From NCBI GenBank assembly GCA_963779845.1, contig CAVZZV010000005.1, positions 879,427 through 943,426 on the forward strand: a DNA stretch of 64,000 nt, given 5' to 3'. Shown piece by piece: positions 1 to 64,000 of the stretch (positions are counted from its first letter, which is position 1; every line of letters begins with the position of its first letter). The notes below the pieces were generated by a model. The model searched no databases. It was not told where the DNA came from and worked only from the letters and a program-made list of their open reading frames with translations. The position numbers and the translations under genes are program-made. The stretch is from an uncultured Bacteroidales bacterium (GTDB lineage Bacteria; Bacteroidota; Bacteroidia; Bacteroidales; GCA-2748055).

Positions 1-631
1 CAAAGAAAGGTTTATCATGTGACTGTCCCAAATAATCTATTATCTTCTGGGAGTTTACAACATCCGGAAAATCCGTATCCGGGGCGGTCCATGCTTCAAA
101 ATTTTGCCATTTTTGTTGAAGGTTTAAAGGAAGGGTCTGGTTTTTTATAAAAGGGCCATAACCTCCATCAATATTGGTCATATCGTCCCAACATCTGGTC
201 ATCACATCTGGCGTAGGTTTTGTGTGAAAAATCTTACCCGAACAAATTGTTGTATAGCCATTGTCGCGGAAATGCTGTGGCATCATAATGCTGTTGTTGA
301 CTATGGGGAAGTTTGAAATTTCATCTTCGTTAGTGTACACCCCCGAAATATATGGCTGAATACCAGTGAGCAAAGCTGTTCGAGAGGGATTACAGAGTGG
401 CACTGCTGTGTATGCATTTGTAAAAGTGACACCCCTGGCGGCTAATTTATCAAGATTTGGAGTTAAAACCTGATTGTTCCCGCCTAAATAACTTGTCCAA
501 TCGGCCATATCATCCATTATAATAATCAGGACATTGGCTTTTGAGTTAAGCTCACTATTGTTTTGACCTTGAAGCGATCCCACAGTCAGGAAAATGCCAA
601 TACCCAACATAAATATTTTCCCATTAATCAT
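1..631 (-). CDS. S1-family sulfatase, 5' part only (gene continues past the left window edge)
   Basis: Absent from the ORF track because there is no stop in the window. My minus-strand translation from the ATG at 629-631 gives MINGKIFMLGIGIFLTVGSLQG (signal peptide) ... NVLIIIMDDMADW ... NAYTAVPLCNPSRTALLTG. That is the metal-binding DD box plus the C-x-P-x-R formylglycine motif. Confidence 0.85.
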   Translation of the reverse strand, partial: MINGKIFMLGIGIFLTVGSLQGQNNSELNSKANVLIIIMDDMADWTSYLGGNNQVLTPNLDKLAARGVTFTNAYTAVPLCNPSRTALLTGIQPYISGVYTNEDEISNFPIVNNSIMMPQHFRDNGYTTICSGKIFHTKPTPDVMTRCWDDMTNIDGGYGPFIKNQTLPLNLQQKWQNFEAWTAPDTDFPDVVNSQKIIDYLGQSHDKPFF

Positions 632-1087
632 TGGTTATTTTTTTAGTAATAATTAAGAATTTTCCAATTACAAAATCCATTAATAATCCCTCCTCATTCA
701 ATTTTTTGAATCTCTTTCCTATAAATGACTGATGAGGTAAATCGATAAAATTATTATTGTTAATACGCATCGGGGTGCGAAACTTTTAAACCCTGAGAAA
801 GCTCGAATGATTTGAGGTACCAGCGTTGTCTTAAAAGTCGATAGCATGTTATCTTACCTAATAATTTGAAACCCAAAATTGGGAATTAAGCATAGCACGG
901 TTGACACAGAGATCGTATGAATCTACCCGGATAAAAATTAGCGAAAAATCGTCCTATCCGTCTTGACAGCTAACGGGATCCGCATTCCATGATTGAAAAT
1001 AAAGCAAATAAGCAAAAGGCTTTTAGACAGCCTCGATTTTGCTTAAATTGCTTTGATTTCAGAATCACATTCTCACTGAAACATTGA

Positions 1088-1981
1088 CTACTTTTTAATA
1101 AATTTATGAAAAGACTTCTTGCCGGATTTTTCTAATGAAATAAGGTAAATTCCACTCTTTAATGCAGAAATATCTAACCTGACGGCATTCACTCCACCTG
1201 AAATCAGTTTTTTCCCTTCAATATTATAAATATCAACAAAATAATCATGTGCAGATGTTTGAATCTGAATATAATTTTCAACAGGATTTGGAGAAATAAT
1301 AAAATCACCCTCTATCGCGGGGTTCTTAATACCAACAGCATTATATTCTTCAACATCAACTCTGAAAAGGTGATTGTTTTTATCTGAACCGGAAAGACGT
1401 AATTTAATTGGAACAGCAGAATTAACAGAATAACTAAGTACTTCATCTAACGAGGTAGATAAATAAACACTAGCATTAGCCAATGGGAAGGAATAAATGA
1501 TGGACCATGTTTCTAATTCAGAATCCCATTTCTCCAAATCAATTGTTGATGCGACATTAGGATTTCCATTTTTTACGTGAATAGTCATTTCCCCGGCACT
1601 TGCTATTTCCGGAAACTCCATACTTGTTGTTCCATTATTTTTGAATCTAATCGCAATAGCCAACCCATTATTGTCATCATGTACAATTCCTTTTGTACTA
1701 AATACAGCACATACGTTCGTTGGATTCGTGGATTCGTTTAATCCATCAAAAGCGACAACAGGAGAATTTGTTAATACGTACTTACCAAAACAGGTTATTG
1801 GCGTTAAAAAATTGAAAACACTGCCAGCTGATGGTTTAAGGTAAGTGGCATCCTGGGCTAAAAATTCTGCATCCCATTCGGCGCTTGAAAAGTCTTCCGA
1901 AATAAGCAATTGCTGAGCTTTAATTGATGAAAATAAAGTTGCAAAAAGCATAATTGTTAAAAGTAAAGTTTTTGTTTTCAT
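1088..1981 (-). CDS. Secreted protein of unknown function with T9SS C-terminal sorting domain
   Basis: ATG at 1979-1981. Signal peptide MKTKTLLLTIMLFATLFSSIKAQ. The last ~70 aa (ISPNPVENYIQIQ...IYNIEGKKLI...LKSGIYLISLEKSGKKSFHKFIKK) fit the T9SS type-A CTD pattern. The central ~190-aa module recurs twice in the 10744-13092 protein. Confidence 0.75.
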   Translation of the reverse strand: MKTKTLLLTIMLFATLFSSIKAQQLLISEDFSSAEWDAEFLAQDATYLKPSAGSVFNFLTPITCFGKYVLTNSPVVAFDGLNESTNPTNVCAVFSTKGIVHDDNNGLAIAIRFKNNGTTSMEFPEIASAGEMTIHVKNGNPNVASTIDLEKWDSELETWSIIYSFPLANASVYLSTSLDEVLSYSVNSAVPIKLRLSGSDKNNHLFRVDVEEYNAVGIKNPAIEGDFIISPNPVENYIQIQTSAHDYFVDIYNIEGKKLISGGVNAVRLDISALKSGIYLISLEKSGKKSFHKFIKK

Positions 1982-2154
1982 AATAGATTTATTAGTAAAT
2001 AATAAGATAATGGTTTATCCCTCTATAAATCAGATAATTTATAATGGGGTTACCAAACATACAAATTTTATTTTATAATATCAAACTCAAGGGAATCCCG
2101 ATGGGATTTTCGACAGGAAATTAAACTTTAGGGGGTTGTTTTTCATCCAAAGAA

Positions 2155-3540
2155 TTAGTCTTCTCTCTCACCTTTTATTGCTTTGGGCATATGTTGAAAT
2201 GCCTCCATTTCAGTTTCCTTCCCTTTGTCGCCACAAAAGGCCATCCATTCTTTCAAAACTTTATCCATACGTTCAACAATTGCCTTATTTTCTGGTATGC
2301 CGGCAATATTGTTCAGGCAGTATTTATCGTTTTCCATATCATACAGTTCTATGGCCGGACGGTGCTGATATTTATAGGTAATAGCTTTTGCATTTGGATC
2401 GGTTTGCCCTACTTTCAGCCATTCCTCAAACAAAATTTTATTAGTAACAGCATTCGTGAATGTCATTTCAGGAGACAAATTGAGGATGTATCTGTATTTT
2501 TTGTCGGCTACTGACCGGATGCCAAAATGATCGCTTCCATTGTTGATCCCTCTTGTTGTTTGAAGTGAAAATGTATATTGTTTATGCTCTTTTGTCTTTC
2601 CCAGCATAACCGGGAGAAAACTCTGCCCATCCATCTCAGCCTGAGGTTTTGCTCCGGCTATCTCAACGAAAGTAGGTGTGATATCAACATATTCAACAAG
2701 GGCATCCGAAACAGTTCCCGGTTGAATTTTACCCGGCCAGCGAACTATGGCAGCCGAATGAACACCGGCATCATAACAGGTATATTTGGCAAAGGGCAAA
2801 CTGTTTCCCTGTTCACTCAGATATACTACTGCTGTTTTGTCCTTTATATTAAATTTATCAATTTTATCAAGAACCTGACCGAATTCACTATCCATAAAAT
2901 TGATTTCAGCCAGGTATTTACAAAACTCCTCACGAGTATATGGGGTGTCAACATAAAACGGTGGAAGCTTAATTTTATCAGGATTAAACATATCCGGATT
3001 ACCTTTATTCCAGGGCACATGTGGCTGATTCGACATCACAAAAAGACAAAAAGGTTGCTGATTCATGGTACACGTTTGAATAAACGAATCGATAGCAGCA
3101 AAATTCAGCTCTCTGGTTTTTGACAGCGGTGAATAAAGATCCCAGGGAAAAACAGATTCCGGATTAACATGAGATTTTCCGACCAGAGCCACCTTATATC
3201 CGGCAGGCTTCAGGTGATGAATGATGCTGAGTGTACCCATATTGGCCATCGTATGGTTTGGATATGCTCCTGATTTAACCGGCCACAAACCGGTATAAAG
3301 ATTGTGCCGGGTTGGGGAGCACATGGGTGCGGCTTGATAAGCTTTTGTGAAACTAATTCCTTCCCCCGCAAACTCATCAATGCGAGGAGTTTGTGAATCA
3401 GCACTTCCATAGCAAGCCAAATCATAATAGGAACAGTCATCCGCCATAAACAAAACCAGGTTTGGTTTCTCTTGTTTTTGTGCCGACAGGCTAAGTACCA
3501 CAAAAGAGAGGAATGCGATTAACAAAGTTTTTAATTTCAT
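2155..3540 (-). CDS. S1-family sulfatase (tandem paralog A)
   Basis: 461-aa ORF, ATG at 3538-3540, with a signal peptide. Motifs LVLFMADDCSYYD and MCSPTRHNLYTG (C-x-P-x-R). Roughly nine in ten residues match the 4254-5642 product by eye. Confidence 0.92.
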   Translation of the reverse strand: MKLKTLLIAFLSFVVLSLSAQKQEKPNLVLFMADDCSYYDLACYGSADSQTPRIDEFAGEGISFTKAYQAAPMCSPTRHNLYTGLWPVKSGAYPNHTMANMGTLSIIHHLKPAGYKVALVGKSHVNPESVFPWDLYSPLSKTRELNFAAIDSFIQTCTMNQQPFCLFVMSNQPHVPWNKGNPDMFNPDKIKLPPFYVDTPYTREEFCKYLAEINFMDSEFGQVLDKIDKFNIKDKTAVVYLSEQGNSLPFAKYTCYDAGVHSAAIVRWPGKIQPGTVSDALVEYVDITPTFVEIAGAKPQAEMDGQSFLPVMLGKTKEHKQYTFSLQTTRGINNGSDHFGIRSVADKKYRYILNLSPEMTFTNAVTNKILFEEWLKVGQTDPNAKAITYKYQHRPAIELYDMENDKYCLNNIAGIPENKAIVERMDKVLKEWMAFCGDKGKETEMEAFQHMPKAIKGERED

Positions 3541-3765
3541 AATTAAATTTTCTAATATCTATTTAATATCAATAAATCTTTATTTTTTAGGTTTCCATTT
3601 TGGAATTGGATCTCCACCTTTTTCTGAAAATCCGGGTATTTGATTGCTTGATTTCAGCCCGAAATACTTGCTTAATTCATTCATTAGCTTTTCTACAATT
3701 AAAGGATTTTGAACTGACAAATCAAGTTCCTCCTGGGCATCGCTTGCTATTCGAAACAGTTGATT
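2155..3765. repeat. Copy A of a ~1.6-kb tandem segmental duplication (partner 4254-5862)
   Basis: Nucleotide similarity runs from the stop codon of the sulfatase, through its 5' end, into ~190 nt homologous to the 3' end of the next sulfatase gene. The offset between copies is ~2.1 kb. Confidence 0.85.
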
Positions 3766-3780
3766 ACTGGAGGAACTGTG
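3580..3780 (-). pseudogene. 3'-terminal relic of an arylsulfatase-B-like sulfatase (copy of the end of 5677-7080)
   Basis: My translation is HSSSSNQLFRIASDAQEELDLSVQNPLIVEKLMNELSKYFGLKSSNQIPGFSEKGGDPIPKWKPKK*. It aligns with the C-terminus ...STNQLFRIDSDTKEENDLSAQNPVVIEELMKELNKVYGLKSSNQIPRFSEEGGNPIPNWQPEN* of the 475-aa ORF. There is no catalytic domain upstream. Confidence 0.8.
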
Positions 3781-3818
3781 GCATCCTGAAAAATTAAAAA
3801 CACCAAGAAGATATTTAA

Positions 3819-3843
3819 GTATCTCAAATTATTTTTGAGATAC
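3819..3843. terminator. Perfect 10-bp hairpin (GTATCTCAAA-ttatt-TTTGAGATAC) followed by an A9 run
   Basis: Read directly. It sits between the sulfatase relic and the beta-lactamase-family relic. The A/T tract flanks only one side, so its function as a terminator is uncertain. Confidence 0.3.
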
Positions 3844-3955
3844 ACAAAAAAAAAGCCTATCCCATGTCAAAGATAAATTTATTTTCATAAATTATTTCAA
3901 AACTGGATAGAAGTTCTTCCAAATCTCCGGTTGAAGAACGACGAATAGAGAAGTA

Positions 3956-4250
3956 TCAGAAAAGTTTTCGATGCTTGACTCCTATAGTTATTAAACCATC
4001 AAGCTCACCTCCATTACTTAACATTAAACAAAACCTGGCATAATCACCAATCGTTCCTACAAGTCCCCCGCCACCCGAGAAAAGAGTAACAGGTCTTTTA
4101 AACCTGTCAATAGCATCATCTCCTAGTTTTACCAGAACACCTTTCTTATCCCTTGAATATAGTGCAGCGAACCTGTCGAGTTTTTCTTCCGGGACATAAA
4201 AGCGTGTATCAGGCCCTTTTTCAATTTTAAAAAGCTGTGCAATGGTGTAA
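3956..4250 (-). pseudogene. Internal fragment of a beta-lactamase-family (class C / esterase-like) serine hydrolase gene
   Basis: The ORF-track product contains ...TRFYVPEEKLDRFAALYSRD...TLFSGGGGLVGTIGDYARFCLMLSNGGELDG.... This is the characteristic SGGGGL..T..DY.RF..MLLNGG block of the C-terminal half of this family. The N-terminal S-x-x-K catalytic region and the C-terminal end are both absent. Its 5' end overlaps the end of the sulfatase gene. Confidence 0.6.
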
Positions 4251-4253
4251 AAT

Positions 4254-5642
4254 TTATTCCTCTCCTTTTTCAGCCTTGATTTTGGTGGGCATGTGCTGAA
4301 ATGCTTCCATTTCAGTTTCCTTCCCCTGGTCACCACACGAGGCCATCCATTCTTTCAAAACTTTATCCATACGTTCAACAATTTTCTTATTTTCAGGCTT
4401 GCCGGCAATATTAGTCAGGCAATATTTATCATTTTCAAGATCGTATAATTCAATGGCCGGACGGTGCTGATATTTATAGGTAATGGCTTTTGCATTTGGA
4501 TCGGTTTGCCCTATTTTCAGCCATTCCTGAAACAGGGTACTTTTGGTTTCCGTATTCTGAAAAGTCTCTTCCGGAGAAAGATTGAGGATATACCTGTATT
4601 TTTTATCGGCTACCGACCGGATGCCATAATGATCGCTTCCACTAAAAATTCCTCTTGTAGTTTGCAATGAAAAGGTATATTGTTTGTGCTCCTTCTTTTT
4701 ACCCAGTAAAACCGGAAGGAAACTCTGTCCATCCATTTTTGCCTGAGGTTTTGCTCCGGCAATCTCAACGAAAGTAGGTGTAATATCAACATATTCAACA
4801 AGGGCATCCGAAACAGTTCCCGGTTGAATTTTACCCGGCCAGCGAACCATACAAGCCGAATGCACTCCTACGTCATAACATGTCCATTTGGCAAAAGGCA
4901 AACTGTTTCCCTGTTCGCTCAGATATACTACTGCTGTTTTGTCCTTAATTTTAAATTTATCAATTTTATCAAGAACCTGACCGAATTCACTGTCCATATA
5001 ATTGATTTCAGCCAGGTATTTACAAAACTCCTCACGGGTATATTTGGTGTCAACATAAAATGGCGGAAGCTTAATCTTATCAGGATTAAACATGTCAGGA
5101 TTTCCTTTATTCCATGGAGTGTGTGGCTGGTTCGACATCACAAAAAGACAAAAGGGTTGATGATTTGCAGTGCATGTTTGAATAAATGAATCTATAGCCT
5201 CAAAATTCAGATCATTCGTTTTGGTCAGCGGAGAATAAAGGTCCCATGGGAAAACAGATTCTGGCTTAACATGAGATTTCCCTACCAGAGCTACCTTATA
5301 TCCGGCAGGCTTCAGGTGATGGATGATGCTGAGTGTTCCTTTATTGGCCATTGTATGATTTGGGTATGCCCCGGTCTTAACCGGCCACAAACCTGTATAA
5401 AGGTTATGGCGGGTTGGCGAGCACATGGGAGCGGCTTGGTAAGCTTTTGTAAAGCTGATGCCCTCTGTCGCAAACTCATTAATGCGAGGCGTTTGAGAAT
5501 CAACACTTCCATAGTAAGCCAAGTCGTAATATGAACAATCGTCGGCCATAAATAATACAAGGTTGGGTTTTTCAGTTTTTTGCCCAAATACCGAAATGGC
5601 AACAAAAGTTACCAGAATTGTTAAACTATGTTTTTTATTCAT
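4254..5642 (-). CDS. S1-family sulfatase (tandem paralog B)
   Basis: The ORF-track start at 5714 overlaps the upstream gene. The ATG at 5640-5642 gives MNKKHSLTILVTFVAISVFGQ (signal peptide). Motifs LVLFMADDCSYYD and MCSPTRHNLYTG. Confidence 0.92.
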   Translation of the reverse strand: MNKKHSLTILVTFVAISVFGQKTEKPNLVLFMADDCSYYDLAYYGSVDSQTPRINEFATEGISFTKAYQAAPMCSPTRHNLYTGLWPVKTGAYPNHTMANKGTLSIIHHLKPAGYKVALVGKSHVKPESVFPWDLYSPLTKTNDLNFEAIDSFIQTCTANHQPFCLFVMSNQPHTPWNKGNPDMFNPDKIKLPPFYVDTKYTREEFCKYLAEINYMDSEFGQVLDKIDKFKIKDKTAVVYLSEQGNSLPFAKWTCYDVGVHSACMVRWPGKIQPGTVSDALVEYVDITPTFVEIAGAKPQAKMDGQSFLPVLLGKKKEHKQYTFSLQTTRGIFSGSDHYGIRSVADKKYRYILNLSPEETFQNTETKSTLFQEWLKIGQTDPNAKAITYKYQHRPAIELYDLENDKYCLTNIAGKPENKKIVERMDKVLKEWMASCGDQGKETEMEAFQHMPTKIKAEKGEE

Positions 5643-5862
5643 GTCAGAATTTTGAGTTTTATTAACGAATCGTATATTAATTTTCCGGTTGCCAATTTGG
5701 AATTGGATTTCCACCTTCTTCCGAAAATCTGGGAATTTGATTGCTTGATTTCAGGCCGTAAACCTTGTTTAATTCTTTCATCAGTTCTTCTATAACGACA
5801 GGATTTTGAGCAGATAAGTCATTTTCTTCTTTCGTGTCGCTATCTATCCGAAACAATTGATT
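4254..5862. repeat. Copy B of the ~1.6-kb tandem segmental duplication (partner 2155-3765)
   Basis: See copy A. This copy includes the genuine 3' end of the 5677-7080 sulfatase. Confidence 0.85.
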
Positions 5863-7080
5863 CGTTGATGAAAAATCTTCATTATCAGGAGCACTACGTT
5901 TGACAATAAGCTTCCATTGGTCATTGTTAATAGCCAAATCCTCAATCTTTTGAGGATTTTGATCCATATATGTAAACCAACTCCGGTCGCCCAGCTTTCC
6001 CCCTTTCATCGCATCCAATACATTTATACCATCCAATTCATTTTTGGGCTTACCATTGTATTCTGCAACAGCCATGAGGGTTGGAAAAACATCGATGTAC
6101 CCCATTCGTTCCTTAATCACTTTTCCACCGGAAATCCCTGCAGAGGGCCAACGCGCTGCACCTACTACCCGAATTCCTCCCTGATAGGGTGTCAGCTTAG
6201 CTCCTCTTTGCTCTCCATTGCTTGCAACTTTGAGGACACCTCCATTATCGCTAAAGAACAAGACAAAAGTGTTCTCAACCTGCCCTCTTTCTTCGAGGCT
6301 TTTTAATATTCTCCCAATGTTCTGATCCAGGCAATCAACCATTCCTGCATAGGTTTTTTTAGCTCCTTCACGGTTAGGATATTTTGCTACATCTTCTGGT
6401 TTTGCCTGAAAAGGTGAGTGAGGCGCTGTAAAAGGAACATACAAGAAAAAAGGCTTATCCTGAGGCACCGATTCAATAAATTGAACTGCTGCCTCACCAA
6501 TTATGTCCGTAGTATATCCTTCCTTTTGGGTGGGAGTATTGTCTATATGCCAATCGTGCTCTCCATCCCTGTCCCGGGTGAAATAATCCACAGCTCCATT
6601 CAAACAACCTTCAAAATGCGTAAATCCACGATTGACAGGCAACCACTTTTGCTCACGATGGCCTAAATGCCATTTGCCAATAATACCCCGATAATCGTAA
6701 CCTGCCTTACCCATCATATCTGCAATCGTTTCTTCATCAACAGAAAGTCCAAAATCACGCTGTGGAGGGACTACTGATCTCATGAGGCCAAATCGTATCG
6801 GATAACGTCCTGTCATTAATCCGGCACGGGTTGGTGAACACATCGGACATGAATAAAATTGGTCTAACACAACACCTTCAGACGCAATCCTGTCAATATT
6901 TGGTGTTTGTATATCGCTGCCATTGAACCCGACATCTCCAAACCCTAAATCATCGGCTAATATAATAAGGATATTGGGTTGTTTATCCTCATTTTCGGAC
7001 AATGAACTGCATGAAGTAAGTTGCCCAAAAACAAACGACACCAGCAAAAAAGAGATCATCTTCATTTGTAAAATTTTCAT
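5677..7080 (-). CDS. S1-family sulfatase, arylsulfatase-B-like
   Basis: The track start at 7104 is TTG. The first ATG (7078-7080) gives MKILQMKMISFLLVSFVFGQLTSC, a lipoprotein-type signal. Motifs ILADDLGFGDVGFNG and MCSPTRAGLMTGRYP. Confidence 0.9.
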   Translation of the reverse strand: MKILQMKMISFLLVSFVFGQLTSCSSLSENEDKQPNILIILADDLGFGDVGFNGSDIQTPNIDRIASEGVVLDQFYSCPMCSPTRAGLMTGRYPIRFGLMRSVVPPQRDFGLSVDEETIADMMGKAGYDYRGIIGKWHLGHREQKWLPVNRGFTHFEGCLNGAVDYFTRDRDGEHDWHIDNTPTQKEGYTTDIIGEAAVQFIESVPQDKPFFLYVPFTAPHSPFQAKPEDVAKYPNREGAKKTYAGMVDCLDQNIGRILKSLEERGQVENTFVLFFSDNGGVLKVASNGEQRGAKLTPYQGGIRVVGAARWPSAGISGGKVIKERMGYIDVFPTLMAVAEYNGKPKNELDGINVLDAMKGGKLGDRSWFTYMDQNPQKIEDLAINNDQWKLIVKRSAPDNEDFSSTNQLFRIDSDTKEENDLSAQNPVVIEELMKELNKVYGLKSSNQIPRFSEEGGNPIPNWQPEN

Positions 7081-7130
7081 AACTTTTATTGTAAATCGGT
7101 TCAAATTAGAATGTTTTTTCTAAGCAAAAT

Positions 7131-8576
7131 TTATCGAGCCATCTGCCCTTCAGGAATTTGAGCAGAGACTTCCTTTCTCCAATTAATTAATTTTTGCTGA
7201 AGTTCATCAACTATTTCCGGATTTGAAGCTGCTAAATCATTTTGCTCACCAACATCAGCATCCAAATCATACAATTCCTGCTTCCCTGTTTCAAAAAATT
7301 CGATAAGTTTCCATTTCCCCTCTCTGATACAACCAGCCGATCTGCCTCCCAGGAAGTGAGGTTTATCGAGCGGATAATGCCAGTAAAAAGTTCGGGACCC
7401 TGACATATCATTCGTTTCTCCTAATAATACCGGAGCGATGCTTATTCCATCAAAATGTTGTGATTCCGGTAATTCAGTTCCGGTAAGTTCACACAGGGTT
7501 GGATAGAAATCGTAATTGGCCGTTTGCATATCGATTGTTCGGCCGCCATCTATTTGACCGGTTTTATAAATAATCAAAGGTTCACGAATCCCACCTTCAT
7601 ACAACATACTTTTGCCTCCTCTCAAAGGGGCATTGTCTGTAACACGGGTTTCTCCTCCATTATCACTTGTAAAAATAATAATCGTATTGTCAGCTATCCC
7701 CAGCTCTTTCAATTTATCTCGTATCATTCCCACACCCTCATCAATAACCTTAAGTTGAGCGGCCAAATGGGGATTATTATTTTGAGCCATGTAATCGGAT
7801 GGCCATTTTTTATAAGGGTCATCTTCCGGATTATTATTTGAGGGATCACTTTTCCCACTATTGGGCTTATTCCTGAAATGGTCAACTAAATCGGGCTTCC
7901 CGTGCAGCATAGTGTGAACCACATAATGACTCAGGTAAAGGAAAAATGGTTTGTCCTGGTTTTTTTCAATAAACTCAATTGCTTCCTGGTTCATCCGGTC
8001 GGCGATAAATTCGTGATCAGAATTGAGTTTCTTCTTCATTTCAGGATTGAAATGATAGGGGTAAAAATATGAGCCATTCCCAATTCCTTTTATTTCAGAT
8101 GAGATGACTTCATCAAAGCCCTGTTTGCCGGGAAGAACTTCGACGGGGGCATTGGCCAATTTATATCCTGAAAGATGCCATTTTCCAATGATGCCGGTAT
8201 GATATCCATTCAATCTGAGGGCTTCTGGTAAGGTTAGTAATGTTGTATCTAAAAATTCGGCAGCCTGAGGACGGAGATAATCTGTAATGCCCAACCTGGC
8301 TGGATATTGCCCTGACATCAATGCGGCACGATAGGGAGAACAAACTGGTGCAGCCGCATATGCATTGGTAAAACGCACACCTTCGCTTGCCAGTTTATCG
8401 ATATTCGGGGTTTCATTAAAGGTATTCCCATAGCATCCCAACTCAGAATAGCCTAAATCATCAGCTAAAATATAAATGACATTGGGTTTTTTCCCGGGCT
8501 CTTTGGATGAAGTACATCCGAACCCCACAAATAATAATAAAATGAAAATGGCTGATAAATTTAATAATTGTTTCAT
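7131..8576 (-). CDS. S1-family sulfatase
   Basis: 481 aa, ATG at 8574-8576, signal ending ...VGFGCTS. Motifs ILADDLGYSELGCYG and VCSPYRAALMSGQYP. Paralog of the catalytic part of 8593-10551. Confidence 0.92.
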   Translation of the reverse strand: MKQLLNLSAIFILLLFVGFGCTSSKEPGKKPNVIYILADDLGYSELGCYGNTFNETPNIDKLASEGVRFTNAYAAAPVCSPYRAALMSGQYPARLGITDYLRPQAAEFLDTTLLTLPEALRLNGYHTGIIGKWHLSGYKLANAPVEVLPGKQGFDEVISSEIKGIGNGSYFYPYHFNPEMKKKLNSDHEFIADRMNQEAIEFIEKNQDKPFFLYLSHYVVHTMLHGKPDLVDHFRNKPNSGKSDPSNNNPEDDPYKKWPSDYMAQNNNPHLAAQLKVIDEGVGMIRDKLKELGIADNTIIIFTSDNGGETRVTDNAPLRGGKSMLYEGGIREPLIIYKTGQIDGGRTIDMQTANYDFYPTLCELTGTELPESQHFDGISIAPVLLGETNDMSGSRTFYWHYPLDKPHFLGGRSAGCIREGKWKLIEFFETGKQELYDLDADVGEQNDLAASNPEIVDELQQKLINWRKEVSAQIPEGQMAR

Positions 8577-8592
8577 AACTTACGTTTAATAA

Positions 8593-10551
8593 TTAATCCA
8601 CCATGAATTGAAGATCTGAAATACTTCCCTTGAAATAATTTTCAGCTTCGTATTCGCCTATCAACCTTCTGAAATCTGTCCCGATACTCATTGGATCGTC
8701 AGGTGGAATGGGAAGGGATTCTCCAATATTTTCAGACCCGATTAATTGTCCATTAACATAAAGCTTCATATCTCCGTTTTTAAGCAAAATGGCTTTAAAG
8801 CTGAATTGTGAAGGAACAGGATTTGGCGTTTTCAAAGTGGTCAGCACACCATATTTCCGCGTACTATAGTATAAATTCCCCTCTTTTAAGTAAACTGACA
8901 GACCAAATACTTCTTCGCCATGGGCGATAATCACTCCATCTTTACAATCGCTCTCAACCGAGGCACTCATTTCAACCGATTTTGAGGTTACATCCGGAAT
9001 GTATAGATGTAATAATTTCAGAAAATTGCGCTTTCCGTTGAACACAAGTTTTCCATCAGCTGTTTTGGTTACTCCGTAATTTATCCAGGGTACAAGCTTC
9101 CCATTTATATCGAGCTTAATTTCAGGCCCGTAAGGATCGGGAAATGCCGGTTGAGGCTTACGGTCCTTGATATGCCCGCTTGCTTTAAGATTTAGGCCAG
9201 CGCGCCAATTAATCAAATCGCTGTGTAGCTCCTTTTCCTTTTCTGCCATTCCGGCTGATAAATCATTGCTCTCACCAATATCCTTGGAAAGATCAAAAAG
9301 GGATGTCTTTTTGGATGTATAATCTTCGACCAGTTTGAAATCACCTTTTCTGATTGCCCCAGCGCTAAATCCTCCCAGAAAATGTGGAGCTTCAAGTGGA
9401 TAATGCCAAACCAATGCTTCGTGAATTTTGATGTCACTTTTTGGATTTTTCCACAAAGAAAGCATCGAATTACCATCCTGAACCTGAGCCTTGGTAACAT
9501 CGTATCCCACCAATTCACAAAAAGTTGAAAAGAAGTCCATGTTTGAAACGACTTGATCTACCACCTGGCTGGTTTTTATCCCATTTTTCCACCAAACAAT
9601 AAGCGGCACTCTAAAACCTCCTTCATACACAGAACTTTTACCGGCCCTTAAAGGCGCATTGCTGGTTACGTTTGTTTCGCCGCCATTGTCTGACATAAAA
9701 ATGATGATGGTATTATCCAGCTGATCAATCTCTTCCAGTTTTTTCACAATCATTTCCACACCGTCGTCGATCGATTTTAGCTGTGCGGCAAGATGTACAT
9801 TGTTATGGTTTGAGATTGGAGAGAGACCGGCATCTTCTTTTTTAGAAAAATGCTCTACATATTCCTGTTTTCCATTGAGATTGGTATGGACTGAATAATG
9901 GCTTTTATAGAGGAAAAATGGTTTTCCCGTATTTTGGGGATTGTTCCGTTCAATAAACTCGACTGCTTCAAGGTTTTCCCGGTCTGTAAGATGTTCTACC
10001 GGGAATATTTTCTGTTCAACTTCCTGGTTGAAATGGTATGGGTAAAAATAACTTCCTCCTGAAATCCCTCTCTTTTCAGTTAAAATAACTTCATTAAAAC
10101 CATGTTTATCAGGTCCTGATTCTTTTGCTCCATTTTTTGCGTACCCCGACAAATGCCATTTCCCAATCATCCCGGTTTGGTAGCCCTCTGCTTTAAAGAC
10201 ATCCGCAATTGTTGTTAAATCTTCCGATAAATGTTTGTCTTCGTGGGGTCTAAGATAATCGGTTATTCCAATTCTGGCAGGGTGTTGACCGGTCATTAAA
10301 CTGGCTCTAAAAGGGGAACACACAGGTGCGGAGGCATATGCGTTGGTAAATCGCAATCCGGTGGCTGCCAGCTTATCAATGTTTGGTGTTTCATTAAAAT
10401 GATTTCCGAAACAGTTTAATTCAGAGTAACCCAGATCATCTGCTAAAATGAATATTACATTGGGTTTGTTTTCGGAATCTTTGTGGGGAGTACATCCAAA
10501 TCCCAGAATCAATAAGATAATACCAATGACTATATAGACTATTTTTTTCAC
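8593..10551 (-). CDS. S1-family sulfatase fused to a C-terminal LamG/concanavalin-like domain
   Basis: 652 aa. The start codon is GTG (10549-10551) and there is no in-frame ATG alternative. Motifs ILADDLGYSELNCFG and VCSPFRASLMTGQHP. About 190 extra C-terminal residues (...KLVFNGKRNFLKL...MKLYVNGQLIG...YFKGSISDLQFMVD) look like a Laminin-G-type beta-sandwich. Confidence 0.88.
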   Translation of the reverse strand: MKKIVYIVIGIILLILGFGCTPHKDSENKPNVIFILADDLGYSELNCFGNHFNETPNIDKLAATGLRFTNAYASAPVCSPFRASLMTGQHPARIGITDYLRPHEDKHLSEDLTTIADVFKAEGYQTGMIGKWHLSGYAKNGAKESGPDKHGFNEVILTEKRGISGGSYFYPYHFNQEVEQKIFPVEHLTDRENLEAVEFIERNNPQNTGKPFFLYKSHYSVHTNLNGKQEYVEHFSKKEDAGLSPISNHNNVHLAAQLKSIDDGVEMIVKKLEEIDQLDNTIIIFMSDNGGETNVTSNAPLRAGKSSVYEGGFRVPLIVWWKNGIKTSQVVDQVVSNMDFFSTFCELVGYDVTKAQVQDGNSMLSLWKNPKSDIKIHEALVWHYPLEAPHFLGGFSAGAIRKGDFKLVEDYTSKKTSLFDLSKDIGESNDLSAGMAEKEKELHSDLINWRAGLNLKASGHIKDRKPQPAFPDPYGPEIKLDINGKLVPWINYGVTKTADGKLVFNGKRNFLKLLHLYIPDVTSKSVEMSASVESDCKDGVIIAHGEEVFGLSVYLKEGNLYYSTRKYGVLTTLKTPNPVPSQFSFKAILLKNGDMKLYVNGQLIGSENIGESLPIPPDDPMSIGTDFRRLIGEYEAENYFKGSISDLQFMVD

Positions 10552-10743
10552 AGGATTAATTTTTTATACGTTATTTTTTATCTGCTTTGTTAACTATTGT
10601 AATTTGGAAAGAACAACTATGGAGCATTTAAGGTACTTGATGTTCGGATTAGTTTTTTCACATTTCGTTTTTTACAAAAGAGCTTAGTGAAAAATCGGAA
10701 ACCATTGCAGTCCTTTATAGCTCTTTCAACAGTTTAAAAATCC

Positions 10744-13092
10744 TTAATTAAGGAATACTTTGCGTATGTCTGTGTTTGTGTGTATAATGAATAATCCGTT
10801 CCCCATACTTTCAGGAAGATAGGTTTCATGGTCAACAAACCGGTTAAAAACCATTCTGCCGGACAGATTATAGATCCTTATTATAGTTGAAGGACCCTGA
10901 AGGGTTAATTTTCTTCCAATAAGTTTAAAAGAGGGTTGAACTATAGGATTTACAGACGGAGATATATTAGTTGGGGTAATACCATTATAACTTCCAACAC
11001 TGATTCTGTAAAGATTGATATAACGACTACCGGCATTTCGCACTTGAAGTTTTATCGGTTCATTGGTATTCACATCATAATTGATTATTTCATCCCTCGA
11101 GGTTCTTAAAGCTCCATGTGGATGCAAGTTAAAGACATTGATGACAGTCCAATGGTCGTCTGTAAATTTCTCAAGTGCTAAGCTGGTGGAATTGTTAAGG
11201 TTTCCGTTTCGCACATGCAATGTAATTATCCCGGCATTAGGGAGTTCTGGTAATTCGATCAGTCCCGAAGCATTGTTGGTGAATCGAAATGCTACGGCAA
11301 GTCCATCGTTTTCGTGGGTTATATTTTCTACTGCAGCACAAGGTAGAACCGGTAAGGATTCTATTTCACCTGAAAGGTGGTATTTGAAAAAATAGGGATC
11401 TGTACTATTAAGATTAAAATAAGCATTTTTTCCTTCGACATCTGGTGTGTAATAGGCATTCGGATTAGGAGCATTTGGATTGATGCCTCCACCTGGATTC
11501 AAACGTTCCAATTCACTTTCCCAGGATTTTGAGGAGAAATCTTCTGAAATGAGGTCTGCTGGCTCGGGTTTGTATATTTCCGGTTCACCATCTTTAATAA
11601 AATCGACATTGGTGTAATAGTAATCCTGATCGATGTTTGTATTGTATTTATTTTGGTATGGCGAGTAAGTTTGGATACTGAATCGCTTGTTTTCAGGTTC
11701 TATATCCATTATTCGGATCATTCCATTACGAGAGTCCTGTGAGCCATCAACTCCACCTTGATAATTGGCCAGGAACTGATAGACGGTATTTCCGTTATCA
11801 CCTTTGCTAACACGATATCCATTCCCATCACTCAGTATATGTCCTGAAAATACGAAAAGACAATTTTTATGTTTTTTGACGCATTTTTCCCAGATATCGT
11901 CACCATTATTAGGGGTTTCTTCACCGGTTGTCCTCAATCCTTCTTGTGGAACGCCTGTGTTGAGTGTATTATTGGCTCTTAGATAGGAGTGAGTATTAAT
12001 TATTACATTGTGTTTTGGATGTGCACTAATAACCATGTTCGCCCAGTCTAATACTTTGTCCCGGGGAAGGTATTCAAGAGAAATTATTAAAAATTTATAA
12101 TCGCCGTATGCAAAGGTATGCCATGTATTGTCTACTGTATTGGGTTCGAAGGTCCCTCCAAACCATTCATTTCTGCTATACCGCGAGTAGGGAAGATAAG
12201 AGTTCATCAAATTGGTGTTTCTTGAGCTCCCATTCCTTCCCATATCATGATTTCCGGCACAGAAGGTAAAAGGGATTTTCCTGCCTTCAAATAGATTAAA
12301 AGCACCTGCAGCGATCTTCCATTGTGTATTGTCATTCAATTGAGTAATATCACCTTGCTGGAGAATGAATTTTACATCATCAGCAATACTATTTACCCAG
12401 GTCGTTATGTACCCGTAAATATGGTTTAATGTTTCCCGATTGGCATATGTTTGGGCATCAGGAATAATAATGAGTTTTAGTGGCTTTTCTTTTGGAATTT
12501 CAGCGTCATAAGCATCTACCCTGATTTGGTAGACATGAATGCCTATCGTGGCTCCTAAAATTCTTAATTTTACAGGTTTATTGATATTCACGAATTCTTC
12601 TACCTGCAATTCAAAGTTCTGATTCTGGTGAGGAGGAAGATAAATTGTGCGGATTGTCTCCCAATTCTCTCCATTTCTTCTTTGTAAATACATGGAAGTT
12701 TCACTTGTAGAACTTGCGTTTTTTGAGAAAACCGTGAATCGACCTACACTCGCCAATTCGGGCAATTCTATATAAGAGTCACTACTTGTTCCGAGTTTAA
12801 AAGCCCAACGTCTGTATTTATTGTTATCTTCGATATACATCGGCTGTGCTTTATAGCTGGTAGTTGCTTGAAACTTCCCCCATTGACCGCCGAATTTGAA
12901 ATCTTCTGCTACATAATTGTCAATAGGTATGAAAAAAGCACTACTATCGCTATTGAATGCCGGTGCCGGGAAAAGAGGTTTCCAGGTTGTTGAGTCCCTT
13001 GTAAAATCAATGTCCAACAAAGTTGCAGGGGTAGCAAACAGATTCAATGACAGAAAAATTCCGGCAAGTAAAAGGTATAGCAATTTTTTCAT
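10744..13092 (-). CDS. T9SS-sorted calcineurin-like metallophosphoesterase flanked by two copies of an unknown ~190-aa module
   Basis: The ATG at 13090-13092 gives MKKLLYLLLAGIFLSLNLFA (signal peptide). The central region carries LKLIIIPDAQTY, QQGDITQLND, CAGNHDMG, VIINTHSY and FSGHILSDG. This is the D..(GD)..GNHD..H..GH metallophosphoesterase motif series. The C-terminal ~65 aa (IRIYNLSGRMVF...GLFIIHTNTDIRKVFLN) are T9SS-CTD-like. Confidence 0.8.
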   Translation of the reverse strand: MKKLLYLLLAGIFLSLNLFATPATLLDIDFTRDSTTWKPLFPAPAFNSDSSAFFIPIDNYVAEDFKFGGQWGKFQATTSYKAQPMYIEDNNKYRRWAFKLGTSSDSYIELPELASVGRFTVFSKNASSTSETSMYLQRRNGENWETIRTIYLPPHQNQNFELQVEEFVNINKPVKLRILGATIGIHVYQIRVDAYDAEIPKEKPLKLIIIPDAQTYANRETLNHIYGYITTWVNSIADDVKFILQQGDITQLNDNTQWKIAAGAFNLFEGRKIPFTFCAGNHDMGRNGSSRNTNLMNSYLPYSRYSRNEWFGGTFEPNTVDNTWHTFAYGDYKFLIISLEYLPRDKVLDWANMVISAHPKHNVIINTHSYLRANNTLNTGVPQEGLRTTGEETPNNGDDIWEKCVKKHKNCLFVFSGHILSDGNGYRVSKGDNGNTVYQFLANYQGGVDGSQDSRNGMIRIMDIEPENKRFSIQTYSPYQNKYNTNIDQDYYYTNVDFIKDGEPEIYKPEPADLISEDFSSKSWESELERLNPGGGINPNAPNPNAYYTPDVEGKNAYFNLNSTDPYFFKYHLSGEIESLPVLPCAAVENITHENDGLAVAFRFTNNASGLIELPELPNAGIITLHVRNGNLNNSTSLALEKFTDDHWTVINVFNLHPHGALRTSRDEIINYDVNTNEPIKLQVRNAGSRYINLYRISVGSYNGITPTNISPSVNPIVQPSFKLIGRKLTLQGPSTIIRIYNLSGRMVFNRFVDHETYLPESMGNGLFIIHTNTDIRKVFLN

Positions 13093-13243
13093 TTTTATAA
13101 AATTTTTATGTTCAAATTTACAATAAAAATGTTCACCTGAAAAAATATTAATGACAGTGAAATGACACACGGGAGGGAGAGCAGACCGGTGAGTTTTAAA
13201 CCGTAATTAATATTTAATATTACTTTTTTCATAATTTTTATTG

Positions 13244-14293
13244 TTAGTCGTTATTTTCATTATTACCCATCGGATAGAGCTGTGGTGATTTTGTGGGTCC
13301 ATTCACTATCATTTTCCCTTCCCTGAAATTTACCCTATCAATGTACATTGCTCTGTCGCCACCAGGCTTATCGGGAAAAGTATGTGCATGATAAACTATA
13401 AATAGTTCTTTCCTATTAGGTGACCAGGCAAAACTGTTATGTCCGGGTCCGGAGACACCAATTGCCATATTAGCTTTCAAAATAGGATTTTCAGGAGCTT
13501 TAGTCCATGGTCCCAGGGGACTGTTAGCCGTTGCATAGCAAACGCAATATTCATGCGTATTAAAGCCATTTGCAGAGTAGGTCATATAATATGTCCCGTT
13601 GTGCTTAAAAACTAAGGGGCCTTCATTCCAAAGTCGGGTCCCATTGATATCTTCATAAGGTTGATCGGGTGTGATAACCAGTTTTGGTTCAGTAACAAAC
13701 TTCTTTAAATCGTCGCTCAATTGTACCGCAAATATCTGACTGGTATACCTTCCATTGATCATGTTTGTACTACAATCTCTCACAAAAAAAGTGTAGGCTT
13801 TATCTTCATCAATAAAAATAGTTGCGTCAATATGCGATAATTTATGCTCATACCAGGGCGACTGGTAATTTTTAAATGGACCCAAAGGATGATCGCTGAC
13901 AGCAAGGCAAAGTTTTAAAATATTGTCGGGTTCACCAGCGCTGTAAGTCATGTAGAACTTACCTTTGTACTGAACAACTTCAGGAGCCCAAAAGCGGTCA
14001 ATTCCCAAAATGCCAGGTGTTTCATTAGAAAGAGCCAGTCCATGTTTTTTCCAGTTCACCAAATTTGTTGAAGTCCATACAAAAAACCCCTTTTCTAAAC
14101 TGGTTTCAGATGTGCAGTACATGTAATATATTCCATTATGTGTCAGCACAAATGGGTCGCCGATCCCGGTAATATTTGACAACGGGTTAGTATAATATTT
14201 CTTTTTCTTTTCCTGTCCATATGAAATCTGTGCAATATTTACCAGGATTACCAGGAATATAATAAGTTGTTTTTGTCTTCCTCTATTTTTCAT
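13244..14293 (-). CDS. GH43-family glycoside hydrolase
   Basis: 349 aa with a signal peptide. Five-bladed-propeller GH43 hallmarks: GDPFVLTHNGIYYMYCT, FWAPEVVQYKGKFYMTYS, IDATIFIDED and NEGPLVFKHNGTYYMTYS. Confidence 0.88.
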   Translation of the reverse strand: MKNRGRQKQLIIFLVILVNIAQISYGQEKKKKYYTNPLSNITGIGDPFVLTHNGIYYMYCTSETSLEKGFFVWTSTNLVNWKKHGLALSNETPGILGIDRFWAPEVVQYKGKFYMTYSAGEPDNILKLCLAVSDHPLGPFKNYQSPWYEHKLSHIDATIFIDEDKAYTFFVRDCSTNMINGRYTSQIFAVQLSDDLKKFVTEPKLVITPDQPYEDINGTRLWNEGPLVFKHNGTYYMTYSANGFNTHEYCVCYATANSPLGPWTKAPENPILKANMAIGVSGPGHNSFAWSPNRKELFIVYHAHTFPDKPGGDRAMYIDRVNFREGKMIVNGPTKSPQLYPMGNNENND

Positions 14294-14326
14294 TTCAATT
14301 CTGATAGGTGTTCATTCCCGAAATAA

Positions 14327-14500
14327 TTATTTTTTTGGGGCAGTCATTCTTGAATGCCAATCTAAAACACTTTCCTTCATTTTATTGGCAATTTCAGGAT
14401 ATTTTTCTTCCAGATTTGTAGTTTCTGCTTCATCATTACCTATACTGAATAATTTTAGCCCTGGGCCATTAGAGAGGATATAAATAATATTCTCCTTTTA
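14327..14500 (-). pseudogene. 3'-terminal relic of an S1 sulfatase (470-aa class)
   Basis: My translation is ENIIYILSNGPGLKLFSIGNDEAETTNLEEKYPEIANKMKESVLDWHSRMTAPKK*. It aligns with ...ELYNISNDEAETANLASEYPDIVNELKEKVFDWYKKATP... of the 16364-17776 product. A stop lies directly upstream and there is no catalytic domain. Confidence 0.75.
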
Positions 14501-14520
14501 AGATTGTTTGGTTTAAATTA

Positions 14521-16185
14521 TCAGAAATTAATATCCGATCCTTTTATTAATTCTTTCCTGGGAATTGCCCCTACTCGTTTATAATAGACATCATAATCCT
14601 TTTTTAGTTCTTCTACAATCTCAGGATGCTCCGAGGAAACCTCATTTTGTTCCCAACGGTCAATCTTAATATTATAAAGCTCCCATTCCTGGGTTCGTGG
14701 CACTATATCCCAGCTCCACCTGTTAAAGAACTTTACATCATCTTCATAACGCGACACCAGCTTCCAGTCGCCCTTTCTGACGCACCGGTTCCCTTCATGT
14801 TCCCAGAATAGCTCCCTATCGGAATTTTCTTCAGAGCCATTAATCACTCCCATCAGGCTCTGTCCTTCCAGGGGATAATCCAGTCCGGCATCTACCATGC
14901 CGGCAGCCTCCATACAGGTTGGAACAAGGTCTATCAGCTCTCCGAAACTCTCCTTTTCAATGGTCCCTTTCCTCTCCTCTTTCATACCTGCAGGCCAGTG
15001 CACAATAAAAGGGGTTGAAATCCCTCCCTCATGCAGAAAATGTTTGTACATTCTGAATGGAGTATTGCTTAAGTGAGCCCAGGGAAGGTCGTAAGAAATA
15101 TAGGTGTTCGCTCCCCCGGGATAATCAGTTTCTCTTCTACTAATTTTTTCCGGGCAGGCTCCATTGTCTTGCAGGAACATGATTAAGGTATTTTCAAATT
15201 GACCCGTTTCCTTTAGCTTTTCGACAATCCTGCCAATATTCTGGTCCATACAATCAACCATGGCAGCATAAACCGCCATTTTTGAATCCCAGTCATCCTG
15301 GTCGTGTTGGCCCGAGGTAAGTCCATGGTATCCCGGGTATTTATCTCCTTCAGGGATATCAACCCAGTGGGGAACATCAGGATCAACAATCTTCTCGGGA
15401 TCGGTTCCAACAATCATGCCCATCTCCTCAAGGCGCCTGATCCTTTCCAGCCTCAACTGATCCCATCCCTTCATGTATTTACCCCGATATTTTGCAATAT
15501 CCTCCGGCTTGGCCATCATTGGCCAGTGTGCCGCATTGAATGCAAGGTACATAAAAAAGGGAGCCTCTTTCTGGTTTGCCCAATCGATATACTCTATAGC
15601 TTTATCACCTTTCACATCAATACCAAACTTCTTTTCTTCTTCCTTCAAGTCCCTCACTTCGCCATCTTCATAAATTTGCTTCAGGTTCCAGAAGTCAATA
15701 GCACCCCCAGTTGCCCATGCCCGGTCGAATCCTCGTGCTGATGGCATGGCTCCATCTTTCATGTTGCCCACATGCCATTTCCCAACATGAAGGGTTGTAT
15801 ACCCCCCCTTCTTCATTATTTCTGCAATGGTTTGCCGGTCATTTCTTAAAAACCCCTGGTAGGCAATTGATTCTCCGATCTTTTCGGTCATAAAGCCTAT
15901 TCCGGCCTGGTGGGGATAGAGTCCTGTCAACAGGGAGGCCCGGGTAGGGCAACAGCGCGCGCCGTTATAAAACTGGGCAAAACGGACCCCATTGTTTGCC
16001 AGAGCATCGAGATTGGGAGTATTGATCTCCCCTCCGTAGCAGCCTAGATCTGAAAAACCCATATCGTCTGAAAGAATGATAATGATATTTGGCTTTTCTG
16101 CAGGTTTGTTTTTTGTGATACAGGAACAGGACAGGATTGCAACTGCGGGTAAAAATAACAGACTGAGATTGATATTAGTTTTCAT
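14521..16185 (-). CDS. S1-family sulfatase, arylsulfatase-A/AtsA-like
   Basis: The ATG at 16183-16185 gives MKTNINLSLLFLPAVAILSCSC (signal peptide). Motifs ILSDDMGFSDLGCYG and RCCPTRASLLTGLYPHQAG. Confidence 0.9.
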   Translation of the reverse strand: MKTNINLSLLFLPAVAILSCSCITKNKPAEKPNIIIILSDDMGFSDLGCYGGEINTPNLDALANNGVRFAQFYNGARCCPTRASLLTGLYPHQAGIGFMTEKIGESIAYQGFLRNDRQTIAEIMKKGGYTTLHVGKWHVGNMKDGAMPSARGFDRAWATGGAIDFWNLKQIYEDGEVRDLKEEEKKFGIDVKGDKAIEYIDWANQKEAPFFMYLAFNAAHWPMMAKPEDIAKYRGKYMKGWDQLRLERIRRLEEMGMIVGTDPEKIVDPDVPHWVDIPEGDKYPGYHGLTSGQHDQDDWDSKMAVYAAMVDCMDQNIGRIVEKLKETGQFENTLIMFLQDNGACPEKISRRETDYPGGANTYISYDLPWAHLSNTPFRMYKHFLHEGGISTPFIVHWPAGMKEERKGTIEKESFGELIDLVPTCMEAAGMVDAGLDYPLEGQSLMGVINGSEENSDRELFWEHEGNRCVRKGDWKLVSRYEDDVKFFNRWSWDIVPRTQEWELYNIKIDRWEQNEVSSEHPEIVEELKKDYDVYYKRVGAIPRKELIKGSDINF

Positions 16186-16363
16186 GGTGATGGTTTTCTT
16201 GTGAGTTATACTTTTCATTTGAATTAGTTTCGTTTCATCTCTATAAAAGTTCAATGTACCCTTTTCCCGGTTTACCTGCAAGAGCAACTCCCTGAAAATT
16301 TAAAAGTGATGAACCTTTTGGCTCATGAAGGATGACTGTTACCTCCATGGCATTTCCTTGGTT

Positions 16364-17776
16364 TCAATAATAAGAAGTTATTATTCCGTCCTTTGTTGGT
16401 GTCGCTTTCTTATACCAGTCAAATACTTTTTCTTTCAGTTCATTCACAATATCCGGATATTCAGATGCCAGATTTGCAGTTTCAGCTTCGTCATTACTAA
16501 TATTGTAAAGTTCTATACCGGTCCCATCAAAATTAACCAATAATTTGAAATCGCCTTTCCGGATTGCCAAATCCGGATAATCAATACCATTTTTGATATC
16601 GTGACCGGTCGGTCTGCGCCACATTACCGGTTGTTCCCGCTCCAGGCAATTTTTCCCCAATAAAATATCACTTATGTCTATTCCATCAAAATTGATTCCG
16701 GGATTCTTTATTCCTGCAAGGGATAAAAAGGTTGGCGCTAAATCCATAGCGACTATCACATTTCGCGTGTTAACTGTTCCGTGTTTTTTATTTTTTATTT
16801 TTGAAGGAAACCAAACGATAAAGGGTTCCCTGATTCCCCCTTCATAGAGTACAAATTTATTGCCCCTAAGGTTTCCAGCTGAGCCAACTCCCGGCTCAGG
16901 ACCATTATCGCTGGTAACAATGATAAGGGTGTTTTCAGCTAATTCCTTATTATTTCTGATGTAATCAAATATTCTTCCCAACTGCACATCCAATTCTTTA
17001 ACCACTCCATTAAAGAACACATGTTTGCTACCATCACCCCTGTTTGCAGCAGAAGGTTCATTTGGGGTATGCACATCATCGGGCCAAAGGTTAATGTAAA
17101 ATGGTTTGTTCGCCTTTTGGGCATTTTCAATAGCTTGAATGGCCCTATCTACAAATTTACCAGTAATATTATAACGATTTTCCCAATGTATTTCACCTCT
17201 TCCAAGTGCAGCCGACCATTTCTCCAGGTTTCTGGTGCTATCGCCTCCCAAATCCAATGTTTCGTATGTTGCCAGATATCTTTCCCCCAGGCCTTCAAAC
17301 TGAGTAACCGATTCATCAAAACCATACTCCGTAATTAAGGGTACGTCTCCAATATCTCTTCCACCCCCCATGTGCCATTTCCCAATGTGAGCTGTATAAT
17401 ATCCATTTGCCGATAATTCGTGAGCTATTGTCGGTGCATTTAAACTAAGACAATTACTTACTCCCCTTTCTTCATTCATTGCACGCGAAGCCACGATGGT
17501 ATTTATTCCCCATCGTCCGGGGTATTGACCTGTTGTTATTGCAACTCGTGAGGGTGAACAAATTGGGGCATTCACATAAAATTGAGTAAACCTAATTCCT
17601 TCATTTGCAAGTTGATCAATTTGGGGAGTTTGGATCTCGGTATTCCCATAACAACTTAAATCACCATATCCCATATCATCAATAAAAACCAAAAGGATAT
17701 TTGGTTTTTGCTCCGAGAATACTGGTTTGGTAATGAACAGAGATACAGTTATTAGTAATAATGTTGATTTTTTCAT
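16364..17776 (-). CDS. S1-family sulfatase
   Basis: 470 aa with a signal peptide. Motifs FIDDMGYGDLSCYG and ICSPSRVAITTGQYPGRWG. Confidence 0.92.
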   Translation of the reverse strand: MKKSTLLLITVSLFITKPVFSEQKPNILLVFIDDMGYGDLSCYGNTEIQTPQIDQLANEGIRFTQFYVNAPICSPSRVAITTGQYPGRWGINTIVASRAMNEERGVSNCLSLNAPTIAHELSANGYYTAHIGKWHMGGGRDIGDVPLITEYGFDESVTQFEGLGERYLATYETLDLGGDSTRNLEKWSAALGRGEIHWENRYNITGKFVDRAIQAIENAQKANKPFYINLWPDDVHTPNEPSAANRGDGSKHVFFNGVVKELDVQLGRIFDYIRNNKELAENTLIIVTSDNGPEPGVGSAGNLRGNKFVLYEGGIREPFIVWFPSKIKNKKHGTVNTRNVIVAMDLAPTFLSLAGIKNPGINFDGIDISDILLGKNCLEREQPVMWRRPTGHDIKNGIDYPDLAIRKGDFKLLVNFDGTGIELYNISNDEAETANLASEYPDIVNELKEKVFDWYKKATPTKDGIITSYY

Positions 17777-17937
17777 GATTTACTGTTTTTAGGCCAAACT
17801 ATTGTATATTAATTTCTACTAATTCCTTCATCATTATGAATGAACCGGGGCGCTATATATAATCTCATTTCCATTAGCATTGTTTAACGATTTTATTTTG
17901 GTAATTACTTCTTCATTATCAAGATAATTTTCGGGAA

Positions 17938-19545
17938 TCATAACACACTTTCAAGATTTTCCTTGAACCTCATCATAATTTTGGCCGGGTAAACCGTGCT
18001 GTTCAGCCACAGATCCACTGGATATTTTGTAAAATATGTCGGATAATCACCTTGGTTTTCCTGCTGGACCACAGTAAAAGTATTGGCAATGGATTTTGCT
18101 TTAGCCAGGAAAATTTCCTTTTTACTAGCAATATAAGCTTCCATATAGGTATCCAGCATGATTCCTGCTGCCCTTCCGACGGGCATCCAGTAAATATATT
18201 GTTCCTGGACCGACGGGGTGATCCAGTTTTCCGAACGTCCCCCTTTTTTATCATGAAAAGAAACAGGAACAGGCTTCTCCCAAATGATAAACTGGTCTTC
18301 CGAAAAACGGATCAATTCTTCAGCCAGCCGCTTGTTCTTTTTATTTCTGAAAAGGTAAACAGCCAGTTCGCAAGCCTGCTCCCGGCTGAGGTTTCGGTAT
18401 GGAGGACGGGGAACCACATCTTCGAATTGACCATGCCAATTCCAGGTTTTAACAGGATGATCCATGATCCAGTTAAAAGCCCGGGAAGTTGCTTTCTTCA
18501 GTCCTTTCACATCATAATCATTTCTTAACCTGTCGAAATAATTTATGATTGATGTTGGGATCACAATGTTTTCTGCCGTTGGCACACCGGTTTCATGATT
18601 GACAAACAGATACCAGCTCCCATTTTCAAGTTGCCTTTTCAGGTAAGTATCGGCAATCTGAACAGCAGCTTTAAGGTATCGTTCTTCTCCCTGATAATCG
18701 TACATGTCTAAAAACGCATTGCCGGCATCTACACCCATGATGCTGAAGTTATTGACCGGATTCAGATGCTGTTTTTTCGCATTTTCTGCATGTTCCCCAT
18801 AATAGGCGGGGACAAAAAATTCCCAAGGTGTTCCTTCCTTAAATCGAATGTCCAGCATGTAATCAGCAACAATGCGAGCAAGTTGAACCGAAGTCTCAGC
18901 TTCGCTTGTTCCCGGTTTAAGGCGTGCATAGGTGAGGGCACCTATCACCAGGGCGCTGTATATTTTTGCCGGATATCGATAATTGATATAGGTGGGATCG
19001 GGCACTTTGTGTGTAAACCAATAGGTCACATAATCTTTGTTCATCAACCGTTCCAACGCCAGCTCTGCACTTTGATCGTAAGGTAGAACTGCTTCATGGT
19101 AAATCCCGTTAAATGGAGCAGCCCGATAGAAGCTTTTCTCCCCGGTTGTTCCCAATGTATCACCGTTGCTGGAAATACTCACTACCTTCAGGCTATATTG
19201 TCCAACTGGCATCAATTCCCATACCGGGCTTAATGGTGCATACGGAACCCGATCTTCAAAATGGAATTTTTTTGAAGTGGCTTCAGAAACAATATCAAAA
19301 CTATATTTCACCGCTTGATCTATTTTCTTAAAATCGAAGGCAGGGGCATAAATAAACTGGCGGGCATACTCATTCCAGAAGGGCTTTTTTCCCGGTTTTC
19401 CGGGACGGATCGGAACAACGGATTCCTGCCACGCTGTTTTACCGAAACCGGTCAGAGATTCCGGTTGCGCAGCAACCGGATGAAATCCAAACCCTGCAAA
19501 GAATAATAAGATGTAAACGCTTGCTAAATGAACTGGTTTTTTCAT
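17938..19545 (-). CDS. Secreted protein of unknown function (N-terminal beta-rich part plus helical-repeat, alpha/alpha-toroid-like part)
   Basis: The ATG at 19543-19545 gives MKKPVHLASVYILLFFAGFGFHPVAAQ (signal peptide). I recognise no catalytic motif. The repeated helix-pair pattern (ARIVADYMLD, GNAFLDMYDYQGEERYLKAAVQIADTYLKRQLENGSWY, ACELAVYLFRNKKNKRLAEELI) is typical of (alpha/alpha)6 carbohydrate-active folds. Confidence 0.6.
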   Translation of the reverse strand: MKKPVHLASVYILLFFAGFGFHPVAAQPESLTGFGKTAWQESVVPIRPGKPGKKPFWNEYARQFIYAPAFDFKKIDQAVKYSFDIVSEATSKKFHFEDRVPYAPLSPVWELMPVGQYSLKVVSISSNGDTLGTTGEKSFYRAAPFNGIYHEAVLPYDQSAELALERLMNKDYVTYWFTHKVPDPTYINYRYPAKIYSALVIGALTYARLKPGTSEAETSVQLARIVADYMLDIRFKEGTPWEFFVPAYYGEHAENAKKQHLNPVNNFSIMGVDAGNAFLDMYDYQGEERYLKAAVQIADTYLKRQLENGSWYLFVNHETGVPTAENIVIPTSIINYFDRLRNDYDVKGLKKATSRAFNWIMDHPVKTWNWHGQFEDVVPRPPYRNLSREQACELAVYLFRNKKNKRLAEELIRFSEDQFIIWEKPVPVSFHDKKGGRSENWITPSVQEQYIYWMPVGRAAGIMLDTYMEAYIASKKEIFLAKAKSIANTFTVVQQENQGDYPTYFTKYPVDLWLNSTVYPAKIMMRFKENLESVL

Positions 19546-19588
19546 TCCTGTTTTTTTATTATTAATTCTAACAAATTTAACCATTCCC

Positions 19589-21145
19589 TTACTTTTTTAT
19601 CTTCACTTTTAACATCGTAAATGAATGCGGAGGAAAATTATAATTGAACTTGTTTCCATCCAGTTTGAATGCAGGTTTTTCTTTAGTGAAAACTTGCTTT
19701 TCCCCAAAATTATTTTCTGATTTTATATCAGGCCCATTTACTTCGAATCTCTGAATTTTACCGGTAAATGGACCGTTCTGCGAAATAATATCAGTCGATA
19801 TAGCTTCATCTTTGTTTCGGTTTACTACGCATATAATTACTTCATCATTAAGATAGGTAGCTGATACATCCAGATAAGGTACATCTTTTTGTTGTGTTGT
19901 AATATCGGCCCTTCCAATCGCGAACTTGTCGGTGCTGTATTTCTCACATTTTACAAATACATCCAGGGATAATCCATAAACATTATTCGCAAATAATTCT
20001 AAAGGATAATAAATAGTTTGTTTGAATAATTCTTTATCATTCGTAAAAATTGGTGCTATTACATTTACTAATTGCGCCATATTTGCCATTTTCACAACAT
20101 CAGCATTCCTGATAAAAGAGTTTAGAAAACCGGCAACCACCAGCGCATCTTCCAGATTATAAATCTCTTCTAAACCTTTTACACGTCTGTAACAAACATT
20201 ATATTCATCCCAGGCAATATAAACAGGAGGTCTGTTTGGCCTATTAGCGGTTTGCATGGCTCTTTCAATCATCCCCTTTACAATTCGTGTACGTTGCTCC
20301 ATTACCAAAGGAGTTGAAATATAATTGTAATAATTATTGTCCGGATTCCCGACATATATGTGTAGTGCGATGTAATCGGTTACATCCTTAAGTTCTTCCA
20401 GTATGGTTTGATTCCAATTATCGGGATTGGCACCTGGCCAGTAATTTGATGATCCGGCAGCAATGAGTTTTATTTCAGGAGAAGTTCGCAGCATTAGCTT
20501 TGCCGCTTCGCGAGCTTTTTTCGAATAATCCATCGCATTCATATGCCCCATCTGCCAGGTTCCATCCATTTCATTTCCCAATCCCCAGTATTTAACTTTG
20601 TGCGGTTCCGGATAACCATGTTTTTTGCGCAGTTCAGCATAATAAGGGCCCTCTTTCACATTGCAATATTCCACCCAGCGTCTTGCTTCTTCAATTGTAC
20701 CTGTGCCAAGGTTTACGGCAATGTACGGTTCAGTAGGAACCATTTTAGCAAACTCTATAAATTCATTAGTACCAAAAGTATTAGGTTCCAGAGTATTCCA
20801 GGCCAATTCCATGCGGGGTATTCTTTCAGATTTAGGACCAACGCCATCCAGCCAGTTGTAATTGGAAACAAAATTGCCCCCTGGATATCTAACAATTGTG
20901 GGTTTAATTCCTTTTACTGCTTCCAATACATCTTGTCGAATTCCATTTTCGTCGGATAAGGGATTCCCAGGATCGTAAATTCCTCCATAGACGCAGCGAC
21001 CCAGATGTTCAATAAAATTTCCATAGATATTTTTATCCACCTCACCAATTGTCCGGTCGATATCAATTTTTATTTCTGCATTTTGAGCACTGACTTTTGC
21101 TAAAATTCCTGAAAGGCAAAATATTAAAAAAAATAGTTTCTTCAT
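19589..21145 (-). CDS. GH51-family alpha-L-arabinofuranosidase-like hydrolase
   Basis: 518 aa with a signal peptide. Motifs GNFIEHLGRCVYGGIYDPG, RYPGGNFVSNYNWLDGVGP and WGLGNEMDG (acid/base GNE). Confidence 0.88.
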   Translation of the reverse strand: MKKLFFLIFCLSGILAKVSAQNAEIKIDIDRTIGEVDKNIYGNFIEHLGRCVYGGIYDPGNPLSDENGIRQDVLEAVKGIKPTIVRYPGGNFVSNYNWLDGVGPKSERIPRMELAWNTLEPNTFGTNEFIEFAKMVPTEPYIAVNLGTGTIEEARRWVEYCNVKEGPYYAELRKKHGYPEPHKVKYWGLGNEMDGTWQMGHMNAMDYSKKAREAAKLMLRTSPEIKLIAAGSSNYWPGANPDNWNQTILEELKDVTDYIALHIYVGNPDNNYYNYISTPLVMEQRTRIVKGMIERAMQTANRPNRPPVYIAWDEYNVCYRRVKGLEEIYNLEDALVVAGFLNSFIRNADVVKMANMAQLVNVIAPIFTNDKELFKQTIYYPLELFANNVYGLSLDVFVKCEKYSTDKFAIGRADITTQQKDVPYLDVSATYLNDEVIICVVNRNKDEAISTDIISQNGPFTGKIQRFEVNGPDIKSENNFGEKQVFTKEKPAFKLDGNKFNYNFPPHSFTMLKVKIKK

Positions 21146-21217
21146 GATTTAAATATAAAATTTATACGCTTCCGACATTTTTGTACTATCAAAAATTCAA
21201 ATAGGTTTTTAGGGTAA

Positions 21218-22621
21218 TTACTGGCCCGGCATAGTCCAATTTTTTGGTGGTGTCCATCCTTCCGGTTGAGTTTCTATCTCAAAGTCGGGTGTCATTTTTG
21301 TAAATTCGTTCAATTGAGAATTCAAATTTTCGACAACTTCAGGATATTGTTTTGACACATCATTCTTTTCCCGGATATCCTCTTCAATGAGAAAAAGCTC
21401 TCCTTTATTCATTTTCCATTTTTTGGAAACTATGCCACTATTTCCAAGGAAAATAACGCGATCGGGCAACTCATTTCCCAGAAAAGCCGGAAATACATTG
21501 ATGCCATCAGTTTCTGTAATATTTTTACCTGTAGTGATTTTTTCAAGGGTTGGGAATACATCAATATAAGCAATAAGCTCATTTGTTGAGCTTCCTTCGT
21601 TAATAACTTCAGGCCACTTCACACAAGAAACAACATGTACCCCACCTTCCCATTCCGTATGTTTTTGTCCCCTTAAGGGATAATTATCTCCTCCAAATTT
21701 AGGCATTCCCCCATTATCGCTCAAAAACCAAACAAGAGTATTTTTCTCAACTCCTTTTTCTTTTATTGTCTGCAAAATATTACCGACAGATCTGTCCATT
21801 GCAGAAGCCATAGCAGAAAAAGTCTGTCTTGAAGTATTTCCCCTTCCCTGCATACCATAAACATCAAGGTCAATTTCTCCGGGTTGACTACCCCCAACCG
21901 GATAATCTTCGATCCCGGCATTCGGATCGTACCCATACATTTTCAAATCTTCCTCCTTTGCCTGCATCGGAGAATGAGTGGCATTGAAAGCAACATAGGC
22001 AAAAAATGGCGAATTATTATCAGCATTCTTAATAAATTTCACCACTTCCTTTTCAATAAGATCAGTTGAATAACCTTCCTCCATGCAGGGTTTATTGTCC
22101 CGATGCCAATCTAACTCGCCATCGCGTATATGGGTAAAATAATCTATCGCACCGTTATAATGGCCATAAAAAGAAGTAAATCCCTGATTATTAGGATGAT
22201 ATATATAGTTGGAATGTCCAAGATGCCATTTACCAAAAGCTGCCCGTTCTTTGTAACCTGCTCTTTCAAGCATTTCCGGAATAAATACTTCATCCGGTGG
22301 TATACCTCCGATCAGGGTGGGCATGAATACATAATCACGCAGATTGAAACGGTCGGGGTATTTTCCAGTTATTAAACCTGCTCTTGTTGGGCTGCAAATC
22401 GGGGCTGAATAAAATCTGTTCAATGTAATTCCCTCAGAAGCAAGTTTGTCGATATTGGGCGTTTTAATTTCACTTCCGTGAAACCCAACGTCATTCCAGC
22501 CCAGATCGTCAGCAACAATGATGACAATATTTGGGCGTTCAGAATTTTTATTAGAATTTCCTGTGCATCCTGCCAAAAAAAAGCCGGCCAGCAAACAAGG
22601 AATATTTTTCAATTTAATCAT
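21218..22621 (-). CDS. S1-family sulfatase, arylsulfatase-B-like
   Basis: The ATG at 22619-22621 gives MIKLKNIPCLLAGFFLAGCTG (lipoprotein signal). Motifs VADDLGWNDVGFHG and ICSPTRAGLITGKYP. Confidence 0.9.
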   Translation of the reverse strand: MIKLKNIPCLLAGFFLAGCTGNSNKNSERPNIVIIVADDLGWNDVGFHGSEIKTPNIDKLASEGITLNRFYSAPICSPTRAGLITGKYPDRFNLRDYVFMPTLIGGIPPDEVFIPEMLERAGYKERAAFGKWHLGHSNYIYHPNNQGFTSFYGHYNGAIDYFTHIRDGELDWHRDNKPCMEEGYSTDLIEKEVVKFIKNADNNSPFFAYVAFNATHSPMQAKEEDLKMYGYDPNAGIEDYPVGGSQPGEIDLDVYGMQGRGNTSRQTFSAMASAMDRSVGNILQTIKEKGVEKNTLVWFLSDNGGMPKFGGDNYPLRGQKHTEWEGGVHVVSCVKWPEVINEGSSTNELIAYIDVFPTLEKITTGKNITETDGINVFPAFLGNELPDRVIFLGNSGIVSKKWKMNKGELFLIEEDIREKNDVSKQYPEVVENLNSQLNEFTKMTPDFEIETQPEGWTPPKNWTMPGQ

Positions 22622-22835
22622 GATTTTTATATTATTATGAAGAGAATCTATGCTGACTTTTAATTCCATTTCACATATACTTTCCTTTAATTTTTTAAGT
22701 GAAAATTACCCCCCTTGTCATTGTCAGTTAAAATTACCGGATAAAGTTCTTTTTGGTTCATCCCTTCTATTGGTTTCTTAATATTTATTAAGGTATTAAT
22801 GTTTTATGATACCATTCGGCATACCATCATTTTTT

Positions 22836-24473
22836 TTATTTATTCTTCCTTTTTTGGGAATAGAGTGTTTGTATTGAATCCCAGGGCAAAACATGCATTT
22901 CCTCTGCCCATTCATTGTACATACCTATCATTTCTTTTCGTTTTTCAGGCATTTTCTTAGCGAGATCATGCATTTCAGTACGATCTTGTACCATATCATA
23001 TAACTCCCAATTAGCTTGATTGTCCTCCTGCCATGTCATTACCAATTTATATTTTCCATCTCTTACGGCCTTGTTTCCTTCATGTTCCCAGAATATGGGT
23101 TCTGTATGTACCGGTTTTCTTTCTCCTTTGATAACAGGCAGAAGGCTTTTTCCAACCAAGGGTTTTATTTTATTGCCTTTGTACTCCTGAGGATAGTTTG
23201 CATTTGCCAAATCAACGCAGGTAGCCATTATATCCGGTAAAAATCCGTATTCCTGCACACGCATACCATTGTCCTCTTCCGGTATTCCATCAGGCCAGTG
23301 AACAATAAAAGGAGTTGCAATTCCTCCCTCATGATCCCAGTGCTTATATTCCCTGTAAGGTGTATTGGATGCATTGGCCCAGGCCCGGCCATAAGAGAGA
23401 ATATACCCTTCTTTGGTTCCAAGTTGTTCAGCAGGACCGTTCCCCAGCTCGCTGAATTCAGCGCAGGCTCCATTGTCATTTAAGAACATAATGATGGTAT
23501 TATCTATAATTCCTTTTTCCTCAAGGTAATTCACCAGTTTCCCAATATTCTGATCCATTCTGTCAACCTGGGCAGAATATATGGCTTTACGCAGGTCCAT
23601 TTCGATCTTCTTTTCTTCATCAAGTGAGTTCCAATCTCTCGAATCCTGTGGTGTCAATTCCCAATTCTCATCTATCAAACCCATTTTAATCATATTCTTA
23701 TATCTCTTGAGGCGGAGTTCCTGCCATCCATCCATATAATTCCCTCTATATTTTTCTATATCCTCCTTTGGTGCGTTCAATGGCCAGTGAGGAGCATTAT
23801 ATGCAAGGTACAGGAAGAAGGGTTTTTTGCCTTCCTGCTGAGATTCATCAATAAATTTTATAGCATTTTCAGTAAATGCATCAGTAGTATAATAGTTTTC
23901 ATCTTTGATTGTGATTGTATCATTACCAACAGTAATTCCACGAGGGTATTCCGGCTTAAAATAGTTACAGGCACCTGGAATAATACCATAAAATTTGTCA
24001 AAACCACGCTGTAATGGCCATTTATCCTGAGTAGAAATGCCAAGGTGCCATTTACCGGTCATTAGGGTTGTGTAACCGGCTTCTTTCATAACTTCGGCAA
24101 TTGTTACACAATTTTTATTAATGAATCCTCTGTACTGGGGTATTCCAAGATCATGTTGAGTAAAATCTGCCGGAGTATTGGTCATATGTCCTATACCAGT
24201 CTGGTGAGGATAAATCCCTGTCATCAGGGATGCTCTTGTAGGGCAACATCTGGCCCCATTATAAAATTGCATAAACTGAAGTCCGTTCTTAGCGAGTTTA
24301 TCAAGATTGGGTGTATTGATTTCTCCTCCGTAGCATCCGATATCAGAATATCCCATATCATCCGACAGTATAAGAATAATATTGGGAGTTTCCGGTTCTT
24401 TTGATTCATTGCATCCCATGGTGAGAAAAAGGCATAAAACTGATGTAACAGAAGATGTTAATATACTTTTCAT
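22836..24473 (-). CDS. S1-family sulfatase, arylsulfatase-A/AtsA-like
   Basis: 545 aa with a signal ending in ...LTMGCNES. Motifs ILSDDMGYSDIGCYG and RCCPTRASLMTGIYPHQTG. Confidence 0.92.
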   Translation of the reverse strand: MKSILTSSVTSVLCLFLTMGCNESKEPETPNIILILSDDMGYSDIGCYGGEINTPNLDKLAKNGLQFMQFYNGARCCPTRASLMTGIYPHQTGIGHMTNTPADFTQHDLGIPQYRGFINKNCVTIAEVMKEAGYTTLMTGKWHLGISTQDKWPLQRGFDKFYGIIPGACNYFKPEYPRGITVGNDTITIKDENYYTTDAFTENAIKFIDESQQEGKKPFFLYLAYNAPHWPLNAPKEDIEKYRGNYMDGWQELRLKRYKNMIKMGLIDENWELTPQDSRDWNSLDEEKKIEMDLRKAIYSAQVDRMDQNIGKLVNYLEEKGIIDNTIIMFLNDNGACAEFSELGNGPAEQLGTKEGYILSYGRAWANASNTPYREYKHWDHEGGIATPFIVHWPDGIPEEDNGMRVQEYGFLPDIMATCVDLANANYPQEYKGNKIKPLVGKSLLPVIKGERKPVHTEPIFWEHEGNKAVRDGKYKLVMTWQEDNQANWELYDMVQDRTEMHDLAKKMPEKRKEMIGMYNEWAEEMHVLPWDSIQTLYSQKRKNK

Positions 24474-24555
24474 TGTAATGTAAATTTTGATGAGGTTAGT
24501 CTTTATTTTAATTGGTTTTAAAAAAAATTATATAAATAAACAGGATGTAAATTAT

Positions 24556-24643
24556 ACAGGCTCTGTCCTTCCATCGGGTAGTCCAACCCTGCATCAACAA
24601 TGCCTGCAGCTTCCATACAGGTTGGTACAATTTCAATAAGCTC
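24556..24643 (-). pseudogene. ~90-nt internal relic of an AtsA-like sulfatase gene
   Basis: My translation ELIEIVPTCMEAAGIVDAGLDYPMEGQSL matches ELIDLVPTCMEAAGMVDAGLDYPLEGQSL of the 14521-16185 product. The DNA also aligns with 14860-14950. Nothing else of that gene remains. Confidence 0.75.
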
Positions 24644-26113
24644 TCACTGTTGCAAATTATCATTCCTTATTGGAACCGGCATCGTATGACGCCAGGCAAT
24701 AAGTCTGGAAGACATGTCTTTTACCAGCTCAGGTTCCTGCTCCACAAGGTTTTTAGTTTCTTCAGGATCGATATCAAGATTGAATAGTTGTGCATCAGTA
24801 GAATCAGCATTTATCAAAAGTTTCCATTTTCCTTCCCTCATGGCCAGGTTGGGTGAGATGAAATCGGTGTTGCCAGGTTGTAGGATATTATCACCAGGAT
24901 AACTGTTATACTCCCACATAATAGGATCCTTCACATCCATTGGGGATCCCAGCAAAGCCTGACTTTTGTCCATACCGTCAAGACCCTGTGGCCATTCCAC
25001 TCCAATAATCGAACAGATAGAAGGAAAAAGATCTGTAGCTGCAATGATGGTCTTATCATCCGTTGCACCTTCAGGTATATGGCCTTTCCAGCTTACAATA
25101 AATGGCATTCTAATACCTCCTTCATAAAGGCTCCATTTTCTTCCCTTAAAATTTCCTGCAAATCCCGGAGGATAAAGATTCCCTTCATATCCCTTCGGGT
25201 ATCTATTGGTTTTGTAATAATAGGGCCAGTCTGTAGGACCGTTATCACTGGTAAATATGATGATTGTGCTCTCCAATAATCCCACATCTTCTAAACCTTT
25301 AACAAAACGTCCAATTTGCTTGTCTGTTTCTTCCAATACTGCAAGGAATTTTTGTTGAAAGGGATTGTCGGTTAATGATGAATACTTTTCCTGCATTTCA
25401 GGAGCTGGATTATGAGGGTCGTGCACATCTTTGGGGAATAGATTCACATAAAAGGGCTGATCCTTATGCCGACCAATAAAAGCCAGTGCGCTATCTACAA
25501 ATACCCTTGTTGATTCATACTTTTCACAAAAAACTATTTTTGCCGTAGCTGAATCTGCACCACCTGTTTCGACCTTTGATCCTTCCGGTAAAAGACGGTC
25601 TCCCCAACCAACATGGCTCACAAATGATCTATCGAAGCCATATTCACTTGGAAGCGGTGCATAGGAAAGATCACGACCTCCACCCATATGCCATTTTCCA
25701 AAATGAGCAGTTGCATAACCATTCTGTTGTAATGTTCTGGCAATAGTTGGTGCCGCAGGGTCAAGAAAATCGGCCATACCACGAGCTTTGTTATTATATG
25801 ACCAATTGATATAGGAATGTATTTTGTACCTCATCGGATATTTGCCTGTGTTAATGCCAACTCTTGAAGGCGAGCATATTGGCGAATTCACATAGAAATT
25901 TGTGAATTTAATGCCTTCACTAGCCAATGCATCCATGTTTGGGGTTTTCATAAAAGGATTCCCGAAACATGAAGGATCGGCATAGCCCATATCATCAATG
26001 AAGATGATTACTATGTTAGGTTTCTTGCTTGATCTTTCCCCAGATAGTCCGGTGCAGGATTGTATTATTACAGCCAAATACAATAGCAGCTTGAATCTGA
26101 TAATATTTTTCAT
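24644..26113 (-). CDS. S1-family sulfatase
   Basis: 489 aa with a signal peptide. Motifs FIDDMGYADPSCFG and ICSPSRVGINTGKYP. Paralog of 42551-43954. Confidence 0.92.
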   Translation of the reverse strand: MKNIIRFKLLLYLAVIIQSCTGLSGERSSKKPNIVIIFIDDMGYADPSCFGNPFMKTPNMDALASEGIKFTNFYVNSPICSPSRVGINTGKYPMRYKIHSYINWSYNNKARGMADFLDPAAPTIARTLQQNGYATAHFGKWHMGGGRDLSYAPLPSEYGFDRSFVSHVGWGDRLLPEGSKVETGGADSATAKIVFCEKYESTRVFVDSALAFIGRHKDQPFYVNLFPKDVHDPHNPAPEMQEKYSSLTDNPFQQKFLAVLEETDKQIGRFVKGLEDVGLLESTIIIFTSDNGPTDWPYYYKTNRYPKGYEGNLYPPGFAGNFKGRKWSLYEGGIRMPFIVSWKGHIPEGATDDKTIIAATDLFPSICSIIGVEWPQGLDGMDKSQALLGSPMDVKDPIMWEYNSYPGDNILQPGNTDFISPNLAMREGKWKLLINADSTDAQLFNLDIDPEETKNLVEQEPELVKDMSSRLIAWRHTMPVPIRNDNLQQ

Positions 26114-26496
26114 AATACTGGTACTGGAGGAATAATCCCGGTAACAACCTCGGCAATGCCTTTCTCTTGTTTTACTCCATCAATATAAAGAGGAGAAGTG
26201 TACTTCAGTGAATGAAAGGGTCGCATATCGTATCCCTGGGCGTATTCTTTCATCAGCAGCCATTCGCCCTTTATCCCTTCCAGCTTTCCACCATCCTTAT
26301 GGTCAACTAAAATATTTGCATTTTTTACAAAGCAATTATTCAGATATACTCCTGCATTTGATTCAACGAATGTACCGGGTTGACCAGTGAACTGGACCTC
26401 ACAATCCACAATATTCATAGGACCATTCCATGCTGCTAAACCATCATTATGGAGTCCGTTTAAAAGATCAACGGATGATTTCCGGCTTGTCCACAT
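26110..26496 (-). CDS. 128-aa ORF without signal peptide, possibly a truncated beta-helix protein
   Basis: ATG at 26494-26496. Its stop overlaps the sulfatase start (ATGA). Short repetitive strands (NIVDCEVQFTG, AGVYLNNCFVKNANILVD) resemble the end of a right-handed beta-helix. An in-frame stop lies only ~20 codons upstream. Confidence 0.35.
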   Translation of the reverse strand: MWTSRKSSVDLLNGLHNDGLAAWNGPMNIVDCEVQFTGQPGTFVESNAGVYLNNCFVKNANILVDHKDGGKLEGIKGEWLLMKEYAQGYDMRPFHSLKYTSPLYIDGVKQEKGIAEVVTGIIPPVPVL

Positions 26497-26587
26497 TTTT
26501 GCAGTATTAAAAGTATTATTCCATGAATCAAGGCAAATACATCTTCGCTCAGCTTACAGATTTTCAAAGAACTCAATACTAATCAAT

Positions 26588-26617
26588 GAAAAAATCAGTG
26601 GGTTTTAAGTGCCCACT
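26588..26617 (-). terminator. Rho-independent-type terminator downstream of susD
   Basis: On the minus strand the sequence reads AGTGGG-cacttaaaa-CCCACT followed by GATTTTTTC. Confidence 0.45.
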
Positions 26618-26671
26618 ATTAACTATTTTTTTCATCAAATTCAATGAAAATAAATAAACAAATAGGCTTAA

Positions 26672-26742
26672 CCAGTAATTCGCAATTCGTATTTAACCAC
26701 TATGCAATACACATAAGAATGAAATACGAATTACGAAACTGG
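26672..26742 (-). other. Long imperfect hairpin 20 nt downstream of the susD stop
   Basis: AATTCGTATTT pairs with AAATACGAATT (11 bp), with an outer CCAGT/ACTGG helix and a 27-nt loop. Read directly. Confidence 0.35.
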
Positions 26743-26762
26743 AAAAATTCCTTAAATAATCT

Positions 26763-28253
26763 CTATTGGTACCCCGGATTCTGCTCCAAACTTCCGTTGG
26801 AGGCAGCAATTTCATTATTTGGGATAGGTAAAAGCACATGATAATCCTCTATATTCTCTCTCGGTATTGCTAAAATTGGAGAAGTAGAATTCCGGATTGT
26901 CTCCACAAATATTCCCCAACGAAGCAAATCATATCTACGATGACCCTCAAAACTTAATTCAGTCGCTCTTTCTTTTCTGATAGCAAGCCGAAAATCCTCC
27001 TTACTTAATCCGGAAAGGTTTGTTATTCCTGCACGTTCCCGAACCAAATTAATAAATTGATAAGCATTGGCCGGGCCATTCAATTCATTTTCAGCCTCTG
27101 CGCGCATTAAAAGCACATCAGCATATCGAACTACATATTGATTATTCGCACTATTAAAAGGAATTGGCAAAACACCGGATTCCGGATTATGATATTTGCC
27201 ACTTATAGGACCTGCTCCCGGTGTTGTAGTTGACACAAGCACCCATCCATTTACCGTAGTTACAAAACTTATTGCAAGCCTCTTGTCACCAGGTTCAAAC
27301 CAATCCCCAAAATCGGGAAGGGGCATTATGTTTTCAAAACCCCCGTAATGATTAGTGTTTCCTCCAATTCTTTTATCACGCGACCCGGTTTGTTGGGTAG
27401 TTGTATTTCCTCTTTCGTCAAAAGCAAATTGTACATCCCAAATATTTTCGTTTACCAATGCGCCATCTTTATCAGGAAATAATTGGTGCTCATTTTGCCA
27501 TCCAAACAATTTGTTATAATCAGCAATAAGGCCAAATTTTCCTGAATTAATTATGGCATCACATTGTTGAATAGCCAACGCCCATTTTTTTTCTGTTAAA
27601 TATGCTTGTGCCAGAATTCCTGCAGCAGTCCATTTGGTAACTCTCCCTTTTTCTGCATCACCATATGAGTCCGGTAAGTCAGGAAAAGCCTCAAGCAAAT
27701 CCTTTTCAATGAGCGCATAAACTTCAGTGACTGGTGAACGGGTTATACCTTCAAGTGCTCCTGCTCCATCCAGTACTTTATCAACAATAGGCACATCTCC
27801 ATATTTTCTAACAAGTCCAAAATAATAATAAGCACGCAAAACTTTTGCCTCAGCTACCAATCTTTTTTGAAGCGTTTTATCTATTTCTTCAATTAAAGGG
27901 ATATAGGCAATTGCCGTATTACATCTGGAAACGCCACCATAAGCTTCCTGCCATAATGAATTACAATCATCATTAAATCCATTGAGCCCAACAAAGTAGG
28001 TTAACGGCCGTTTGTTATGAAAACCCTGGAATGAGAAATCACTGGGTACAACCGAAACATAATACTCCCTTGGACTGGTGAATAATTTTGAATATGCAGC
28101 AGTAGTTGCAGCAATAGCATCTTTCTCAGTTTTCGGAAAATTCTCAGGTGATAAAAAACTTTGAGGATTTTCGGTAAGTATGTCTTCGCAAGAAGGTAAT
28201 ACAATGCTGGTTAGAAAACCAGCAATTATTAATATTTTAAATGAATTTTTCAT
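26763..28253 (-). CDS. SusD/RagB-family outer-membrane glycan-binding lipoprotein
   Basis: The ATG at 28251-28253 gives MKNSFKILIIAGFLTSIVLPSCED (lipoprotein box). The TPR-like SusD pattern is present (LRAYYYFGLVRKYGDVP, RYADVLLMRAEAENEL, ERATELSFEGHRRYDLLRW). It lies directly downstream of susC. Confidence 0.9.
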   Translation of the reverse strand: MKNSFKILIIAGFLTSIVLPSCEDILTENPQSFLSPENFPKTEKDAIAATTAAYSKLFTSPREYYVSVVPSDFSFQGFHNKRPLTYFVGLNGFNDDCNSLWQEAYGGVSRCNTAIAYIPLIEEIDKTLQKRLVAEAKVLRAYYYFGLVRKYGDVPIVDKVLDGAGALEGITRSPVTEVYALIEKDLLEAFPDLPDSYGDAEKGRVTKWTAAGILAQAYLTEKKWALAIQQCDAIINSGKFGLIADYNKLFGWQNEHQLFPDKDGALVNENIWDVQFAFDERGNTTTQQTGSRDKRIGGNTNHYGGFENIMPLPDFGDWFEPGDKRLAISFVTTVNGWVLVSTTTPGAGPISGKYHNPESGVLPIPFNSANNQYVVRYADVLLMRAEAENELNGPANAYQFINLVRERAGITNLSGLSKEDFRLAIRKERATELSFEGHRRYDLLRWGIFVETIRNSTSPILAIPRENIEDYHVLLPIPNNEIAASNGSLEQNPGYQ

Positions 28254-28272
28254 AATCAAAAATTTTAGTGTT

Positions 28273-28690
28273 TTAGAAATCAAGCTTTACTCCAACGGTA
28301 TAGGATTTTAAAGTTGGGTCCTGAGAATGATCATACCCTCTTTTGGTATTATCAATACCCCTGCTAATTTCAGGATCATACCCGCTATAGCTATCAAATA
28401 ATAACACATTATTTCCGGCAATGTAAAGCTGGACTGATTGTAACCAATTTATTTTTTGAATCGGAAGGTTATACGATAATCGAATATCCTGTAATCTTAA
28501 AAAAGAACCATCTTCGACAAAACCTGAATTTGATACATTCATTGGTCTTGTAAATCCATCTACCGATGGAATATTTGTAGAGGTATTATCAGGTGTCCAT
28601 CGGTTAACAAATTTTCTGTAAACGTTATTATCTAAAGCTTGCTCAAGTAAACGACCTGATTCATTATATATTTCGTTACCATACTACAAA
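28273..28690 (-). pseudogene. Detached 3' end of the SusC-like gene (out of frame with 28676-31588)
   Basis: The frame reads GNEIYNESGRLLEQALDNNVYRKFVNRWTPDNTSTNIP...SGFVEDGSFLRLQDIRLSYNLP...YTVGVKLDF*. These are the canonical last beta-strands of a SusC barrel, ending in F. Confidence 0.8.
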
Positions 28691-31588
28691 TGAGAAATAT
28701 ATATACAAATCAAATGCTTTGTATGTAAATCTATTACTCAGTCCACCAAAAAAATCAGGGTCAGCATACCCAATAATTTTACGATCCAGGGTTTCGCTAA
28801 TAACTTTATCACCATCTATATCTTTATACCTTTTACCTCCGGGAAATACTGCAAAACCTGTTAAACCCGATTCATCAATCTCTTCCTGGGTATTCCAGAT
28901 TCCCTCCATTTCCAATCCATAAAAAGTACCAATGGGCTCCCCTTCCTTAATTATACCAGATGCTCCACTCCAGGTAAAACTATTATTGAGTATATATCCT
29001 TCAGGTGCAATAATACTTACAATTTCATTTTTATTTGTAGAAATATTAAAATTGGTTATCCATCTAAAATCCCTACTATTAATATTTGTAGAAGTTAGGG
29101 AAAACTCGAAACCTTTGTTGGAAACTGTTCCGAAGTTAGTTAGTACAGATTCGAAACTAGTTAGCCACAATAGTGGGACATCAACCAGTAAATCCTTGGT
29201 TAATTTATCGTAGTAGTCAGCAGTGATTTGCAATCGATTATTAAAAAACCCCGCATCAATTCCAACATCAAACTGGGTTGTACTTTCCCATTTAAGATCA
29301 GGATTTCCCAAGGTATTGGCAGCAATTCCCGATACCAGGTGCTGATCCACACCAAAAATGTAATTATTGCCTCCCGGGGCTAATTTCGTTAAGGAAGCAC
29401 CTGGGTCAAGACCCGGGTTTCCTAATACCCCATAACTAGCTCTAAACTTTAAGTTGTCAAAAATGTTAAGGTTTTTAATAAATTCTTCATTTCCAGCTTT
29501 CCATGCAATTGCTGCAGAAGGAAAAAGTCCCCATTTATTATTGGCGGCAAATACAGATGCTCCGTCCATTCTTGCTGATACAGTTAAAAGATATTTATTG
29601 GATAATCCGTAGTTGGACCTGAAAATAAAGGATTCCAGACCACTATTCGTTAAATTCGAATTGGCATCAGACCTTTCTGCTGCTGCAGCTAAATTATTAA
29701 ACGTAAACGCATCTGATACAAAGCCTCTTGCCTGAACCAAATTAGATTTCGATTCTATGGTCTGTCTGGTATATCCAAATAATCCGCTAATGTTGTGTTC
29801 TCCAAATGTTTTAGAATAATTTAAAGTATTTTCAATAATCAGATCCAGGGTTTCGTTATTGTTTATGGTTGCTGTACCCTGATAATTTTGTTGATCATAT
29901 AAAGTTGAGGGGTCATACCTGTTCCGGGTACCATTTTGTAAATTTGCTCCAACATTCAACTTATATGTCAATCCATCAATAATTTCATATTCACCAAAAA
30001 TGGTTCCCAGAAGTTTATTAGTTGTGGTAATATCTATGGGTAATTCAGAGAGGGCAACCGGATTATCACTACTCAGTTCTGCTAATTGAATTTGTTGAGT
30101 ATAATTGCCCTCCTCGTCATAAACAGGTAACGTTGGATCCCAGCCTATCAAATTTTTTATCCCAATTCCAAATGAACCCGGAGTATAATTTCTTCTGCTA
30201 ACAATTAATGAATTCCCTAATTTAAGCTTATCAGATATCTTATGATCAGTATTTATTTGAAAGTTATAACGCTCAAGGCCGCTATTAATAGATATACCTT
30301 GCTGATCAAAATAGTTTCCCGACAGGAAATAGGTATGTTTATTATCCCCTCCTGATATGGATAAGTTATGGCTGGTCATGGGCACGTTTTCACGATACAC
30401 TTCCTTTGCCCAATTGGTACCTTCTCCATAAGAATCCGGATTTGGATACATCTCTGAACCCTTTGTTTCATTTTGAAAAGCGGCAAATTCACTTGCGTTC
30501 ATTACAGGGATATACCTGGAGGGAGACTGGAATGAAATATAAGAATCATAAGAAATTCTTGTTTTCCCTTCTTTTCCTCTTTTTGTGGTAATTAAAATTA
30601 CCCCGTTTGAACCTCTTGACCCATAAATTGCTGTTGCAGAGGCATCTTTCAATACTTCTATAGATTCAATGTTATTCATATTTACATCATTCAAACTAAA
30701 ACCTCCGATATATCCGTCAATAACATACAAGGGTTCATTATTAGCTGAGATTGAGTTACTACCCCTGATTCTGATTGAAGTTTGTGCACCTGGATCTGAA
30801 GAAGTTGGTATAGCCTGTAATCCAGCAATTTTCCCTTTTAATGCCTGATCCACGCGAAGTACATTAGTAGAATTTAACTCCTCCGTCTTGATTGATCCAA
30901 CGGATCCGGTTATATCACTTTTTCTAACTGTTCCATAACCAATAGCAACCACCTCATCTAATCCAATAGCATCGGCAACCAGTGAAACATCAATGGTGGT
31001 TTGATTGCCAACTGCTACTTCCTGCGTTGACATTCCCACAAACGAAAATACCAATGTGGCATTTTCAGGAACATCCTCGAAGGAGTACTTCCCCTCCATA
31101 TTGGTAACCGTACCATTGGAGGTTCCTTTAAGAACAATTGATACCCCTGGCAGCGGTTGGCCATATTCATCGGTAACGGTTCCGGAAATGGATTTTTGCT
31201 GGAGTTTACCTTCTGATTTTATATCACTGGCATCCATTATAACTACATACCGATCAATAACTTCGTATCGAACTTTTTCAGGAAGTGTATTATCCAGAAT
31301 TTCTTCCACTGTCTTATTCTTTACATCAAGAGTTACTTTCTGATTCGGATCGAGTTTTGAACTCGAGAAGGCAAATCTGAACTCTGTTTGATTTTCAATT
31401 TTCTGAAACATCTGCTGATAGGTTATTTCAGTGAATTTTAAAGTGAGTTTGGTACTCTGTGAGTAAATACTCGCAGAAACCATCACGGTTGGGAACAATA
31501 AAATGAAAGTAGTTAGTTTCATAATTTTTACAATTCTTCGAAACAGAGAACGCTCATCCCCTGTTAGGAAAGGGTTTCTTTTTTTCAT
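28676..31588 (-). CDS. SusC/RagA-family TonB-dependent transducer (STN domain), interrupted by one frameshift near the 3' end
   Basis: The ATG at 31586-31588 gives MKKRNPFLTGDERSLF. An STN signalling domain follows (LKFTEITYQQMFQKIENQTEFRFAF...VRYEVIDRYVVIM). Then come a CarboxypepD_reg-like region (ISGTVTDEYGQPLPGVSIVL), the TonB box/plug (DEVVAIGYGT) and the barrel. The frame stops at ...DLYIYFSFVVW*, where paralogs read ...GVYGN. Confidence 0.88.
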   Translation of the reverse strand: MKKRNPFLTGDERSLFRRIVKIMKLTTFILLFPTVMVSASIYSQSTKLTLKFTEITYQQMFQKIENQTEFRFAFSSSKLDPNQKVTLDVKNKTVEEILDNTLPEKVRYEVIDRYVVIMDASDIKSEGKLQQKSISGTVTDEYGQPLPGVSIVLKGTSNGTVTNMEGKYSFEDVPENATLVFSFVGMSTQEVAVGNQTTIDVSLVADAIGLDEVVAIGYGTVRKSDITGSVGSIKTEELNSTNVLRVDQALKGKIAGLQAIPTSSDPGAQTSIRIRGSNSISANNEPLYVIDGYIGGFSLNDVNMNNIESIEVLKDASATAIYGSRGSNGVILITTKRGKEGKTRISYDSYISFQSPSRYIPVMNASEFAAFQNETKGSEMYPNPDSYGEGTNWAKEVYRENVPMTSHNLSISGGDNKHTYFLSGNYFDQQGISINSGLERYNFQINTDHKISDKLKLGNSLIVSRRNYTPGSFGIGIKNLIGWDPTLPVYDEEGNYTQQIQLAELSSDNPVALSELPIDITTTNKLLGTIFGEYEIIDGLTYKLNVGANLQNGTRNRYDPSTLYDQQNYQGTATINNNETLDLIIENTLNYSKTFGEHNISGLFGYTRQTIESKSNLVQARGFVSDAFTFNNLAAAAERSDANSNLTNSGLESFIFRSNYGLSNKYLLTVSARMDGASVFAANNKWGLFPSAAIAWKAGNEEFIKNLNIFDNLKFRASYGVLGNPGLDPGASLTKLAPGGNNYIFGVDQHLVSGIAANTLGNPDLKWESTTQFDVGIDAGFFNNRLQITADYYDKLTKDLLVDVPLLWLTSFESVLTNFGTVSNKGFEFSLTSTNINSRDFRWITNFNISTNKNEIVSIIAPEGYILNNSFTWSGASGIIKEGEPIGTFYGLEMEGIWNTQEEIDESGLTGFAVFPGGKRYKDIDGDKVISETLDRKIIGYADPDFFGGLSNRFTYKAFDLYIYFSFVVW

Positions 31589-31617
31589 AAATTTGCATGT
31601 TTTAGTTAATAAAATTG
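30940..31617. repeat. Dispersed repeat: susC leader plus STN/N-terminal extension (partner 40990-41683)
   Basis: Near-colinear nucleotide similarity by eye (about 85-90 percent). It runs from the DEVVAIGYGT-encoding box to 29 nt upstream of the susC ATG. Confidence 0.8.
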
Positions 31618-31679
31618 ATTCAATTTTCCGGGCATCGTCGGTTGCAACGACTTTGCCCGTTTTTATTTTCATTCATCCT

Positions 31680-32642
31680 TTATACATTTAATTTTTTGAT
31701 TTTCACATCCTTTCCCTCAAACCTGTAAACAAAACCATTTGCTTTTGCAATTACCTTAAGAATGGTTTCAAGCGATTCGTATTCTTCAAACTGAACCGTG
31801 AGTGTCTCTGAGTTAAATAATAGAGGATCATATTCTATATTTATGTCATACCATTTTTCGAGCCTCGTAATAACCTCATCGAAAGGGGTTAAACGGAATA
31901 TCAGTTGATCATTTTTCCATGCCAACTCAAGATTCTTATCAAAAGAATTAATCTCACTCGAGGAGGTGTTTTTATTATAAACCAGTTGCTGGCCAGGTTG
32001 TAATAGTTCATCTTCCCTTCCAATTTTCACATCAACAGAACCTTTAATCAGCGATGATTTAATCTTCGAACTCTCCGGATAAGCTGAAACAATAAACCGG
32101 GTACCTAAAGCTGTTGTAACTAAATTGCCTGAAGCCACTTCAAAAGGCAATTCCTGGTTTTTCACCACCTCAAAATAAGCCTCCCCTTCCACTTCAATCT
32201 TTCTGGACTTTACTCCATAGTCTACCGGATAACTCAATTTAGTATCTACATTTAGCCATACTTTTGAACCATCGGGGAGTATTACGCTGGTTTGTTCTCC
32301 TTTTTGAGTAGTAAGCACAAGCATCCCCCTGGCAACAGTTTGGCTGGTATAAAGATAGAGTGCAGCGGCAAGCAGGGGTAAAAACAATATTGCTGCTGCC
32401 CTAACCAAAACTATAAAGAAGCGATTCCTTACTGAGATTATAACCGAATTTCTGATTTTTTCCCGTATCTGTTCAAACTTTAATGCCACACTTTCATTTT
32501 GACTCTGTTGCCAGTTTGCTTCCAGCCAGGTAAAAATTTCTTTTTTATGGTGGATATTATTGAAATATTTATCCAATGAGTTTAACTCATCGTTTGTTAA
32601 TCTCTTCCCGGAAAGAAATTTGCTGATTAGGTTCTCCTGCAT
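31680..32642 (-). CDS. FecR-family anti-sigma factor
   Basis: The track start is GTG. The ATG at 32640-32642 gives MQENLISKFLSGKRLT. There is a single TM segment (FFIVLVRAAAILFLPLLAAALYLY). A FecR/DUF4974-like periplasmic part follows (LIFRLTPFDEVITRLEKWYDINIEYD). It lies immediately upstream of an STN-bearing susC. Confidence 0.88.
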   Translation of the reverse strand: MQENLISKFLSGKRLTNDELNSLDKYFNNIHHKKEIFTWLEANWQQSQNESVALKFEQIREKIRNSVIISVRNRFFIVLVRAAAILFLPLLAAALYLYTSQTVARGMLVLTTQKGEQTSVILPDGSKVWLNVDTKLSYPVDYGVKSRKIEVEGEAYFEVVKNQELPFEVASGNLVTTALGTRFIVSAYPESSKIKSSLIKGSVDVKIGREDELLQPGQQLVYNKNTSSSEINSFDKNLELAWKNDQLIFRLTPFDEVITRLEKWYDINIEYDPLLFNSETLTVQFEEYESLETILKVIAKANGFVYRFEGKDVKIKKLNV

Positions 32643-32716
32643 TCTTATCACTCTAAATTCATTAATTTTGTGTTCAAACCTATATACGTTTGAAAATAAA
32701 CTTTCCGTGACCGGGG
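32619..32716. repeat. Dispersed repeat: first 7 fecR codons plus ~75 nt upstream leader (partner 41681-41777)
   Basis: TTGCTGATTAGGTTCTCCTGCATTCTT...TATATACGTTTGAAAAT.AACTTTCCGTGACCGGGG is present at both places with few mismatches. Confidence 0.8.
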
Positions 32717-32800
32717 AAGTAACTTAAATTCTTTTCTATGAAGATATTTTGCAAAAAACCATGGCTAACTGTAATTCAAAAGAGAATTGTTATGAGCGAA
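32717..32800 (-). pseudogene. Possible decayed 3' relic of an ECF sigma-factor gene
   Basis: The DNA aligns loosely with the last ~25 codons and stop of 41807-42367. Examples are AATTACAGTTAGC vs AATACAGTTGAC, and ATAGAAAAGAATTTAAG vs ATGAAAAAGAATTAAAA. It has indels and in-frame stops. Confidence 0.3.
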
Positions 32801-32857
32801 GATTGGCTTCTCTTTCCACCCCCATGCATAGGTAAATAGAATCCCTCAAATGATTTC

Positions 32858-34057
32858 TTACTTTTTCAGTAATTTCATCCCAAAGCCAGGAGCATCGGAT
32901 ACCCTTAGCTTGCCATTAATAATTGGATATTCTCCAAAATCAACATCATCAGAGAGACAGGTAACACCTTCAATGGTGCATACATTGCCAAGTCCGGCTG
33001 AAAGATGAGCATTGTAATTGGTTTTAAAACGGCTACCCCAGGAATGCGGACTTGCAAGCATATTGATTTTTTTGAGTTCAGGCATCAGCTTCATCCATTT
33101 CGTAAACCCATATCCTATTGTGTCTGCAAGCATTACATCCATCACTTGTTCCTTTCCCAATTCCAGACAAACATCATAATCGGGATCACGTTCACCGTCA
33201 GCATAATAGGTGTTTTCAAAGCCATTGTTGTTCATCCATCTTTTTAATTTTCGACCGGCCTCCAGCTCTTCAAAAAAAGGTTCTTCCATCCAATACAATG
33301 GAACTTCTTGAATTCCCGTTAAAAAGCTTATTGTATCCTCTAAACTATATTTGTCGTTAGCATCAACTAAAACTTTTGTATTTCGGTCTTTAAATGTATT
33401 ATGAACCAGATTAACAACCTCAATATCTTTTTCAAGTCCCTCTTTATGGGGATACCACATACCACTACGCCCGATTTTAACTTTTAACTGGCGGTACCCA
33501 TAATTATAATCCCACTCGCAATTTTCCAGAATTACATCCAAACCTTTGGTTTCATTTCCCGGATTTAGTTCGTCCAGATAGATCATTCCACTGTAAATGA
33601 GAGTTTCTCTGGGTCCCTGATTGCCAATTAATTCATATACAGGCTTATTCAAAATAAGCCCCATTAAATCGTGTAGCGCAATATCCACCCGGCTATCCAA
33701 GGTATCAATAATACCAATACCCGGGGTGATCAGCTCAGAGACTTTTTTATTAAGGATTAAAGGAATAATCTTGTCGGCATTTTTACTAGATACACCCCAG
33801 GCCATTGCTCCCTGATCGGTATATAGTTTTAAAACGGTGTTTTTATGATATTGGCCATGAAAATCCAGTCTGGAATTTTTCCCCACAAATCGTGGCCAAT
33901 GAAACTCAACTTCCGCTAACTCGTATTTATCAATCCTATGTTCCCCAAGTTCCTTAATTTGACGTTCTATTTTTGATGAGCATGACCAAAGAGTCGGAAC
34001 TAAAGTGCTGCCTGCCAGAGCTGCTCCTGATAATTTAATAAAGTTACTTCGTTTCAT
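32858..34057 (-). CDS. Enolase-superfamily (mandelate racemase/muconate-lactonizing-type) enzyme with an N-terminal export signal
   Basis: 399 aa. Motifs LKVKIGR (K-x-K), LVDANDKY, WMEEPF and ADGE (three metal ligands), plus LADT...SPHSWG (D/H dyad). The N-terminus MKRSNFIKLSGAALAGSTLVPTLWSCSS is Tat-like/lipoprotein-like. Confidence 0.8.
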   Translation of the reverse strand: MKRSNFIKLSGAALAGSTLVPTLWSCSSKIERQIKELGEHRIDKYELAEVEFHWPRFVGKNSRLDFHGQYHKNTVLKLYTDQGAMAWGVSSKNADKIIPLILNKKVSELITPGIGIIDTLDSRVDIALHDLMGLILNKPVYELIGNQGPRETLIYSGMIYLDELNPGNETKGLDVILENCEWDYNYGYRQLKVKIGRSGMWYPHKEGLEKDIEVVNLVHNTFKDRNTKVLVDANDKYSLEDTISFLTGIQEVPLYWMEEPFFEELEAGRKLKRWMNNNGFENTYYADGERDPDYDVCLELGKEQVMDVMLADTIGYGFTKWMKLMPELKKINMLASPHSWGSRFKTNYNAHLSAGLGNVCTIEGVTCLSDDVDFGEYPIINGKLRVSDAPGFGMKLLKK

Positions 34058-34099
34058 TTTAGTTTATTTTCGTTGAATTTCTTATATAGGTTCCTGAAT

Positions 34100-36394
34100 T
34101 TAATATTCAAAAACCGCTGCATCAAGCAACTCAATATTTGCCTTTTTATTCGTTGCAATAGTAATTGTATTCTCACCTATTCTCAGGTAATTCATTTCTT
34201 CATCAAAAAGCACATAAAAGTTTATACTCGGTTCTCCGAATCTTGCATCAAGCTTTGTTTTCCTAAATGCATTTCCATTTATTTTAATTTCACTGTCAGT
34301 AAATCCTTTAATAGCCACAGTTGTATTGGCCGGAAGTTTTTCAAGTTCAAATGTTTTGCTAACAGTTATTGGACCTGTAATTTCTGTATTTATGCCGATG
34401 AAATCATTTTTTTCACCAAAAGGGAGATGCACGTTTCTTCCTGTTTCCGATTTCCAAACCGAAGCAAAATCAATTATTGGTTTTAAATCCGGAGCCATAT
34501 AAATGGTTTTATTGATGGCTTTAATATCTTCAATCGGTATTTTAGAAACTTTGCGATCATAGGTTAAATATCCGTTCAGTTCATGCTCCACATCCGTTAT
34601 TTGAGTATAGACTAACCCATTACAACCACTTCCGGCATTTAGACAACGTACAGTTTCAATGAACTTTCGATAGGCATCTTCAAAAATCTCTGGTGTACTA
34701 TAGGTATGTCTTCCGGTCTCTTCAGTGAAACTGTAGCTATCTTTTGGTATAAAATTGTTATGCCCTTTTTGCTCGGGAGGATTTGATTCTGAATACCAAG
34801 TATGCCCGGGTATTGCCAGATTTATTCCTGCCGCTTCACCAATTAACAGTGCTCGTTCTCCATTTAGTTTATAGTCCGCCCCATTATTTCTTGGATAAAA
34901 AGTGTAATCATGCACATCCATTACATCCCCAAAAGCTTCATCGGTCCAACCACTTGCGCAGTTAATAATCCGTGTTGAGTCGTAATTTTTTATCCAGTTT
35001 GTATAAAATCCCGTATTATGCTGGCTCCAGCCTTCATTGAATACAATCCACATTACAATAGAAGGATGGTTGTGCAACCAATCGACCATGGACTTAAATT
35101 CTGTATGCCATTGTTTAGCAGCAGCATCGTCAATGGTTTGTCCATATTTAGGCATGCAGGTCATATCCTGCCATACAAGAAGTCCTAGTTTATCAGCCCA
35201 ATAGTACCAACGATCAGGATGAGTTTTAATATGGACCCGAACCATATTACAACCTATTTTTTTAAGGTATTCGAGATCGAATTTTATTGCCTCTTCCGAA
35301 GGAGGTGTTAAACCTCCATTTGGCCAATATCCCTGATCTAGAGGGCCATACTGAAAAATCGGCTCATTGTTTAAATGAATTCTTCTATAACCATCAGCAG
35401 CGGTTTTAACCTCAATTTTTCGCATTCCAAAATAGCTGCTTACTTCATCTATAACTTTTCCATCCCTTTTCAAAATAACTTTCAGATCGTACAAAAATGG
35501 ATTTTCGGGACTCCAGGCTTTAAATTCCTGAATAGGAATCATTAATTCTTCTCCACTAATTGCAGCCTTTTCTGCCACCAAACTACTTCCATCAAATACC
35601 TGAACTAATAATTCAGATTTACCCGATGTAAGGCTTGTATTTAGTTTAACCGCTGCATTATCGAAATCGGGAGTAATCTTAATATTTTCAATTGAATTTT
35701 CGGGAACCGGTTCAATCCATACCGTTTTCCAAATTCCACCAGTAGGCTGATATCGGAAACCTTGTCGGTTTTCAGGCATAATCTGCTTTCCAATAGCCTG
35801 ACTCTGCCCTTCAGTAGCGTCCCAAACACAAACACTTATTGTATTTTTTCCTGAAACTAAAAAATCTGTAATATTAAAAGTAAAAGGGTCATATCCACCT
35901 CGATGTTGTCCAACTCTTTTCTGGTTTACATATATACTTGTTTCCCAATCGCTGGCTTCCAAATGGAGTAAAATATTTTGTTTATCCCATTTTCCGGGAA
36001 TAGAAAATTCTTTCTGGTACCATAATACCTGATTAGACCTTAAAATTTTTCCAACACCCGACAATGGCGCATCGATAGCAAAAGGAACCAAAATTTTTCC
36101 TTCCCATTCATAAGGAATCTCTCGTGTAGTCCAACTTTTTTCTTTTGTTAAGCCCTGCAGGGGCTCGAATTCATTGGACTCAAGCTTATAATCCCATAAA
36201 CCGTTAAGATTCATCCACTCATCACGAACCATTTGTGGGCGAGGATATTCAGGCAAAGCTTCATTAGGGTTGACTTGTTCGGCAAATTCCGTTTGCAAGG
36301 GTGAGGGTGCCATTTTGAAATCCACCGTATTTGAACATCCTAAAATAAAAAAACCCAGAAAGGCAGATAAAATAGTTAAATTAAAAATTCTCAT
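34100..36394 (-). CDS. GH2-family glycoside hydrolase
   Basis: 764 aa. Lipoprotein signal LGFFILGCSN. GH2 sugar-binding domain pattern (NGLWDYKL, ILLHLEASDWETSIYVNQKRVGQHRGGYDPFTFNITD). The TIM barrel carries WIVFNEGW. Confidence 0.85.
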   Translation of the reverse strand: MRIFNLTILSAFLGFFILGCSNTVDFKMAPSPLQTEFAEQVNPNEALPEYPRPQMVRDEWMNLNGLWDYKLESNEFEPLQGLTKEKSWTTREIPYEWEGKILVPFAIDAPLSGVGKILRSNQVLWYQKEFSIPGKWDKQNILLHLEASDWETSIYVNQKRVGQHRGGYDPFTFNITDFLVSGKNTISVCVWDATEGQSQAIGKQIMPENRQGFRYQPTGGIWKTVWIEPVPENSIENIKITPDFDNAAVKLNTSLTSGKSELLVQVFDGSSLVAEKAAISGEELMIPIQEFKAWSPENPFLYDLKVILKRDGKVIDEVSSYFGMRKIEVKTAADGYRRIHLNNEPIFQYGPLDQGYWPNGGLTPPSEEAIKFDLEYLKKIGCNMVRVHIKTHPDRWYYWADKLGLLVWQDMTCMPKYGQTIDDAAAKQWHTEFKSMVDWLHNHPSIVMWIVFNEGWSQHNTGFYTNWIKNYDSTRIINCASGWTDEAFGDVMDVHDYTFYPRNNGADYKLNGERALLIGEAAGINLAIPGHTWYSESNPPEQKGHNNFIPKDSYSFTEETGRHTYSTPEIFEDAYRKFIETVRCLNAGSGCNGLVYTQITDVEHELNGYLTYDRKVSKIPIEDIKAINKTIYMAPDLKPIIDFASVWKSETGRNVHLPFGEKNDFIGINTEITGPITVSKTFELEKLPANTTVAIKGFTDSEIKINGNAFRKTKLDARFGEPSINFYVLFDEEMNYLRIGENTITIATNKKANIELLDAAVFEY

Positions 36395-36610
36395 AAGTTA
36401 AAATTATAAGTTGTTTAAATTTTCTTTGATTCAATTCTTTTGTTAATCCCTATTGTCTTAACCCACTATAACCTGGACAATATTATAAAAATGGTTCAGT
36501 ACTTCCTTATTTTCAATTAAAATGCACTGCCTTCCACATAGCAGTAGGTTATTGCAAAGAAATAATTTTAAAATTCGCACAGATCGGCTGGAAAACTCAC
36601 CCCAAAAGGA

Positions 36611-36665
36611 TTAGAGAAAAAGAAGTAGAGATTTAATCTCCATGATTGATTAAAACTCTACTTCT
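36611..36665 (-). terminator. Extended hairpin terminator after the decayed susD
   Basis: AGAAGTAGAG (36621-36630) pairs with CTCTACTTCT (36656-36665). An inner TTAATC/GATTAA helix extends the stem. It is followed on the minus strand by TTTTCTC. Confidence 0.5.
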
Positions 36666-36718
36666 CTTAAAAGCTTAAAACATGTTATGCTCCAATCCAA
36701 TATCTCCAATAATACCCA

Positions 36719-38214
36719 CTATTGATATCCATCATTTTGAACTAAATTTTCATTAGCATCAATTTCAGGTTGTGGAATAGGAAATAAACGGTGGAAGGGT
36801 CTGGCCAGGCTTTTCCCTCTATCCAAAGCATTTTGGATGAACCTGTCGTGTCTAATTAAATCCGGCCTTCTTTTTCCTTCACTGTAAAACTCCCAAGCTC
36901 TTTCATCCAGTATTTTATCTATAAAAGTAGCCTGATCCGGAATATCAGTAAGAGTATAATCTTCTAGTCCCGCTCTATTTCTTACCTCATTTAATAAATC
37001 TAAAGCCTCTTGAGAGACAGTACCAGTGGACATTACCAATCCTTCTGATCGGGTTAACAATATTTGGGAATACCTGATATAGGGTACATCCTGACCTCCG
37101 ATTAGTGGATCTGCCGTATCCTCATCAATAGGGTACTTAAAACTCCTTGGATGATTATATTTATCACCTGTTGGTCCTTCGTTTGGATCAAGTAAGTTTA
37201 CAAAAACCCCTTTACTTGAAATATACTCTGTAAGAATCAAATCAGCTCTTTTATCGTTTGCATCAAAGGTGTGGTAAAATGCATCCTGAATAGTTGACTG
37301 GGTTGCAGCATTTACTACACTGGTAGGATAATCTCCCGGAAGCACATTTCGGGTCCAGTTAGATTCCAACTGGTTCAACGTCTATGTTAGGGAAAACATA
37401 AATCATTTCATTATTACCTTCATTATCCAATGCAAAAATATCCGCATAATTAGGCAATAATTGGTAAACCCCTAAATCAATTACTTCTTGAGCTGTTTGT
37501 GCGGCATCACGCCCATTTTTTTGCATTTAACTGAAACTGGGCCAACACGCCTAAAGCCGAACCACGAGTTGCTCTGCCAAATTCAGTTTGCCGGTACTGT
37601 TGTCGGCAGTAACAGGAGCAGCTGCTGTAAGTTCTGAAATCACGAAATCTTCAATCTCCTGAGTTGAGGCACGTTCCGGAAAAAGTTCATTTGTATTCTC
37701 AGTAATCAAAGGAACTCCTCCAAACCAGTCATAAAGAAAATTATAAGCAGTTGCCCTAAGAAATTTAGCTTCCCCCAGATATCTATCTTTAAATGTCCTG
37801 ACTTAATAATGGATGATCTGGAATCAGCCGTCACCAATATATTTGCATCCCTTATAGCCCTATAGTTTTTACGCCAATAATCCTGGATAACAGCAGTCCA
37901 TGCCCAGGATCAAAACTAAAATCCTGATACTTTCTTAGTGTATTATTATAATAAGATCCAATATAATCTTCAAATACATCTGTCGTGCATTCATTTAAAG
38001 CGATATAGTCGGCGGCACCTCCCCATCCATTTAATTGACCATTGGCATAAGCTGAAGCTAAAAGTGCTTCAATACCTTCTTGTGTATCCAAGAAAGCGTC
38101 CCGAAAATTCAGATTTTGGTTCAATTTCTAACGGTTTTTCACAGCTCGATAGTAAAAAGAGCTAATAAACCTAATGGCAAATACTGAATATCTATTTAAT
38201 AATTTCATTTTCAT
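36719..38214 (-). pseudogene. Decayed SusD-family gene (multiple frameshifts and stops)
   Basis: The start MKMKLLNRYSVFAI (ATG 38212-38214) runs into a stop after 28 codons. Fragments at 37852-38124 (EALLASAYANGQLNGW...) and 36719-37378 (...RYSQILLTRSEGL...WEFYSEGKRRPDLIRHDRF...FPIPQPEIDANENLVQNDGYQ*) lie in different frames. Their closest paralog is 54663-56132. Confidence 0.85.
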
Positions 38215-38221
38215 TTTAGTT

Positions 38222-41200
38222 TTAAAATCCTACATTAATTCCTAATTGAAATATCCTTGATGACGGATAAGGCAGTACGATCTAAACGTAGCTCCTGATT
38301 GCCCCAATGAATTAACATCCGGGATCATATCCTGGATAGTCAGTTATCATGAATAGATTCTGTCCTCCAATAAATACATCAAGAGACTTTAAAAAGTTTA
38401 TATTAGTCCATAGGAACAGCGTATGACAACTGCACATTCTTTAAACGAATAAAAGATGCATCTGATACTAAAAAACTGTTGGATTGCGAACCTCCATATA
38501 AACTTGAAGTTTATTGCAGATGGCCATTTATTAGCTTGGATTTTCCGGAGTCCAACGATTAAGCAATGGTTCTGCCAAGCGGTTTCTATAAGTATCATTT
38601 GGGATAAAGCGCATCATATAGTTGCCCAATTCATCAACTCCTGACCTAAAGCCCCATCAACAAATATATTAAGCTTGAAAATTCTTATAACTGAAGTGAA
38701 TTGTTAATACCGAAGGTGAAATCTGGATAAGGATTACCTAAAACAACCCTATCATGCATCAGTAATTTGGTCATCTTTGTTAACATCCAGCCATATTGGG
38801 TTTCCTGGCACTATAGTTCGGTTGAGCAGCAATAGGGTCCTGTCCTTCTTGAAAAATTCCTATTGCTTTAGTCCCGTAGTACGAATAGAGCGCTTCCCCT
38901 GGTTTAATAAGTGATGATATTGGTCGCATTTATATTGGATAATCTCTGGTATATTACCTAAACTTACTACCTCATTTTTAGAGGTTGAAAAATTTAGATC
39001 CGTTGACCATTGCAAAACCCCGGTCAAATTAACGGTACTAAGCATAACTTCTATACCTGAATTATCAACCTGGCCTACATTACTGGCAAGTATTGAAAAC
39101 CCGGAAGTACTTGGTATTGGCAGGTTAAGGAGTAAATCTTTATTTGACTTTTTATAATAATCGATACTTCCTCTTATTCTGGATTTTAAAAAGCCGAAAT
39201 CCAATCCAAAATTCAGCTGTTCAGAAGTTTCCCATTTTAAATCCGGGTTTGGTATCCTGGAAGGAGATACGCCCGATACCTGTTGTCCACCAATAACAGC
39301 AATAGGCACCTCCTGAATAGGTAGCAAGCGCACGTCCAATTCCAATATCATCGTTACCAAGTTGTCCCCAACCTGCTCTTAATTTTAAATCGGAAATACA
39401 TTGAAGAATCTTTCCAGAAATGATTCGTTTATTTATTCTCCAGGCTCCGGAAAAAGAAAGAGAAATAGCCATATCTCTTATTTGCTCCAAAATTGGAAGA
39501 CCCATCAGCTCTTATTGAAGCTGTAAATAAATACTTATCCTCAAAGCCATAATTAATCCTACCTAAATAAGACAACAATCTACGTTCTGAAGCAAAACTA
39601 CCCACTTGATTTAATGCCTGAGTTCCTATCCCTAAATCATTTGTTTCAATAACATCTGAAGCAAATCCCTGGGTTCCAGCAGAAACGGTCCTATTCTCAA
39701 AAGACTGATAGGTGTTTCCTATCAATGCAGTAAATGAATGCTTATCAGCAAACGTTTTAGAATAGGTCAAAATACCTTCTAGCAGCGTATTTGACAATGC
39801 ACCATCTATAATAGTGGCAATACCTCCTGCAGATTCACCTTGTTGAGATATCCTGTTTGAATAAATATCTTTTCGTTTCGTAGTTCTATCAGACCCTAAG
39901 GTGATTTTAGCTTTTAAATCAGGATGTGATGCTATACTCTCCATAAACATTTATGATGGTACGATTAACCTCTTCTTTTACTTTTTGTCCATTTATTAAA
40001 GCATAAGGACTATCTATAGTTAATGCAAATAATCCCATCTTTATCTGGTCTAAAAACACTACCATCATCATTAAAGATAGGATTAACGGGTGGAGTTATT
40101 CAGTGCCAAATAAACGGCATCACCTTGTTGATTAATGGAAAATCCATTTACAGGAACCTGTTTATTCTTTTCAAACGAAGTATTTAATTTAATTCCAAAA
40201 GTGAATTTATCACTAACCTTTTGATCTAAATTCAATCTGAGCCTGATAACGATTGTAACCTGTATTCTTTATAATTCCTTCCTGATCATAGTAACTAATT
40301 GACGAATAATATGAGGTTCCACCTGATTGTCCGGATAAAGATAAATTATGGCTTTGTGTAGACCCTATTTGCAATATCTCATCTTGCCAGTCTGTTCCGG
40401 CTCCTACAGAATTGATAAAATCATCATCAAAAGGCGCTGTAAAACCTCTTTCTATTTCCAATTGGTTCATAACATCAATATACTCTGACGTACTTAATAA
40501 ATCAATTTTTTTTCTAATCTGGGAAACAGAATAGCTCGTGTTATAATTAAATTTAGGACTAGTACTTGTACCACTTTTAGTAGTAATAAGAACTACACCA
40601 TTAGCCCCTCTTGAACCATATATAGCTGCTGCAGAAGCATCTTTAAGAATTTCAATAGATTTAATATCGGATGGGTTTATTGAATTTAAAGGATTGTTCT
40701 GGGGTAATTGACCGTTAAATCCACTATTTAATTCTCCAGTTGCAGTAGAAACGTTGTTAATCGGAAATCCATCTACAACATAAAGAGGTTCTTGACCTGC
40801 CGTTATTGAACCTGTTCCTCTTATTCTAACAGAAACACCACCACCTGGTGCATGGCTTGATTGTGTAATCTGCACACCAGCAGCCCTTCCCTGTAGCAAC
40901 TGATCTACCGAAACTGGATTGACTTGGTTTAAATCATCTTCGTTAAGCGAAACTACCGATCCTGTTAAATCACTTTTTTCTGATCGTTCCATAACCTATG
41001 GCAACTACCTCATCTAACCCAATAGCATCGGTGGCCAGTGAAAACATCTATGGTGGTTTGGTTGCCCACTGCTATTTCCTGGGTTAACATTCCCACAAAT
41101 GAAAATACCAATATGGCATTTTCAGGAATATTCTCCATGGAATGTACTTCCCGTCCATATTGGTCACTGTTCCAATGGAGGTTCCTTTAAGAACGATCGA

Positions 41201-41654
41201 TACCCCAGGTAGCGGTTGGCCATATTCATCGGTAACAGTTCCGGAAATGGATTTTTGCATGTGAGTCTTACCTCTCTGATTTCATATTACTCGTCATCCA
41301 TAATAACTACATACCGATCAATAACTTCATATCTGACTTTTTCAGGAAGCGTATTGTCCAGAATTTCTTCCACTGTCTTATTCTTTACATCAAGATTAAC
41401 TTTCAGATTTGGATCAAACTTTGAACCCGAAAATGCAAATCTAAACTCTGTCTGATTTTCAATTTCCTGAAACATCTCGCTGATAGGATATTCCAGTAAA
41501 TTTTAAAGTTAGTTTCGTGCTCTGTGAGTAGATACTCGCAGAAACCATCATGGTTGGAAACAATAAAATGAAATGTGGTTAGTTTCATAATTTTTACAAT
41601 TCTTCGAAACAGAGAAAGCTCATCCCCTGTCAGGAAACGTTTTCTTTTTTTCAT
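38222..41654 (-). pseudogene. Decayed, mosaic SusC-family gene (at least six frame disruptions)
   Basis: The ORF track splits it into 41403-41654, 41287-41475, 40213-40992, 39429-39950, 39221-39505 and 38860-39360. The end reads ...PSSRIFQLGINVGF* (stop 38222-38224). The N-terminal STN part resembles 28676-31588 at the DNA level. The plug/barrel resembles 56157-59252 at the protein level. Confidence 0.88.
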
Positions 41655-41777
41655 AAATTTGCGTGTTTTAGTTAATAAAATTGCTGATTAGGTTCTCCTG
41701 CATTCTTTTCACACTTCATTCATTAATTTTGTGTTCTGACCTATATACGTTTGAAAATGAACTTTCCGTGACCGGGG
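40990..41777. repeat. Dispersed repeat partner of 30940-31617 plus 32619-32716, with fecR deleted between them
   Basis: See the L1 copies. The junction ...GTTAATAAAATTG|CTGATTAGG... is at 41677-41690. Confidence 0.8.
41681..41703 (-). pseudogene. Seven-codon 5' stump of a deleted fecR gene
   Basis: The minus strand reads ATGCAGGAGAACCTAATCAGCAA (MQENLIS), identical to the start of 31680-32642. It is fused directly to the susC leader. Confidence 0.8.
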
Positions 41778-41806
41778 TTGTGATGTTAAATCCACAGGGC
41801 AAGTTT

Positions 41807-42367
41807 TTAATTCTTTTTCATCTCCAGGCGAATAAAAGCGAGCGCCTTGCGCAATTGGGTGTCAACTGTATTTACGGAAATGTGTAACTTTAACGCAATT
41901 TCTTTGTAAGACAGTCCTTCGATTTTGTTTAGTTTGAATATATTCTTTCTTTTTTCCGGTAATCTTTCAATCAGTGTAAAAATCATTTTTTCCAACTCCG
42001 AATACTCAACCATTGCAAGCGTATTCAAACCGTTTTTATTCCCCCCATTCAATTGGGAGCAAAATTCTTCCAGGTATTTTTGTTTATGCAATCTCTTTCG
42101 CAAAATATCCACGACCATATTTCTGGAAATCGCAAAAAGATAGATTTCTAATTTTTTATCTTCTTTTATTGATTCTCTGCTTAACCAGAGTTTCAGATAT
42201 ATTTCCTGTAATATGCTTTCACAATCTTCACCCAAGGGCAGCACTTTTAGGAGAAATCCTTTTAACTTTCCTTTAGTTCTGTGAAAAATCAATTCAAAGG
42301 CCATTTCATTGCCACCTCTTAATTGATCAATGAGCTCACGTTCAATATCTTTATCGAATCCTGCCAA
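41807..42367 (-). CDS. ECF-type RNA polymerase sigma-70 factor
   Basis: 186 aa. Region 2 (AFELIFHRTKGKLKGFLLK...ESILQEIYLKLW) and region 4 HTH (LSYKEIALKLHISVNTVDTQLRKAL) are present. The start codon is TTG (42365-42367) with a TAA immediately upstream. Confidence 0.85.
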   Translation of the reverse strand: MAGFDKDIERELIDQLRGGNEMAFELIFHRTKGKLKGFLLKVLPLGEDCESILQEIYLKLWLSRESIKEDKKLEIYLFAISRNMVVDILRKRLHKQKYLEEFCSQLNGGNKNGLNTLAMVEYSELEKMIFTLIERLPEKRKNIFKLNKIEGLSYKEIALKLHISVNTVDTQLRKALAFIRLEMKKN

Positions 42368-42550
42368 TTAGCTCAATTTTAAATTATAGTTAGTAATATA
42401 CTAAGTTAAGAAAGTAATTTTAAAATAAAAAGCTTGTCCTTAAGTTTTTGCATTTCCTGGATGAACCAGTTTAGGTTTTCCGTCTGAGACTCATTTTCCC
42501 GGATTGGTAAAGTAAGAAAAAACAGGAGTCAAAGAACAGACTATCACCTT

Positions 42551-43954
42551 TCATTCAGTTCCTGAGGTTTTTCGGTGCCATTCCAATAACCGCCCTGCCA
42601 GTTTCCCCGCGAGATCATCATGCGATCTTACCAGATTACTACGTTCCCCCGGATCTGAGGATAGGTTGTACAGTTGCAGTCCCGTTGAGTCGGTTTCCAT
42701 CAGCAGCTTCCAGTCTCCTGACCTTATAGCCAGCCTGGGAGAAACATACTCCTCTTTTCCAGGTCGCGGATCGTTGACGTAATACCAGTAAAGATCTTTA
42801 GTGCGCGAAAATGGTTCATCAAACCAGGCGGAGCTTACATCTTCACCGTCTAGTTCCTGATCCAATGGAAGCGGGGCATTGACCAGGCTACATAGAGAGG
42901 GAAAGAGGTCAGCGGCTGAAAAAACCGTTGTGCTATCCCAGGCATTTTCCCTGATGTGCCCAGGCCATGAAATGATAAATGGCATGCGACAGCCTCCTTC
43001 GTAAAGGCTCCATTTTCGACCGAAAAAGGGACCCGTGCTGCCCGGAGGCAGGTATCCTTCCTGGTAATACTCCGGCCAGTCCGTCGGACCGTTGTCGCTG
43101 GTGAAGATGATGATCGTGTTATCAATGATCCCCATTTTCTCCAGCCCGCGGAGGAAACGCCCTATCTCCTGGTCGAGATGGTCCAGTACAGCAAGAAATT
43201 TCTGCTCATAGGGATTGTCCGTAATCCCGGCATATTTTTCCGCCTCTCCCTCTGCCGGAAGTAAAGGATCATGGACATCATAAGTCCAAAGGTTGACATA
43301 CAAGGGCTCTTTTCGGTTCCTGGAGATAAAGTTCAGGGCACTATCCACCCAAATGCCGGTAAGCTGATGTTTGTGATCAACCCAGTATGCCTTGCCAGGG
43401 GTGGTCTGGGCTGATATAGAATCATAATGCTCCCCCACCATACAAAGTTTATCTCCCATACTGTATTTATCGGTCAGAGCCTTATCATATCCGAATTCTT
43501 CCGGCATGGGGGCATCGTCAATGCCTTTGCCGCCACCAATATGCCATTTGCCAAAATGACCCGTCTTATAACCAAGCTTCTTTAATTGTCTGGCCAGGGA
43601 AGGAGCTTCCGGAGGCAGGTAATCCGCCATGTTTCGCTCCAGGTTAGACTCACGGGTAAAAAAATAAGAATTCACCCTCCAGCGCGCAGGAAACTGCCCT
43701 GTAATAAATGACACGCGGGATGGCGAGCAAACGGGAGAGTTGACATAGAACTGGGTATAAGAGGTACCCGTTTCGGCCAGCCTGTCCAGGTTAGGTGTAT
43801 TGATCAATTCATTGCCATAACAGCTCAGGTCCCCATACCCCAAATCGTCAGCTAAAATAAGGATGATATTGGGACGAGGCGCATTTTCATTTGAATTTTT
43901 GGAGAGGCATCCTGTTAAAAGGAATGTTATGAGTATTATCCACGTGTATTTCAT
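42551..43954 (-). CDS. S1-family sulfatase (G+C-rich paralog of 24644-26113)
   Basis: 467 aa. Lipoprotein signal ITFLLTGCLS. Motifs ILADDLGYGDLSCYG and VCSPSRVSFITGQFPARW. Confidence 0.92.
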   Translation of the reverse strand: MKYTWIILITFLLTGCLSKNSNENAPRPNIILILADDLGYGDLSCYGNELINTPNLDRLAETGTSYTQFYVNSPVCSPSRVSFITGQFPARWRVNSYFFTRESNLERNMADYLPPEAPSLARQLKKLGYKTGHFGKWHIGGGKGIDDAPMPEEFGYDKALTDKYSMGDKLCMVGEHYDSISAQTTPGKAYWVDHKHQLTGIWVDSALNFISRNRKEPLYVNLWTYDVHDPLLPAEGEAEKYAGITDNPYEQKFLAVLDHLDQEIGRFLRGLEKMGIIDNTIIIFTSDNGPTDWPEYYQEGYLPPGSTGPFFGRKWSLYEGGCRMPFIISWPGHIRENAWDSTTVFSAADLFPSLCSLVNAPLPLDQELDGEDVSSAWFDEPFSRTKDLYWYYVNDPRPGKEEYVSPRLAIRSGDWKLLMETDSTGLQLYNLSSDPGERSNLVRSHDDLAGKLAGRLLEWHRKTSGTE

Positions 43955-44082
43955 AATTCAAAATGTTTTATGCCTTCTGGTTTACTTCATGTATCTGATT
44001 GCTATGTTAACTTTAGAAGGGATTTCAATGTCCGGGTCGCCTTATAGTTTCTCCCATAAACAATTTCGAATCCTGGAAGTTT

Positions 44083-44118
44083 AAAAAAATAAGATGAAGA
44101 GGAGAACTGTACCCTCTT
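44083..44118 (-). terminator. Hairpin plus T7 run abutting the stop of the GH106-like gene
   Basis: The minus strand reads AAGAGG-gtacagttct-CCTCTT, then CATCTTATTTTTTTAA. Confidence 0.4.
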
Positions 44119-47100
44119 TATCTTTCCTTTGCTAAAATCAATTTTACAGGGCCCAGCAGACCGGAAGGCAACAGAGGATCATCTTTTTGATAGATTCTCC
44201 CCCTTGTGGTCCAGGTAACTCTTTGTGAAGCAGGACGGGGTTCTCCATTAACCATCCATTGAGGCAATTCTTTCGGTAATGATACATTTCCTACTATTTT
44301 CCAATCTACCTCTTCCGGAAAATACTCATCACCAATCATCCGGTTGGGCCAAAGATTAGTCACTTTAATCTCAAGAGTATTCTCTCCTTCATTTAATAAA
44401 TGGGTGATATCAGTCCGAAAAGGAGGTTTCCATAACATCTCCGCTTCCTGGCCGTTAATCAATACCTGAGCCATCTCTTTAACCTCTCCTAAATGGAGTA
44501 ATACATGCATCCCTTTTTTCAGATCTTTTTTATTAACGGGCAATTTTGTTGTATAAGTGGCAGTACCTGAGAAATGTCTGATATTAAAGTCCGGATGTGT
44601 AGTCCAGTCGATAAGTTTATCCAGTTGCAATGGTTCCTGGGGAGCTCCTCCTTCTTTTGGGAATTGCAGAGTCCAGGTCCCCCCAACGGGAATTTCCTCT
44701 TGAGCCTGGATTGAAGGCTCTACCTTTATTACTTTGTCGCTAAAAACAACAAATACAGAACCAAACGGATCAAGATGAAGGTTCGATTTGATCCTATCTT
44801 TACCCTCGGATCCATAAAAAATTGGAGCATATTTTTTACCATTGGCCGGATCCCAGAGTGATATTCTCCTCCCTGCCGGTTGACGAAATCTGGCTTCTAT
44901 GTCAATTGATTTATCTTCCTGATTGGACAGGAAATAGACATCACAATCGGCCATTTGCCGATGAATAAACCAAATTTCAGGATTATTCTCAGTAGAATTA
45001 TAAGTAAAATCGGCGGGAATATTTAATTCATTCATGATACCTTCCAAATTCTCACGGGATACAATTACCTTGTCCTTCCATTTCTCCTGAACAATTTTTT
45101 GAATTTCAGAATCTCCATTTTCCAGTTCATCTATGCCTAAAGAACCAATTGGTAATTGGGGGGTAATCACAACCGCACCCGCCTGAATTAATTCTGTAAT
45201 CCGGCGAACTACTTCAAGGCGTAACCTTTTTTTATCAGGAAGAAGAATTACTTTATAATGCATTCCACCTGGTAATACTATTATTCCCTTCTCCACCCGT
45301 GCATCCAAAAGAGCCTGAAAATCACAACCATCAAAATCATATCCCCGGGGAATAGCAGGTACAAAATCCTCCCTTCGTCCCAGACGACTGGGAACCTCTG
45401 AGCCAATAAACGCTAAAATATCGGCATGAAATTCCCCTTCCTGTAACATGAATTCACATCGGGCAAGATATTTAAACCAAGCTTCCACAGGTCTTCCCCA
45501 CCAGGTATTTCCGCTATTATTGTGCAAACCATACCTACCCATGGTAAAGCCGGGTTTTAGATCCGGATAAGGTTGATGGGCATAGGTGTGAAAAACAAAT
45601 TTATTGACCCCTTCACAAAAGGTTTTATCACCCAGCGCTTTTAAGCTAAAAGGGTGTTCAATCCATGTAGCACTTGCTGGCTTGCTGGTATAAGCCTCGG
45701 TTGCAACTGTTTTTTTCCCAGTTATGTGGGCAGCCGAAGCAGCCACCCTGTTATCCAGGCGAACCCCATCCCATTTGTCAGGACCAGTCCAAAATTCACC
45801 CATAGGTATTTGTGGAATACGTTGATATCTTATGGGATCATATAAGTAAGCAACTCTTCCTGAAGCCTCCCCAACATAGGTTAGCCCCTTTTCTTCTGCA
45901 AATTCAGCAACTACCTGGTAATATTTTTCGATAATCTGATCAGCAAGAAAGTGTCTCCATTCCCATAAAAACCGGTCGCTTTCTTCATATCCTTCAATAA
46001 CCACTCCTTCTGTAAGCAATGGTATCCAGTGGAGAAGATCCAGTCCTTTTTGGGATTGAAATCTTTTATCCAGATCTTTGGTCCACGTTTGAATTCCAGC
46101 CTCCCAACTATCGTTCTCTAAAATCTGAAAGGATTGAAGTCCCTTTTCACTATACCTGTCGGCAAGTATTCCAACAAAATTATCGAGATGAAAGCGGACG
46201 GCATCGGCATCAAATTTATTGACTTCTAACCCAAATCCCTCCTCAGTCGCTTGAACATTCGTTTTTCCTGTACTGGTATAACCAACACGCATAATGGTCC
46301 AATTTCCTTCCGGAACATCCCATTCAAAATGACCATTTTCTTCCAAACCATTGCGAAACACCTGAATCTGATCCTCCGAAACAATGTGATCTTTGGACAG
46401 GTTCATCTGATTATATTCCGGCCCGGGATCCTTAGCTAATAAAGGAGCCTCTCCTCCGTGCTCACGGACTCGTACCCAGCCTGCCTTTGTTTCCCAATAT
46501 TGAACGGCAGTGCATGTGGTGAGTTCCAACTCTGAAATAGATAATTTTTTTCGTGAAAGATCTTTACCTATAAAAGACATCCGGAATATTTTGCCACGGG
46601 TTTCCGGAAAAGTAACCGTAATAGTCCCTTGAGGAGAATCACGGAAACACCAGTTTAAATTAAAAGAAGCGATTTCCCGAAAATCCCTCCCATTTTCAGA
46701 GACTTCCAGGGTGCCAGGTATGGACTGGGGAATATCATAACCTACTATGTCCTTTAAGATCAATGTTTGGGCAGTAACCATCTCCTGAAATTCCATTGTA
46801 ATGGAATTCATTACCGGAACATTTTCAGATTCAAGTATAAAGCTCGCACTGGTTTCACGATTATTGTCAATAAGATTTTTCAATTCAGATTTGGATATAG
46901 TCCCTTCCATGGACACCCCGGAATTGATGCCATTGATCCGTTTTCCATTTGGGGTGGGAAAAGCGATCACCGCAATATCCTGATAATAATCTTCTACAAA
47001 AGGTTTTTCAGGTGTTGAAGGCCGAACCAAGCTGGAAGAAAATCTGACCGGACCCCTCACATTAGTCTTACTCCAGGCAAGTTTTTTCATTGAAAGTTCA

Positions 47101-47492
47101 GGGGTGATCCATGGACCACCAGACATACTCCAACCATCACAATTAAAAATACCCAGCTTTAACCCGAGCCTTTCACACTCCGATGCTGCATGATCAAGCA
47201 TTTCAATCCATTCATCAGTCATAAAACCTGCCTTTCCTTTAGGCATGTCCAACTCTGTATTAAAAATAAGAACAGCTTCTAACCCGGCCCGTTTCATATT
47301 TTCCAGATCATAGCTAATTCCGGTCTTGGTAACATTTCCATTTGCCCAGTGCCACCATGTCCAGGGTTTGGCATCTTCCGGAGGATTGAGAAAAGATTCT
47401 TCCAGTTGTTTCAAAGGCATTGAGTTTTGTTCGGGTCTGGGTTGACATGAGATAATAATTAAACAAAGTATTAAAAAGATAATTGTTTTCAT
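44118..47492 (-). CDS. Large GH106-like glycoside hydrolase (alpha-L-rhamnosidase-type family) with a C-terminal galactose-binding-like domain
   Basis: The ATG at 47490-47492 gives MKTIIFLILCLIIISCQ. The N-terminal signature is FLNPPEDAKPWTWWHWANGNVTKTGISYDLENMKRAGLEA. The C-terminal block is HFSGTATYTTK...LHLGEVKEMAQVLINGQE...LEIKVTNLWPNRMIGDE. I recall both from GH106-type ~1100-aa Bacteroidota enzymes. The assignment is from memory only. Confidence 0.6.
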   Translation of the reverse strand: MKTIIFLILCLIIISCQPRPEQNSMPLKQLEESFLNPPEDAKPWTWWHWANGNVTKTGISYDLENMKRAGLEAVLIFNTELDMPKGKAGFMTDEWIEMLDHAASECERLGLKLGIFNCDGWSMSGGPWITPELSMKKLAWSKTNVRGPVRFSSSLVRPSTPEKPFVEDYYQDIAVIAFPTPNGKRINGINSGVSMEGTISKSELKNLIDNNRETSASFILESENVPVMNSITMEFQEMVTAQTLILKDIVGYDIPQSIPGTLEVSENGRDFREIASFNLNWCFRDSPQGTITVTFPETRGKIFRMSFIGKDLSRKKLSISELELTTCTAVQYWETKAGWVRVREHGGEAPLLAKDPGPEYNQMNLSKDHIVSEDQIQVFRNGLEENGHFEWDVPEGNWTIMRVGYTSTGKTNVQATEEGFGLEVNKFDADAVRFHLDNFVGILADRYSEKGLQSFQILENDSWEAGIQTWTKDLDKRFQSQKGLDLLHWIPLLTEGVVIEGYEESDRFLWEWRHFLADQIIEKYYQVVAEFAEEKGLTYVGEASGRVAYLYDPIRYQRIPQIPMGEFWTGPDKWDGVRLDNRVAASAAHITGKKTVATEAYTSKPASATWIEHPFSLKALGDKTFCEGVNKFVFHTYAHQPYPDLKPGFTMGRYGLHNNSGNTWWGRPVEAWFKYLARCEFMLQEGEFHADILAFIGSEVPSRLGRREDFVPAIPRGYDFDGCDFQALLDARVEKGIIVLPGGMHYKVILLPDKKRLRLEVVRRITELIQAGAVVITPQLPIGSLGIDELENGDSEIQKIVQEKWKDKVIVSRENLEGIMNELNIPADFTYNSTENNPEIWFIHRQMADCDVYFLSNQEDKSIDIEARFRQPAGRRISLWDPANGKKYAPIFYGSEGKDRIKSNLHLDPFGSVFVVFSDKVIKVEPSIQAQEEIPVGGTWTLQFPKEGGAPQEPLQLDKLIDWTTHPDFNIRHFSGTATYTTKLPVNKKDLKKGMHVLLHLGEVKEMAQVLINGQEAEMLWKPPFRTDITHLLNEGENTLEIKVTNLWPNRMIGDEYFPEEVDWKIVGNVSLPKELPQWMVNGEPRPASQRVTWTTRGRIYQKDDPLLPSGLLGPVKLILAKER

Positions 47493-47560
47493 ATTTAGCA
47501 TTTTAATAATTATCAACATTTCTTTATCAATAAATATAATTATGATCGCCTATTTATATC

Positions 47561-47790
47561 CTAACTTTTCACAAAATGATCTCCTTTTTTAGCCTTGCCC
47601 AGTTCTTCCCATGAATCGATTTCTGCACCTGGGTCGCCTTGTGGTTTCATCCAGTTATCCAATTTATGCGAAACTCTCTAATAATGTGGAGCGATTCAAA
47701 ACCAATATGACCTCCTAAATCCCAGTTGTCCATTTACAAAATGGCATTCCTGCTCCTTGCTCTGAAGTTAAAATAACAATTGTTTGGTCT
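47561..47790 (-). pseudogene. Internally deleted, frameshifted relic of a sulfatase of the 2155/4254 class
   Basis: Translated pieces are DQTIVILTSEQGAGMPFCKWTTG, DLGGHIGF... and WMKPQGDPGAEIDSWEELGKAKKGDHFVKS*. They align with KTAVVYLSEQGNSLPFAKWTCYDVGVHS... and ...WMASCGDQGKETEMEAFQHMPTKIKAEKGEE* of 4254-5642. Confidence 0.6.
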
Positions 47791-47864
47791 CACTTTCCCC
47801 GCGAATTCAATTGCCAGAAACAAGTTCCTAGACAATGATGCTTTTTCCTACAAAAATCAAAATA

Positions 47865-49910
47865 CTACTTTGATTTAACAACAATTCTCATCAATGACAA
47901 AGGAAGCATGGAATATTTAATTCGGTTGCCTTTCACTGAAATTTTATCAAAGACCGGTACAATTTTCTCATTATCCCAACGGTTCCTTAAAGCAAGATCA
48001 TCACATTGTATTATCATGAGTTCAGCATCCTTTTCTGATTCAAAACCTTCCATGAACAAGTCTATTTTCTGTGCCGAATCCGCATCACGGTTGCAAACAA
48101 AAATTGAAATTGTATTCCCATTCTCATCCATTAATGCCGTGGCATCAACCACCGGTATATTTTCCTTTTTAATAACGAATTTCCCGGAACTGTTAAATGT
48201 TGGTGAACTGGTTTTGACATTTAAAGGAATTGTTCCATTTTGGCTTGCATACATAAATTGACTCCAGTAAACCGGCTGGGTATAAATAATTCCCTGGTCT
48301 TTTCTAAGTCCACCTCCATGGTTCATTAAAGCACTTCGGGTTACCAATTCCACAAGCCCCTTACTACGAATGCAGGTATTCATAATTCCAGAGTACCACA
48401 AGGCACCGCTGATGCTGGTCACATTTCCTACGGAACGCGGCTGGGGCCAATCCATCAATTCAGTGATGGCTATTTTAGGCTCAACATTAGCCTTTTGCAT
48501 GGGCTCAACAACTAATTCTTGCAGGAAATCCGGGTAATTTTCAACATATGCCACCAGGTCTTTCCATACTTCGACCGGATCAGGATTATCATCAGCTATC
48601 CTTCCAACCAATGAATGAACGGATATTGATCTTACCAAATCCCCATTATATTCCATCAGCTTATAATTCCATTCAGGATCAACTCCCCGATTAATTGGCA
48701 CAGACTTCTCCAATACCCGAATCAATCCATTTGCGACCAATGAAATACTCGAATCAGCTTTTAATAACTCCGGCGCAAACATGGCATAACGTCTTGCATA
48801 ACCATCTCCGTCGGTAAAGCCTATTTGCCATTCTCCACAAAGCTCGTTGCCAACCTCCCATATCTTAACATGGTATGCTTCCTCTGATCCGTTGGCCGCC
48901 CGTAATTTACCCATTTGTGTTGTTACCGGGTCGTTACAATACCTGACCCAGTCAGCCGCTTCTTCGGCCGTTCCATTGCCCGCATTCACACAAATCATAG
49001 GCTCTGCCCCAATTAATTTGATAAAGTTTATCCACTCATCTGTCCCAACATGATTCCATTCCATTACATTCCAGGCAGGATTAGGCAGTACAGGCCTTTT
49101 ATCAATCGGACCGATACCGTCGCGCCAATGATACCCACTTACAAAATTACCTCCGGGAAAACGAAGCAAGGGAAGCTTCATGTTTTTTAGTAATTCAATC
49201 AATTCAGGTTCCCAGCCATCGATATTGTCATCGGGGAAACACAATATCCTTGAAAATTCAGTAATTGTACCCGGTTTAACAAGCAAACGCAGCAAATATG
49301 GATCTCCCTTTTTGTGTCCGGTATAGTTAAGCTTGATTTTCTTATTAAAGCTTTCCCAATTGGAGTTCAGTTTAAAGCTTGTTTCCCCCAATAATGTCTC
49401 ATTAAGATCTAAAAATTGTAAAACAACTTCTGTTTGCCCATCTGAACGGGCAGCTAATGTCACTTCATAACCGGTTGTGCGATGAAGTGGTAAAAATACC
49501 CCCGTTTGAAGGTAAGCTTCCTGATCTCCGGCTTTAAGCTGCTGAAAGTCACGATTCCCGTCTTTCAACAACCTTCCCTTTATGTTTCCGGATGATGCCC
49601 AATAAGCGGCAAAGCCGTTTTTCGAATCATCAACTAAAGAAGATATTTTGAAGCTTTCCTGAAAGTTTTGAAGATTCCTTTCTATGCTGGCAGGCCAATA
49701 GTCGGCTGGAACAAATTCAGGATTTTCCACTTCTTGAGCCCATGCTCCGCCGTAAACATTATTCCCCAGATGTTCGGTAAACAAACCAAATATATTTCTG
49801 GATATTGGGGCTTCTTTTTTACTGGCATCAATAGTTATTTGAACCTGTGCAACTGCCGCATGAGCAATAAATAGAATAAAAAATAAAATAAATGTTTTGG
49901 AATATTTCAT
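47865..49910 (-). CDS. GH51-like hydrolase with a long N-terminal extension
   Basis: 681 aa with a signal peptide. Motifs NIFGLFTEHLGNNVYGG, LRFPGGNFVSGYHWRDGIGP and WEVGNELCGEWQ. Confidence 0.8.
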   Translation of the reverse strand: MKYSKTFILFFILFIAHAAVAQVQITIDASKKEAPISRNIFGLFTEHLGNNVYGGAWAQEVENPEFVPADYWPASIERNLQNFQESFKISSLVDDSKNGFAAYWASSGNIKGRLLKDGNRDFQQLKAGDQEAYLQTGVFLPLHRTTGYEVTLAARSDGQTEVVLQFLDLNETLLGETSFKLNSNWESFNKKIKLNYTGHKKGDPYLLRLLVKPGTITEFSRILCFPDDNIDGWEPELIELLKNMKLPLLRFPGGNFVSGYHWRDGIGPIDKRPVLPNPAWNVMEWNHVGTDEWINFIKLIGAEPMICVNAGNGTAEEAADWVRYCNDPVTTQMGKLRAANGSEEAYHVKIWEVGNELCGEWQIGFTDGDGYARRYAMFAPELLKADSSISLVANGLIRVLEKSVPINRGVDPEWNYKLMEYNGDLVRSISVHSLVGRIADDNPDPVEVWKDLVAYVENYPDFLQELVVEPMQKANVEPKIAITELMDWPQPRSVGNVTSISGALWYSGIMNTCIRSKGLVELVTRSALMNHGGGLRKDQGIIYTQPVYWSQFMYASQNGTIPLNVKTSSPTFNSSGKFVIKKENIPVVDATALMDENGNTISIFVCNRDADSAQKIDLFMEGFESEKDAELMIIQCDDLALRNRWDNEKIVPVFDKISVKGNRIKYSMLPLSLMRIVVKSK

Positions 49911-49965
49911 AGTAAATAAACTTTTCGCAGGTTAATAATTAATTTATAAAGAATGCTTGTTAATC

Positions 49966-52032
49966 CTACAATCTTTTAAAACGGATTAAAGTTAGTGATT
50001 TAGGTTCAAATACATATTCACCTTGCAGATTTAACTGAACATCCCTAATATGTGGGACTACAGCAAAAGGACGCTGAGGTGTATTTTTAATCGTCCCGTC
50101 ACTGCTTAATGTGGTTATTGTTGCATTAACCAATTTGCTTTCAGCACCAATTTGAAGTTGAGTTGAAATACTATCATCCTGAAGGTTAACAATCTTAATC
50201 ACTATTTCATTGGTTTCAGAGTCGAAGCCTGCCGATGAGAACAGATAATCTTCATTAAGTTCTTTTTCATTTTTACCCAGCAGATTTTTGGAGTCGTACC
50301 AAACATCGATCTTGTTATCGCGGAATAGTTTCGACATGTAATAATTGAATGTTTTAAAACTTTTTGAGTTCGTATGAAAATACAGAGGGTTTCCCCGACC
50401 TTCAGTAAAATCCCAATTGCGCAACAATGGACGATCGGCCATCATTGGATTTAAATCGCCATTACGTTCCATATTCATCATAAACACAGCTTCTCCCAGT
50501 ACATCAAGAGGATGTTTCCCTCCAATTCCTAATTCTCCGATAAAATTATCAGGTCCAGGTCGTTGGTATTGATCAAATTTGTAATAATTTTCAATTACCC
50601 ATGGGATATCTTTATAATAATGCTCATCAAATATTTTAACGGTGGAAGGATCGATAAATTCAGCAATCCTTTCCCTTTTCATATCCGCATCTCCTTGTTG
50701 CCCGATAACACTGTTTGCAATTATTTTCAGCTCTGGGTATTTCGACTTTATAGCCTTATAAAATGCATCATAATACCGATAATATGTTGGGCCGGCATCT
50801 TCATTCCCAACTTCTATATATTTTAAAGGAAAGGGTTTAGGATGACCATTCTCCGCCCGCTTGCTACCCCATTTTGAATCTACAGGTCCTATGGCATATT
50901 CAATGGCATCCAGGGCATCCTGAATATAATCCTGCACATCAATAAGAGGATGATGATGCTCATCTTTTTCATCAGCTTTAAATACCCAACCTGTGCAAAC
51001 CATACCTGTTGGAGGCACAAACATTGCATCACAATGAAGGTATTCACAAAGCTCGTAAAACTCATGATAACCTAATCCATCCGTTCTGTAATTTGGCGAC
51101 CATTTTGACCATGCTCCCGGCCGTTTTGACAGATCTCCTATGGTTTCTTTCCAATAATACATGGTTTCCACATTCACACCATGAACAATACAACCTCCCG
51201 GGAAACGCAAGAAATCGGGGGCATAATCAATCAGGTTTCTCATAATATCCGCCCTAAAAACTGTCCTCCCGTTATCCCAGGTATCACCTGGGAAAAGGGT
51301 AACAACATCAAGAAATACTTTACCTTTCCCAACAGGTTCAAAGCACAACATCCCTTTTTCTGTACATGTATTTGCTTCAATGGAAAAATTAAATTTCTCC
51401 CACTCGGTGGTCAATTCAGATACTTCAAATGCATCTGAAATCTTTTCGCCAGTGGAATCGCACAAAAAAACATTTAGGCTTCCATTAAATTCTTCTGCTC
51501 TCGAATAAAATGAAAGATTATACCGGTTACCTTGTTTAAAGTACATCCCGAAAAATCCGCTATTTACTACACTTCCATTGCCCCTGGACGAGTTTCCTTT
51601 TGCCAAAATTTTCAAGGAATGTGGATTGAATTTATTCAATGGGTTTGTATCGACTACCTTCAGTTCTATATTCTTGTTATTCAACGGATATTTACCCCAT
51701 CCCACCAAAGGATCTATAGAGTATTCTTTTTTCTTTGGATTCCCTGTCGGATCTGGAATGTTCGTATAATAACCATCTTTGACTTCCAATCCCCGGGGAG
51801 GGTTTGCTTCTTCCAAGGCGCTGTTACGAACCATTTCGGCATAAAGCCCTCCCTCTCCCATCATTCCGATCTCTTCATAATGCCAGCCATATTCAATAGG
51901 AGAAACTTTTCTGGAATTGGACAGATTGATCTTAAGTATATTCTTTTCGCTTTTTTCAGTTTGAGCGAAAATGCTAAAACAATTTTGAATGAAAATTGCT
52001 ACAATAATTATTATGAATTTTGATTTTTTCAT
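49966..52032 (-). CDS. GH51-like hydrolase with a long N-terminal extension
   Basis: 688 aa with a signal peptide. Motifs FLRFPGGCIVHG...YWKETIGDLSKRPG and YIEVGNEDAG. Divergent from the other two GH51-type genes. Confidence 0.72.
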   Translation of the reverse strand: MKKSKFIIIIVAIFIQNCFSIFAQTEKSEKNILKINLSNSRKVSPIEYGWHYEEIGMMGEGGLYAEMVRNSALEEANPPRGLEVKDGYYTNIPDPTGNPKKKEYSIDPLVGWGKYPLNNKNIELKVVDTNPLNKFNPHSLKILAKGNSSRGNGSVVNSGFFGMYFKQGNRYNLSFYSRAEEFNGSLNVFLCDSTGEKISDAFEVSELTTEWEKFNFSIEANTCTEKGMLCFEPVGKGKVFLDVVTLFPGDTWDNGRTVFRADIMRNLIDYAPDFLRFPGGCIVHGVNVETMYYWKETIGDLSKRPGAWSKWSPNYRTDGLGYHEFYELCEYLHCDAMFVPPTGMVCTGWVFKADEKDEHHHPLIDVQDYIQDALDAIEYAIGPVDSKWGSKRAENGHPKPFPLKYIEVGNEDAGPTYYRYYDAFYKAIKSKYPELKIIANSVIGQQGDADMKRERIAEFIDPSTVKIFDEHYYKDIPWVIENYYKFDQYQRPGPDNFIGELGIGGKHPLDVLGEAVFMMNMERNGDLNPMMADRPLLRNWDFTEGRGNPLYFHTNSKSFKTFNYYMSKLFRDNKIDVWYDSKNLLGKNEKELNEDYLFSSAGFDSETNEIVIKIVNLQDDSISTQLQIGAESKLVNATITTLSSDGTIKNTPQRPFAVVPHIRDVQLNLQGEYVFEPKSLTLIRFKRL

Positions 52033-52341
52033 TGCTATTATTTTATTGATCTTGGTTTTTCAAAAGTCGATGAAAAAAAATAAATCTATTGAAGTAAACT
52101 ATTCATTTCAAAGTGCAATTAAAATAAATAGATTAGTGTTTTTAAAAGAAGCAGAATTATAAAAACAAACATCAAATAAAATGCAAGCTGAATAAACATC
52201 GCTTTCCTTTGTTCCGAAAATTTCATCTATTTATAATTGTTTATTTTTAAAGTTGTCATATACAACCTGGTGGATAATCAAGCTTCCTATTGATAATTAC
52301 TTAGAATGCTGTTTCATGTACCGTTCGTACGACTCCCCCGT

Positions 52342-54417
52342 TTAGTTTATCAATATTAACCGATCCGAATAAACTCTACTTTTAGTAATCAGTTTCATGA
52401 AATACAACCCGTTTTTCAGAATTCCAAGGTTTATTTCTCCGGTACGCACATCTTGCAAGCAGGTAACCGATTTCCCGTTTATATCGAAAAATTGAAACTG
52501 TCCTTTTTTTTCAAGAACTTCCTCCGAAAACACAATACTTTTAGCCGCAGGATTGGGATAAAAGAGATGAAAACCTGATCGATCTTCAATGGTGGGGAAA
52601 GCCGTCTCCTGCCCTTTAAAACTATTGGCTATGCCCTTACTCATGATCAACTTTATTTGTTTGGGACTCAGTACTTCCCTGGTCCAAAAGAGGTCGTCAA
52701 GGCTTCCATACAGAAAGGCTTTATCCTCTGTTTTAAAGGCTCCCAACACAAACGGGCCCACTGATTTTTCAGTACCAAAAGCAGCAATCCCATTTAATAT
52801 TCCGTTAACATAAATGCTTTTAACACCTTTCTCAGCATTGTGAACAACAGCGATATGGTACCAGGACCCTGCCTTAATAACCCCAAAGCTTTGTGCCCGT
52901 ATCCCGCTCTCAAAAGAAGCCGGCATGTCGCCATTCAATATTTCCATCATAATCCTTCCCGGAGGGTTGCCGATACTCGGATCTTTTTGGTGCAATATTG
53001 TCATCCCTGCATTGGCTATACTGGTCGATTGATCCATTTTTACCCATGCCCCGAGTGTGCTGCTCTCTGATCCCACATTTATAAGGGCATCCTGCGTAGT
53101 CACATAAGCAGTATTATTGAAACTCAATGCTTTCCCAAATTTACCCTCGGTGTAAGTTTCGGTTCCTCGGGTTAAGTTCAATACCACATTTTCTGGCGAA
53201 GCATCGGTCAGATTATTATCAAAAGCAAACTCCATAAAAAATTTTGACGAATCAGGGGGTAAGCAAGGATCATCCTCGTTTACAAAAAGCTCCTGGATTT
53301 TATAAAAATCATCTATAAAAGTATAATTGAATTGCTTCTCTCCAGTTTCAGAATCATCTTCAATGGTAACTGCCGCAATTAAATTATTAAGCATCCATGG
53401 CAATTTATTTCCATCAAAAGAGGTACCCCAGCTAATCTGGTATGAATAAGTGGCAAGATGGAAAGATTTGTACCGGGACAAAATTTCATACACTTCCAAC
53501 AGATAATGTTTCCTTTCCTCGAACCATGAAGACATACTCAAAAAGTCATCCCATTCTTCTTTTGGACGACGATCGTTTAATGCATAGGAAATGAATTGAT
53601 ATACCAACATATCAGTGGAATATCCATACTTCAAGGCAAATTCTGCCGGGATGTAATTTTGCATATTTTCCTTCCACCAAAAAATTAATGAAAATTCAGT
53701 AAGCAGAATTTTCTGGTCATCTCTGATTTTATCATTCGCATAACTGTACATGGAAATAATATCGCTATTGTATTTATGATGAACATGTAAATCGATACCT
53801 TCAATCCATGACTTTTCTTTTACAAATTCAAGCATTTTAAGTACCCCCTCGGTATCGCGATAGATATCATATAACCTGTTGAAAGCCCCAAAATAAACCG
53901 GTATATCCTCTTTACCGGTTCTGTATTCGTGTACCCTGTTACACATATATTGGTAGAATGGAGCTAATTTTGAATTTCTTTCGTAATCATTCATTGATTC
54001 GATAAAGGGTTCATTGCCAACTACTATAATGTCGATTTTTCCCCAAATACGATTCAAAAATTGCAGGAGAAACTCATTATAAACTGCCATTTCGGAACTT
54101 GTTGTATCAGGATATGGTTTATTATGAAAATTCCATTTAATGCTGAGAATTGTTTGGTAGCCGGCATCTTTCAAGTTTAAAAAATCTTCGAGCCCATCAT
54201 TCATGTCGCTTAGTTTATCCTGGTTTTCATAATATGCAAAAAAGTCAAAAAATCCCCGGGCCCAGGTGGTTTTAGTCCGTCCCAGTTTTACCAGATCTTT
54301 TGCCTGAAAAAGCGATTCATTAAAATTTACCCCCATCTCCTGAGCTTCCATCAACAAAAAAGTGAATAATAAGTAAATCGCTAAGATCCCTGTTATAGTG
54401 AAATTTTTTAAACGCAT
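52342..54417 (-). CDS. T9SS-sorted three-domain protein: clan-GH-A-like TIM barrel, LamG-like domain and CTD
   Basis: 691 aa. IIVVGNEPFIE and ILLTEFSL are spaced as the acid/base and nucleophile glutamates of a (beta/alpha)8 clan-A hydrolase. The middle part (LTDASP...KFGKALSFNN...WYHIAVVHN...IYVNGIL...GSLDDLFWTREVLSPKQI) is LamG-like. The end (FYPNPAAKSIVF...INGKSV...GLYFMKLITKSRVYSDRLILIN) is a T9SS CTD. Confidence 0.7.
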   Translation of the reverse strand: MRLKNFTITGILAIYLLFTFLLMEAQEMGVNFNESLFQAKDLVKLGRTKTTWARGFFDFFAYYENQDKLSDMNDGLEDFLNLKDAGYQTILSIKWNFHNKPYPDTTSSEMAVYNEFLLQFLNRIWGKIDIIVVGNEPFIESMNDYERNSKLAPFYQYMCNRVHEYRTGKEDIPVYFGAFNRLYDIYRDTEGVLKMLEFVKEKSWIEGIDLHVHHKYNSDIISMYSYANDKIRDDQKILLTEFSLIFWWKENMQNYIPAEFALKYGYSTDMLVYQFISYALNDRRPKEEWDDFLSMSSWFEERKHYLLEVYEILSRYKSFHLATYSYQISWGTSFDGNKLPWMLNNLIAAVTIEDDSETGEKQFNYTFIDDFYKIQELFVNEDDPCLPPDSSKFFMEFAFDNNLTDASPENVVLNLTRGTETYTEGKFGKALSFNNTAYVTTQDALINVGSESSTLGAWVKMDQSTSIANAGMTILHQKDPSIGNPPGRIMMEILNGDMPASFESGIRAQSFGVIKAGSWYHIAVVHNAEKGVKSIYVNGILNGIAAFGTEKSVGPFVLGAFKTEDKAFLYGSLDDLFWTREVLSPKQIKLIMSKGIANSFKGQETAFPTIEDRSGFHLFYPNPAAKSIVFSEEVLEKKGQFQFFDINGKSVTCLQDVRTGEINLGILKNGLYFMKLITKSRVYSDRLILIN

Positions 54418-54662
54418 AAGACTTGATTTATTATTGCTTTCAGCTTTGCTTCATTTTTCCTGTTTATATTAAAAATTTATTTCGCCCTTCTACTGGCAGT
54501 CTCTTTAAACCTGTTTTCCAGGACAATATTTGGGTCGAAAAAACAACATATCATGGACAACTATCCCGTCAGGTCAAAATGGAATCAAAAGGGCTGCTAA
54601 GTATTTCAAACAAAGCAGCCCTAACTAACTATCGACCTAAACTTTTAATGAACTTACCGTAA

Positions 54663-56132
54663 TTAATAACCTGGATTTTGTTCCATTAGTTCATTGGCAT
54701 CCATTTCGCCCTGCGGAATGGGATAAAGCATATGAAAATCCTGAGCAACCGTAACACCTCTATCATGGGCTTGTGAGATAAATTTATTATGTCGAATCAA
54801 ATCAGATCGGCGCAATCCTTCGTAATAAAACTCACGTCCACGATCTTCTAAAATATAATCTCTTAAGGTCTCTTTGGTAAAGTCTCCTGCACTTAAATCT
54901 TCCAAACCGGCCCTGGTTCTAACCATGTTAATAAGATTAATATTTTCAGTATTTGGCCCGTTTATTTCGTTTAATGCTTCCGCCCGCATCAATAAAATAT
55001 CGGCATAGCGCATCAAAGGAAAATCATTACCATGATCAGCGGCAGTTGCAGCATTGTCAAAATACTTCAATGTTCTTAGGTTATTTGGAATAAGAGTCAA
55101 ACTTTGTGTTTTTCCATTTTTATCAACATATGAATCAAAAATTAGTTCGTAACGTTTGTCGTTTACCGTATCGAAGGTAGCAATAAATCCATCGTAAAAA
55201 CGAAAATTGGAAGCCCAATTGGCAATTCCACCAGCTAAAAATTCAGGAATCTTTTCAGTATACGAAAAGTTAGGAGGTAAAGTACATGCCGAAATTTTAT
55301 TACCGAAGCCAACATTCGTATTAGGAGAAACTGCAATCATTTCCTTATTTTCCGGATTTTTATCATGTTCATTTTCCACTTTAAACAAATCGCGATAAGA
55401 TGGAAACAATTCATAGTAATTTAAATCCATAACCCGTTTTGCTGTTGCTGCAGCATTCGACCAATCCTTCGTTAACATGTAAAAACGAGTTAGATACGCT
55501 AAGGCTGCCCCTTTGGTTGCCTTTCCAACATGTAATTCAGTGCCGGGAGCAGGAAGGTCACTCACAATGGCATTTAATTCATCAATAATAAATGTTTTCA
55601 TAGCTGCATCACTTGCACGGGGCATGGCAGGAGGATCCAGGGATGAAATTCTTAAGGGAACAGGACCATAAGCATCATACAAATACACATAAGCCACGAC
55701 GCGCAAATAGCGTGCCTCAGCCAGAAGTTTTGCTTTTATGCTTTCATTAGCAATATTATCAATGTTATCAATAATAATGTTAGTATTGCGAACAACACGA
55801 TATTTCGGAATCCATAATGTCCCTGTTGCCACACAACTACTAGCTGTCCATTGAAAATGTGAATTTGTAACAAAGTCAATATTCATTCCACCTCCAGACT
55901 GGAAAAGGATATCACAAGGATATTCATAATTTGCACAAATGTCTCCATGATATCCATAGGCAAATTTGTAATCTATATACGAAGCATTTAATAGTGCTTC
56001 AACCCCTGCCTGGTTGGCAAGAAAGGTTTCAGGTGACAACTCGCTTGGAGGCGTTTCCTTTAAATAATCTTCGCACGACACTAGTACCAATGCGGCAATT
56101 AAAACTGATAATATACATTTAAATTTATTCAT
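54663..56132 (-). CDS. SusD/RagB-family outer-membrane glycan-binding lipoprotein
   Basis: 489 aa. Lipoprotein box AALVLVSCED. Motifs RYLRVVAYVYLYDAYGPVP, RYADILLMRAEALNE and GREFYYEGLRRSDLIRH. It lies downstream of susC. Confidence 0.92.
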   Translation of the reverse strand: MNKFKCILSVLIAALVLVSCEDYLKETPPSELSPETFLANQAGVEALLNASYIDYKFAYGYHGDICANYEYPCDILFQSGGGMNIDFVTNSHFQWTASSCVATGTLWIPKYRVVRNTNIIIDNIDNIANESIKAKLLAEARYLRVVAYVYLYDAYGPVPLRISSLDPPAMPRASDAAMKTFIIDELNAIVSDLPAPGTELHVGKATKGAALAYLTRFYMLTKDWSNAAATAKRVMDLNYYELFPSYRDLFKVENEHDKNPENKEMIAVSPNTNVGFGNKISACTLPPNFSYTEKIPEFLAGGIANWASNFRFYDGFIATFDTVNDKRYELIFDSYVDKNGKTQSLTLIPNNLRTLKYFDNAATAADHGNDFPLMRYADILLMRAEALNEINGPNTENINLINMVRTRAGLEDLSAGDFTKETLRDYILEDRGREFYYEGLRRSDLIRHNKFISQAHDRGVTVAQDFHMLYPIPQGEMDANELMEQNPGY

Positions 56133-56156
56133 TTCATTTATTTATTAGTTCGTTAA

Positions 56157-59100
56157 TTAAAAACCTATATTAACACCTAAACTAAAAGTTCTGGCCATAG
56201 GATAGGGATCATAATCCATCCGTGCAGCGCTGGCGCTTGTTCCAAGCACATTTGCTCCCGGATCCATTCCGGAATAATCACTTATGGTTATTAAATTTGT
56301 ACCTGAAACATACACACTTAAAGCATCAAACACTCTCCCCCTGGTGCGAATGTTATAGCTTAAGGTTACATTCTGAAGTTTGATGTATGAGGCGTCTTCA
56401 ACAGTTCTGGAATTTACACTGTTTGATCCTTGCGAGCCGGGATTAATAAATGAGGCGTATTCATTTGTGGGATTATCCGGGGTCCATCGATTTACATATG
56501 CATCGGCCAGTTTATTTCTCCTGAAGTTAATAGGATAATATGACTGAACCCGGGTATTGTTTAATAAATCAACACCATAAACTCCCTGAATACTGAAGCT
56601 AAGGCTCACGTTTTTGTAGGAAATATCGTTGGTCATACCCCAGGTAAAATCCGGGATTGGAGAACCTATAATTACTTTATCGTCAGCATTAATTATACCA
56701 TCGGCAGCATCAGCCACACCATCTCCATCTGTGTCAACGGTTAGCTGGTCCTTGTATTTCCAGTCACCGGGTTTTGGATTCTGACTGGATGTTGAAAAAT
56801 CGTCACCTACCTGCCAAACACCCAATATTTCGTGACCATAATAACTATTCATTACCTCTCCCGGACGGATTATCGAAACACCTTGGGTAAACTGCACCCC
56901 TCCCGTAATAATTTCGTCGATTATACCCAAATCCAATACTTCATTTTTTATGAATGAGAAGTTAAGATTGGTAGCCCATTTAAAATCTCCAACAAAATTT
57001 CTTGAAGTTACTGAGAACTCCCAGCCTTTATTTTCAACAGAACCTACATTTTCCAAACGCTGAGTAAAACCTGATTGTAAAGGCACAGGAATGTTTAACA
57101 ATAAGTCAGTTGTTTTACGGCTAAACCAATCAATTGATCCTGAAATTCTTCCTGCCAAAAGGGCATAATCGATTCCTAAGTTTGTCTGAGTTGTAGTTTC
57201 CCATTTCAGATCTGGATTGGCCATACGTGAAGGATCCATGGTAACATATTGTGTGTCTTCCCATATCATTGTCCCACCTGTGCTAAAAGTTGTTAATGAG
57301 TTAAAATTTCCAATTCCCTGGTTTCCGGTTCTTCCCCAGCTAGCCCTTAGTTTAAGGCTACTAAAGACATTTAAATCCTGGATGAACTGTTCGTTACTTA
57401 GTTTCCATGCCAAGGCAGCAGAAGGGAAGTAACCGAACTTGTTATTTTCACCAAATTTAGATGACCCATCCGCTCTAAAGGTTGCAGTCAGTAAAATTCT
57501 GTCCTGAAAATTATAATTTGCCCTCCCGAGATAGGAAAGTAAGGTGGACGGAATTTTGCTGGTATTGATATCAAATGTTTCCTGGCTACCCGATTGCAAA
57601 CTATTTGTGCCAGTGGAGAGCGAAACAAAGTTACTGGCACTGGCATTGAAACGCTCAATAAAGAATTTTTGGGTTGAAACACCTGCCATCAGGTTTATGG
57701 CATGATCAGAGTTAAAGGTTTTACTATAATTAGCCGTTAAATCGGCCACATAGTTGTAAATAAAACCAGCGATTACTGTACCTACCCCGTTAAAATCTTG
57801 TCCCTGTTTTGTCCTGTCGTCAATAAAAACATCCTTTTTTGAAGCGGATACATCCCCTCCAACATTTACTTTAAGAGACAATTCGGGCAAGACAAAATAT
57901 TCTCCATAAACGGTCCCAAACGTTCTGAATGTTTTTTGTTTTGAATCTTTTCCTCGTGCAATGGCTACCGGATTATCTTTTGATATGAAAGGAGATTGAA
58001 CATATTTTCCCTCTTCATCGGTAACCGGCAAGGTTGGATCATAGTCCAATGCGGAACTAATTACTCCTGAAGCTTCATTGGGGACAGTACCTGTTAACAC
58101 CAAATCATCATTTACAAAACTGGCATTCATATTTATCCCAAATTTGAATTTTTCATTTAATTGATTTTGAAAATTAAGTCGGGCTGTATAGCGCTCCAAT
58201 CCTGAACTAATTACAATGCCTTGCTGATTGAAATACCCAAAAGAAGCATAATAGTTTGAATTTCCATTACCACCAGACAACGACAAGTTATGACTTTGAA
58301 CAGGAGCTGAACGCATTACCTCATCCTGCCAGTCGGTCCCTCCATCAATTATTCCTGTTACACGTTCTCCTTCGGTGGAATTTACGGCACCATCGTCTAA
58401 TAATTGGTTTAGTGCAGTCATATATTCCTGGGCTGTCATAACATCCATGGTTTTTACAACACTTTGCATACCATAATAACCATCGTAATTTATCTTCATT
58501 TCTCCCGGCGTCCCTTTTTTGGTTGTAATCATAATTACTCCGTTTGCTCCCCGCGATCCGTAAATAGCAGTTGCCGAGGCATCTTTTAAGACTTCAATAG
58601 AGGCGATGTCATTCGGGTTTAAAGTATTTAAAGGATTTCTTCTGTTTAGGTTATTACCAAACTGTGCACCTGATCCTGTAATAGGGGAAGAGTTATCTAT
58701 CGGCAGACCATCAATTACATATAAGGGCTCATTATCGGCAGTAATTGAACTCACCCCTCTAATTTGAATATTTACCCCACCGCCTGGCTCCGAACTATTT
58801 TGAAAAACCTGAACACCAGAGGCACGACCAGCCAGCATCTGATTTATGTTAGCATTCACTCCTTCAGTTAAATCATCTTTACCAAGAGAAACTACCGAAC
58901 CGGTAAGATCGCTCTTTTTAACTGTTCCATATCCAATGGCCACAACCTCATCCAAACCAACAAAGTCAGTCTTTAAGACAACATCAATATTTGTTTTTCC
59001 TTCAATGGGTACCTTTTGTGATACATATCCAATAAAGCTAAATATTAATGTACCATCTGAAGGAGCAGAAATTGAATATCTGCCGTCTAAGTCTGTCACA

Positions 59101-59252
59101 GTCCCCTTTGCTAATTCTTGAATAATAATTGTAACACCAGGGAGCGGTTCTCCGTCATCATTGTGGACCACTCCTGTTATGGTATTATTTTGCGCAAATA
59201 GCGCCAAAGGAGAGAGGAACAATACCAGTAATAGAAAGTTTAGTTTCTTCAT
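56157..59252 (-). CDS. SusC/RagA-family TonB-dependent receptor (no STN domain)
   Basis: 1031 aa with a signal peptide. CarboxypepD_reg-like start [20 protein letters not shown]. TonB box/plug [20 protein letters not shown] and [29 protein letters not shown]. The terminal strand is ...FSLGVNIGF*. Confidence 0.93.
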   Translation of the reverse strand: [1031 protein letters not shown]

Positions 59253-59314
59253 TCTTTTTGATTTAATAGTTTAGTAATAAAATTTGTCAATATTAATTTT
59301 TCCCTGTTGCTTTA

Positions 59315-59355
59315 AACTGGAATCTGAATGATAATAACTGGAATTTAAATGATAA
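59315..59355. promoter_or_regulatory. Two 20-nt direct repeats with 21-nt phasing, 63 nt upstream of the susC ATG (candidate operator)
   Basis: AACTGGAATCTGAATGATAA (59315-59334), then t, then AACTGGAATTTAAATGATAA (59336-59355). 18 of 20 positions are identical. Confidence 0.4.
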
Positions 59356-59359
59356 ATAT

Positions 59360-61694
59360 TCATTCCCCCTCATTATTTTCATTCTTATACTTATAGCAAC
59401 CAAGGTCAATCTTTTCAGTTGTTATATCAAAGTCATTAAATCGTCTGTTGCCTTCAAAATCGATTGGGAAAGCATTTTTTAAGGTTCCTTTTCCTATTGC
59501 AGCCGAACCTTCTTTAAGTTTGAAGTTATTATTATTGACATCCAAAAATAATGGGTTCCCTTCCATATTATCCGAAGCCCAGTTAGTAGAATTCATTTCT
59601 TCCGTGGTTTTATATTCGTCGGCTTTGTACGAATAACGACAGAGGCTCAAGGTATTATTTTGATAAAACAAACAGTTTAGTACCTCTGTCCAATGCCATT
59701 TAAGGGAAGAAGTGGGATCGGCACCTTCATAGACATCGGCAATAAAAAGTGAAGCACCATAATTGTTGACAAAAATCGAGTTGATTATCCGGCTTTGAGC
59801 TGGCACGCGGCCAAGTTGGGCGATGGCGGCCCCTTTAGACATCCCTTTGTTATTCAACACAGTGCAATCACTCATTAAAAGAGTAGAACCCCCATTCATC
59901 ACGATATTTCCACCTTCAAGTAAGGTGAAATTGTTATTCAACAAACAATTAATAAATCGTAAAGTTCCAGTCTGTTTTTGGTCGGTATCAAACCATGCAA
60001 TTCCACCATTAGCCTGCGCCTTATTGTCACTCATGTGGCAATTATAAAAACGGGTGTGATAACCATTGTCGGCATTACAGTCGACATAGACTGCTCCACC
60101 ATTATTAAGCGCCTCATTATTGTTTATTTCACATCCAACAAACAAAGGGCTGGTACCATTGGAGATGTAAATACCGGCTCCATTCTTTGCAGCGTAGTTA
60201 TCTGCAATGGTGCAATTTACAAATCGGATTGACTCACCTCCGTTTTCCAGCCAAATTCCAGCACCGCTACCTTCATTATCCTCCCCATTGTTTTTACCGC
60301 CTCTAATGCTTAAGCCATCAATCCGTATATATTCAGAATTTGTTATCCTTAGTACCAGCGGGATCTTTCCTTTGCCATCAATTACTGTTTCTGAAATTAC
60401 ATTTCTTTCTTCCAATGTTGTTTCTGAACCCCTAAAGCCTCCATATATGTACAATGCTGTTTTTCCATCAATGGCTAATTTCTTGTCATAAGTACCTTTG
60501 GAGACCCATATCTGTGTTTCCGGTTCTGCGACATCAATTGCTTTTTGTAAAGAATTATAGGCTGATTCCCAGGATTTCCCATCCGTATTTTTTCCATTTT
60601 CTGAAACGTAAATAACTTCCATATTTTCTTTTGCCGCTGATGGATAAGGAATTAATGGCACTAAGCGTTTCTGCCTATCGAATCTCATTTGAACTATAGC
60701 AGCATTTTCACGAAACTGTGCCGCAGCCTCATCATTACCAAACATAATTGCCCAGGTATTTCCATCAAAATCGTCAAAAATTAAATTGTGACCCCCATGT
60801 GGAATCGCAATGTATGCCTCCGAGTAGGGACCGGTAATATTATCCGACATCGCAATCATACAATCATAACGACCATCGGCAGTTCTGCGGTTCACATCGG
60901 TATTGCCGAATACATGTCCTTTTTGTGGGCTTTCGGTATTCCACTCTGCTGCCATTAAGTAATAGATACCATTTTTATAATACATATTTACCCCTTCATA
61001 ACCAACTTCTTTTCCATGCGCATCTTTTGGAAAAACAGGCGGAGCATCATCTGCAAACCCCATCATGTCGGGTTTTAACTTTTTCATGTTCCCTGGTCCC
61101 CAGATGTACCAGACAGTTCCATCCCGGTCCTGAAAAAGTGTGGCGTCGATACCATGAACCGAGGCAGCATCCTTTTTAACGTCTTCGTAAGGTCCTTCGG
61201 GTAAACCTGTATTACTTTTCAGTAGCCCGGAACCGTAGTCACCACTCACCGAATAAGTAATCCAAAAATTATTGTTTATGTAATGAATCTCGGGTGCCCA
61301 AACACCGCGCACCATGCGCCTTTTGTTATTTTAATTTTTCTTTGTGCCTCATTGCTGGCATCTTTATCAAAGGTCCACACAAAACCCTTATCGCCAATGA
61401 TTTTCCAATTATTCAAATCCGAGGTTTCCCACACTCGAATTCCCTCGGCAACACCCCAGTTATCATCGGTTGTTCCAGTTAAATAGAATTTATCTTTCGG
61501 ACCTTTGCATATGGCAACGTCGCGTAAATGATATTTAAACAGTGGTTGAACAATTGGCATAGGCCGTTCAATGCTGTCGATTGCCTTTTCGAATAGGGCG
61601 AAAATTTTGGATTCAAAGTCTGGCTTATCAAGGCGGCAGAGGTTAGTGCCATAATTAATACTATTACAGCAAGTCTGGAAATATATCTTTGCAT
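59360..61694 (-). pseudogene. GH43-like propeller fused to a right-handed beta-helix domain, interrupted by two frameshifts
   Basis: There are three consecutive frames. 61479-61694 encodes the signal peptide MQRYISRLAVIVLIMALTSAALISQ. 61276-61560 encodes ...LRDVAICKGPKDKFYLTGTTD... 59360-61315 encodes RGVWAPEIHYINNNFWITYS, IDATLFQDRDG, YEGVNMYYKNGIYYLMAAE, then repeats such as NGGAVYVDCNADNG and EGGNIVMNGGSTLLMSDCTVLNNKG. Confidence 0.8.
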
Positions 61695-62269
61695 AATTTA
61701 TCGGTTTGATTGATACAAGTTTCGCTAATAATGTGTTCCATGGACTGTAAAATGAATGAAATTAAGGGGAAAATAAATTTTATAAAAAATCCATTTGACT
61801 ATAAAACCAATACCTGATGTTTTTAACCAGGTATTTTATCCTGGATAAATAGTTTTTTTAGATTATTTCTTTAAGATGCATAAGGTCTATACCTTCTTTT
61901 TATCCCATCCCGCAATGCGGTCTAAACTTGTTCCAATATGAAATTGTATAGCAACACCTTTCAGCTAACTGCCGCCAATGTCGATTCAATATACTCCGGA
62001 TTTTTATGCATTCTTATTTTATTATGATGAGAATTATATACTAATTAGGTGAAGATTTGTTGAGCATCGCTATCCCATGGAAATTACCATTTTCAACTGA
62101 ACACAGTGGCAAATAAGAAAAACCTTGATAAAATGAAGATAATATTTAACTTTGGATTTAACTGGAAAAAATGAATTCAATAACTTCAGCTATAATTGTT
62201 TAAATACAAGTAATTCATAATCTAATCCGTCATATTTTGAAACTATAAACCACTCACTAACTTTAGGCT

Positions 62270-63934
62270 ATGAATTTATGTAAGCAATACTTCAAAATCC
62301 CTATACTGACATTACTGCTCGCGTTGACCATGGTTAACTGCAAAAAGGAAACTCCAATGCCTAACATTGTTTTGGTACTCTGTGATGATTTGGGCTTTTC
62401 TGATCCCGGTTGTTATGGCGGTGAAATTAATACACCTACCATTGACCGGCTTGCAAAGCAGGGAGTTCGGATAAACCGGGTTTATAATTCCGCTCGCTGC
62501 TGTCCTAGCAGAGCCAGTCTATTTACCGGATTGTATCCTCATCAGGCAGGAATTGGATATTTTGCCAATTACGACAAAGGGGCTCCAGGGTATACAGGAT
62601 TTCTACAGGACCGCAGCGTTGGTATTGCGGAGGTTTTAAAATCTGCAGGTTATAATACCTATATGTCGGGAAAGTGGCATATGGGTGATCCCCCCGGCCC
62701 AATTGATAAAGGATTCGATGAATTTTACGGATTCACCATTCCTCACTCCATCTCCTGCTGGGATCCGGATGCCATGTTCAGACTTCCGGAAGGAAGACCA
62801 CTGAAACAATATCCGGTAGGAAAGTTTTATTCCACTGATGCCATAACTGATTATGCGCTGGATTTTTTGGAAGATGGAATATCAAAACCTGAACCATTTT
62901 TTCTCTTCCTGTCCTATAATTCCCCTCATTTCCCCTTACACGCTCCAAAGGAAATAACCGATAAATATGCTCCCCTATATGAGAAGGGCTGGGATACAAT
63001 CCGTGCAGCGCGCTTCGAAAAAATGAAAGATCTGGGCATTGCAGACCCCGCCTGGGAACTTCCACCACGCTCAGAAGTCATGATTGAAAAAAGGGACATG
63101 GGCTATGGCGGTCAGCCCAATCCTGCGTGGGCCAGTTTCAGCCCCGAGAGGCAAAAAGACCTGGCCAGAAGAATGGCTGTATATGCGTCAATGGTCGACC
63201 GGATGGATCAGAACCTGGGCCGCATCATCACACGCCTGGAAGAATCCGGCGAACTTGAAAACACCCTCATTATATTCCTTTCCGATAATGGCGCATGTGC
63301 AGAATTCAACCCCCTCGGTTTTGATTTTGAAGAAAGCCGTAACAATATCCTTAACACAGGAGCAAGGCTTGACAGCCTGGGATTGTCTGGAACTTATATT
63401 TCCTATGGAAGCGGTTGGGCCATGACAAGCAATACCCCCCTGAACCTCTATAAACATTATATCCATGAGGGCGGTATCAGCACTCCTTTTATATTATACT
63501 GGCCTGCCGGAATTCATAACCCCGGACGTATTGACAAGCGTCCTGCCCATATCATGGATGTTATGGCCACCTGCGTGGAGGTTTCAGGTGCTACCTACCC
63601 GGAGACTAATAATGGAACCAGGGTAATTCCTCTTGAAGGAATCAGCTTGCTGCCTGTTATGAAGGGCATGGAGGCTAAGGAGCGAAACCTCGGTTTTGAA
63701 CATGAGAAGAACCGTGGATATCTGAAAGGAGACTGGAAAATTGTTTCTGAGGAATTCCGGGGAACAGACTGGGAGCTCTATAATATAAGTGAAGACCGAC
63801 TTGAACAGAACAACCTGGCTGACCAATATCCGGAAAAGGTGAAGGAACTTGCTGATGATTATGATGAATGGGCAAAAAGAGTGTTTGTCCTTCCCTATTT
63901 TAAAACAACGGATACCAAGTATGATAAATATTAA
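62270..63934 (+). CDS. S1-family sulfatase, arylsulfatase-A/AtsA-like (the only plus-strand gene)
   Basis: 554 aa. Lipoprotein-type signal LLLALTMVNCKK. Motifs VLCDDLGFSDPGCYG and RCCPSRASLFTGLYPHQAG. Confidence 0.92.
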   Translation: MNLCKQYFKIPILTLLLALTMVNCKKETPMPNIVLVLCDDLGFSDPGCYGGEINTPTIDRLAKQGVRINRVYNSARCCPSRASLFTGLYPHQAGIGYFANYDKGAPGYTGFLQDRSVGIAEVLKSAGYNTYMSGKWHMGDPPGPIDKGFDEFYGFTIPHSISCWDPDAMFRLPEGRPLKQYPVGKFYSTDAITDYALDFLEDGISKPEPFFLFLSYNSPHFPLHAPKEITDKYAPLYEKGWDTIRAARFEKMKDLGIADPAWELPPRSEVMIEKRDMGYGGQPNPAWASFSPERQKDLARRMAVYASMVDRMDQNLGRIITRLEESGELENTLIIFLSDNGACAEFNPLGFDFEESRNNILNTGARLDSLGLSGTYISYGSGWAMTSNTPLNLYKHYIHEGGISTPFILYWPAGIHNPGRIDKRPAHIMDVMATCVEVSGATYPETNNGTRVIPLEGISLLPVMKGMEAKERNLGFEHEKNRGYLKGDWKIVSEEFRGTDWELYNISEDRLEQNNLADQYPEKVKELADDYDEWAKRVFVLPYFKTTDTKYDKY

Positions 63935-64000
63935 CTGAAATACATTCTGAAACCTATTTCCCTCGACAGTGAAATCCGAAATACCGTGATTATGTGAACA

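Follow-up and report, generated by a model that had tools for sequence, protein, structure and literature searches.

A modular metallophosphoesterase in a sulfatase-rich Bacteroidales polysaccharide utilization locus is a candidate glycan-directed phospho(di)esterase

We examined a metallophosphoesterase (MPE) gene in a 64,000-nucleotide stretch of DNA (the window) from an uncultured Bacteroidales bacterium. We propose that its product, the target, acts on glycans at the cell surface or outside the cell, as a phospho(di)esterase that takes off a phosphate-linked decoration; both the activity and the substrate are predicted, and we put the chance that this proposal is right at about even. Judged by sequence comparison, MPEs of its type, which have the motif I consensus P-D-T-Q, are a distinct, large, and uncharacterized subfamily of secreted or lipoprotein enzymes. 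The open reading frame (ORF) and architecture given in the original prediction proved to be real: a signal peptide is followed by a beta-sandwich module, the MPE domain, the module again in a diverged form, and ~65 aa of C-terminal tail. The features of the gene are as follows.

10744..13092, minus strand: whole ORF, a predicted secreted modular MPE of 782 aa plus a stop codon
13030..13092, minus strand: predicted Sec-type signal peptide, residues 1-21, MKKLLYLLLAGIFLSLNLFAT, read by eye from the sequence, with the homologs' N-termini aligning
12514..13023, minus strand: N-terminal beta-jelly-roll module, residues 24-193, carbohydrate-binding-module-like in its model (pLDDT 93.4 when folded alone)
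11557..12495, minus strand: MPE catalytic domain, residues 200-512 (PF00149, 25.8 bits; structural Z 20-22 to 2XMO, 2BQ8, 3D03, and 2NXF)
12451..12459, minus strand: motif I, D212-A-Q214 (D in 258/258 and Q in 257/258 related domains)
12349..12354, minus strand: motif II, G247-D248, of GDITQ (G 258/258, D 257/258)
12244..12255, minus strand: motif III, G280-N281-H282-D283 (N 256, H 255, and D 255 of 258)
11989..11991, minus strand: motif IV, His368, of NTHS (258/258)
11833..11844, minus strand: motif V, G417-H418-I-L420, without the second His of the canonical GHxH (H418 in 256/258)
10957..11550, minus strand: C-terminal module copy, residues 515-712, carrying an inserted loop modeled at low confidence (30% identical to the N-copy across 107 aa)
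10747..10941, minus strand: C-terminal beta-sandwich tail, residues 718-782 (hhalign probability 71%; homologs sub-threshold; pLDDT 86-93)

The start is the ATG at 13092, which gives MKKLLYLLL... and at which the N-termini of homologs line up; the GTG upstream at 13170 is unlikely to be used. The AlphaFold model of the whole protein has a pLDDT of 84.8, rising above 90 for most of residues 200-500. A protein atlas comparison returned only unnamed Metallophos clusters (0.90-0.91), and NCBIfam gave one meaningless 12-bit hit and no hit to a C-terminal sorting domain (CTD). A sequencing-run search for the gene listed no RNA run and one DNA run with a small share of its words. Promoters and terminators predicted between 10300 and 13500 were uninformative on operon structure (14 promoters versus 11.1±3.7 in shuffled sequence, 2 terminators versus 2.6±1.7).

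Assignment to the MPE superfamily is based on motifs, a domain score, and fold. The target carries all five motifs of the predicted series (D-A-Q, GDITQ, GNHD, NTHS, and GHIL), and among them the GD, GNH[DE], H, and GH elements of the superfamily; Asp248 of motif II we take to be its metal-bridging Asp. PF00149 matches residues 219-419 with 25.8 bits, a small margin over its 21.5-bit cut-off (E 1.7e-5), and residues 202-500 of the model superimpose on solved metallophosphoesterases at Z 20-22. We counted conservation over 258 related domains in 251 proteins, picked by similarity to the query. The original prediction had named loss of the metal ligands as grounds for refuting it; the motif positions are kept in 255-258 of these 258 domains.

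Two positions depart from the canonical pattern. As predicted, the second His of the normal GHxH is missing from motif V, where the target has L420, but it is missing family-wide and is no peculiarity of this gene: position 420 is L in 131 domains, a gap in 26, T in 22, I in 14, P in 12, and G in 10, with His absent from the six commonest states. PPP phosphatases likewise are not known to have this second His. In motif I, the superfamily D-x-H is replaced by D-A-Q, and, by the sequence comparison, this D-x-Q is the more distinctive of the two changes and is not a defect. The superfamily consensus for motif I has been given as DX[H/X], and a Gln binds metal 1 in ADPRibase-Mn enzymes (PMC4334965). 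Since D-A-Q is thus a known permitted variant, it is no bar to superfamily membership. A PDB search with the single protein returned nothing, and one with the family profile returned only lupin PPD1 (3ZK4; a 54-residue match, E 4.9e-4), so that, by sequence, these searches found no close solved relative.

The module flanking the catalytic domain, called unknown in the original prediction, is real and duplicated (N-copy versus C-copy, E 2e-13). Pfam matched neither the isolated N-terminal nor the isolated C-terminal part of the protein. Its modeled fold is of a carbohydrate-binding type, and polysaccharide binding is predicted. The best structural match of the N-module is 8X8H_A (Z 15.2, rmsd 2.3, 136 of 144 residues aligned), followed by 8WC1_A (Z 14.0), both at just 11-12% identity and both titled “carbohydrate binding domain of a putative pectate lyase”; our literature search found no paper on either entry. 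The next structural tier consists of CBM36/35/6 and reelin domains at Z 10-11.

The module also links the target to two other proteins of its locus, both at the left end of the window.

1088..1981, minus strand: 297-aa protein with one module copy (40% identity, E 2.5e-22) and a Pfam-positive T9SS CTD (Por_Secre_tail, 44.5 bits)
2..631, minus strand: N-terminal part of an S1 sulfatase of ~718-726 aa, cut by the left window edge, whose C-terminus, outside the window, bears the same module-plus-tail cassette

The C-terminal module copy is 36-38% identical to S1 sulfatase C-termini. As a whole, the cassette at the target's C-terminus matches that of the left-edge sulfatase at 36% identity over 226 aa (E 3e-41), and that of a sulfatase adjoining an MPE homolog in a metagenome locus, L017, at 38% (E 2e-43). 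Sequence similarity thus indicates that, in this locus, the same module and tail are placed on a sulfatase, a phosphoesterase, and a stand-alone 297-aa protein. Three-domain cassette logic of this kind is itself of use as a marker by which enzymes sharing a substrate can be picked out. The cassette came to light in a comparison of the sulfatases downstream of the target and of the L006 and L017 homologs. Orthology of these sulfatases was rejected, their 23-24% identity being generic S1 similarity.

The protein had been predicted to end in a T9SS CTD, which is plausible but does not reach the Pfam cut-off. Even with E values up to 10 allowed, Por_Secre_tail (PF18962) matches neither the full-length protein nor its last 84 or 218 aa, and the tail is absent from the 61 Por_Secre_tail matches of the genome, which encodes a T9SS (SprA_N, 627.9 bits in a 2469-aa frame). 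Seven homologs (P0003, P0005-P0008, P0010, and P0055), five of them with the target's full architecture, have sub-threshold CTD hits of 16-24.5 bits against a cut-off of 27 (E 3.5e-5 to 0.013). An hhalign comparison of the tail with six Pfam-positive CTDs gave a probability of 71% and an E of 3.6e-5 over 43 columns. Residues 721-781 are modeled as a confident seven-stranded beta-sandwich, and the CTD of the 297-aa protein occupies the same position. The tail is probably a divergent type-A T9SS sorting domain.

The gene had been placed between a GH43 and a sulfatase with short spacers, and we find exactly this arrangement, with all three on the minus strand.

13244..14293, minus strand: GH43, upstream neighbor (PF04616, 178.8 bits; 151-bp spacer to the MPE)
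8593..10551, minus strand: S1 sulfatase with a C-terminal Laminin_G_3, downstream neighbor (PF00884, 209.4 bits; PF13385, 34.5 bits; 192-bp spacer)
26763..28283 and 28676..31672, minus strand: SusD and SusC pair of the locus, on the same strand as the MPE

The SusC/SusD pair with co-directional GH43, GH51-type, and S1 sulfatase genes, the last numbering more than a dozen, makes this a polysaccharide utilization locus (PUL). It seems to be a gene cluster for digesting sulfated polysaccharides, in the style of a seaweed-glycan locus, and directed at sulfated glycans of the arabinose/rhamnose type. We know of no phosphate ester on such glycans. The 37 window ORFs scanned include no Pho-type regulator and no phosphate transporter, and we saw no other phosphate-related genes in the window; the five EEP matches of the genome all lie outside it, and NAGPA has no match in the genome. 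The MPE paralogs of the genome, 3/3, are in sulfatase/glycosidase PULs. Paralog 2 follows an S1 sulfatase whose stop overlaps its start (locus L004, position 11102) and has GH127, DUF4838, and SusD genes upstream, while paralog 3 lies amid four GH106 genes, sulfatases, and a SusD; both have lipoprotein signal peptides.

Beyond this genome, the family comprises 982 representative clusters at E<=1e-30. An extracellular polysaccharide role had been called unusual for this fold; that is true of the characterized enzymes, but the family itself is large and widespread. Our literature searches found no characterized or solved P-D-T-Q MPE, and no work linking calcineurin-like enzymes, polysaccharide utilization loci, and sulfatases. 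Among 301 genomes sampled, two further holders were found in Bacteroidota, and glycosidases flank the gene in both. One has the order GH125-MPE-GH92 with spacers of 3-6 bp; the other has SusCD, a LamG protein, two PF10091 genes, the MPE, an esterase, and a GH3. PF10091 we take to be linked to GH144 beta-1,2-glucanases. Phosphate decorations on glycans have precedents: the beta-1,2-glucans known as OPG are reported to carry phosphoglycerol, phosphoethanolamine, and succinate (PMC10514313), and BT3783 and the PGAP5, Ted1, and Cdc1 proteins, treated below, are precedents for enzymes that take such groups off.

A Pfam scan covered 4 of the 7 genome-contig homolog loci. L006, L007, and L009, all from Bacteroidota, encode EEP phosphatases alongside sulfatases; each adds one or more of PL8, GH2, and GH43, and L009 additionally has a NAGPA “phosphodiester glycosidase.” These loci are those of the closest relatives, and the EEP phosphatases and phosphodiester glycosidase beside them point to phosphate. 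An archaeal homolog at 33% identity adjoins NucS, an XPD-type helicase, and an SMC-like gene. The metagenome supplied 80 homolog loci, which we grouped into 29 clusters. In 17 of them the homolog has a GH, sulfatase, SusD, or CBM-type gene no more than 2 genes away, the glycan-type neighbors being alpha-mannosidases, PF10091 enzymes, and sulfatases; of the remainder, 7 have non-glycan neighbors, 2 could be read either way, and 3 lack annotated neighbors. Homologs are also fused to GH26 (7 proteins), GH105, GH31, Laminin_G_3, F5/8-C, ricin, CBM4_9, PA14, and dockerin domains, and stand-alone forms of ~325 aa exist without a binding module. The subfamily is thus found repeatedly, in loci of the alpha-mannan type, the PF10091 type, and the sulfated-glycan type.

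The glycan-directed role originally suggested gains good contextual support from the modules, the cassette shared with an S1 sulfatase of this locus, the three PUL paralogs, and the glycan-type neighbors or fusions of many homologs. Since PULs of Bacteroidota encode many exported enzymes, neighborhood by itself is weak evidence. Together, a large family found mostly in sulfated-polysaccharide or glycan clusters, a secreted fold, and the modules suggest that the target may well strip a phosphate-type decoration from the polymer. For the chemistry, we infer action on a phosphate mono- or di-ester or on another anionic ester.

In the mechanism we propose, the Sec signal peptide and the divergent T9SS tail would deliver the protein to the surface or to the exterior of the cell, and the two modules, judging from their fold and the shared cassette, would dock it on the polymer. 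A two-metal centre would then hydrolyze a glycan-attached phosphate mono- or di-ester, with Asp212, Gln214, and Asp248 forming site 1, Asp248, Asn281, His368, and His418 forming site 2, and the His282-Asp283 pair as acid or transition-state helper; the residues are present, and their roles as ligands are assigned by superfamily analogy. This would clear an anionic decoration beyond the reach of the GH43, GH51, and GH106 glycosidases and the S1 sulfatases. P-D-T-Q enzymes would then be accessory enzymes in many different glycan-degradation loci.

We weighed this proposal against three alternatives. One is general phosphorus scavenging, in which a broad extracellular phosphodiesterase/phosphatase would act on nucleic acids, nucleotides, or phospholipid head groups; its residence in a PUL would be incidental, and its product would be phosphate for the cell rather than better access to the glycan. 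The characterized enzymes nearest by fold (2XMO, GpdQ, purple acid phosphatases, and 2NXF) do act on nucleotides, glycerophosphodiesters, and generic phosphate esters, and the 7 of 29 metagenome clusters with non-glycan neighbors fit this reading. “Pus” loci of Bacteroidota are described as pairing SusCD-like transporters with phosphatases, F. johnsoniae pus1 having a calcineurin-like enzyme (bioRxiv 10.64898/2026.09.03.749221), and a T9SS-secreted metallophosphoesterase with phosphatase activity is reported from Riemerella anatipestifer (PMC10202324). We nevertheless consider scavenging unlikely. The target has two carbohydrate-binding-type modules and its cassette recurs on an S1 sulfatase encoded in this locus, all three paralogs are in sulfatase/GH loci, homologs with a fused GH26, GH105, or GH31 catalytic domain exist, some homologs lie between alpha-mannosidases with 3-6 bp spacers, and the scanned window ORFs lack Pho-type regulators and phosphate transporters.

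A second alternative keeps the glycan and changes the chemistry, to a sulfate ester or diester beyond the S1 sulfatases, a phosphonate ester, or non-hydrolytic acid/base chemistry on the sugar. S1 sulfatases adjoin the target, paralog 2, the L006, L007, and L009 homologs, and the homologs of 7 of 29 metagenome clusters; the site-1 ligands are altered family-wide (Gln for His, and no second motif V His); and we know of no phosphate-bearing substrate for this locus, which we counted in favor of this reading. The fold can also accommodate chemistry other than on phosphoesters, as a lasso-peptide epimerase, MslH, is reported to have a calcineurin-like fold (PMC10406935). Against this alternative, ADPRibase-Mn hydrolyzes phosphoanhydrides and phosphodiesters in the ordinary way with the same D-x-Q variant, the family keeps the His-Asp pair that is typical for transfer of phosphoryl groups, the locus already has more than a dozen S1 sulfatases, and the closest relatives' loci add EEP phosphatases and a phosphodiester glycosidase. 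We judge it improbable. Finally, a non-catalytic surface glycan-binding protein with the MPE domain as an inactive scaffold would agree with the low Pfam score (25.8 bits), the two replaced canonical histidines, and the dominance of binding-type modules in the architecture, but is very improbable, since the remaining catalytic and metal positions are kept in 255-258 of 258 domains, stand-alone forms included, a constraint not expected of a dead enzyme.

If the preferred reading, a glycan-directed phospho(di)esterase, is correct, the target would represent a new accessory enzyme class for glycan degradation, could provide tools for glycan analysis, and would predict phosphate decorations on substrates without documented ones. 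The biochemistry of PULs has been charted in detail where glycosidases, lyases, sulfatases, or carbohydrate esterases are concerned; for enzymes that remove phosphate-linked decorations, we know of few cases, which have another fold (BT3783 and GlcNAc-PDase). A broader and speculative claim, which we hold to be doubtful, is that P-D-T-Q MPEs are an unrecognized widespread class of carbohydrate-active ester hydrolases, specialized for phosphate, or possibly phosphonate, esters bound to polysaccharide. The polysaccharides of the three sulfated-glycan loci would then carry an overlooked phosphorus-containing decoration, and these enzymes would be a missing step in phosphorus release from high-molecular-weight polysaccharide. 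Polysaccharide-bound phosphonate esters have been reported in marine dissolved organic matter.

Among known systems, the best structural matches to residues 200-500 are Lmo2642 (2XMO), GpdQ (3D03), and mammalian purple acid phosphatases (2BQ8 and 1QHW), at Z 21-22 and 10-17% identity; their scores differ by no more than 1-2 Z units, which singles out none of them as a specific relative. Purple acid phosphatases have their Tyr ligand in a GDxxY motif. Membership in that family was rejected, as the target reads GDITQ and lacks the Tyr; at this position the 258 domains have N (91), D (60), Q (55), E (22), G (13), and H (11). ADPRibase-Mn (2NXF) has the same fold (Z 20.6, rmsd 3.1, 240 residues aligned, 13% identity) but lacks the signal peptide, binding modules, and PUL context, and presumably acts on nucleotides in the cytosol. 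Like the target, it has the unusual Gln in motif I, its Gln27 binding metal 1 in a docking model (PMC4334965). On motif I and on sequence and structural matches, we rejected membership among ADPRibase-Mn-like proteins, for which D[V/I]Q is required, along with sequence kinship that takes in s2s3 and h7h8 regions peculiar to them, whereas the target has D-A-Q and its family D-T-Q; neither the single sequence nor the profile matches 2NXF, and the structural match to it ties with unrelated families.

By function and setting, the likenesses lie elsewhere. Fjoh_4173 of F. johnsoniae pus1 is, like the target, an exported calcineurin-like protein beside a SusCD-like pair and is reported to be structurally like GIPC-PLC, but its locus, as described, serves phosphate acquisition from phospho(inositol)lipids and has no sulfatases or glycosidases (bioRxiv 10.64898/2026.09.03.749221). 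PGAP5, Ted1, and Cdc1 show the metallophosphatase superfamily acting on a phosphodiester-linked glycan decoration, a likeness drawn from their description: they are linked to taking phosphoethanolamine off GPI mannose, with PGAP5 shown in vitro and Ted1p/Cdc1p by genetic evidence (PMC10704324). They are, unlike the target, membrane proteins of the eukaryotic secretory pathway. GlcNAc-PDase is a secreted, sugar-specific bacterial phosphodiesterase that, in keeping with the role proposed here, removes phosphocholine or phosphoethanolamine from GlcNAc, but it belongs to the EEP superfamily, comes from Clostridia, and lies outside PULs as far as it is described (PMC10704324). The sugar phosphatase BT3783 (4C1R) of the yeast-mannan PUL of Bacteroides thetaiotaomicron has the same accessory role as that proposed for the target; it is metal-dependent and was tested on phosphorylated sugars and a phosphorylated high-mannose N-glycan (PMC4978465). 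Its fold is different, having been overlaid on tyrosyl-DNA phosphodiesterase (EEP type), and its description includes no flanking binding modules. In the loci of the target's closest relatives, EEP proteins occur beside the MPE and do not replace it.

As the original prediction had described, the gene for the target, a secreted metallophosphoesterase (MPE), lies between a GH43 gene and a sulfatase gene. The GH43 gene is 151 bp upstream, the sulfatase is of S1 type and 192 bp downstream, and all three are on the same strand. A longer frame is possible from a GTG at 13170, and the ATG at 13092 is preferred as the start because it gives a typical signal peptide and the N-termini of homologs are in register with it. 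The calcineurin-type motif series read earlier from the sequence is present (D212-A-Q214, G247-D248, G280-N-H-D283, H368, and G417-H-I-L420), and the sole Pfam family matched is Metallophos, with a score of 25.8 bits (cut-off 21.5). The target was modelled with AlphaFold2 from a 73-sequence alignment (mean pLDDT 84.8, pTM 0.74), which gave five parts.

Target ORF and its parts in the AlphaFold2 model
10744..13092, minus strand: target ORF, 782 aa encoded
N-terminus of the target, minus strand: signal helix
Residues 24-193, minus strand: N-module, beta
Residues about 200-512, minus strand: catalytic domain
Residues 515-712, minus strand: C-module, a second beta module with a poorly predicted loop
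Residues 721-781, minus strand: tail of seven strands, confidently predicted

The target belongs to the calcineurin-like superfamily. In structural alignments of residues 202-500, Lmo2642, purple acid phosphatases, GpdQ, and ADPRibase-Mn were all tied (Z 20.6-22.1, 13-17% identity). By sequence the target lies outside the ADPRibase-Mn family, and it was rejected as a purple acid phosphatase as well. A PDB sequence search with the single target protein matched no chain, and a search with the family profile matched only 54 residues of lupin PPD1.

We quantified conservation in 258 related domains from 251 proteins, which were picked by similarity to the target, so that the counts reflect within-family constraint only. 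The metal and catalytic positions are nearly invariant: Asp212 is kept in 258 domains, Gln214 in 257, Asp248 in 257, Asn281 in 256, His282 in 255, Asp283 in 255, His368 in 258, and His418 in 256. At the second histidine of the canonical GHxH motif, 131 domains have leucine, 26 a gap, 22 threonine, and the remainder other residues. Given this conservation, the departures of the target from the textbook motifs are family signatures rather than decay, with the consensus L-P-D-T-Q-x-Y ... G-H-V-L. In the available text of PMC4334965, the first consensus region of the ADPRibase-Mn family is D[V/I]Q, and the carbonyl of Gln27 coordinates metal 1 in a docking model.

The family is large, and it is rare in Bacteroidota. 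When 1.84 billion representatives were searched with the catalytic domain, the number of clusters matched fell from 6678 at E<=1e-3 to 4973 at E<=1e-10 and to 982 at E<=1e-30. Matches at E<=1e-25 occurred in only 3 of 301 sampled Bacteroidota genomes, including the one studied here. Judged by eye from their N-termini, nearly all representatives of the 29 metagenome clusters described below are exported, and 16 of the 29 carry a lipobox-like cysteine. Within the openly readable literature, we found no characterised member.

The modules flanking the catalytic domain are of carbohydrate-binding type and are homologous to each other. Folded alone, the N-module reached a pLDDT of 93.4, and its best structural matches were two solved “carbohydrate binding domains of a putative pectate lyase” (Z 15.2 and 14.0), followed by a tier of CBM36/35/6 and reelin at Z 10-11. 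The C-module and tail together match two sulfatase C-termini: that of the S1 sulfatase crossing the left edge of the window (36% identity, 226 aa, E 3e-41) and that of a metagenomic sulfatase directly downstream of an MPE homolog (locus L017; 38% identity, 224 aa, E 2e-43). Sequence comparison places the module in the following proteins.

Other proteins of this genome with the module
2-631, continuing beyond the window, minus strand: S1 sulfatase of about 718 aa with the C-terminal module cassette
1088..1981, minus strand: 297-aa protein of a single module copy and a T9SS C-terminal sorting domain (CTD)
G000:C5:1122191-1122679, elsewhere on the contig: 282-aa protein with the same module

The flanking module is a mobile cassette. 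Within one locus, this binding and secretion cassette is found on a sulfatase, on a phosphoesterase, and on a stand-alone protein, which argues that the three would meet one polymer extracellularly. A further 691-aa protein (52342-54417, minus strand) combines Laminin_G_3 with a Pfam-positive T9SS CTD, and its first approximately 430 residues have no Pfam match.

The T9SS sorting domain is the weakest element of the original prediction, which stated it as fact. Por_Secre_tail did not match the target at any threshold tried, and the target is absent from the 61 matches in its genome, but the tail is likely a divergent type-A CTD. Seven homologs scored only 16-24.5 bits (cut-off 27), and the tail profile aligned with six accepted CTDs in the correct register (probability 71%, E 3.6e-5). 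The host genome encodes SprA, and the sister protein at 1088..1981 has a 44.5-bit CTD at the same place. For most tails joined to the cassette module, the Por_Secre_tail score is under the cut-off, and the module may therefore have a divergent CTD subtype of its own.

Two paralogs in this genome (48% and 29% identity) are both lipoproteins within other PULs. For one, the start coincides with an S1 sulfatase stop codon, and SusD, a BT_3987-like protein, GH127, and DUF4838 lie upstream; the other sits amid four GH106 genes, sulfatases, and a SusD. At the paralog locus L004 (10116-12808), the sulfatase ORF end and the MPE ORF start share position 11102, suggesting translational coupling. Of the two other Bacteroidota holders, the first has the order GH125-MPE-GH92 with spacers of 3-6 bp, and the second encodes SusC, SusD, a LamG protein, two PF10091 genes, MPE, an esterase, and GH3.

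Genome contigs yielded seven loci, and four of them (L006, L007, L009, and L012) were scanned with Pfam. The three left out, L008, L010, and L011, come from the two contigs that carry L007 and L010 and have the same ORF layouts. The Bacteroidota loci L006, L007, and L009 carry the closest relatives (58-69% identity). These loci pair MPE with S1 sulfatases and EEP-family phosphatases, and every one also has part of the set PL8 (with a CTD), GH2, and GH43. In L009 there are also a NAGPA “phosphodiester glycosidase” and, in tandem, another MPE. The loci of the closest relatives, from Paludibacter-type assemblies (L009:16691-18910, L009:15630-16667, L009:19126-21267, and L017:361-3977), bring together tandem MPEs, PL8, sulfatases, two or three proteins of the EEP family, and a NAGPA of 739 aa, which looks like a locus for a glycan both sulfated and phosphodiester-decorated. 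The fourth scanned locus, from an archaeal (Hadarchaeota) assembly, has no relation to glycans: its homolog (L012:8165-9187, 33% identity) adjoins NucS, an XPD-type helicase, and an SMC/Rad50-like gene, and is possibly a separate functional branch.

Relatives were encoded by 404 of 595 candidate metagenome stretches, from which 80 loci were kept, forming 29 clusters at >=70% identity. For each cluster, we scanned up to two neighbours on either side of a single representative, 94 proteins altogether. In 17 of the 29 clusters, the neighbours included a glycosidase, a sulfatase, SusD, or a binding module; two were ambiguous, seven had unrelated neighbours, and three had no annotated neighbour. 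Recurring partners were PF10091 (six clusters), S1 sulfatases (seven), and the alpha-mannan enzymes GH38 and GH99. The biggest cluster (L054-L084, representative L056) holds 30 of the 80 loci, largely from human-gut assemblies, in the conserved order SusD, DUF2264, MPE (a 324-aa lipoprotein), S1 sulfatase, and GH88-type gene; a gut species thus has a family member, within what looks like a sulfated uronic-acid glycan locus. Fusion partners of homologs point the same way, toward a glycan target: GH26 (seven proteins), GH105, GH31, Laminin_G_3, F5/8-C, ricin, CBM4_9, PA14, DUF1080, dockerin, and cohesin.

Two other features of the window were recorded. A 548-aa ORF (17938-19584, minus strand), flanked by a sulfatase and a GH51-type gene, matches no Pfam family; in the protein atlas it lies, at 0.94-0.97, near unnamed clusters and clusters with minority-to-majority GH127, ulvan-lyase-N, GH47, or GlcNAc-2-epimerase domains, which makes it a possible glycan enzyme of (alpha/alpha)6 type, as yet unclassified. 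A SusC/SusD pair at 36719-40992 (minus strand) is seemingly in fragments and looks like a decayed transporter pair separating two intact PUL halves.

Fragments of the broken SusC/SusD pair
36719-37378, minus strand: SusD C-terminal piece
38860-39360, minus strand: TonB-barrel piece
39429-39950, minus strand: piece without assignment
40213-40992, minus strand: Plug piece

The GH43, GH51, and GH106 enzymes, together with over a dozen sulfatases, imply that the locus glycan is of an arabinose/rhamnose type and sulfated, and we know of no phosphate ester on such a glycan. The proposal of a phosphate-removing, glycan-directed enzyme is partly supported: its observations were confirmed overall, with the secretion tail weak, and modules, paralogs, neighbours, and fusions favour a glycan target, but the window holds no further phosphate enzyme besides the target. 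EEP and NAGPA enzymes are found in the loci of the closest relatives. As for the chemistry, hydrolysis of a P-O ester is favoured by the metal and His-Asp set, which is intact. We regard the target as a putative glycan-directed phospho(di)esterase, at an even chance. Phosphate scavenging would have an analogy in the Pus loci, SusCD-type phosphate-acquisition loci of Bacteroidota, as far as the available text of bioRxiv 10.64898/2026.09.03.749221 describes them, and we consider it unlikely. Action on a different ester, or other chemistry, is similarly improbable. A dead scaffold is very improbable indeed, and the four readings together leave some of the probability unassigned.

Phosphodiester decorations are known on several of the partner glycans. 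PF10091 we take to be the GH144-type glucanase family, in which case the PF10091-MPE-esterase-GH3 sets fit the decorations of OPG, the phosphoglycerol-bearing beta-1,2-glucans. These glucans carry phosphoglycerol, phosphoethanolamine, and succinate (PMC10514313, available text). The accessible part of PMC4978465 describes yeast mannan as bearing mannosyl-phosphate, and its PULs as encoding the phosphatase BT3783, of another fold.

The family is large and directly assayable, although its fold and the kind of function in general are already known; the subfamily of the target is uncharacterised and structurally unsolved, and it is set apart by its motif signature, its modular architecture, and its ecological context. 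The target would work like a PUL accessory “decoration remover.” As far as the available portions of the sources extend, BT3783 and GlcNAc-PDase (PMC10704324), both of EEP fold, are closest to it in proposed function, whereas PGAP5/Ted1/Cdc1 and the GIPC-PLC-type enzyme encoded by F. johnsoniae pus1, which is calcineurin-like, are closest in fold combined with a glycan-phosphodiester target.

Follow-up and report, generated by a model that had tools for sequence, protein, structure and literature searches.

The stretch of DNA analysed here, hereafter the window, comprises 64 kb of a contig of more than 1.6 Mb from an uncultured Bacteroidales bacterium, and all counts given for the window refer to these 64 kb. 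It carries two copies of a regulatory cassette, L2 and L1, each heading a SusC/SusD pair. The features concerned, all on the minus strand, are the following:

41807-42367, minus strand: ECF sigma gene, the sole sigma match in the window (Pfam Sigma70_r2, Sigma70_r4_2 and Sigma70_ECF)
41674-41777, minus strand: L2 copy of the leader, 91.3% identical to L1 32613-32716
41681-41703, minus strand: fecR remnant, read directly as ATG CAG GAG AAC CTA ATC AGC AA
38221-41654, minus strand: susC2 (L2), encoding STN, CarboxypepD_reg, Plug and barrel, with frame changes caused by ~30 single-base insertions as assembled
36719-38208, minus strand: susD2 (L2), with single-base insertions down to 37361
34100-36394, minus strand: intact GH2-family glycosidase gene, between both cassettes (Pfam Glyco_hydro_2_N, Glyco_hydro_2 and Glyco_hydro_2_C)
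32858-34057, minus strand: intact gene of the enolase superfamily (Pfam MR_MLE_C), whose stop codon abuts the 141-nt spacer
32717-32857, minus strand: spacer, the non-homologous left edge of the L1 cassette copy (alignments and profile scoring)
32613-32716, minus strand: L1 copy of the leader, whose motif (32682-32711) precedes the fecR ATG by 39 nt
31680-32642, minus strand: complete fecR, 320 aa, the sole copy in the window (Pfam FecR and FecR_C)
28273-31588, minus strand: susC1 (L1), chimeric by sliding identity, with a frameshift at 28681
30895-30968, minus strand: recombination junction inside susC1, where identity switches within one 75-nt window
26763-28253, minus strand: susD1, intact (Pfam and frame check), orthologous to the SusD genes of loci L050 and L051

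A SusD-family gene thus lies directly 3′ of each susC, in the case of susD2 after correction of its frame. Upstream there is a third SusC/SusD pair (54663-59252), intact and without STN, and the whole arrangement is found within a large gene cluster for a sulfated polysaccharide.

The sigma protein has 186 aa and matches Sigma70_r2 (E 6.5e-8) and Sigma70_r4_2 (E 2.2e-16), in agreement with the intact ECF sigma reading frame that a preliminary description of this DNA had reported; its gene starts with TTG, immediately after a stop codon. Region 4.2 is complete despite the absence of an 11-aa hydrophobic C-terminal tail conserved in five orthologues. These end in ...EMK(H/Y)FLSLML(L/W)IYLNN, whereas the window protein stops at ...EMKKN because of two in-frame TAA codons, the second six codons after the first, both of them substitutions and not insertions. 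The fecR gene was rightly described as complete: its product contains the FecR domain (residues 113-206) and FecR_C (residues 250-318), together with a hydrophobic stretch, FFIVLVRAAAILFLPLLAAALYLY, at residues 75-98, the single transmembrane segment expected between the cytoplasmic and periplasmic parts, and shares 60-71% identity with its orthologues, which have 317-327 aa. In the repeated SusC N-terminus, the STN assignment holds for the isolated domain, which reaches 29.1 bits (cut-off 28.4), all eight cassette homologues matching as well; scored within the whole SusC protein it obtains 26.0 bits, slightly below that cut-off. CarboxypepD_reg follows, and Plug and barrel are also present. 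Predicting the structure of the STN domain from a single sequence gave a model too poor to use (pLDDT 44.8), and a comparison of the STN profile with PDB chains returned no matches.

Pairwise alignment bears out that the cassette is present twice, as a leader repeat of 104 nt and as a susC 5′ repeat (L1 31617-30900 against L2 41683-40955) with 88.6% identity over 729 columns and 10 gap openings, the two blocks being offset by 9061 and 10066 nt respectively. At 11% of positions the copies are not identical, and the differing codons (44 synonymous, 30 non-synonymous) follow a coding-like pattern; these are therefore two real loci rather than a collapsed or duplicated read artefact. The N-terminal SusC copies show a dN/dS of 0.135, eight derived amino-acid changes in L1 and nine in L2, and zero stops; both are under purifying selection, and the signalling domains of SusC1 and SusC2 remain 90% identical. 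The leader differs at 9 of its 104 positions, less than the synonymous sites of the adjacent repeat (dS 0.37, ~29% raw difference), and is therefore constrained in both copies.

Each leader copy is headed by a 28-nt motif, GTCACGGAAA-N8-TCAAACGTAT, which in L2 reads GTCACGGAAAGTTCATTTTCAAACGTATAT at 41743-41772. The window contains two exact copies of the 30-nt leader core and no more, where 0 would be expected. Moreover, the motif is exact in 6/6 fetched loci having an upstream region, which count as five independent loci since L047 is the second contig of the L046 locus. In all the loci examined and in both window copies, the blocks GTCACGGAAA and TCAAACGTAT, 8 nt apart, sit 39-65 nt upstream of fecR. 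ECF promoters follow the textbook pattern AAC-N16/17-CGT, to which the spacing of the motif does not map cleanly. The exact conservation across the orthologous loci fits the earlier suggestion of a sigma-dependent promoter in the leader, and we consider such a function probable. The sigma-to-leader junction of L2 is collinear with that of the orthologous locus L001 (alignment score 22, reached by 0/300 shuffles), so that L2 retains the ancestral junction.

The window breaks the usual adjacency of sigma, anti-sigma and SusC in one locus, its only ECF sigma and its only fecR being 9.2 kb apart. Orthologues of the sigma (67-73% identity) and of the FecR are found together in L001, L002, L046/L047, L048 and L049, in the order sigma-fecR-susC(STN)-susD; in four of these five independent loci sigma and fecR are directly adjacent, and in L002 they are ~1.1 kb apart. 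In other loci, the proteins of both types share only 26-38% identity with their window counterparts. By this co-occurrence of their orthologues, the two window genes represent a cognate, co-inherited pair now separated by 9 kb, and the proposed pairing in trans of the L2 sigma with the L1 FecR becomes the natural reading. Because the window covers 64 kb of a much longer contig, the genome may contain a further sigma or FecR of the same family outside it.

In L2, as had been observed, the leader and the first seven fecR codons are followed by the susC leader. What is left of fecR is the ATG, six codons and 2 nt (41703-41681), after which the sequence jumps to a point 27 nt upstream of the susC ATG, so that 1005 bp present in L1, fecR from codon 8 on, are missing. 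The junction (41681/41680) shows a 3-nt microhomology (CAA) within the imperfectly repeated sequence AATCA(G)CAA(A)TTT. Read on across this junction, the remnant forms a mini-ORF of 11 codons that closes before the susC2 ATG is reached.

SusC1 is a chimera. Upstream of ~30900, susC1 is 86-94% identical to L2 and 35-77% identical to L050; downstream, the values are 48-65% and 81-96%, respectively. Codons 1 to ~230, encoding the signal peptide, STN and CarboxypepD_reg, are L2-like, while the Plug and barrel are orthologous to those of L050 and L051. The junction aligns with L2 40950-41025 and encodes DEVVAIGYGT.RKSD.TGSV just before the Plug, in a stretch where all the compared SusC genes are 68-81% identical. 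L050 and L051 possess sigma, FecR and STN modules of their own, the sigma and FecR being only 27-33% identical to those of the window; since the orthologues of the L1 body carry this unrelated set, L1 began as a different system. The possibility that L1 was originally a full copy of the cassette was considered and rejected, as the SusC1 body matches those very relatives. In turn, the susC2 body, from ~40950, is orthologous to L052-L055 and is by this comparison also non-native to the L2 cassette. Across genomes, the history of the sigma/FecR/SusC-N-terminus cassette is discordant with that of the SusC body, the break falling at the conserved pre-Plug motif.

As assembled, the reading frames of both STN-bearing SusC genes are interrupted, by one T in susC1 and ~30 bases in susC2, and both are intact with the insertions removed. 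In susC1, the extra T at 28681 throws the gene out of frame with 130 codons still to go to the natural stop, close homologues having lengths of 1107-1110 aa. In susC2 and susD2 there are ~42 single-base insertions and zero single-base deletions, confined to 41574-37361; against four orthologues, susC2 shows 33 private insertions and one in-frame deletion. The corrected susC2 translation has no internal stops and ends in GINVGF at its stop codon, and that of susD2 (492 aa, likewise with no internal stops) is 87% identical to L052 and L053. The L2 body has a dN/dS of 0.085 against intact orthologues, pairs of which give 0.069-0.095. G+C makes up 50% of the inserted bases, against 39% in the genome, and these bases bear no slippage signature, and no excess of substitutions was found in the frameshifted L2 genes. 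This spectrum of insertions only, with zero stops and such a dN/dS, is not a signature of natural decay and points to consensus error; the view of L2 as a dying SusC/SusD pair loses its ground, and the many frameshifts of L2, as well as the only one of L1, most likely stem from errors of the assembly consensus, which would be unreliable exactly at 41574-37361.

One could go further and regard the arrangement itself as an artefact, a poor long-read or strain-mixed consensus hiding an intact sigma-fecR-susC2-susD2 locus, in which the fecR deletion, and perhaps the second cassette, would represent a minority variant or a mis-join. The insertion spectrum just described speaks for it, but the two cassette copies differ by 11% in a coding-like pattern, the deletion has a clean breakpoint between short direct repeats, ~100 nt outside the insertion-dense stretch, and the GH2, enolase-superfamily and sigma genes on either side show no breaks; we consider this unlikely. 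Still less probable, and the least so of the readings examined, is that the signalling system died recently, fecR being kept by chance while the cluster runs on the third SusC/SusD pair under another regulator. The frameshifts assembled in both STN-SusC genes, the sigma-tail stops that are substitutions, and the presence upstream of that intact pair without STN would agree with such a loss. Nevertheless, insertions without substitutions or stops are unlike what inactivated genes show, and intact sequence under constraint is what one finds in fecR, in regions 2 and 4 of the sigma, in the two leaders and in the two STN domains.

The preliminary description had read the locus as the outcome of reciprocal losses: the full sigma-fecR-susC 5′ segment would have been duplicated, L1 losing its sigma and L2 its fecR, with regulation passing from the decaying L2 SusC/SusD to the living transporter. 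The double occurrence of the cassette, the lack of fecR in L2 and the frameshifts of the L2 genes as assembled are in its favour; furthermore, unequal crossing-over between two SusC genes, by duplicating the segment in tandem, would carry the sigma along. It took ~85 nt at 32717-32800, next to an enolase gene, for degraded sigma 3′ sequence, and had set beforehand that such a relic must align with sigma genes. The intact neighbour does abut the spacer, but by Pfam it belongs to the enolase superfamily and is not enolase proper (its protein is 77% identical to an Algibacter homologue). The 141-nt spacer, in turn, gave no significant local or end-anchored alignment with the L2 sigma or with orthologous sigma 3′ ends, while L2 against L001, taken as positive control, gave the score reported above for the junction. 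With an ECF-sigma profile, the spacer scored negative bits in 6/6 frames, against 48.9 bits for the equivalent L2 stretch. Neither DNA alignment nor profile, then, supports a relic, and as the homology between L1 and L2 begins 5 nt upstream of the leader motif, there is no sign of the L1 copy ever having included a sigma. Together with the unrelated sigma/FecR/STN set of the L1-body orthologues, the unrelaxed selection on L2 and the fact that L1 is frameshifted too, this makes reciprocal loss a decidedly improbable account.

We favour instead, with a probability of roughly 0.6, a trans-envelope signalling set of the ordinary Bacteroidota kind, in which recombination has moved the parts to new places. 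A cassette of ~1.8 kb, comprising promoter/leader, fecR and the first ~230 susC codons (signal peptide, STN and CarboxypepD_reg), would have been copied from an L2-type locus onto the next downstream SusC/SusD pair, L1, where it would have been joined in frame at the conserved pre-Plug motif, displacing the unrelated sigma/anti-sigma/STN set of that pair; the sigma would not have been detectably copied. We infer the direction, from L2 to L1, from the sigma-leader junction, its single basis. Later, the 1005 bp of fecR would have been deleted from L2 between short repeats. The outcome would be one sigma, one fecR 9 kb downstream, and two promoter copies, each heading a SusC with a 90%-identical signalling domain. 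FecR would hold the sigma inactive until passage of a ligand through SusC1, and probably SusC2 also, moves the STN and inactivates FecR; the freed sigma would then transcribe from both motif-bearing promoters, that of L2 driving susC2-susD2-GH2-enolase-superfamily and that of L1 driving fecR-susC1-susD1 and the downstream sulfatases. One sigma, 9 kb away from fecR, would thus probably control both transporters. Two observations sit uneasily with this account, namely the loss from the sigma of a tail that five orthologues conserve, and the truncation of susC1 at 28681 together with the ~40 breaks of susC2/susD2 as assembled; were the frame breaks real, no intact transducer would be left.

The polysaccharide-utilization switches of B. 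thetaiotaomicron offer the closest frame for these components. There, the sigma gene is on a housekeeping promoter, expression of the anti-sigma and Sus genes depends on the sigma and is autoregulated, and STN/anti-sigma contacts are specific to each system (Martens et al., 2009; PMC2709373). The window shares with them the ECF sigma, the FecR/FecR_C anti-sigma, the STN-CarboxypepD_reg-Plug-barrel SusC and the adjacent SusD (PMC2709373), as well as a conserved element between sigma and anti-sigma gene, where an autoregulated promoter is expected. It departs from them in that 9 kb and five genes separate the sigma from the anti-sigma, that one anti-sigma faces two SusCs with 90%-identical signalling domains, and that the SusC adjacent to the anti-sigma is a chimera with its barrel from a different orthologous group. 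In the duplicated BT3983-88 and BT4403-07 loci, promoters of both related loci respond to one ECF sigma as a result of the duplication (PMC2709373), as would be the case here; there, whole loci were duplicated, each with its own sigma/anti-sigma pair, whereas here the regulatory cassette would have been copied without the rest, onto an unrelated SusC/SusD, leaving one sigma and one anti-sigma.

A precedent for the chimera itself is provided by the Pseudomonas PupB/PupA-PupR-PupI system, where PupBA receptors, by virtue of their transplanted signalling domain, link a foreign barrel to PupR/PupI (Koster, 1994, reviewed in PMC9249621), signalling going through its own regulator and ligand specificity following the barrel. 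SusC1 has the same architecture; unlike PupBA, an engineered siderophore receptor, it is a natural chimera known here from sequence, a glycan transporter with CarboxypepD_reg in the swapped piece. The Escherichia coli FecI-FecR-FecA pathway has the same logic of TonB-dependent transducer, FecR and ECF sigma, although its sequences are distant, its substrate is ferric citrate instead of a glycan, and here a SusD partner is present.

More broadly, and tentatively, since we place this a little short of even odds, the sigma/anti-sigma/SusC-N-terminus cassette of Bacteroidota could be a separately inherited unit, repeatedly exchanged at GYGT..K.D.TGS before the Plug, and the window a fan-in circuit. 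If so, such exchange would rewire which regulator answers which glycan, and two different SusC/SusD transporters with near-identical signalling heads would here report to one shared FecR and one sigma far away.

The window, with a G+C content of 39%, belongs to one very large polysaccharide utilisation locus (PUL), whose genes are co-directional except for the last one. It comprises at least 14 sulfatases, a GH106 rhamnosidase, GH2, GH43 and GH51-like arabinofuranosidases, an enolase-superfamily gene and three SusC/SusD pairs, together with two proteins bearing type-IX secretion sorting domains (1088-1981 and 52342-54417). The closest relatives of these genes are found in the Prolixibacteraceae (Sunxiuqinia, Gaoshiqia, Draconibacterium, Mariniphaga). 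The third SusC/SusD pair (54663-59252) is intact and lies upstream in the same strand-continuous cluster, its SusC having CarboxypepD_reg and Plug domains and no STN domain. Three ORFs inside the PUL show no Pfam match, 10744-13170 (808 aa), 17938-19584 (548 aa) and 26110-26496 (128 aa), and are candidates for novel glycan-active or binding proteins. All the genes of interest are on the minus strand, in two loci, L2 and, about 9 kb downstream, L1:

41807-42367, minus, ECF sigma gene (L2)
41674-41777, minus, leader with conserved motif and fecR remnant (L2)
38221-41654, minus, susC2 (L2)
36719-38208, minus, susD2 (L2)
32613-32716, minus, leader with conserved motif (L1)
31680-32642, minus, complete fecR (L1)
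28273-31588, minus, susC1 (L1)
26763-28253, minus, susD1 (L1)

The cassette repeat between L1 and L2 reported in the preliminary description is borne out by alignment. BLASTN gives 91.3% identity over 104 nt for the leader (L1 32716-32613, L2 41777-41674) and 88.6% over 729 columns for the susC 5' region (L1 31617-30900, L2 41683-40955), and finds no comparable L1/L2 similarity outside these two blocks. BLASTN and piecewise alignments were used for this comparison because MAFFT, run globally on L1 and L2, wrongly paired fecR with sigma. L2 is without 1005 bp relative to L1: reading both strands side by side, the fecR remnant is ATG CAG GAG AAC CTA ATC AGC AA, after which L2 resumes at the sequence found 27 nt upstream of the susC start in L1. 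The junction, at 41680/41681, falls within a short imperfect direct repeat (AATCAGCAA/ATTT versus AATCAA/TTTT). The sigma ORF and the complete fecR contain the expected Pfam domains, and their products are the sole such homologues in the 64 kb.

In both copies the repeated N-terminal part of SusC consists of an STN domain and then CarboxypepD_reg, and the two STN domains are 90% identical. Between susC1 and the corrected L2 sequence, this repeat presents 44 synonymous and 30 non-synonymous codon differences (dN/dS 0.135), with 8 derived amino-acid changes in L1 and 9 in L2, and both STN copies have been under purifying selection since the copying. At a dS of 0.37 against 0.56, the module is younger than the divergence from the lineage of L050 (an orthologous locus of the SusC1 body). 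As for the structure of the STN domain, a profile search of PDB sequences returned nothing significant and the single-sequence AlphaFold model (pLDDT 44.8) was too poor for use.

Related loci were fetched through a FecR 60-71% identical to that of the window (L001, L002, L003, L046/L047, L048 and L049). All those reaching far enough upstream present the order sigma, fecR, STN-bearing susC, susD, with a sigma factor 67-73% identical to that of the window. Sigma adjoins fecR in four of five independent loci, and in L002 the conserved motif and fecR are set off from sigma by about 1.1 kb (8869-9990) containing two short ORFs (111 aa and 138 aa), so that the sigma-fecR spacing is already variable in this cassette family. 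From these comparisons, the sigma and FecR of the window appear to be a cognate pair. Furthermore, the sigma-to-leader junction of L2 is collinear with that of L001, which indicates that L2 retains the ancestral arrangement. Beyond region 4.2, the orthologous sigma factors share a conserved hydrophobic C-terminal tail (...EMKHFLSLMLLIYLNN; (H/Y)FLSLML(L/W)IYLNN in L001, L002, L046, L048 and L049); in the window the tail is cut by two in-frame TAA substitutions (41778-41822) and the protein ends in ...EMKKN.

In the multiple alignment of the sequence upstream of fecR, the blocks GTCACGGAAA and TCAAACGTAT are invariant and separated by 8 nt. The resulting 28-nt pattern is present without mismatch in each of the six fetched loci that cover this region, and in the window it occurs only at 32682-32711 and 41743-41772, where zero occurrences are expected; TCAAACGTATAT is found at 32682 and 41743, in both leader copies. 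These copies differ at 9 of 104 positions, against a dS of 0.37 (about 29% raw difference) at the synonymous sites of the adjoining repeat, which argues that the leader is constrained in both. In Bacteroides thetaiotaomicron, sigma genes are on housekeeping promoters, and the anti-sigma and Sus genes are sigma-dependent and autoregulated (PMC2709373); the position of the motif, between the sigma and anti-sigma genes, is the same as in that organism (PMC2709373). We infer that the motif is a putative sigma-dependent promoter. In L2, 89 nt separate it from the susC2 start, and these include a remnant ORF of 11 codons. Rfam detected no RNA family over 30500-43000, and matches to the Bacteroides housekeeping -33/-7 pattern were no commoner than chance, with none upstream of sigma.

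The Plug-and-barrel body of SusC1 has close homologues of 1107-1110 aa (92%, 86% and 84% identical). Two of its orthologous loci, L050 (a JGI metagenome contig, 87% nt identity to the window over 31201-26756) and L051 (Sunxiuqinia sp. A32, 81% over 30973-26770), each possess their own upstream sigma and FecR, only 27-33% identical to those of the window and to each other. Sliding identity switches sharply inside one 60-75-nt window at about 30900: upstream, L1 is 86-94% identical to L2 and 35-77% to L050, and downstream 48-65% to L2 and 81-96% to L050. The switch site encodes DEVVAIGYGT.RKSD.TGSV, a stretch over which identity is 68-81% among all SusC genes in the comparison. This switch, together with the unrelated regulators of L050 and L051, argues that the L1 transporter was formerly under a different regulatory set. 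L1 would thus have received an L2-type promoter, fecR and SusC head in place of its own set, its native sigma having been lost without trace. A decayed copy of the full cassette at L1 is made unlikely by the chimeric susC1 and the unrelated sets of L050 and L051.

The preliminary description reported a degraded sigma 3' end just upstream of the L1 leader. The 141 nt between the stop of the enolase-superfamily gene and the leader (32717-32857) were compared with the L2 sigma, the orthologous sigma 3' ends and the sigma regions of L050 and L051. Local Smith-Waterman alignments were not clear of shuffled controls, the best one (against L050) being equalled by 9 of 200 shuffles and failing correction for three targets. 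Alignments anchored at the leader boundary scored 0-4, against 22 for the L2 versus L001 control (0 of 300 shuffles as high), and an ECF-sigma profile gave the spacer negative scores in all six frames, where the corresponding part of L2 scored 48.9 bits. The L1/L2 homology starts only 5 nt upstream of the conserved motif. The repeat, the loss of fecR from L2 and the split of sigma from FecR stand as first described; the sigma relic fails the refuting condition set in the preliminary description itself, as the spacer aligns with no sigma gene, and reciprocal loss after a full duplication is disfavoured by that spacer and by the chimeric L1. From the contexts of the enolase-superfamily orthologues, the ancestral left junction of L1 could not be recovered.

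In L2, the body and susD2 (41014-36722) are 80-82% identical at the nucleotide level to intact SusC/SusD pairs in four orthologous loci: L052 (a metagenome chromosome), L053 (Gaoshiqia hydrogeniformans), L054 (Arenibacter) and L055 (Hanamia). Such identity across Prolixibacteraceae (Gaoshiqia), Flavobacteriaceae (Arenibacter) and Chitinophagaceae (Hanamia) implies transfer between families, and each recipient has a different sigma/FecR/STN head. In L053 the SusD ORF (12742-14233) is shorter than in L052 and L055 (415 aa versus 491-492 aa), its start lying 230 nt further in; this complete genome may therefore have a different start site or carry a lesion.

Both susC2 and susD2 are broken as assembled, and the preliminary description saw in them a dying pair. 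Relative to the four orthologues, the window has 33 private insertions, all of 1 nt apart from one of 2 nt, and a single deletion, which keeps the frame (3 nt); the four combined have 1 private insertion and 5 deletions. The L2 5' repeat adds 11 inserted bases relative to L1, and no deletion. Altogether there are about 43 single-base insertions and no single-base deletions. One of the insertions is in susC1, a T at 28681 that L050 and L051 lack and that accounts for its frameshift, an event of the same kind as the others, which fall in susC2/susD2 within 41574-37361. The inserted bases are of near-uniform composition (C11, T9, A8, G6) and match a neighbouring base in 10 of 34 cases. Private substitutions next to them, the signature of a two-haplotype consensus, are not in excess (4 observed versus 3.4 expected), and the private substitution rate of the window (0.051) is on par with L052 and L053. 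Without the insertions, both proteins are free of internal stops, SusC2 over 923 aligned residues up to its GINVGF end and SusD2 over 492 aa, and each is 87% identical to L052 and L053; the L2 dN/dS against the orthologues (0.085-0.087) lies within that of the orthologue pairs (0.069-0.095). No insertions occur in the flanking sigma, GH2 and enolase-superfamily genes or in the final 640 nt of susD2, and the remaining genes of the 64 kb show no visible breaks.

Some 40 frameshifts accumulated by neutral drift would bring many substitutions, stops and deletions, none of which are seen, and the breaks in susC2/susD2 and susC1 are most probably consensus errors of the assembly or, less probably, the product of a very recent and very unusual mutational burst. 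A protein-database search for a second intact susC2 retrieved short fragments only and missed the known 83% homologues. The assembly quality of exactly the L2/L1 region limits confidence. Of the first interpretation, the split sigma/FecR pair and the promoter proposal are kept, and reciprocal loss and the dying SusC/SusD pair are given up.

The L2 body is itself foreign to its own head, with the same break point as L1, and for this reason the CarboxypepD_reg segment could not fix the direction of copying from L2 to L1 (judged against L052-L055). The same discordance extends to the other loci.

Identity of transporter body, SusC head (first 235-240 aa) and regulators
SusC2-body orthologues (L052-L055): body 79-93% (aa), head 30-53%, FecR 26-34%
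SusC1-body orthologues (L050 versus L051): body about 80% (nt), FecR 30%, sigma 27%
Loci with a window-type cassette: body 13-51% (aa; mostly 20-45%), head 51-78%, FecR 60-71%

In all the loci compared, these discordant identities argue that cassette and transporter body have had independent histories and meet at the conserved pre-Plug stretch; across eleven independent loci, they suggest that cassette exchange at this motif may be general. The sulfatases and GH43 downstream of susD1 belong, as seen in L051, to the ancestral PUL of the SusC1 body, and comparison with L051, L052 and L053 suggests that the PUL of the window was put together from at least two ancestral PULs. Mosaicism of whole PULs (PMC8845570) and cross-talk of duplicated PULs at the promoter (PMC2709373) have been published; no description of cassette/SusC-body exchange was found in the literature searched. 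The components are ordinary members of known families, and what is new is their arrangement, with a cassette transplanted onto another transporter, a transducer that is chimeric and an anti-sigma factor that two SusC proteins would share.

The window is left with one sigma, one FecR and two copies of the putative promoter, each ahead of an STN-bearing SusC. In the engineered PupBA receptor, a transplanted signalling domain still addresses its own regulator, and which ligand is recognised depends on the barrel (Koster 1994, reviewed in PMC9249621). The L1 SusC would be the natural equivalent of this chimera. Constitutive transcription would supply sigma, which FecR, encoded in the L1 operon, would keep inactive. 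Substrate passing through SusC1, and probably through SusC2 too, would lead the STN domain to relay a signal to FecR, and the freed sigma would fire both promoters, that of L2 also driving the intact GH2 and enolase-superfamily genes.

The regulation of PULs is customarily inferred from gene adjacency. Here, sensor head, anti-sigma factor and promoter would be movable as a block onto another transporter, the sigma then lying far from its partners. The seemingly decayed susC2 and susD2, evolutionarily intact apart from insertion-only noise, also call for caution in pseudogene calls. If cassette exchange at the pre-Plug stretch is general, it would account for orthologous transporters wired to unrelated regulators, would make the nearest sigma gene an unsafe guide to the regulon, and would offer natural break points for the design of glycan biosensors.

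Follow-up and report, generated by a model that had tools for sequence, protein, structure and literature searches.

A GalurD-like enolase-superfamily enzyme with a conserved export signal in a sulfatase-rich PUL

The closest described systems

To our knowledge, the characterised acid-sugar enzymes of the enolase superfamily are all cytoplasmic and are treated as acting late in their pathways. The member nearest to the protein described here is the D-galacturonate dehydratase GalurD, for which our reference was the enzyme of Geobacillus sp. Y412MC10 (PDB 3N4F/3OPS/3P3B/3QPE/3VCC/3V5C). GalurD and our protein, which is encoded within a 64-kb stretch of DNA that we analysed as a whole (the window), share the two-domain enolase fold, the KxK motif, the D/E/E metal ligands and the D-H dyad. 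However, GalurD is cytoplasmic and lacks an N-terminal extension, with the alignment of the two opening at residue 39 of the window protein. The settings also differ, as the window gene lies in a sulfatase-rich PUL and not in a pectin or hexuronate operon. Among the papers found, GalurD is mentioned in a passage of PMC6353982 alone, which cites the thesis of Groninger-Poe (2014) for the Geobacillus and Microscilla enzymes. A plasmid search for the Microscilla enzyme did not find it, and turned up an ortholog on a Spirosoma oryzicola plasmid instead.

Three other systems bear comparison. The 3,6-anhydro-D-galactonate cycloisomerase of Zobellia galactanivorans (5OLC) is likewise of the mandelate-racemase type, comes from the polysaccharide loci of marine Bacteroidota, and forms the second-best fold group in our structure search. 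It is far more distant from the window protein than GalurD is (Foldseek E 4e-23, TM 0.68; phmmer 9e-09). Algal-sugar enzymes of the 5OLC type are late-pathway, cytoplasmic proteins with no signal peptide, whereas the window protein has one. Second, the Gfo/Idh/MocA oxidoreductases are cytoplasm-type sugar enzymes that carry Tat signals, sometimes with a lipobox, beside exported glycosidases. Members of this family stand next to homologs of the window gene in locus L014 (matched by Pfam TAT_signal) and in Spirosoma locus L016 (MSRKGFLQ...AASC, an RK variant). Their fold is unrelated and they catalyse NAD(P)-dependent oxidation, with Tat used because the cofactor is loaded in the cytoplasm; the enolase-family enzyme, in contrast, requires Mg2+ only. 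Third, polysaccharide lyases with GH88/GH105 unsaturated uronyl hydrolases resemble the proposed activity in its chemistry, with H5 abstraction, C4 elimination and 5-keto-4-deoxy-uronate expected in the periplasm. Their folds are unrelated, and lyases cut the glycosidic bonds of polymers, whereas the window enzyme is predicted to act on a free monosaccharide.

Fold, catalytic residues and nearest relative

The gene occupies positions 32858..34057 on the minus strand, stop codon counted, and encodes a complete protein of 399 aa. The original prediction named an ORF with a set of enolase-superfamily motifs, all of which are present: KVK (residues 192-194), VDANDKY (231-237), WMEEPF (256-261), ADGE (286-289), LADT (310-313) and SPHSW (336-340), as well as the N-terminus MKRSNFIKLSGAALAGSTLVPTLWSCSS. 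The product is a complete mandelate-racemase-type member of the superfamily. Pfam MR_MLE_C matches it at E=4e-24, and the AF2 model (pLDDT 92.7) has the two-domain fold, an alpha+beta capping domain joined to a modified (beta/alpha)7beta barrel. A Foldseek search of the PDB gave 577 matches at E≤1e-3, and the best 50 of the 577 are all enolase-superfamily entries. NCBIfam gave weak, far sub-threshold matches only, spread over arabinonate, gluconate/galactonate, talarate and rhamnonate dehydratases. Homologs carry the label 'D-galactarolactone cycloisomerase' in some database sources.

The N-terminal capping domain (about residues 39-145; 33623..33943, minus strand) aligns with GalurD from its residue 11 onward. 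It holds the conserved loop HWPRFVGKN (residues 53-61) and H67; no family member departs from R56, N61 or H67, and GalurD has the same three residues. The modified TIM-barrel domain (about residues 150-365; 32963..33610, minus strand) carries the catalytic residues, at codon positions that were checked. The metal ligands D232, E258 and E289 stand at the ends of strands 3, 4 and 5 and align with the GalurD ligands, K192-V-K194 lies at strand 2, and the dyad is made by H338 (strand 7) and D312 (strand 6). All seven residues are unchanged across 113 full-length homologs, an invariance far beyond chance.

GalurD is the nearest characterised relative in both sequence and structure. The best phmmer match in the PDB was 3n4f/3qpe (E=1.7e-38), with the next at 5e-11. 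The top 14 Foldseek matches are all the Geobacillus D-galacturonate dehydratase (E ~1e-34, TM 0.83-0.90, rmsd 2.4 Å), and the next fold follows at 4e-23. In E-value, GalurD leads every other characterised member by over 25 orders of magnitude, and in TM-score by about 0.15. The seven catalytic residues (KKDEEDH) and 14 further conserved positions (RNHDYYRNYEEDHE) are identical in the window protein and GalurD, a comparison that is partly circular because the 14 extra positions were picked for being conserved. Identity between the two is 27%, so the specificity of GalurD is not safely transferable.

This low identity is one reason to consider a different reaction, in which the enzyme would act on another acid sugar (one of the aldonates or aldarates, for instance L-rhamnonate, L-arabinonate, L-fuconate or galactarate), or would epimerise or cycloisomerise its substrate instead of dehydrating a uronate. 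The scatter of the NCBIfam matches over several dehydratases, the cycloisomerase label in some databases and a PUL rich in rhamnosidase and arabinofuranosidases point in the same direction. Aldonates, however, require a periplasmic oxidase, and none was seen in the window. Together with the closeness of GalurD in E-value and TM-score and the identity of the compared conserved positions, this makes another acid sugar or another reaction unlikely.

The export signal and the route across the membrane

Relatives of the window protein were found in 569 or more species genomes, which belong to Bacteroidota, Verrucomicrobiota and Planctomycetota, and the best match in the genome collection is an ortholog from Algibacter amylolyticus (77% identity). 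Residues 1-25 of the window protein (33983..34057, minus strand) form a signal peptide with the n-region MKRSNFIK, the weakly hydrophobic h-region LSGAALAGSTLV and the c-region PTLWS. Its motif, K-R-S-N-F-I-K, departs from the consensus S/T-R-R-x-F-L-K, with Ser4 in the place of the second Arg in the ortholog alignment. The original prediction saw here a degenerate Tat core of the KR kind. The conserved export signal is real, but the spacing was misjudged, as alignment with MKRRNFFK of homolog P0002 gives R3-S4. K2-R3 is one residue too distant from F-I-K, and the window signal is therefore an RS variant and not a correctly spaced KR. Other family members, from Maribacter (MEKREFIK) and Catalimonadaceae, do have KR at the correct spacing.

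Most of the family carries the canonical form. The twin-arginine motif MKRRxF[LI]K is present in 69-72 of the 113 full-length homologs under two counting rules: counting by motif position gives RR 69, RK 20 and RS 13, and a looser count gives 72 RR and 41 non-RR. A TatP-type pattern matches 70 of the 113, and a looser version of it finds RR in 61 of 79 species loci. Isolates with RR are Haloferula sargassicola, H. luteola, Rhodopirellula sallentina, Runella limosa, Fibrisoma montanum and Spirosoma spp. In an alignment of 75 sequences R3 never varies, and conservation of F6 is 90% or more. Loss of the second Arg is concentrated in the clade that shares 60% identity or more with the window protein (RR 19, RK 15, RS 12). 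The central claim of the original prediction, a real, conserved and unusual export signal on an enolase-superfamily enzyme, is borne out, and most orthologs have a canonical Tat signal. Pfam TAT_signal (PF10518) and the NCBIfam Tat-signal models reported no match for the window protein. The Pfam model is short and weak, and at E≤0.5 it recognised just 6 of 75 homologs, so curated Tat models were dropped as deciding evidence.

Could the N-terminus be no signal at all, and the protein an ordinary cytoplasmic enzyme? This would agree with the cytoplasmic location of the characterised acid-sugar enzymes of the superfamily, and relatives without a signal exist in the wider family, yet we find it highly improbable. 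The reading frame leaves no choice of start codon: it is closed by a stop 3 codons 5′ of the assigned start, and within the first 100 codons translation could otherwise begin only at GTG58 or ATG85, either of which would cost the protein invariant residues of the domain. The original prediction allowed for a downstream start that gives a cytoplasmic protein, and for orthologs that uniformly lack the extension. No usable start was found, which rules out such a product, and the extension is kept in nearly all homologs. The RR/F-L-K motif, the uncharged h-region and the AxA or lipobox end are conserved across phyla, AF2 gives low pLDDT to residues 1-30 and a confident domain from about residue 31, and the gene is surrounded by genes for exported enzymes. 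Export of the window protein is well supported.

The route is a separate matter. Studies in E. coli reportedly found the second Arg of the Tat motif to be important, and with this residue missing, export of the window copy could be inefficient or could proceed via Sec. In the latter case the enzyme would be the same exported one, with the window copy and the RS/RK clade having moved from Tat to Sec, crossing the membrane unfolded and folding with periplasmic Mg2+. We consider this switch possible, with the odds against it. In its favor, the second Arg is gone in 41-44 of the 113 homologs, mostly in the clade of at least 60% identity, and the curated Tat models do not pick up the window signal. 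Mg2+ is the sole requirement of the enzyme, with no cytoplasm-assembled cofactor. The distant representatives P0133 and P0140 bear clearly Sec-type hydrophobic signals, which indicates that the enolase fold can be exported by Sec.

Hydropathy of the h-region argues for Tat. The value for the window protein is 1.49, as against 2.69±0.39 for the Sec and lipoprotein signals of the same window (n=25, minimum 2.03), placing it about 3 SD below them and level with the RR orthologs. A shift from Tat to Sec, sought as raised h-region hydrophobicity in non-RR orthologs, was absent: non-RR homologs average 1.45 and RR homologs 1.50 (p=0.23), both far under 2.69. R3 and F-[LI]-K are still under selection, and two adjacent basic residues persist in 36 of the 41 non-RR signals. 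Thus the proposed Tat route of the window copy is weakened by the lost second Arg and the lack of a curated Tat match, and strengthened by a Tat-like h-region. From the signal and its alignment, we infer that this copy may use Tat as well.

A candidate lipobox, L-W-S-C, has Cys26 (33980..33982, minus strand; codon checked) as its +1 residue. LWSC fits the pattern of the 13 lipoboxes in the window, where -1 is G, S or N and -2 varies. LWSCSS is identical in the A. amylolyticus ortholog. The S25-C26 bond is also the signal-peptidase-I-type site of orthologs (xWA then S), and several close orthologs have this sequence instead of a Cys at the site. Under the loose lipobox pattern x-x-[GSAT]-C, 37 of the 113 homologs have a suitably placed Cys, some of them doubtfully, and fewer have a clear L-[AST]-[SG]-C box. 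Cys26 is probably lipidated, and the anchor would then face the periplasm. The surface-export signal of Bacteroidota lipoproteins consists of acidic residues after the Cys. The residues following Cys26 are SSKIER, which are not acidic, so a surface location, one of the two first proposed, lacks support. A surface-exposed lipoprotein was judged unlikely on this criterion.

The PUL and the proposed periplasmic chemistry

The PUL first read from the DNA is confirmed by Pfam, with FecR, SusC and SusD, 12 sulfatases, and GH2, GH106, GH43 and GH51-like genes. We read it as a cluster for the breakdown of seaweed sugars. Directly upstream of the enolase-family gene, across a 42-bp gap, is a GH2 glycosidase lipoprotein with Pfam GH2 domains (34100..36394, minus strand). 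The PUL core lies downstream (26763..32651, minus strand, by Pfam), and comprises a FecR anti-sigma factor (31680-32651), a SusC-like TonB-dependent transporter with an STN domain (28676-31672) and a SusD-like protein (26763-28283), all on the minus strand. An ECF sigma factor is at 41807-42367. Past SusD is a run of Pfam-assigned exported enzymes with Sec or lipoprotein signals (14521..26113, minus strand), which contains sulfatases (14521-16287, 16364-17776, 21218-22669, 22836-24473 and 24644-26113) and a GH51-like arabinofuranosidase (19589-21145), all on that strand. The run also holds a 548-aa protein of unknown kind. No kduI, kduD, kdgK or obvious uronate transporter was found in the 64-kb window.

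The same associations recur in other genomes. A GH2 of the same subfamily immediately adjoins the enolase-family gene on the same strand in about 11 loci. Adjacency of such a GH2 is seen in Algibacter, Spirosoma and about 10 other species. The best PDB relatives of the window GH2 are 7sf2, 9j6n (beta-D-galactofuranosidase 2) and 7xyr (beta-glucuronidase); as its subfamily also includes a beta-D-galactofuranosidase, this enzyme is no more than a candidate source of uronate. In 23 loci a sulfatase immediately adjoins the enolase-family gene on the same strand. The idea of one conserved sulfatase partner was rejected, since these neighbors span at least five unrelated subfamilies, which leaves no single conserved partner reaction. 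In a Bacteroidaceae locus, GH115 is directly upstream of the enolase-family gene and GH88 is near.

Our best explanation, to which as a whole we give somewhat better than even odds (roughly 0.55), is that the window protein is an exported member of the GalurD branch. It would be a periplasmic, probably lipid-anchored, Mg-dependent hexuronate dehydratase that acts on uronates freed by neighboring GH2, GH115 and sulfatases. The 25-residue degenerate twin-arginine-type signal, with R-S for R-R, would take the protein, probably folded, across the inner membrane. Cleavage before Cys26, probably lipidated, would leave the enzyme tethered on the periplasm side. There, with Mg2+ held by D232, E258 and E289 and with K192/K194 and/or H338-D312 as general bases, it would act on a free hexuronate (GlcA, GalA or IdoA) by taking H5, the proton alpha to its carboxylate, with loss of the 4-OH and formation of 5-keto-4-deoxy-uronate. 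The uronate would come from a sulfated glycan with rhamnose and arabinose, cut in the periplasm by exo-enzymes encoded nearby: GH2 in this locus, and in other species GH115, GH88 and sulfatases. The product would be the same compound that arises by the lyase and GH88/GH105 routes, so that the hydrolytic and the lytic route would join ahead of uptake. Action on uronates within oligosaccharides, as originally suggested, is not supported, as the 7 catalytic and 14 conserved positions are those of a monosaccharide enzyme, GalurD, and the capping-loop lengths are similar.

The surrounding sulfatases and exo-enzymes also invite another function, that of a periplasmic beta-eliminase outside the PL families. 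Such an enzyme would take a C4 4-O-methyl group, 4-O-sulfate or 4-linked sugar off a terminal or free uronate and leave a 4,5-unsaturated or 5-keto-4-deoxy uronate. The chemistry is that of GalurD, H5 abstraction with elimination of the C4 leaving group, and substituted uronates are found in the periplasm. The genes found repeatedly beside the enolase-family gene would fit as well, namely sulfatases (23 loci), GH88, and GH115, whose product is (4-O-methyl)glucuronate. However, the compared conserved positions, three of them in the capping-domain loops, are identical to those of the monosaccharide dehydratase, alignment with GalurD shows no obvious shortening of a loop by which a cleft could open, and the adjoining sulfatases are heterogeneous. 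We regard this activity as distinctly unlikely for the window enzyme. About as unlikely is the wider idea that the exported GalurD-like clade makes up an undescribed, enolase-fold class of uronate beta-eliminases in the periplasm, with a lyase activity outside all PL families, which would remove C4 groups (4-O-methyl, 4-O-sulfate or a 4-linked sugar, for example rhamnose) from the terminal or free uronates of sulfated algal or plant glycans. If that were true, it would account for the pairing with sulfatases, GH115 and GH88 and for the entry of 4-O-substituted uronates into metabolism.

An exported member of the enolase superfamily or of its mandelate-racemase subgroup was not described in the literature that we searched on Tat substrates, signal peptides, PULs and sulfatases. 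The original prediction called such a location and role essentially undescribed, and we likewise found no report of extracytoplasmic acid-sugar chemistry in this superfamily. Where the superfamily and export are mentioned together, it is in reference lists or unrelated text.

What is new here is a whole enolase-superfamily clade with Tat-type or lipoprotein export signals, encoded beside sulfatases and exo-glycosidases in the phyla Bacteroidota, Verrucomicrobiota and Planctomycetota, which are the chief degraders of marine sulfated glycans. Going by its signals, the clade probably performs its acid-sugar chemistry outside the cytoplasm. As far as that passage of PMC6353982 and the PDB entries show, GalurD is known from a thesis and from those entries only, so even the basic activity of the branch is under-explored. 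The RR, RK, RS and KR variants within one orthologous family offer natural material for probing how strict the twin-arginine requirement is in these phyla. If the Tat route is correct, a folded, Mg-only enzyme would join the known Tat substrates. If the enzyme is periplasmic, monosaccharide-level acid-sugar chemistry would precede uptake, and the reconstruction of PUL pathways and their transporters would change.

A predicted exported member of the enolase superfamily

The ORF at 32858-34057 (minus strand, 399 aa) has every sequence and structure feature of the mandelate-racemase subgroup. Each catalytic motif quoted in the original prediction is found in it, with codon coordinates verified: K192-V-K194, D232 (VDANDKY), E258/E259 (WMEEPF), E289 (ADGE), D312 (LADT) and H338 (SPHSW). 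The seven catalytic residues are invariant in 113 full-length homologs. Pfam assigns MR_MLE_C, the enolase C-terminal domain, at 4e-24. Many NCBIfam acid-sugar dehydratases match the protein, but weakly and below threshold, making it a divergent member of the superfamily. The start codon is forced: an in-frame stop lies three codons 5′, and the only other ATG, GTG or TTG codons among the first 100 (58 and 85) fall within conserved domain sequence, leaving no usable downstream start for a cytoplasmic form.

A search of 5.8 billion proteins (E<1e-10) returned 1098 homologs. Among the 120 best of these, nearly all full-length proteins open with M-x-R-[R/K/S]-x-F-[LI]-K, followed by an uncharged Gly/Ala/Ser/Thr-rich stretch and then xWA|S or a lipobox-like L-[AS]-S-C, which disposes of the concern that orthologs might uniformly lack the extension. 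At the twin-arginine position, the 113 homologs carry RR (69), RK (20), RS (13) and a few RN, RD, RT, RG and RQ. R3 is invariant and F6 at least 90% conserved, while the remaining signal residues vary freely. RR is present in 61 of 79 species-level genome loci, including those of cultured Haloferula, Rhodopirellula, Runella, Fibrisoma, Spirosoma and Flagellimonas.

Alignment with these orthologs shows that the second Arg is missing from the window protein (K-R-S-N-F-I-K). The KR core originally proposed does not hold, as this basic pair sits one residue too far from F-I-K; correctly spaced KR variants occur, within the 79 loci, in Maribacter and one Catalimonadaceae strain. In the closest isolate, Algibacter amylolyticus, the ortholog (77% identity) is laid out like the window protein (MKRSQFIK...LWSCSS). 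An RK variant followed by a lipobox, MSRKGFLQAAGQVVAVGVAGGLAASC, also lies near the start of a Gfo/Idh/MocA oxidoreductase on a Spirosoma oryzicola plasmid (NZ_CP089540.1; locus L016, 3158-3300), 9 kb from an enolase ortholog. This signal suggests that non-RR Tat-type signals in Bacteroidota extend beyond the enolase family.

Tat or Sec export

Export of the window protein is well supported, as is the Tat route for the family; for the window copy itself, the chance of Tat is about even. The main alternative is that this copy uses Sec. Curated Tat-signal models (Pfam, NCBIfam) report no match for its signal, and two distant family representatives, P0133 and P0140, carry plainly Sec-type signals. 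Against this, RR and non-RR ortholog signals have similar h-region hydropathy (best 12-residue Kyte-Doolittle window, 1.50±0.21 vs 1.45±0.28, p=0.23), so loss of the second Arg has not been accompanied by a rise in hydrophobicity toward Sec values, and 36 of 41 non-RR signals retain two adjacent basic residues. The window protein scores 1.49. Every other exported protein of the window has a Sec or lipoprotein signal that is short and strongly hydrophobic; 25 of these signals average 2.69±0.39 (minimum 2.03). Cleavage is predicted at S25/C26 under either signal peptidase. L-W-S-C fits the 13 lipoboxes found in the same window, which makes lipidation of Cys26 plausible, though not certain.

Relationship to D-galacturonate dehydratase

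The nearest characterised relative of the window protein is GalurD, the D-galacturonate dehydratase of Geobacillus sp. Y412MC10. The AF2 model (pLDDT 92.7) is confident from about residue 31 and of low confidence over the signal. Its 14 best Foldseek matches are all GalurD chains (E ~1e-34, TM 0.83-0.90, rmsd 2.4 Å), the next fold being a Zobellia cycloisomerase (4e-23). Sequence search gives GalurD 1.7e-38 against 5e-11 for the next match, at 27% identity, with the alignment beginning at query residue 39. Outside the catalytic heptad, GalurD and nearly all of the 50%-identity representatives have the same residue at 14 further family-invariant positions (R56, N61, H67, D130, Y155, Y160, R197, N234, Y237, E259, E263, D287, H351 and E363). 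These positions are suggestive of GalurD chemistry on a similar small substrate, although the argument is not independent, since the positions were picked for conservation.

Scanning 1.84 billion representatives yielded 643 relatives, of which 73 score below 1e-30; proteins with Tat signals, with Sec signals and with no signal are intermingled among them. In a neighbour-joining tree, signal-less relatives surround the window's exported clade, and GalurD falls in a signal-less clade. The predicted export departs from the cytoplasmic location implicit for the GalurD family. GalurD itself is known from a thesis cited in PMC6353982 and from PDB titles, the only literature sources found.

Gene surroundings and predicted function

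The original prediction placed the gene in a PUL, and its neighbours agree. It is one of a long series of exported-enzyme genes in the same orientation, with a GH2 gene 42 bp upstream and FecR, SusC-like and SusD-like genes immediately downstream. Elsewhere the window encodes GH106, GH43, three GH51-like enzymes, an ECF sigma factor, a second SusC/SusD pair and 12 S1-type sulfatases (at 2155, 4254, 5677, 7131, 8593, 14521, 16364, 21218, 22836, 24644, 42551 and 62270), a very high density for 64 kb. Both SusC/SusD pairs are intact. Two proteins have T9SS C-terminal sorting domains (1088-1981 and 52342-54417). Two others in the sulfatase/GH array, of 808 aa (10744-13170, minus) and 548 aa (17938-19584, minus), have signal peptides and match nothing in Pfam at 1e-5, which makes them candidate uncharacterised glycan-active enzymes. 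The interval that separates the ECF sigma factor (41807-42367) from GH2 (36395-41800, minus) holds the remains of a transport and regulatory module: fragments of SusD (36719-37378), a TonB barrel (38860-39360) and a Plug domain (40213-40992), accompanied by some 15 further short ORFs. Every other gene of the window is intact, so the decay looks like genuine pseudogenisation of a former FecR/SusC/SusD set and not like an artefact of sequencing.

When species genomes were scanned with a profile, at least 569 proved to encode a relative: members of Bacteroidota, Verrucomicrobiota, Planctomycetota and Lentisphaerales, plus one Chloroflexia MAG. Because the reference set used to class neighbours by BLAST was small, the following counts are underestimates: a same-strand sulfatase is directly adjacent in 23 de-duplicated loci (upstream in 19), GH2 of the window's subfamily adjoins the gene in about 11 de-duplicated loci, and of 67 loci spanning 12 kb or more (a few duplicate records included), 34 have sulfatases within 10 kb. 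GH39, GH43, GH127 and GH106 recur, and one Bacteroidaceae locus has GH115 directly upstream and GH88 nearby. Solved relatives of the GH2 subfamily include a beta-glucuronidase and a beta-D-galactofuranosidase. The adjoining sulfatases span at least five unrelated subfamilies, which rules out a single partner enzyme and points to general sulfated-glycan breakdown.

Several loci have features of their own. In a Cyclobacteriaceae MAG (L081), the main match is accompanied, at a distance of about 5.6 kb, by a second enolase-family paralog on the opposite strand; tandem or duplicated copies therefore exist in some genomes. Firmicutes and Chloroflexi bins contain orthologs with 54-67% identity to the Bacteroidota protein. 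One, on a 2.3-kb contig labelled as an Oscillospiraceae MAG (L004), looks like a binning contaminant; the other lies on a 1.5-Mb Chloroflexia contig (L040) between an upstream sulfatase and a downstream GH106, and may reflect genuine transfer. In two Flavobacteriaceae loci, of Algibacter (L001, 6797-7990) and Maribacter (L061), the GH2/enolase pair has a gene for an aldose 1-epimerase (mutarotase) beside it, a hint that switching of the released sugar between anomers or ring forms is important for the next step.

The exported clade is real and widespread. It is apparently undescribed so far, in line with the original prediction: none of the literature searched describes an enolase-superfamily enzyme that is exported. 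A function as a periplasmic hexuronate dehydratase is plausible. The enzyme would face the periplasm, probably tethered through Cys26, and act on free hexuronate that exo-glycosidases and sulfatases have liberated; Mg2+-assisted abstraction of H5 and elimination of the 4-OH would yield 5-keto-4-deoxy-uronate. The main alternatives are that it eliminates a C4 substituent other than OH (methyl, sulfate or sugar), or that its substrate is a different acid sugar. If it is a hexuronate dehydratase, GlcA, GalA and IdoA would all give one common 5-keto-4-deoxy-uronate, the same product as the lyase and GH88/GH105 route. Dehydration in the periplasm would therefore feed both hydrolytic and lytic routes into a single path of uptake and catabolism.
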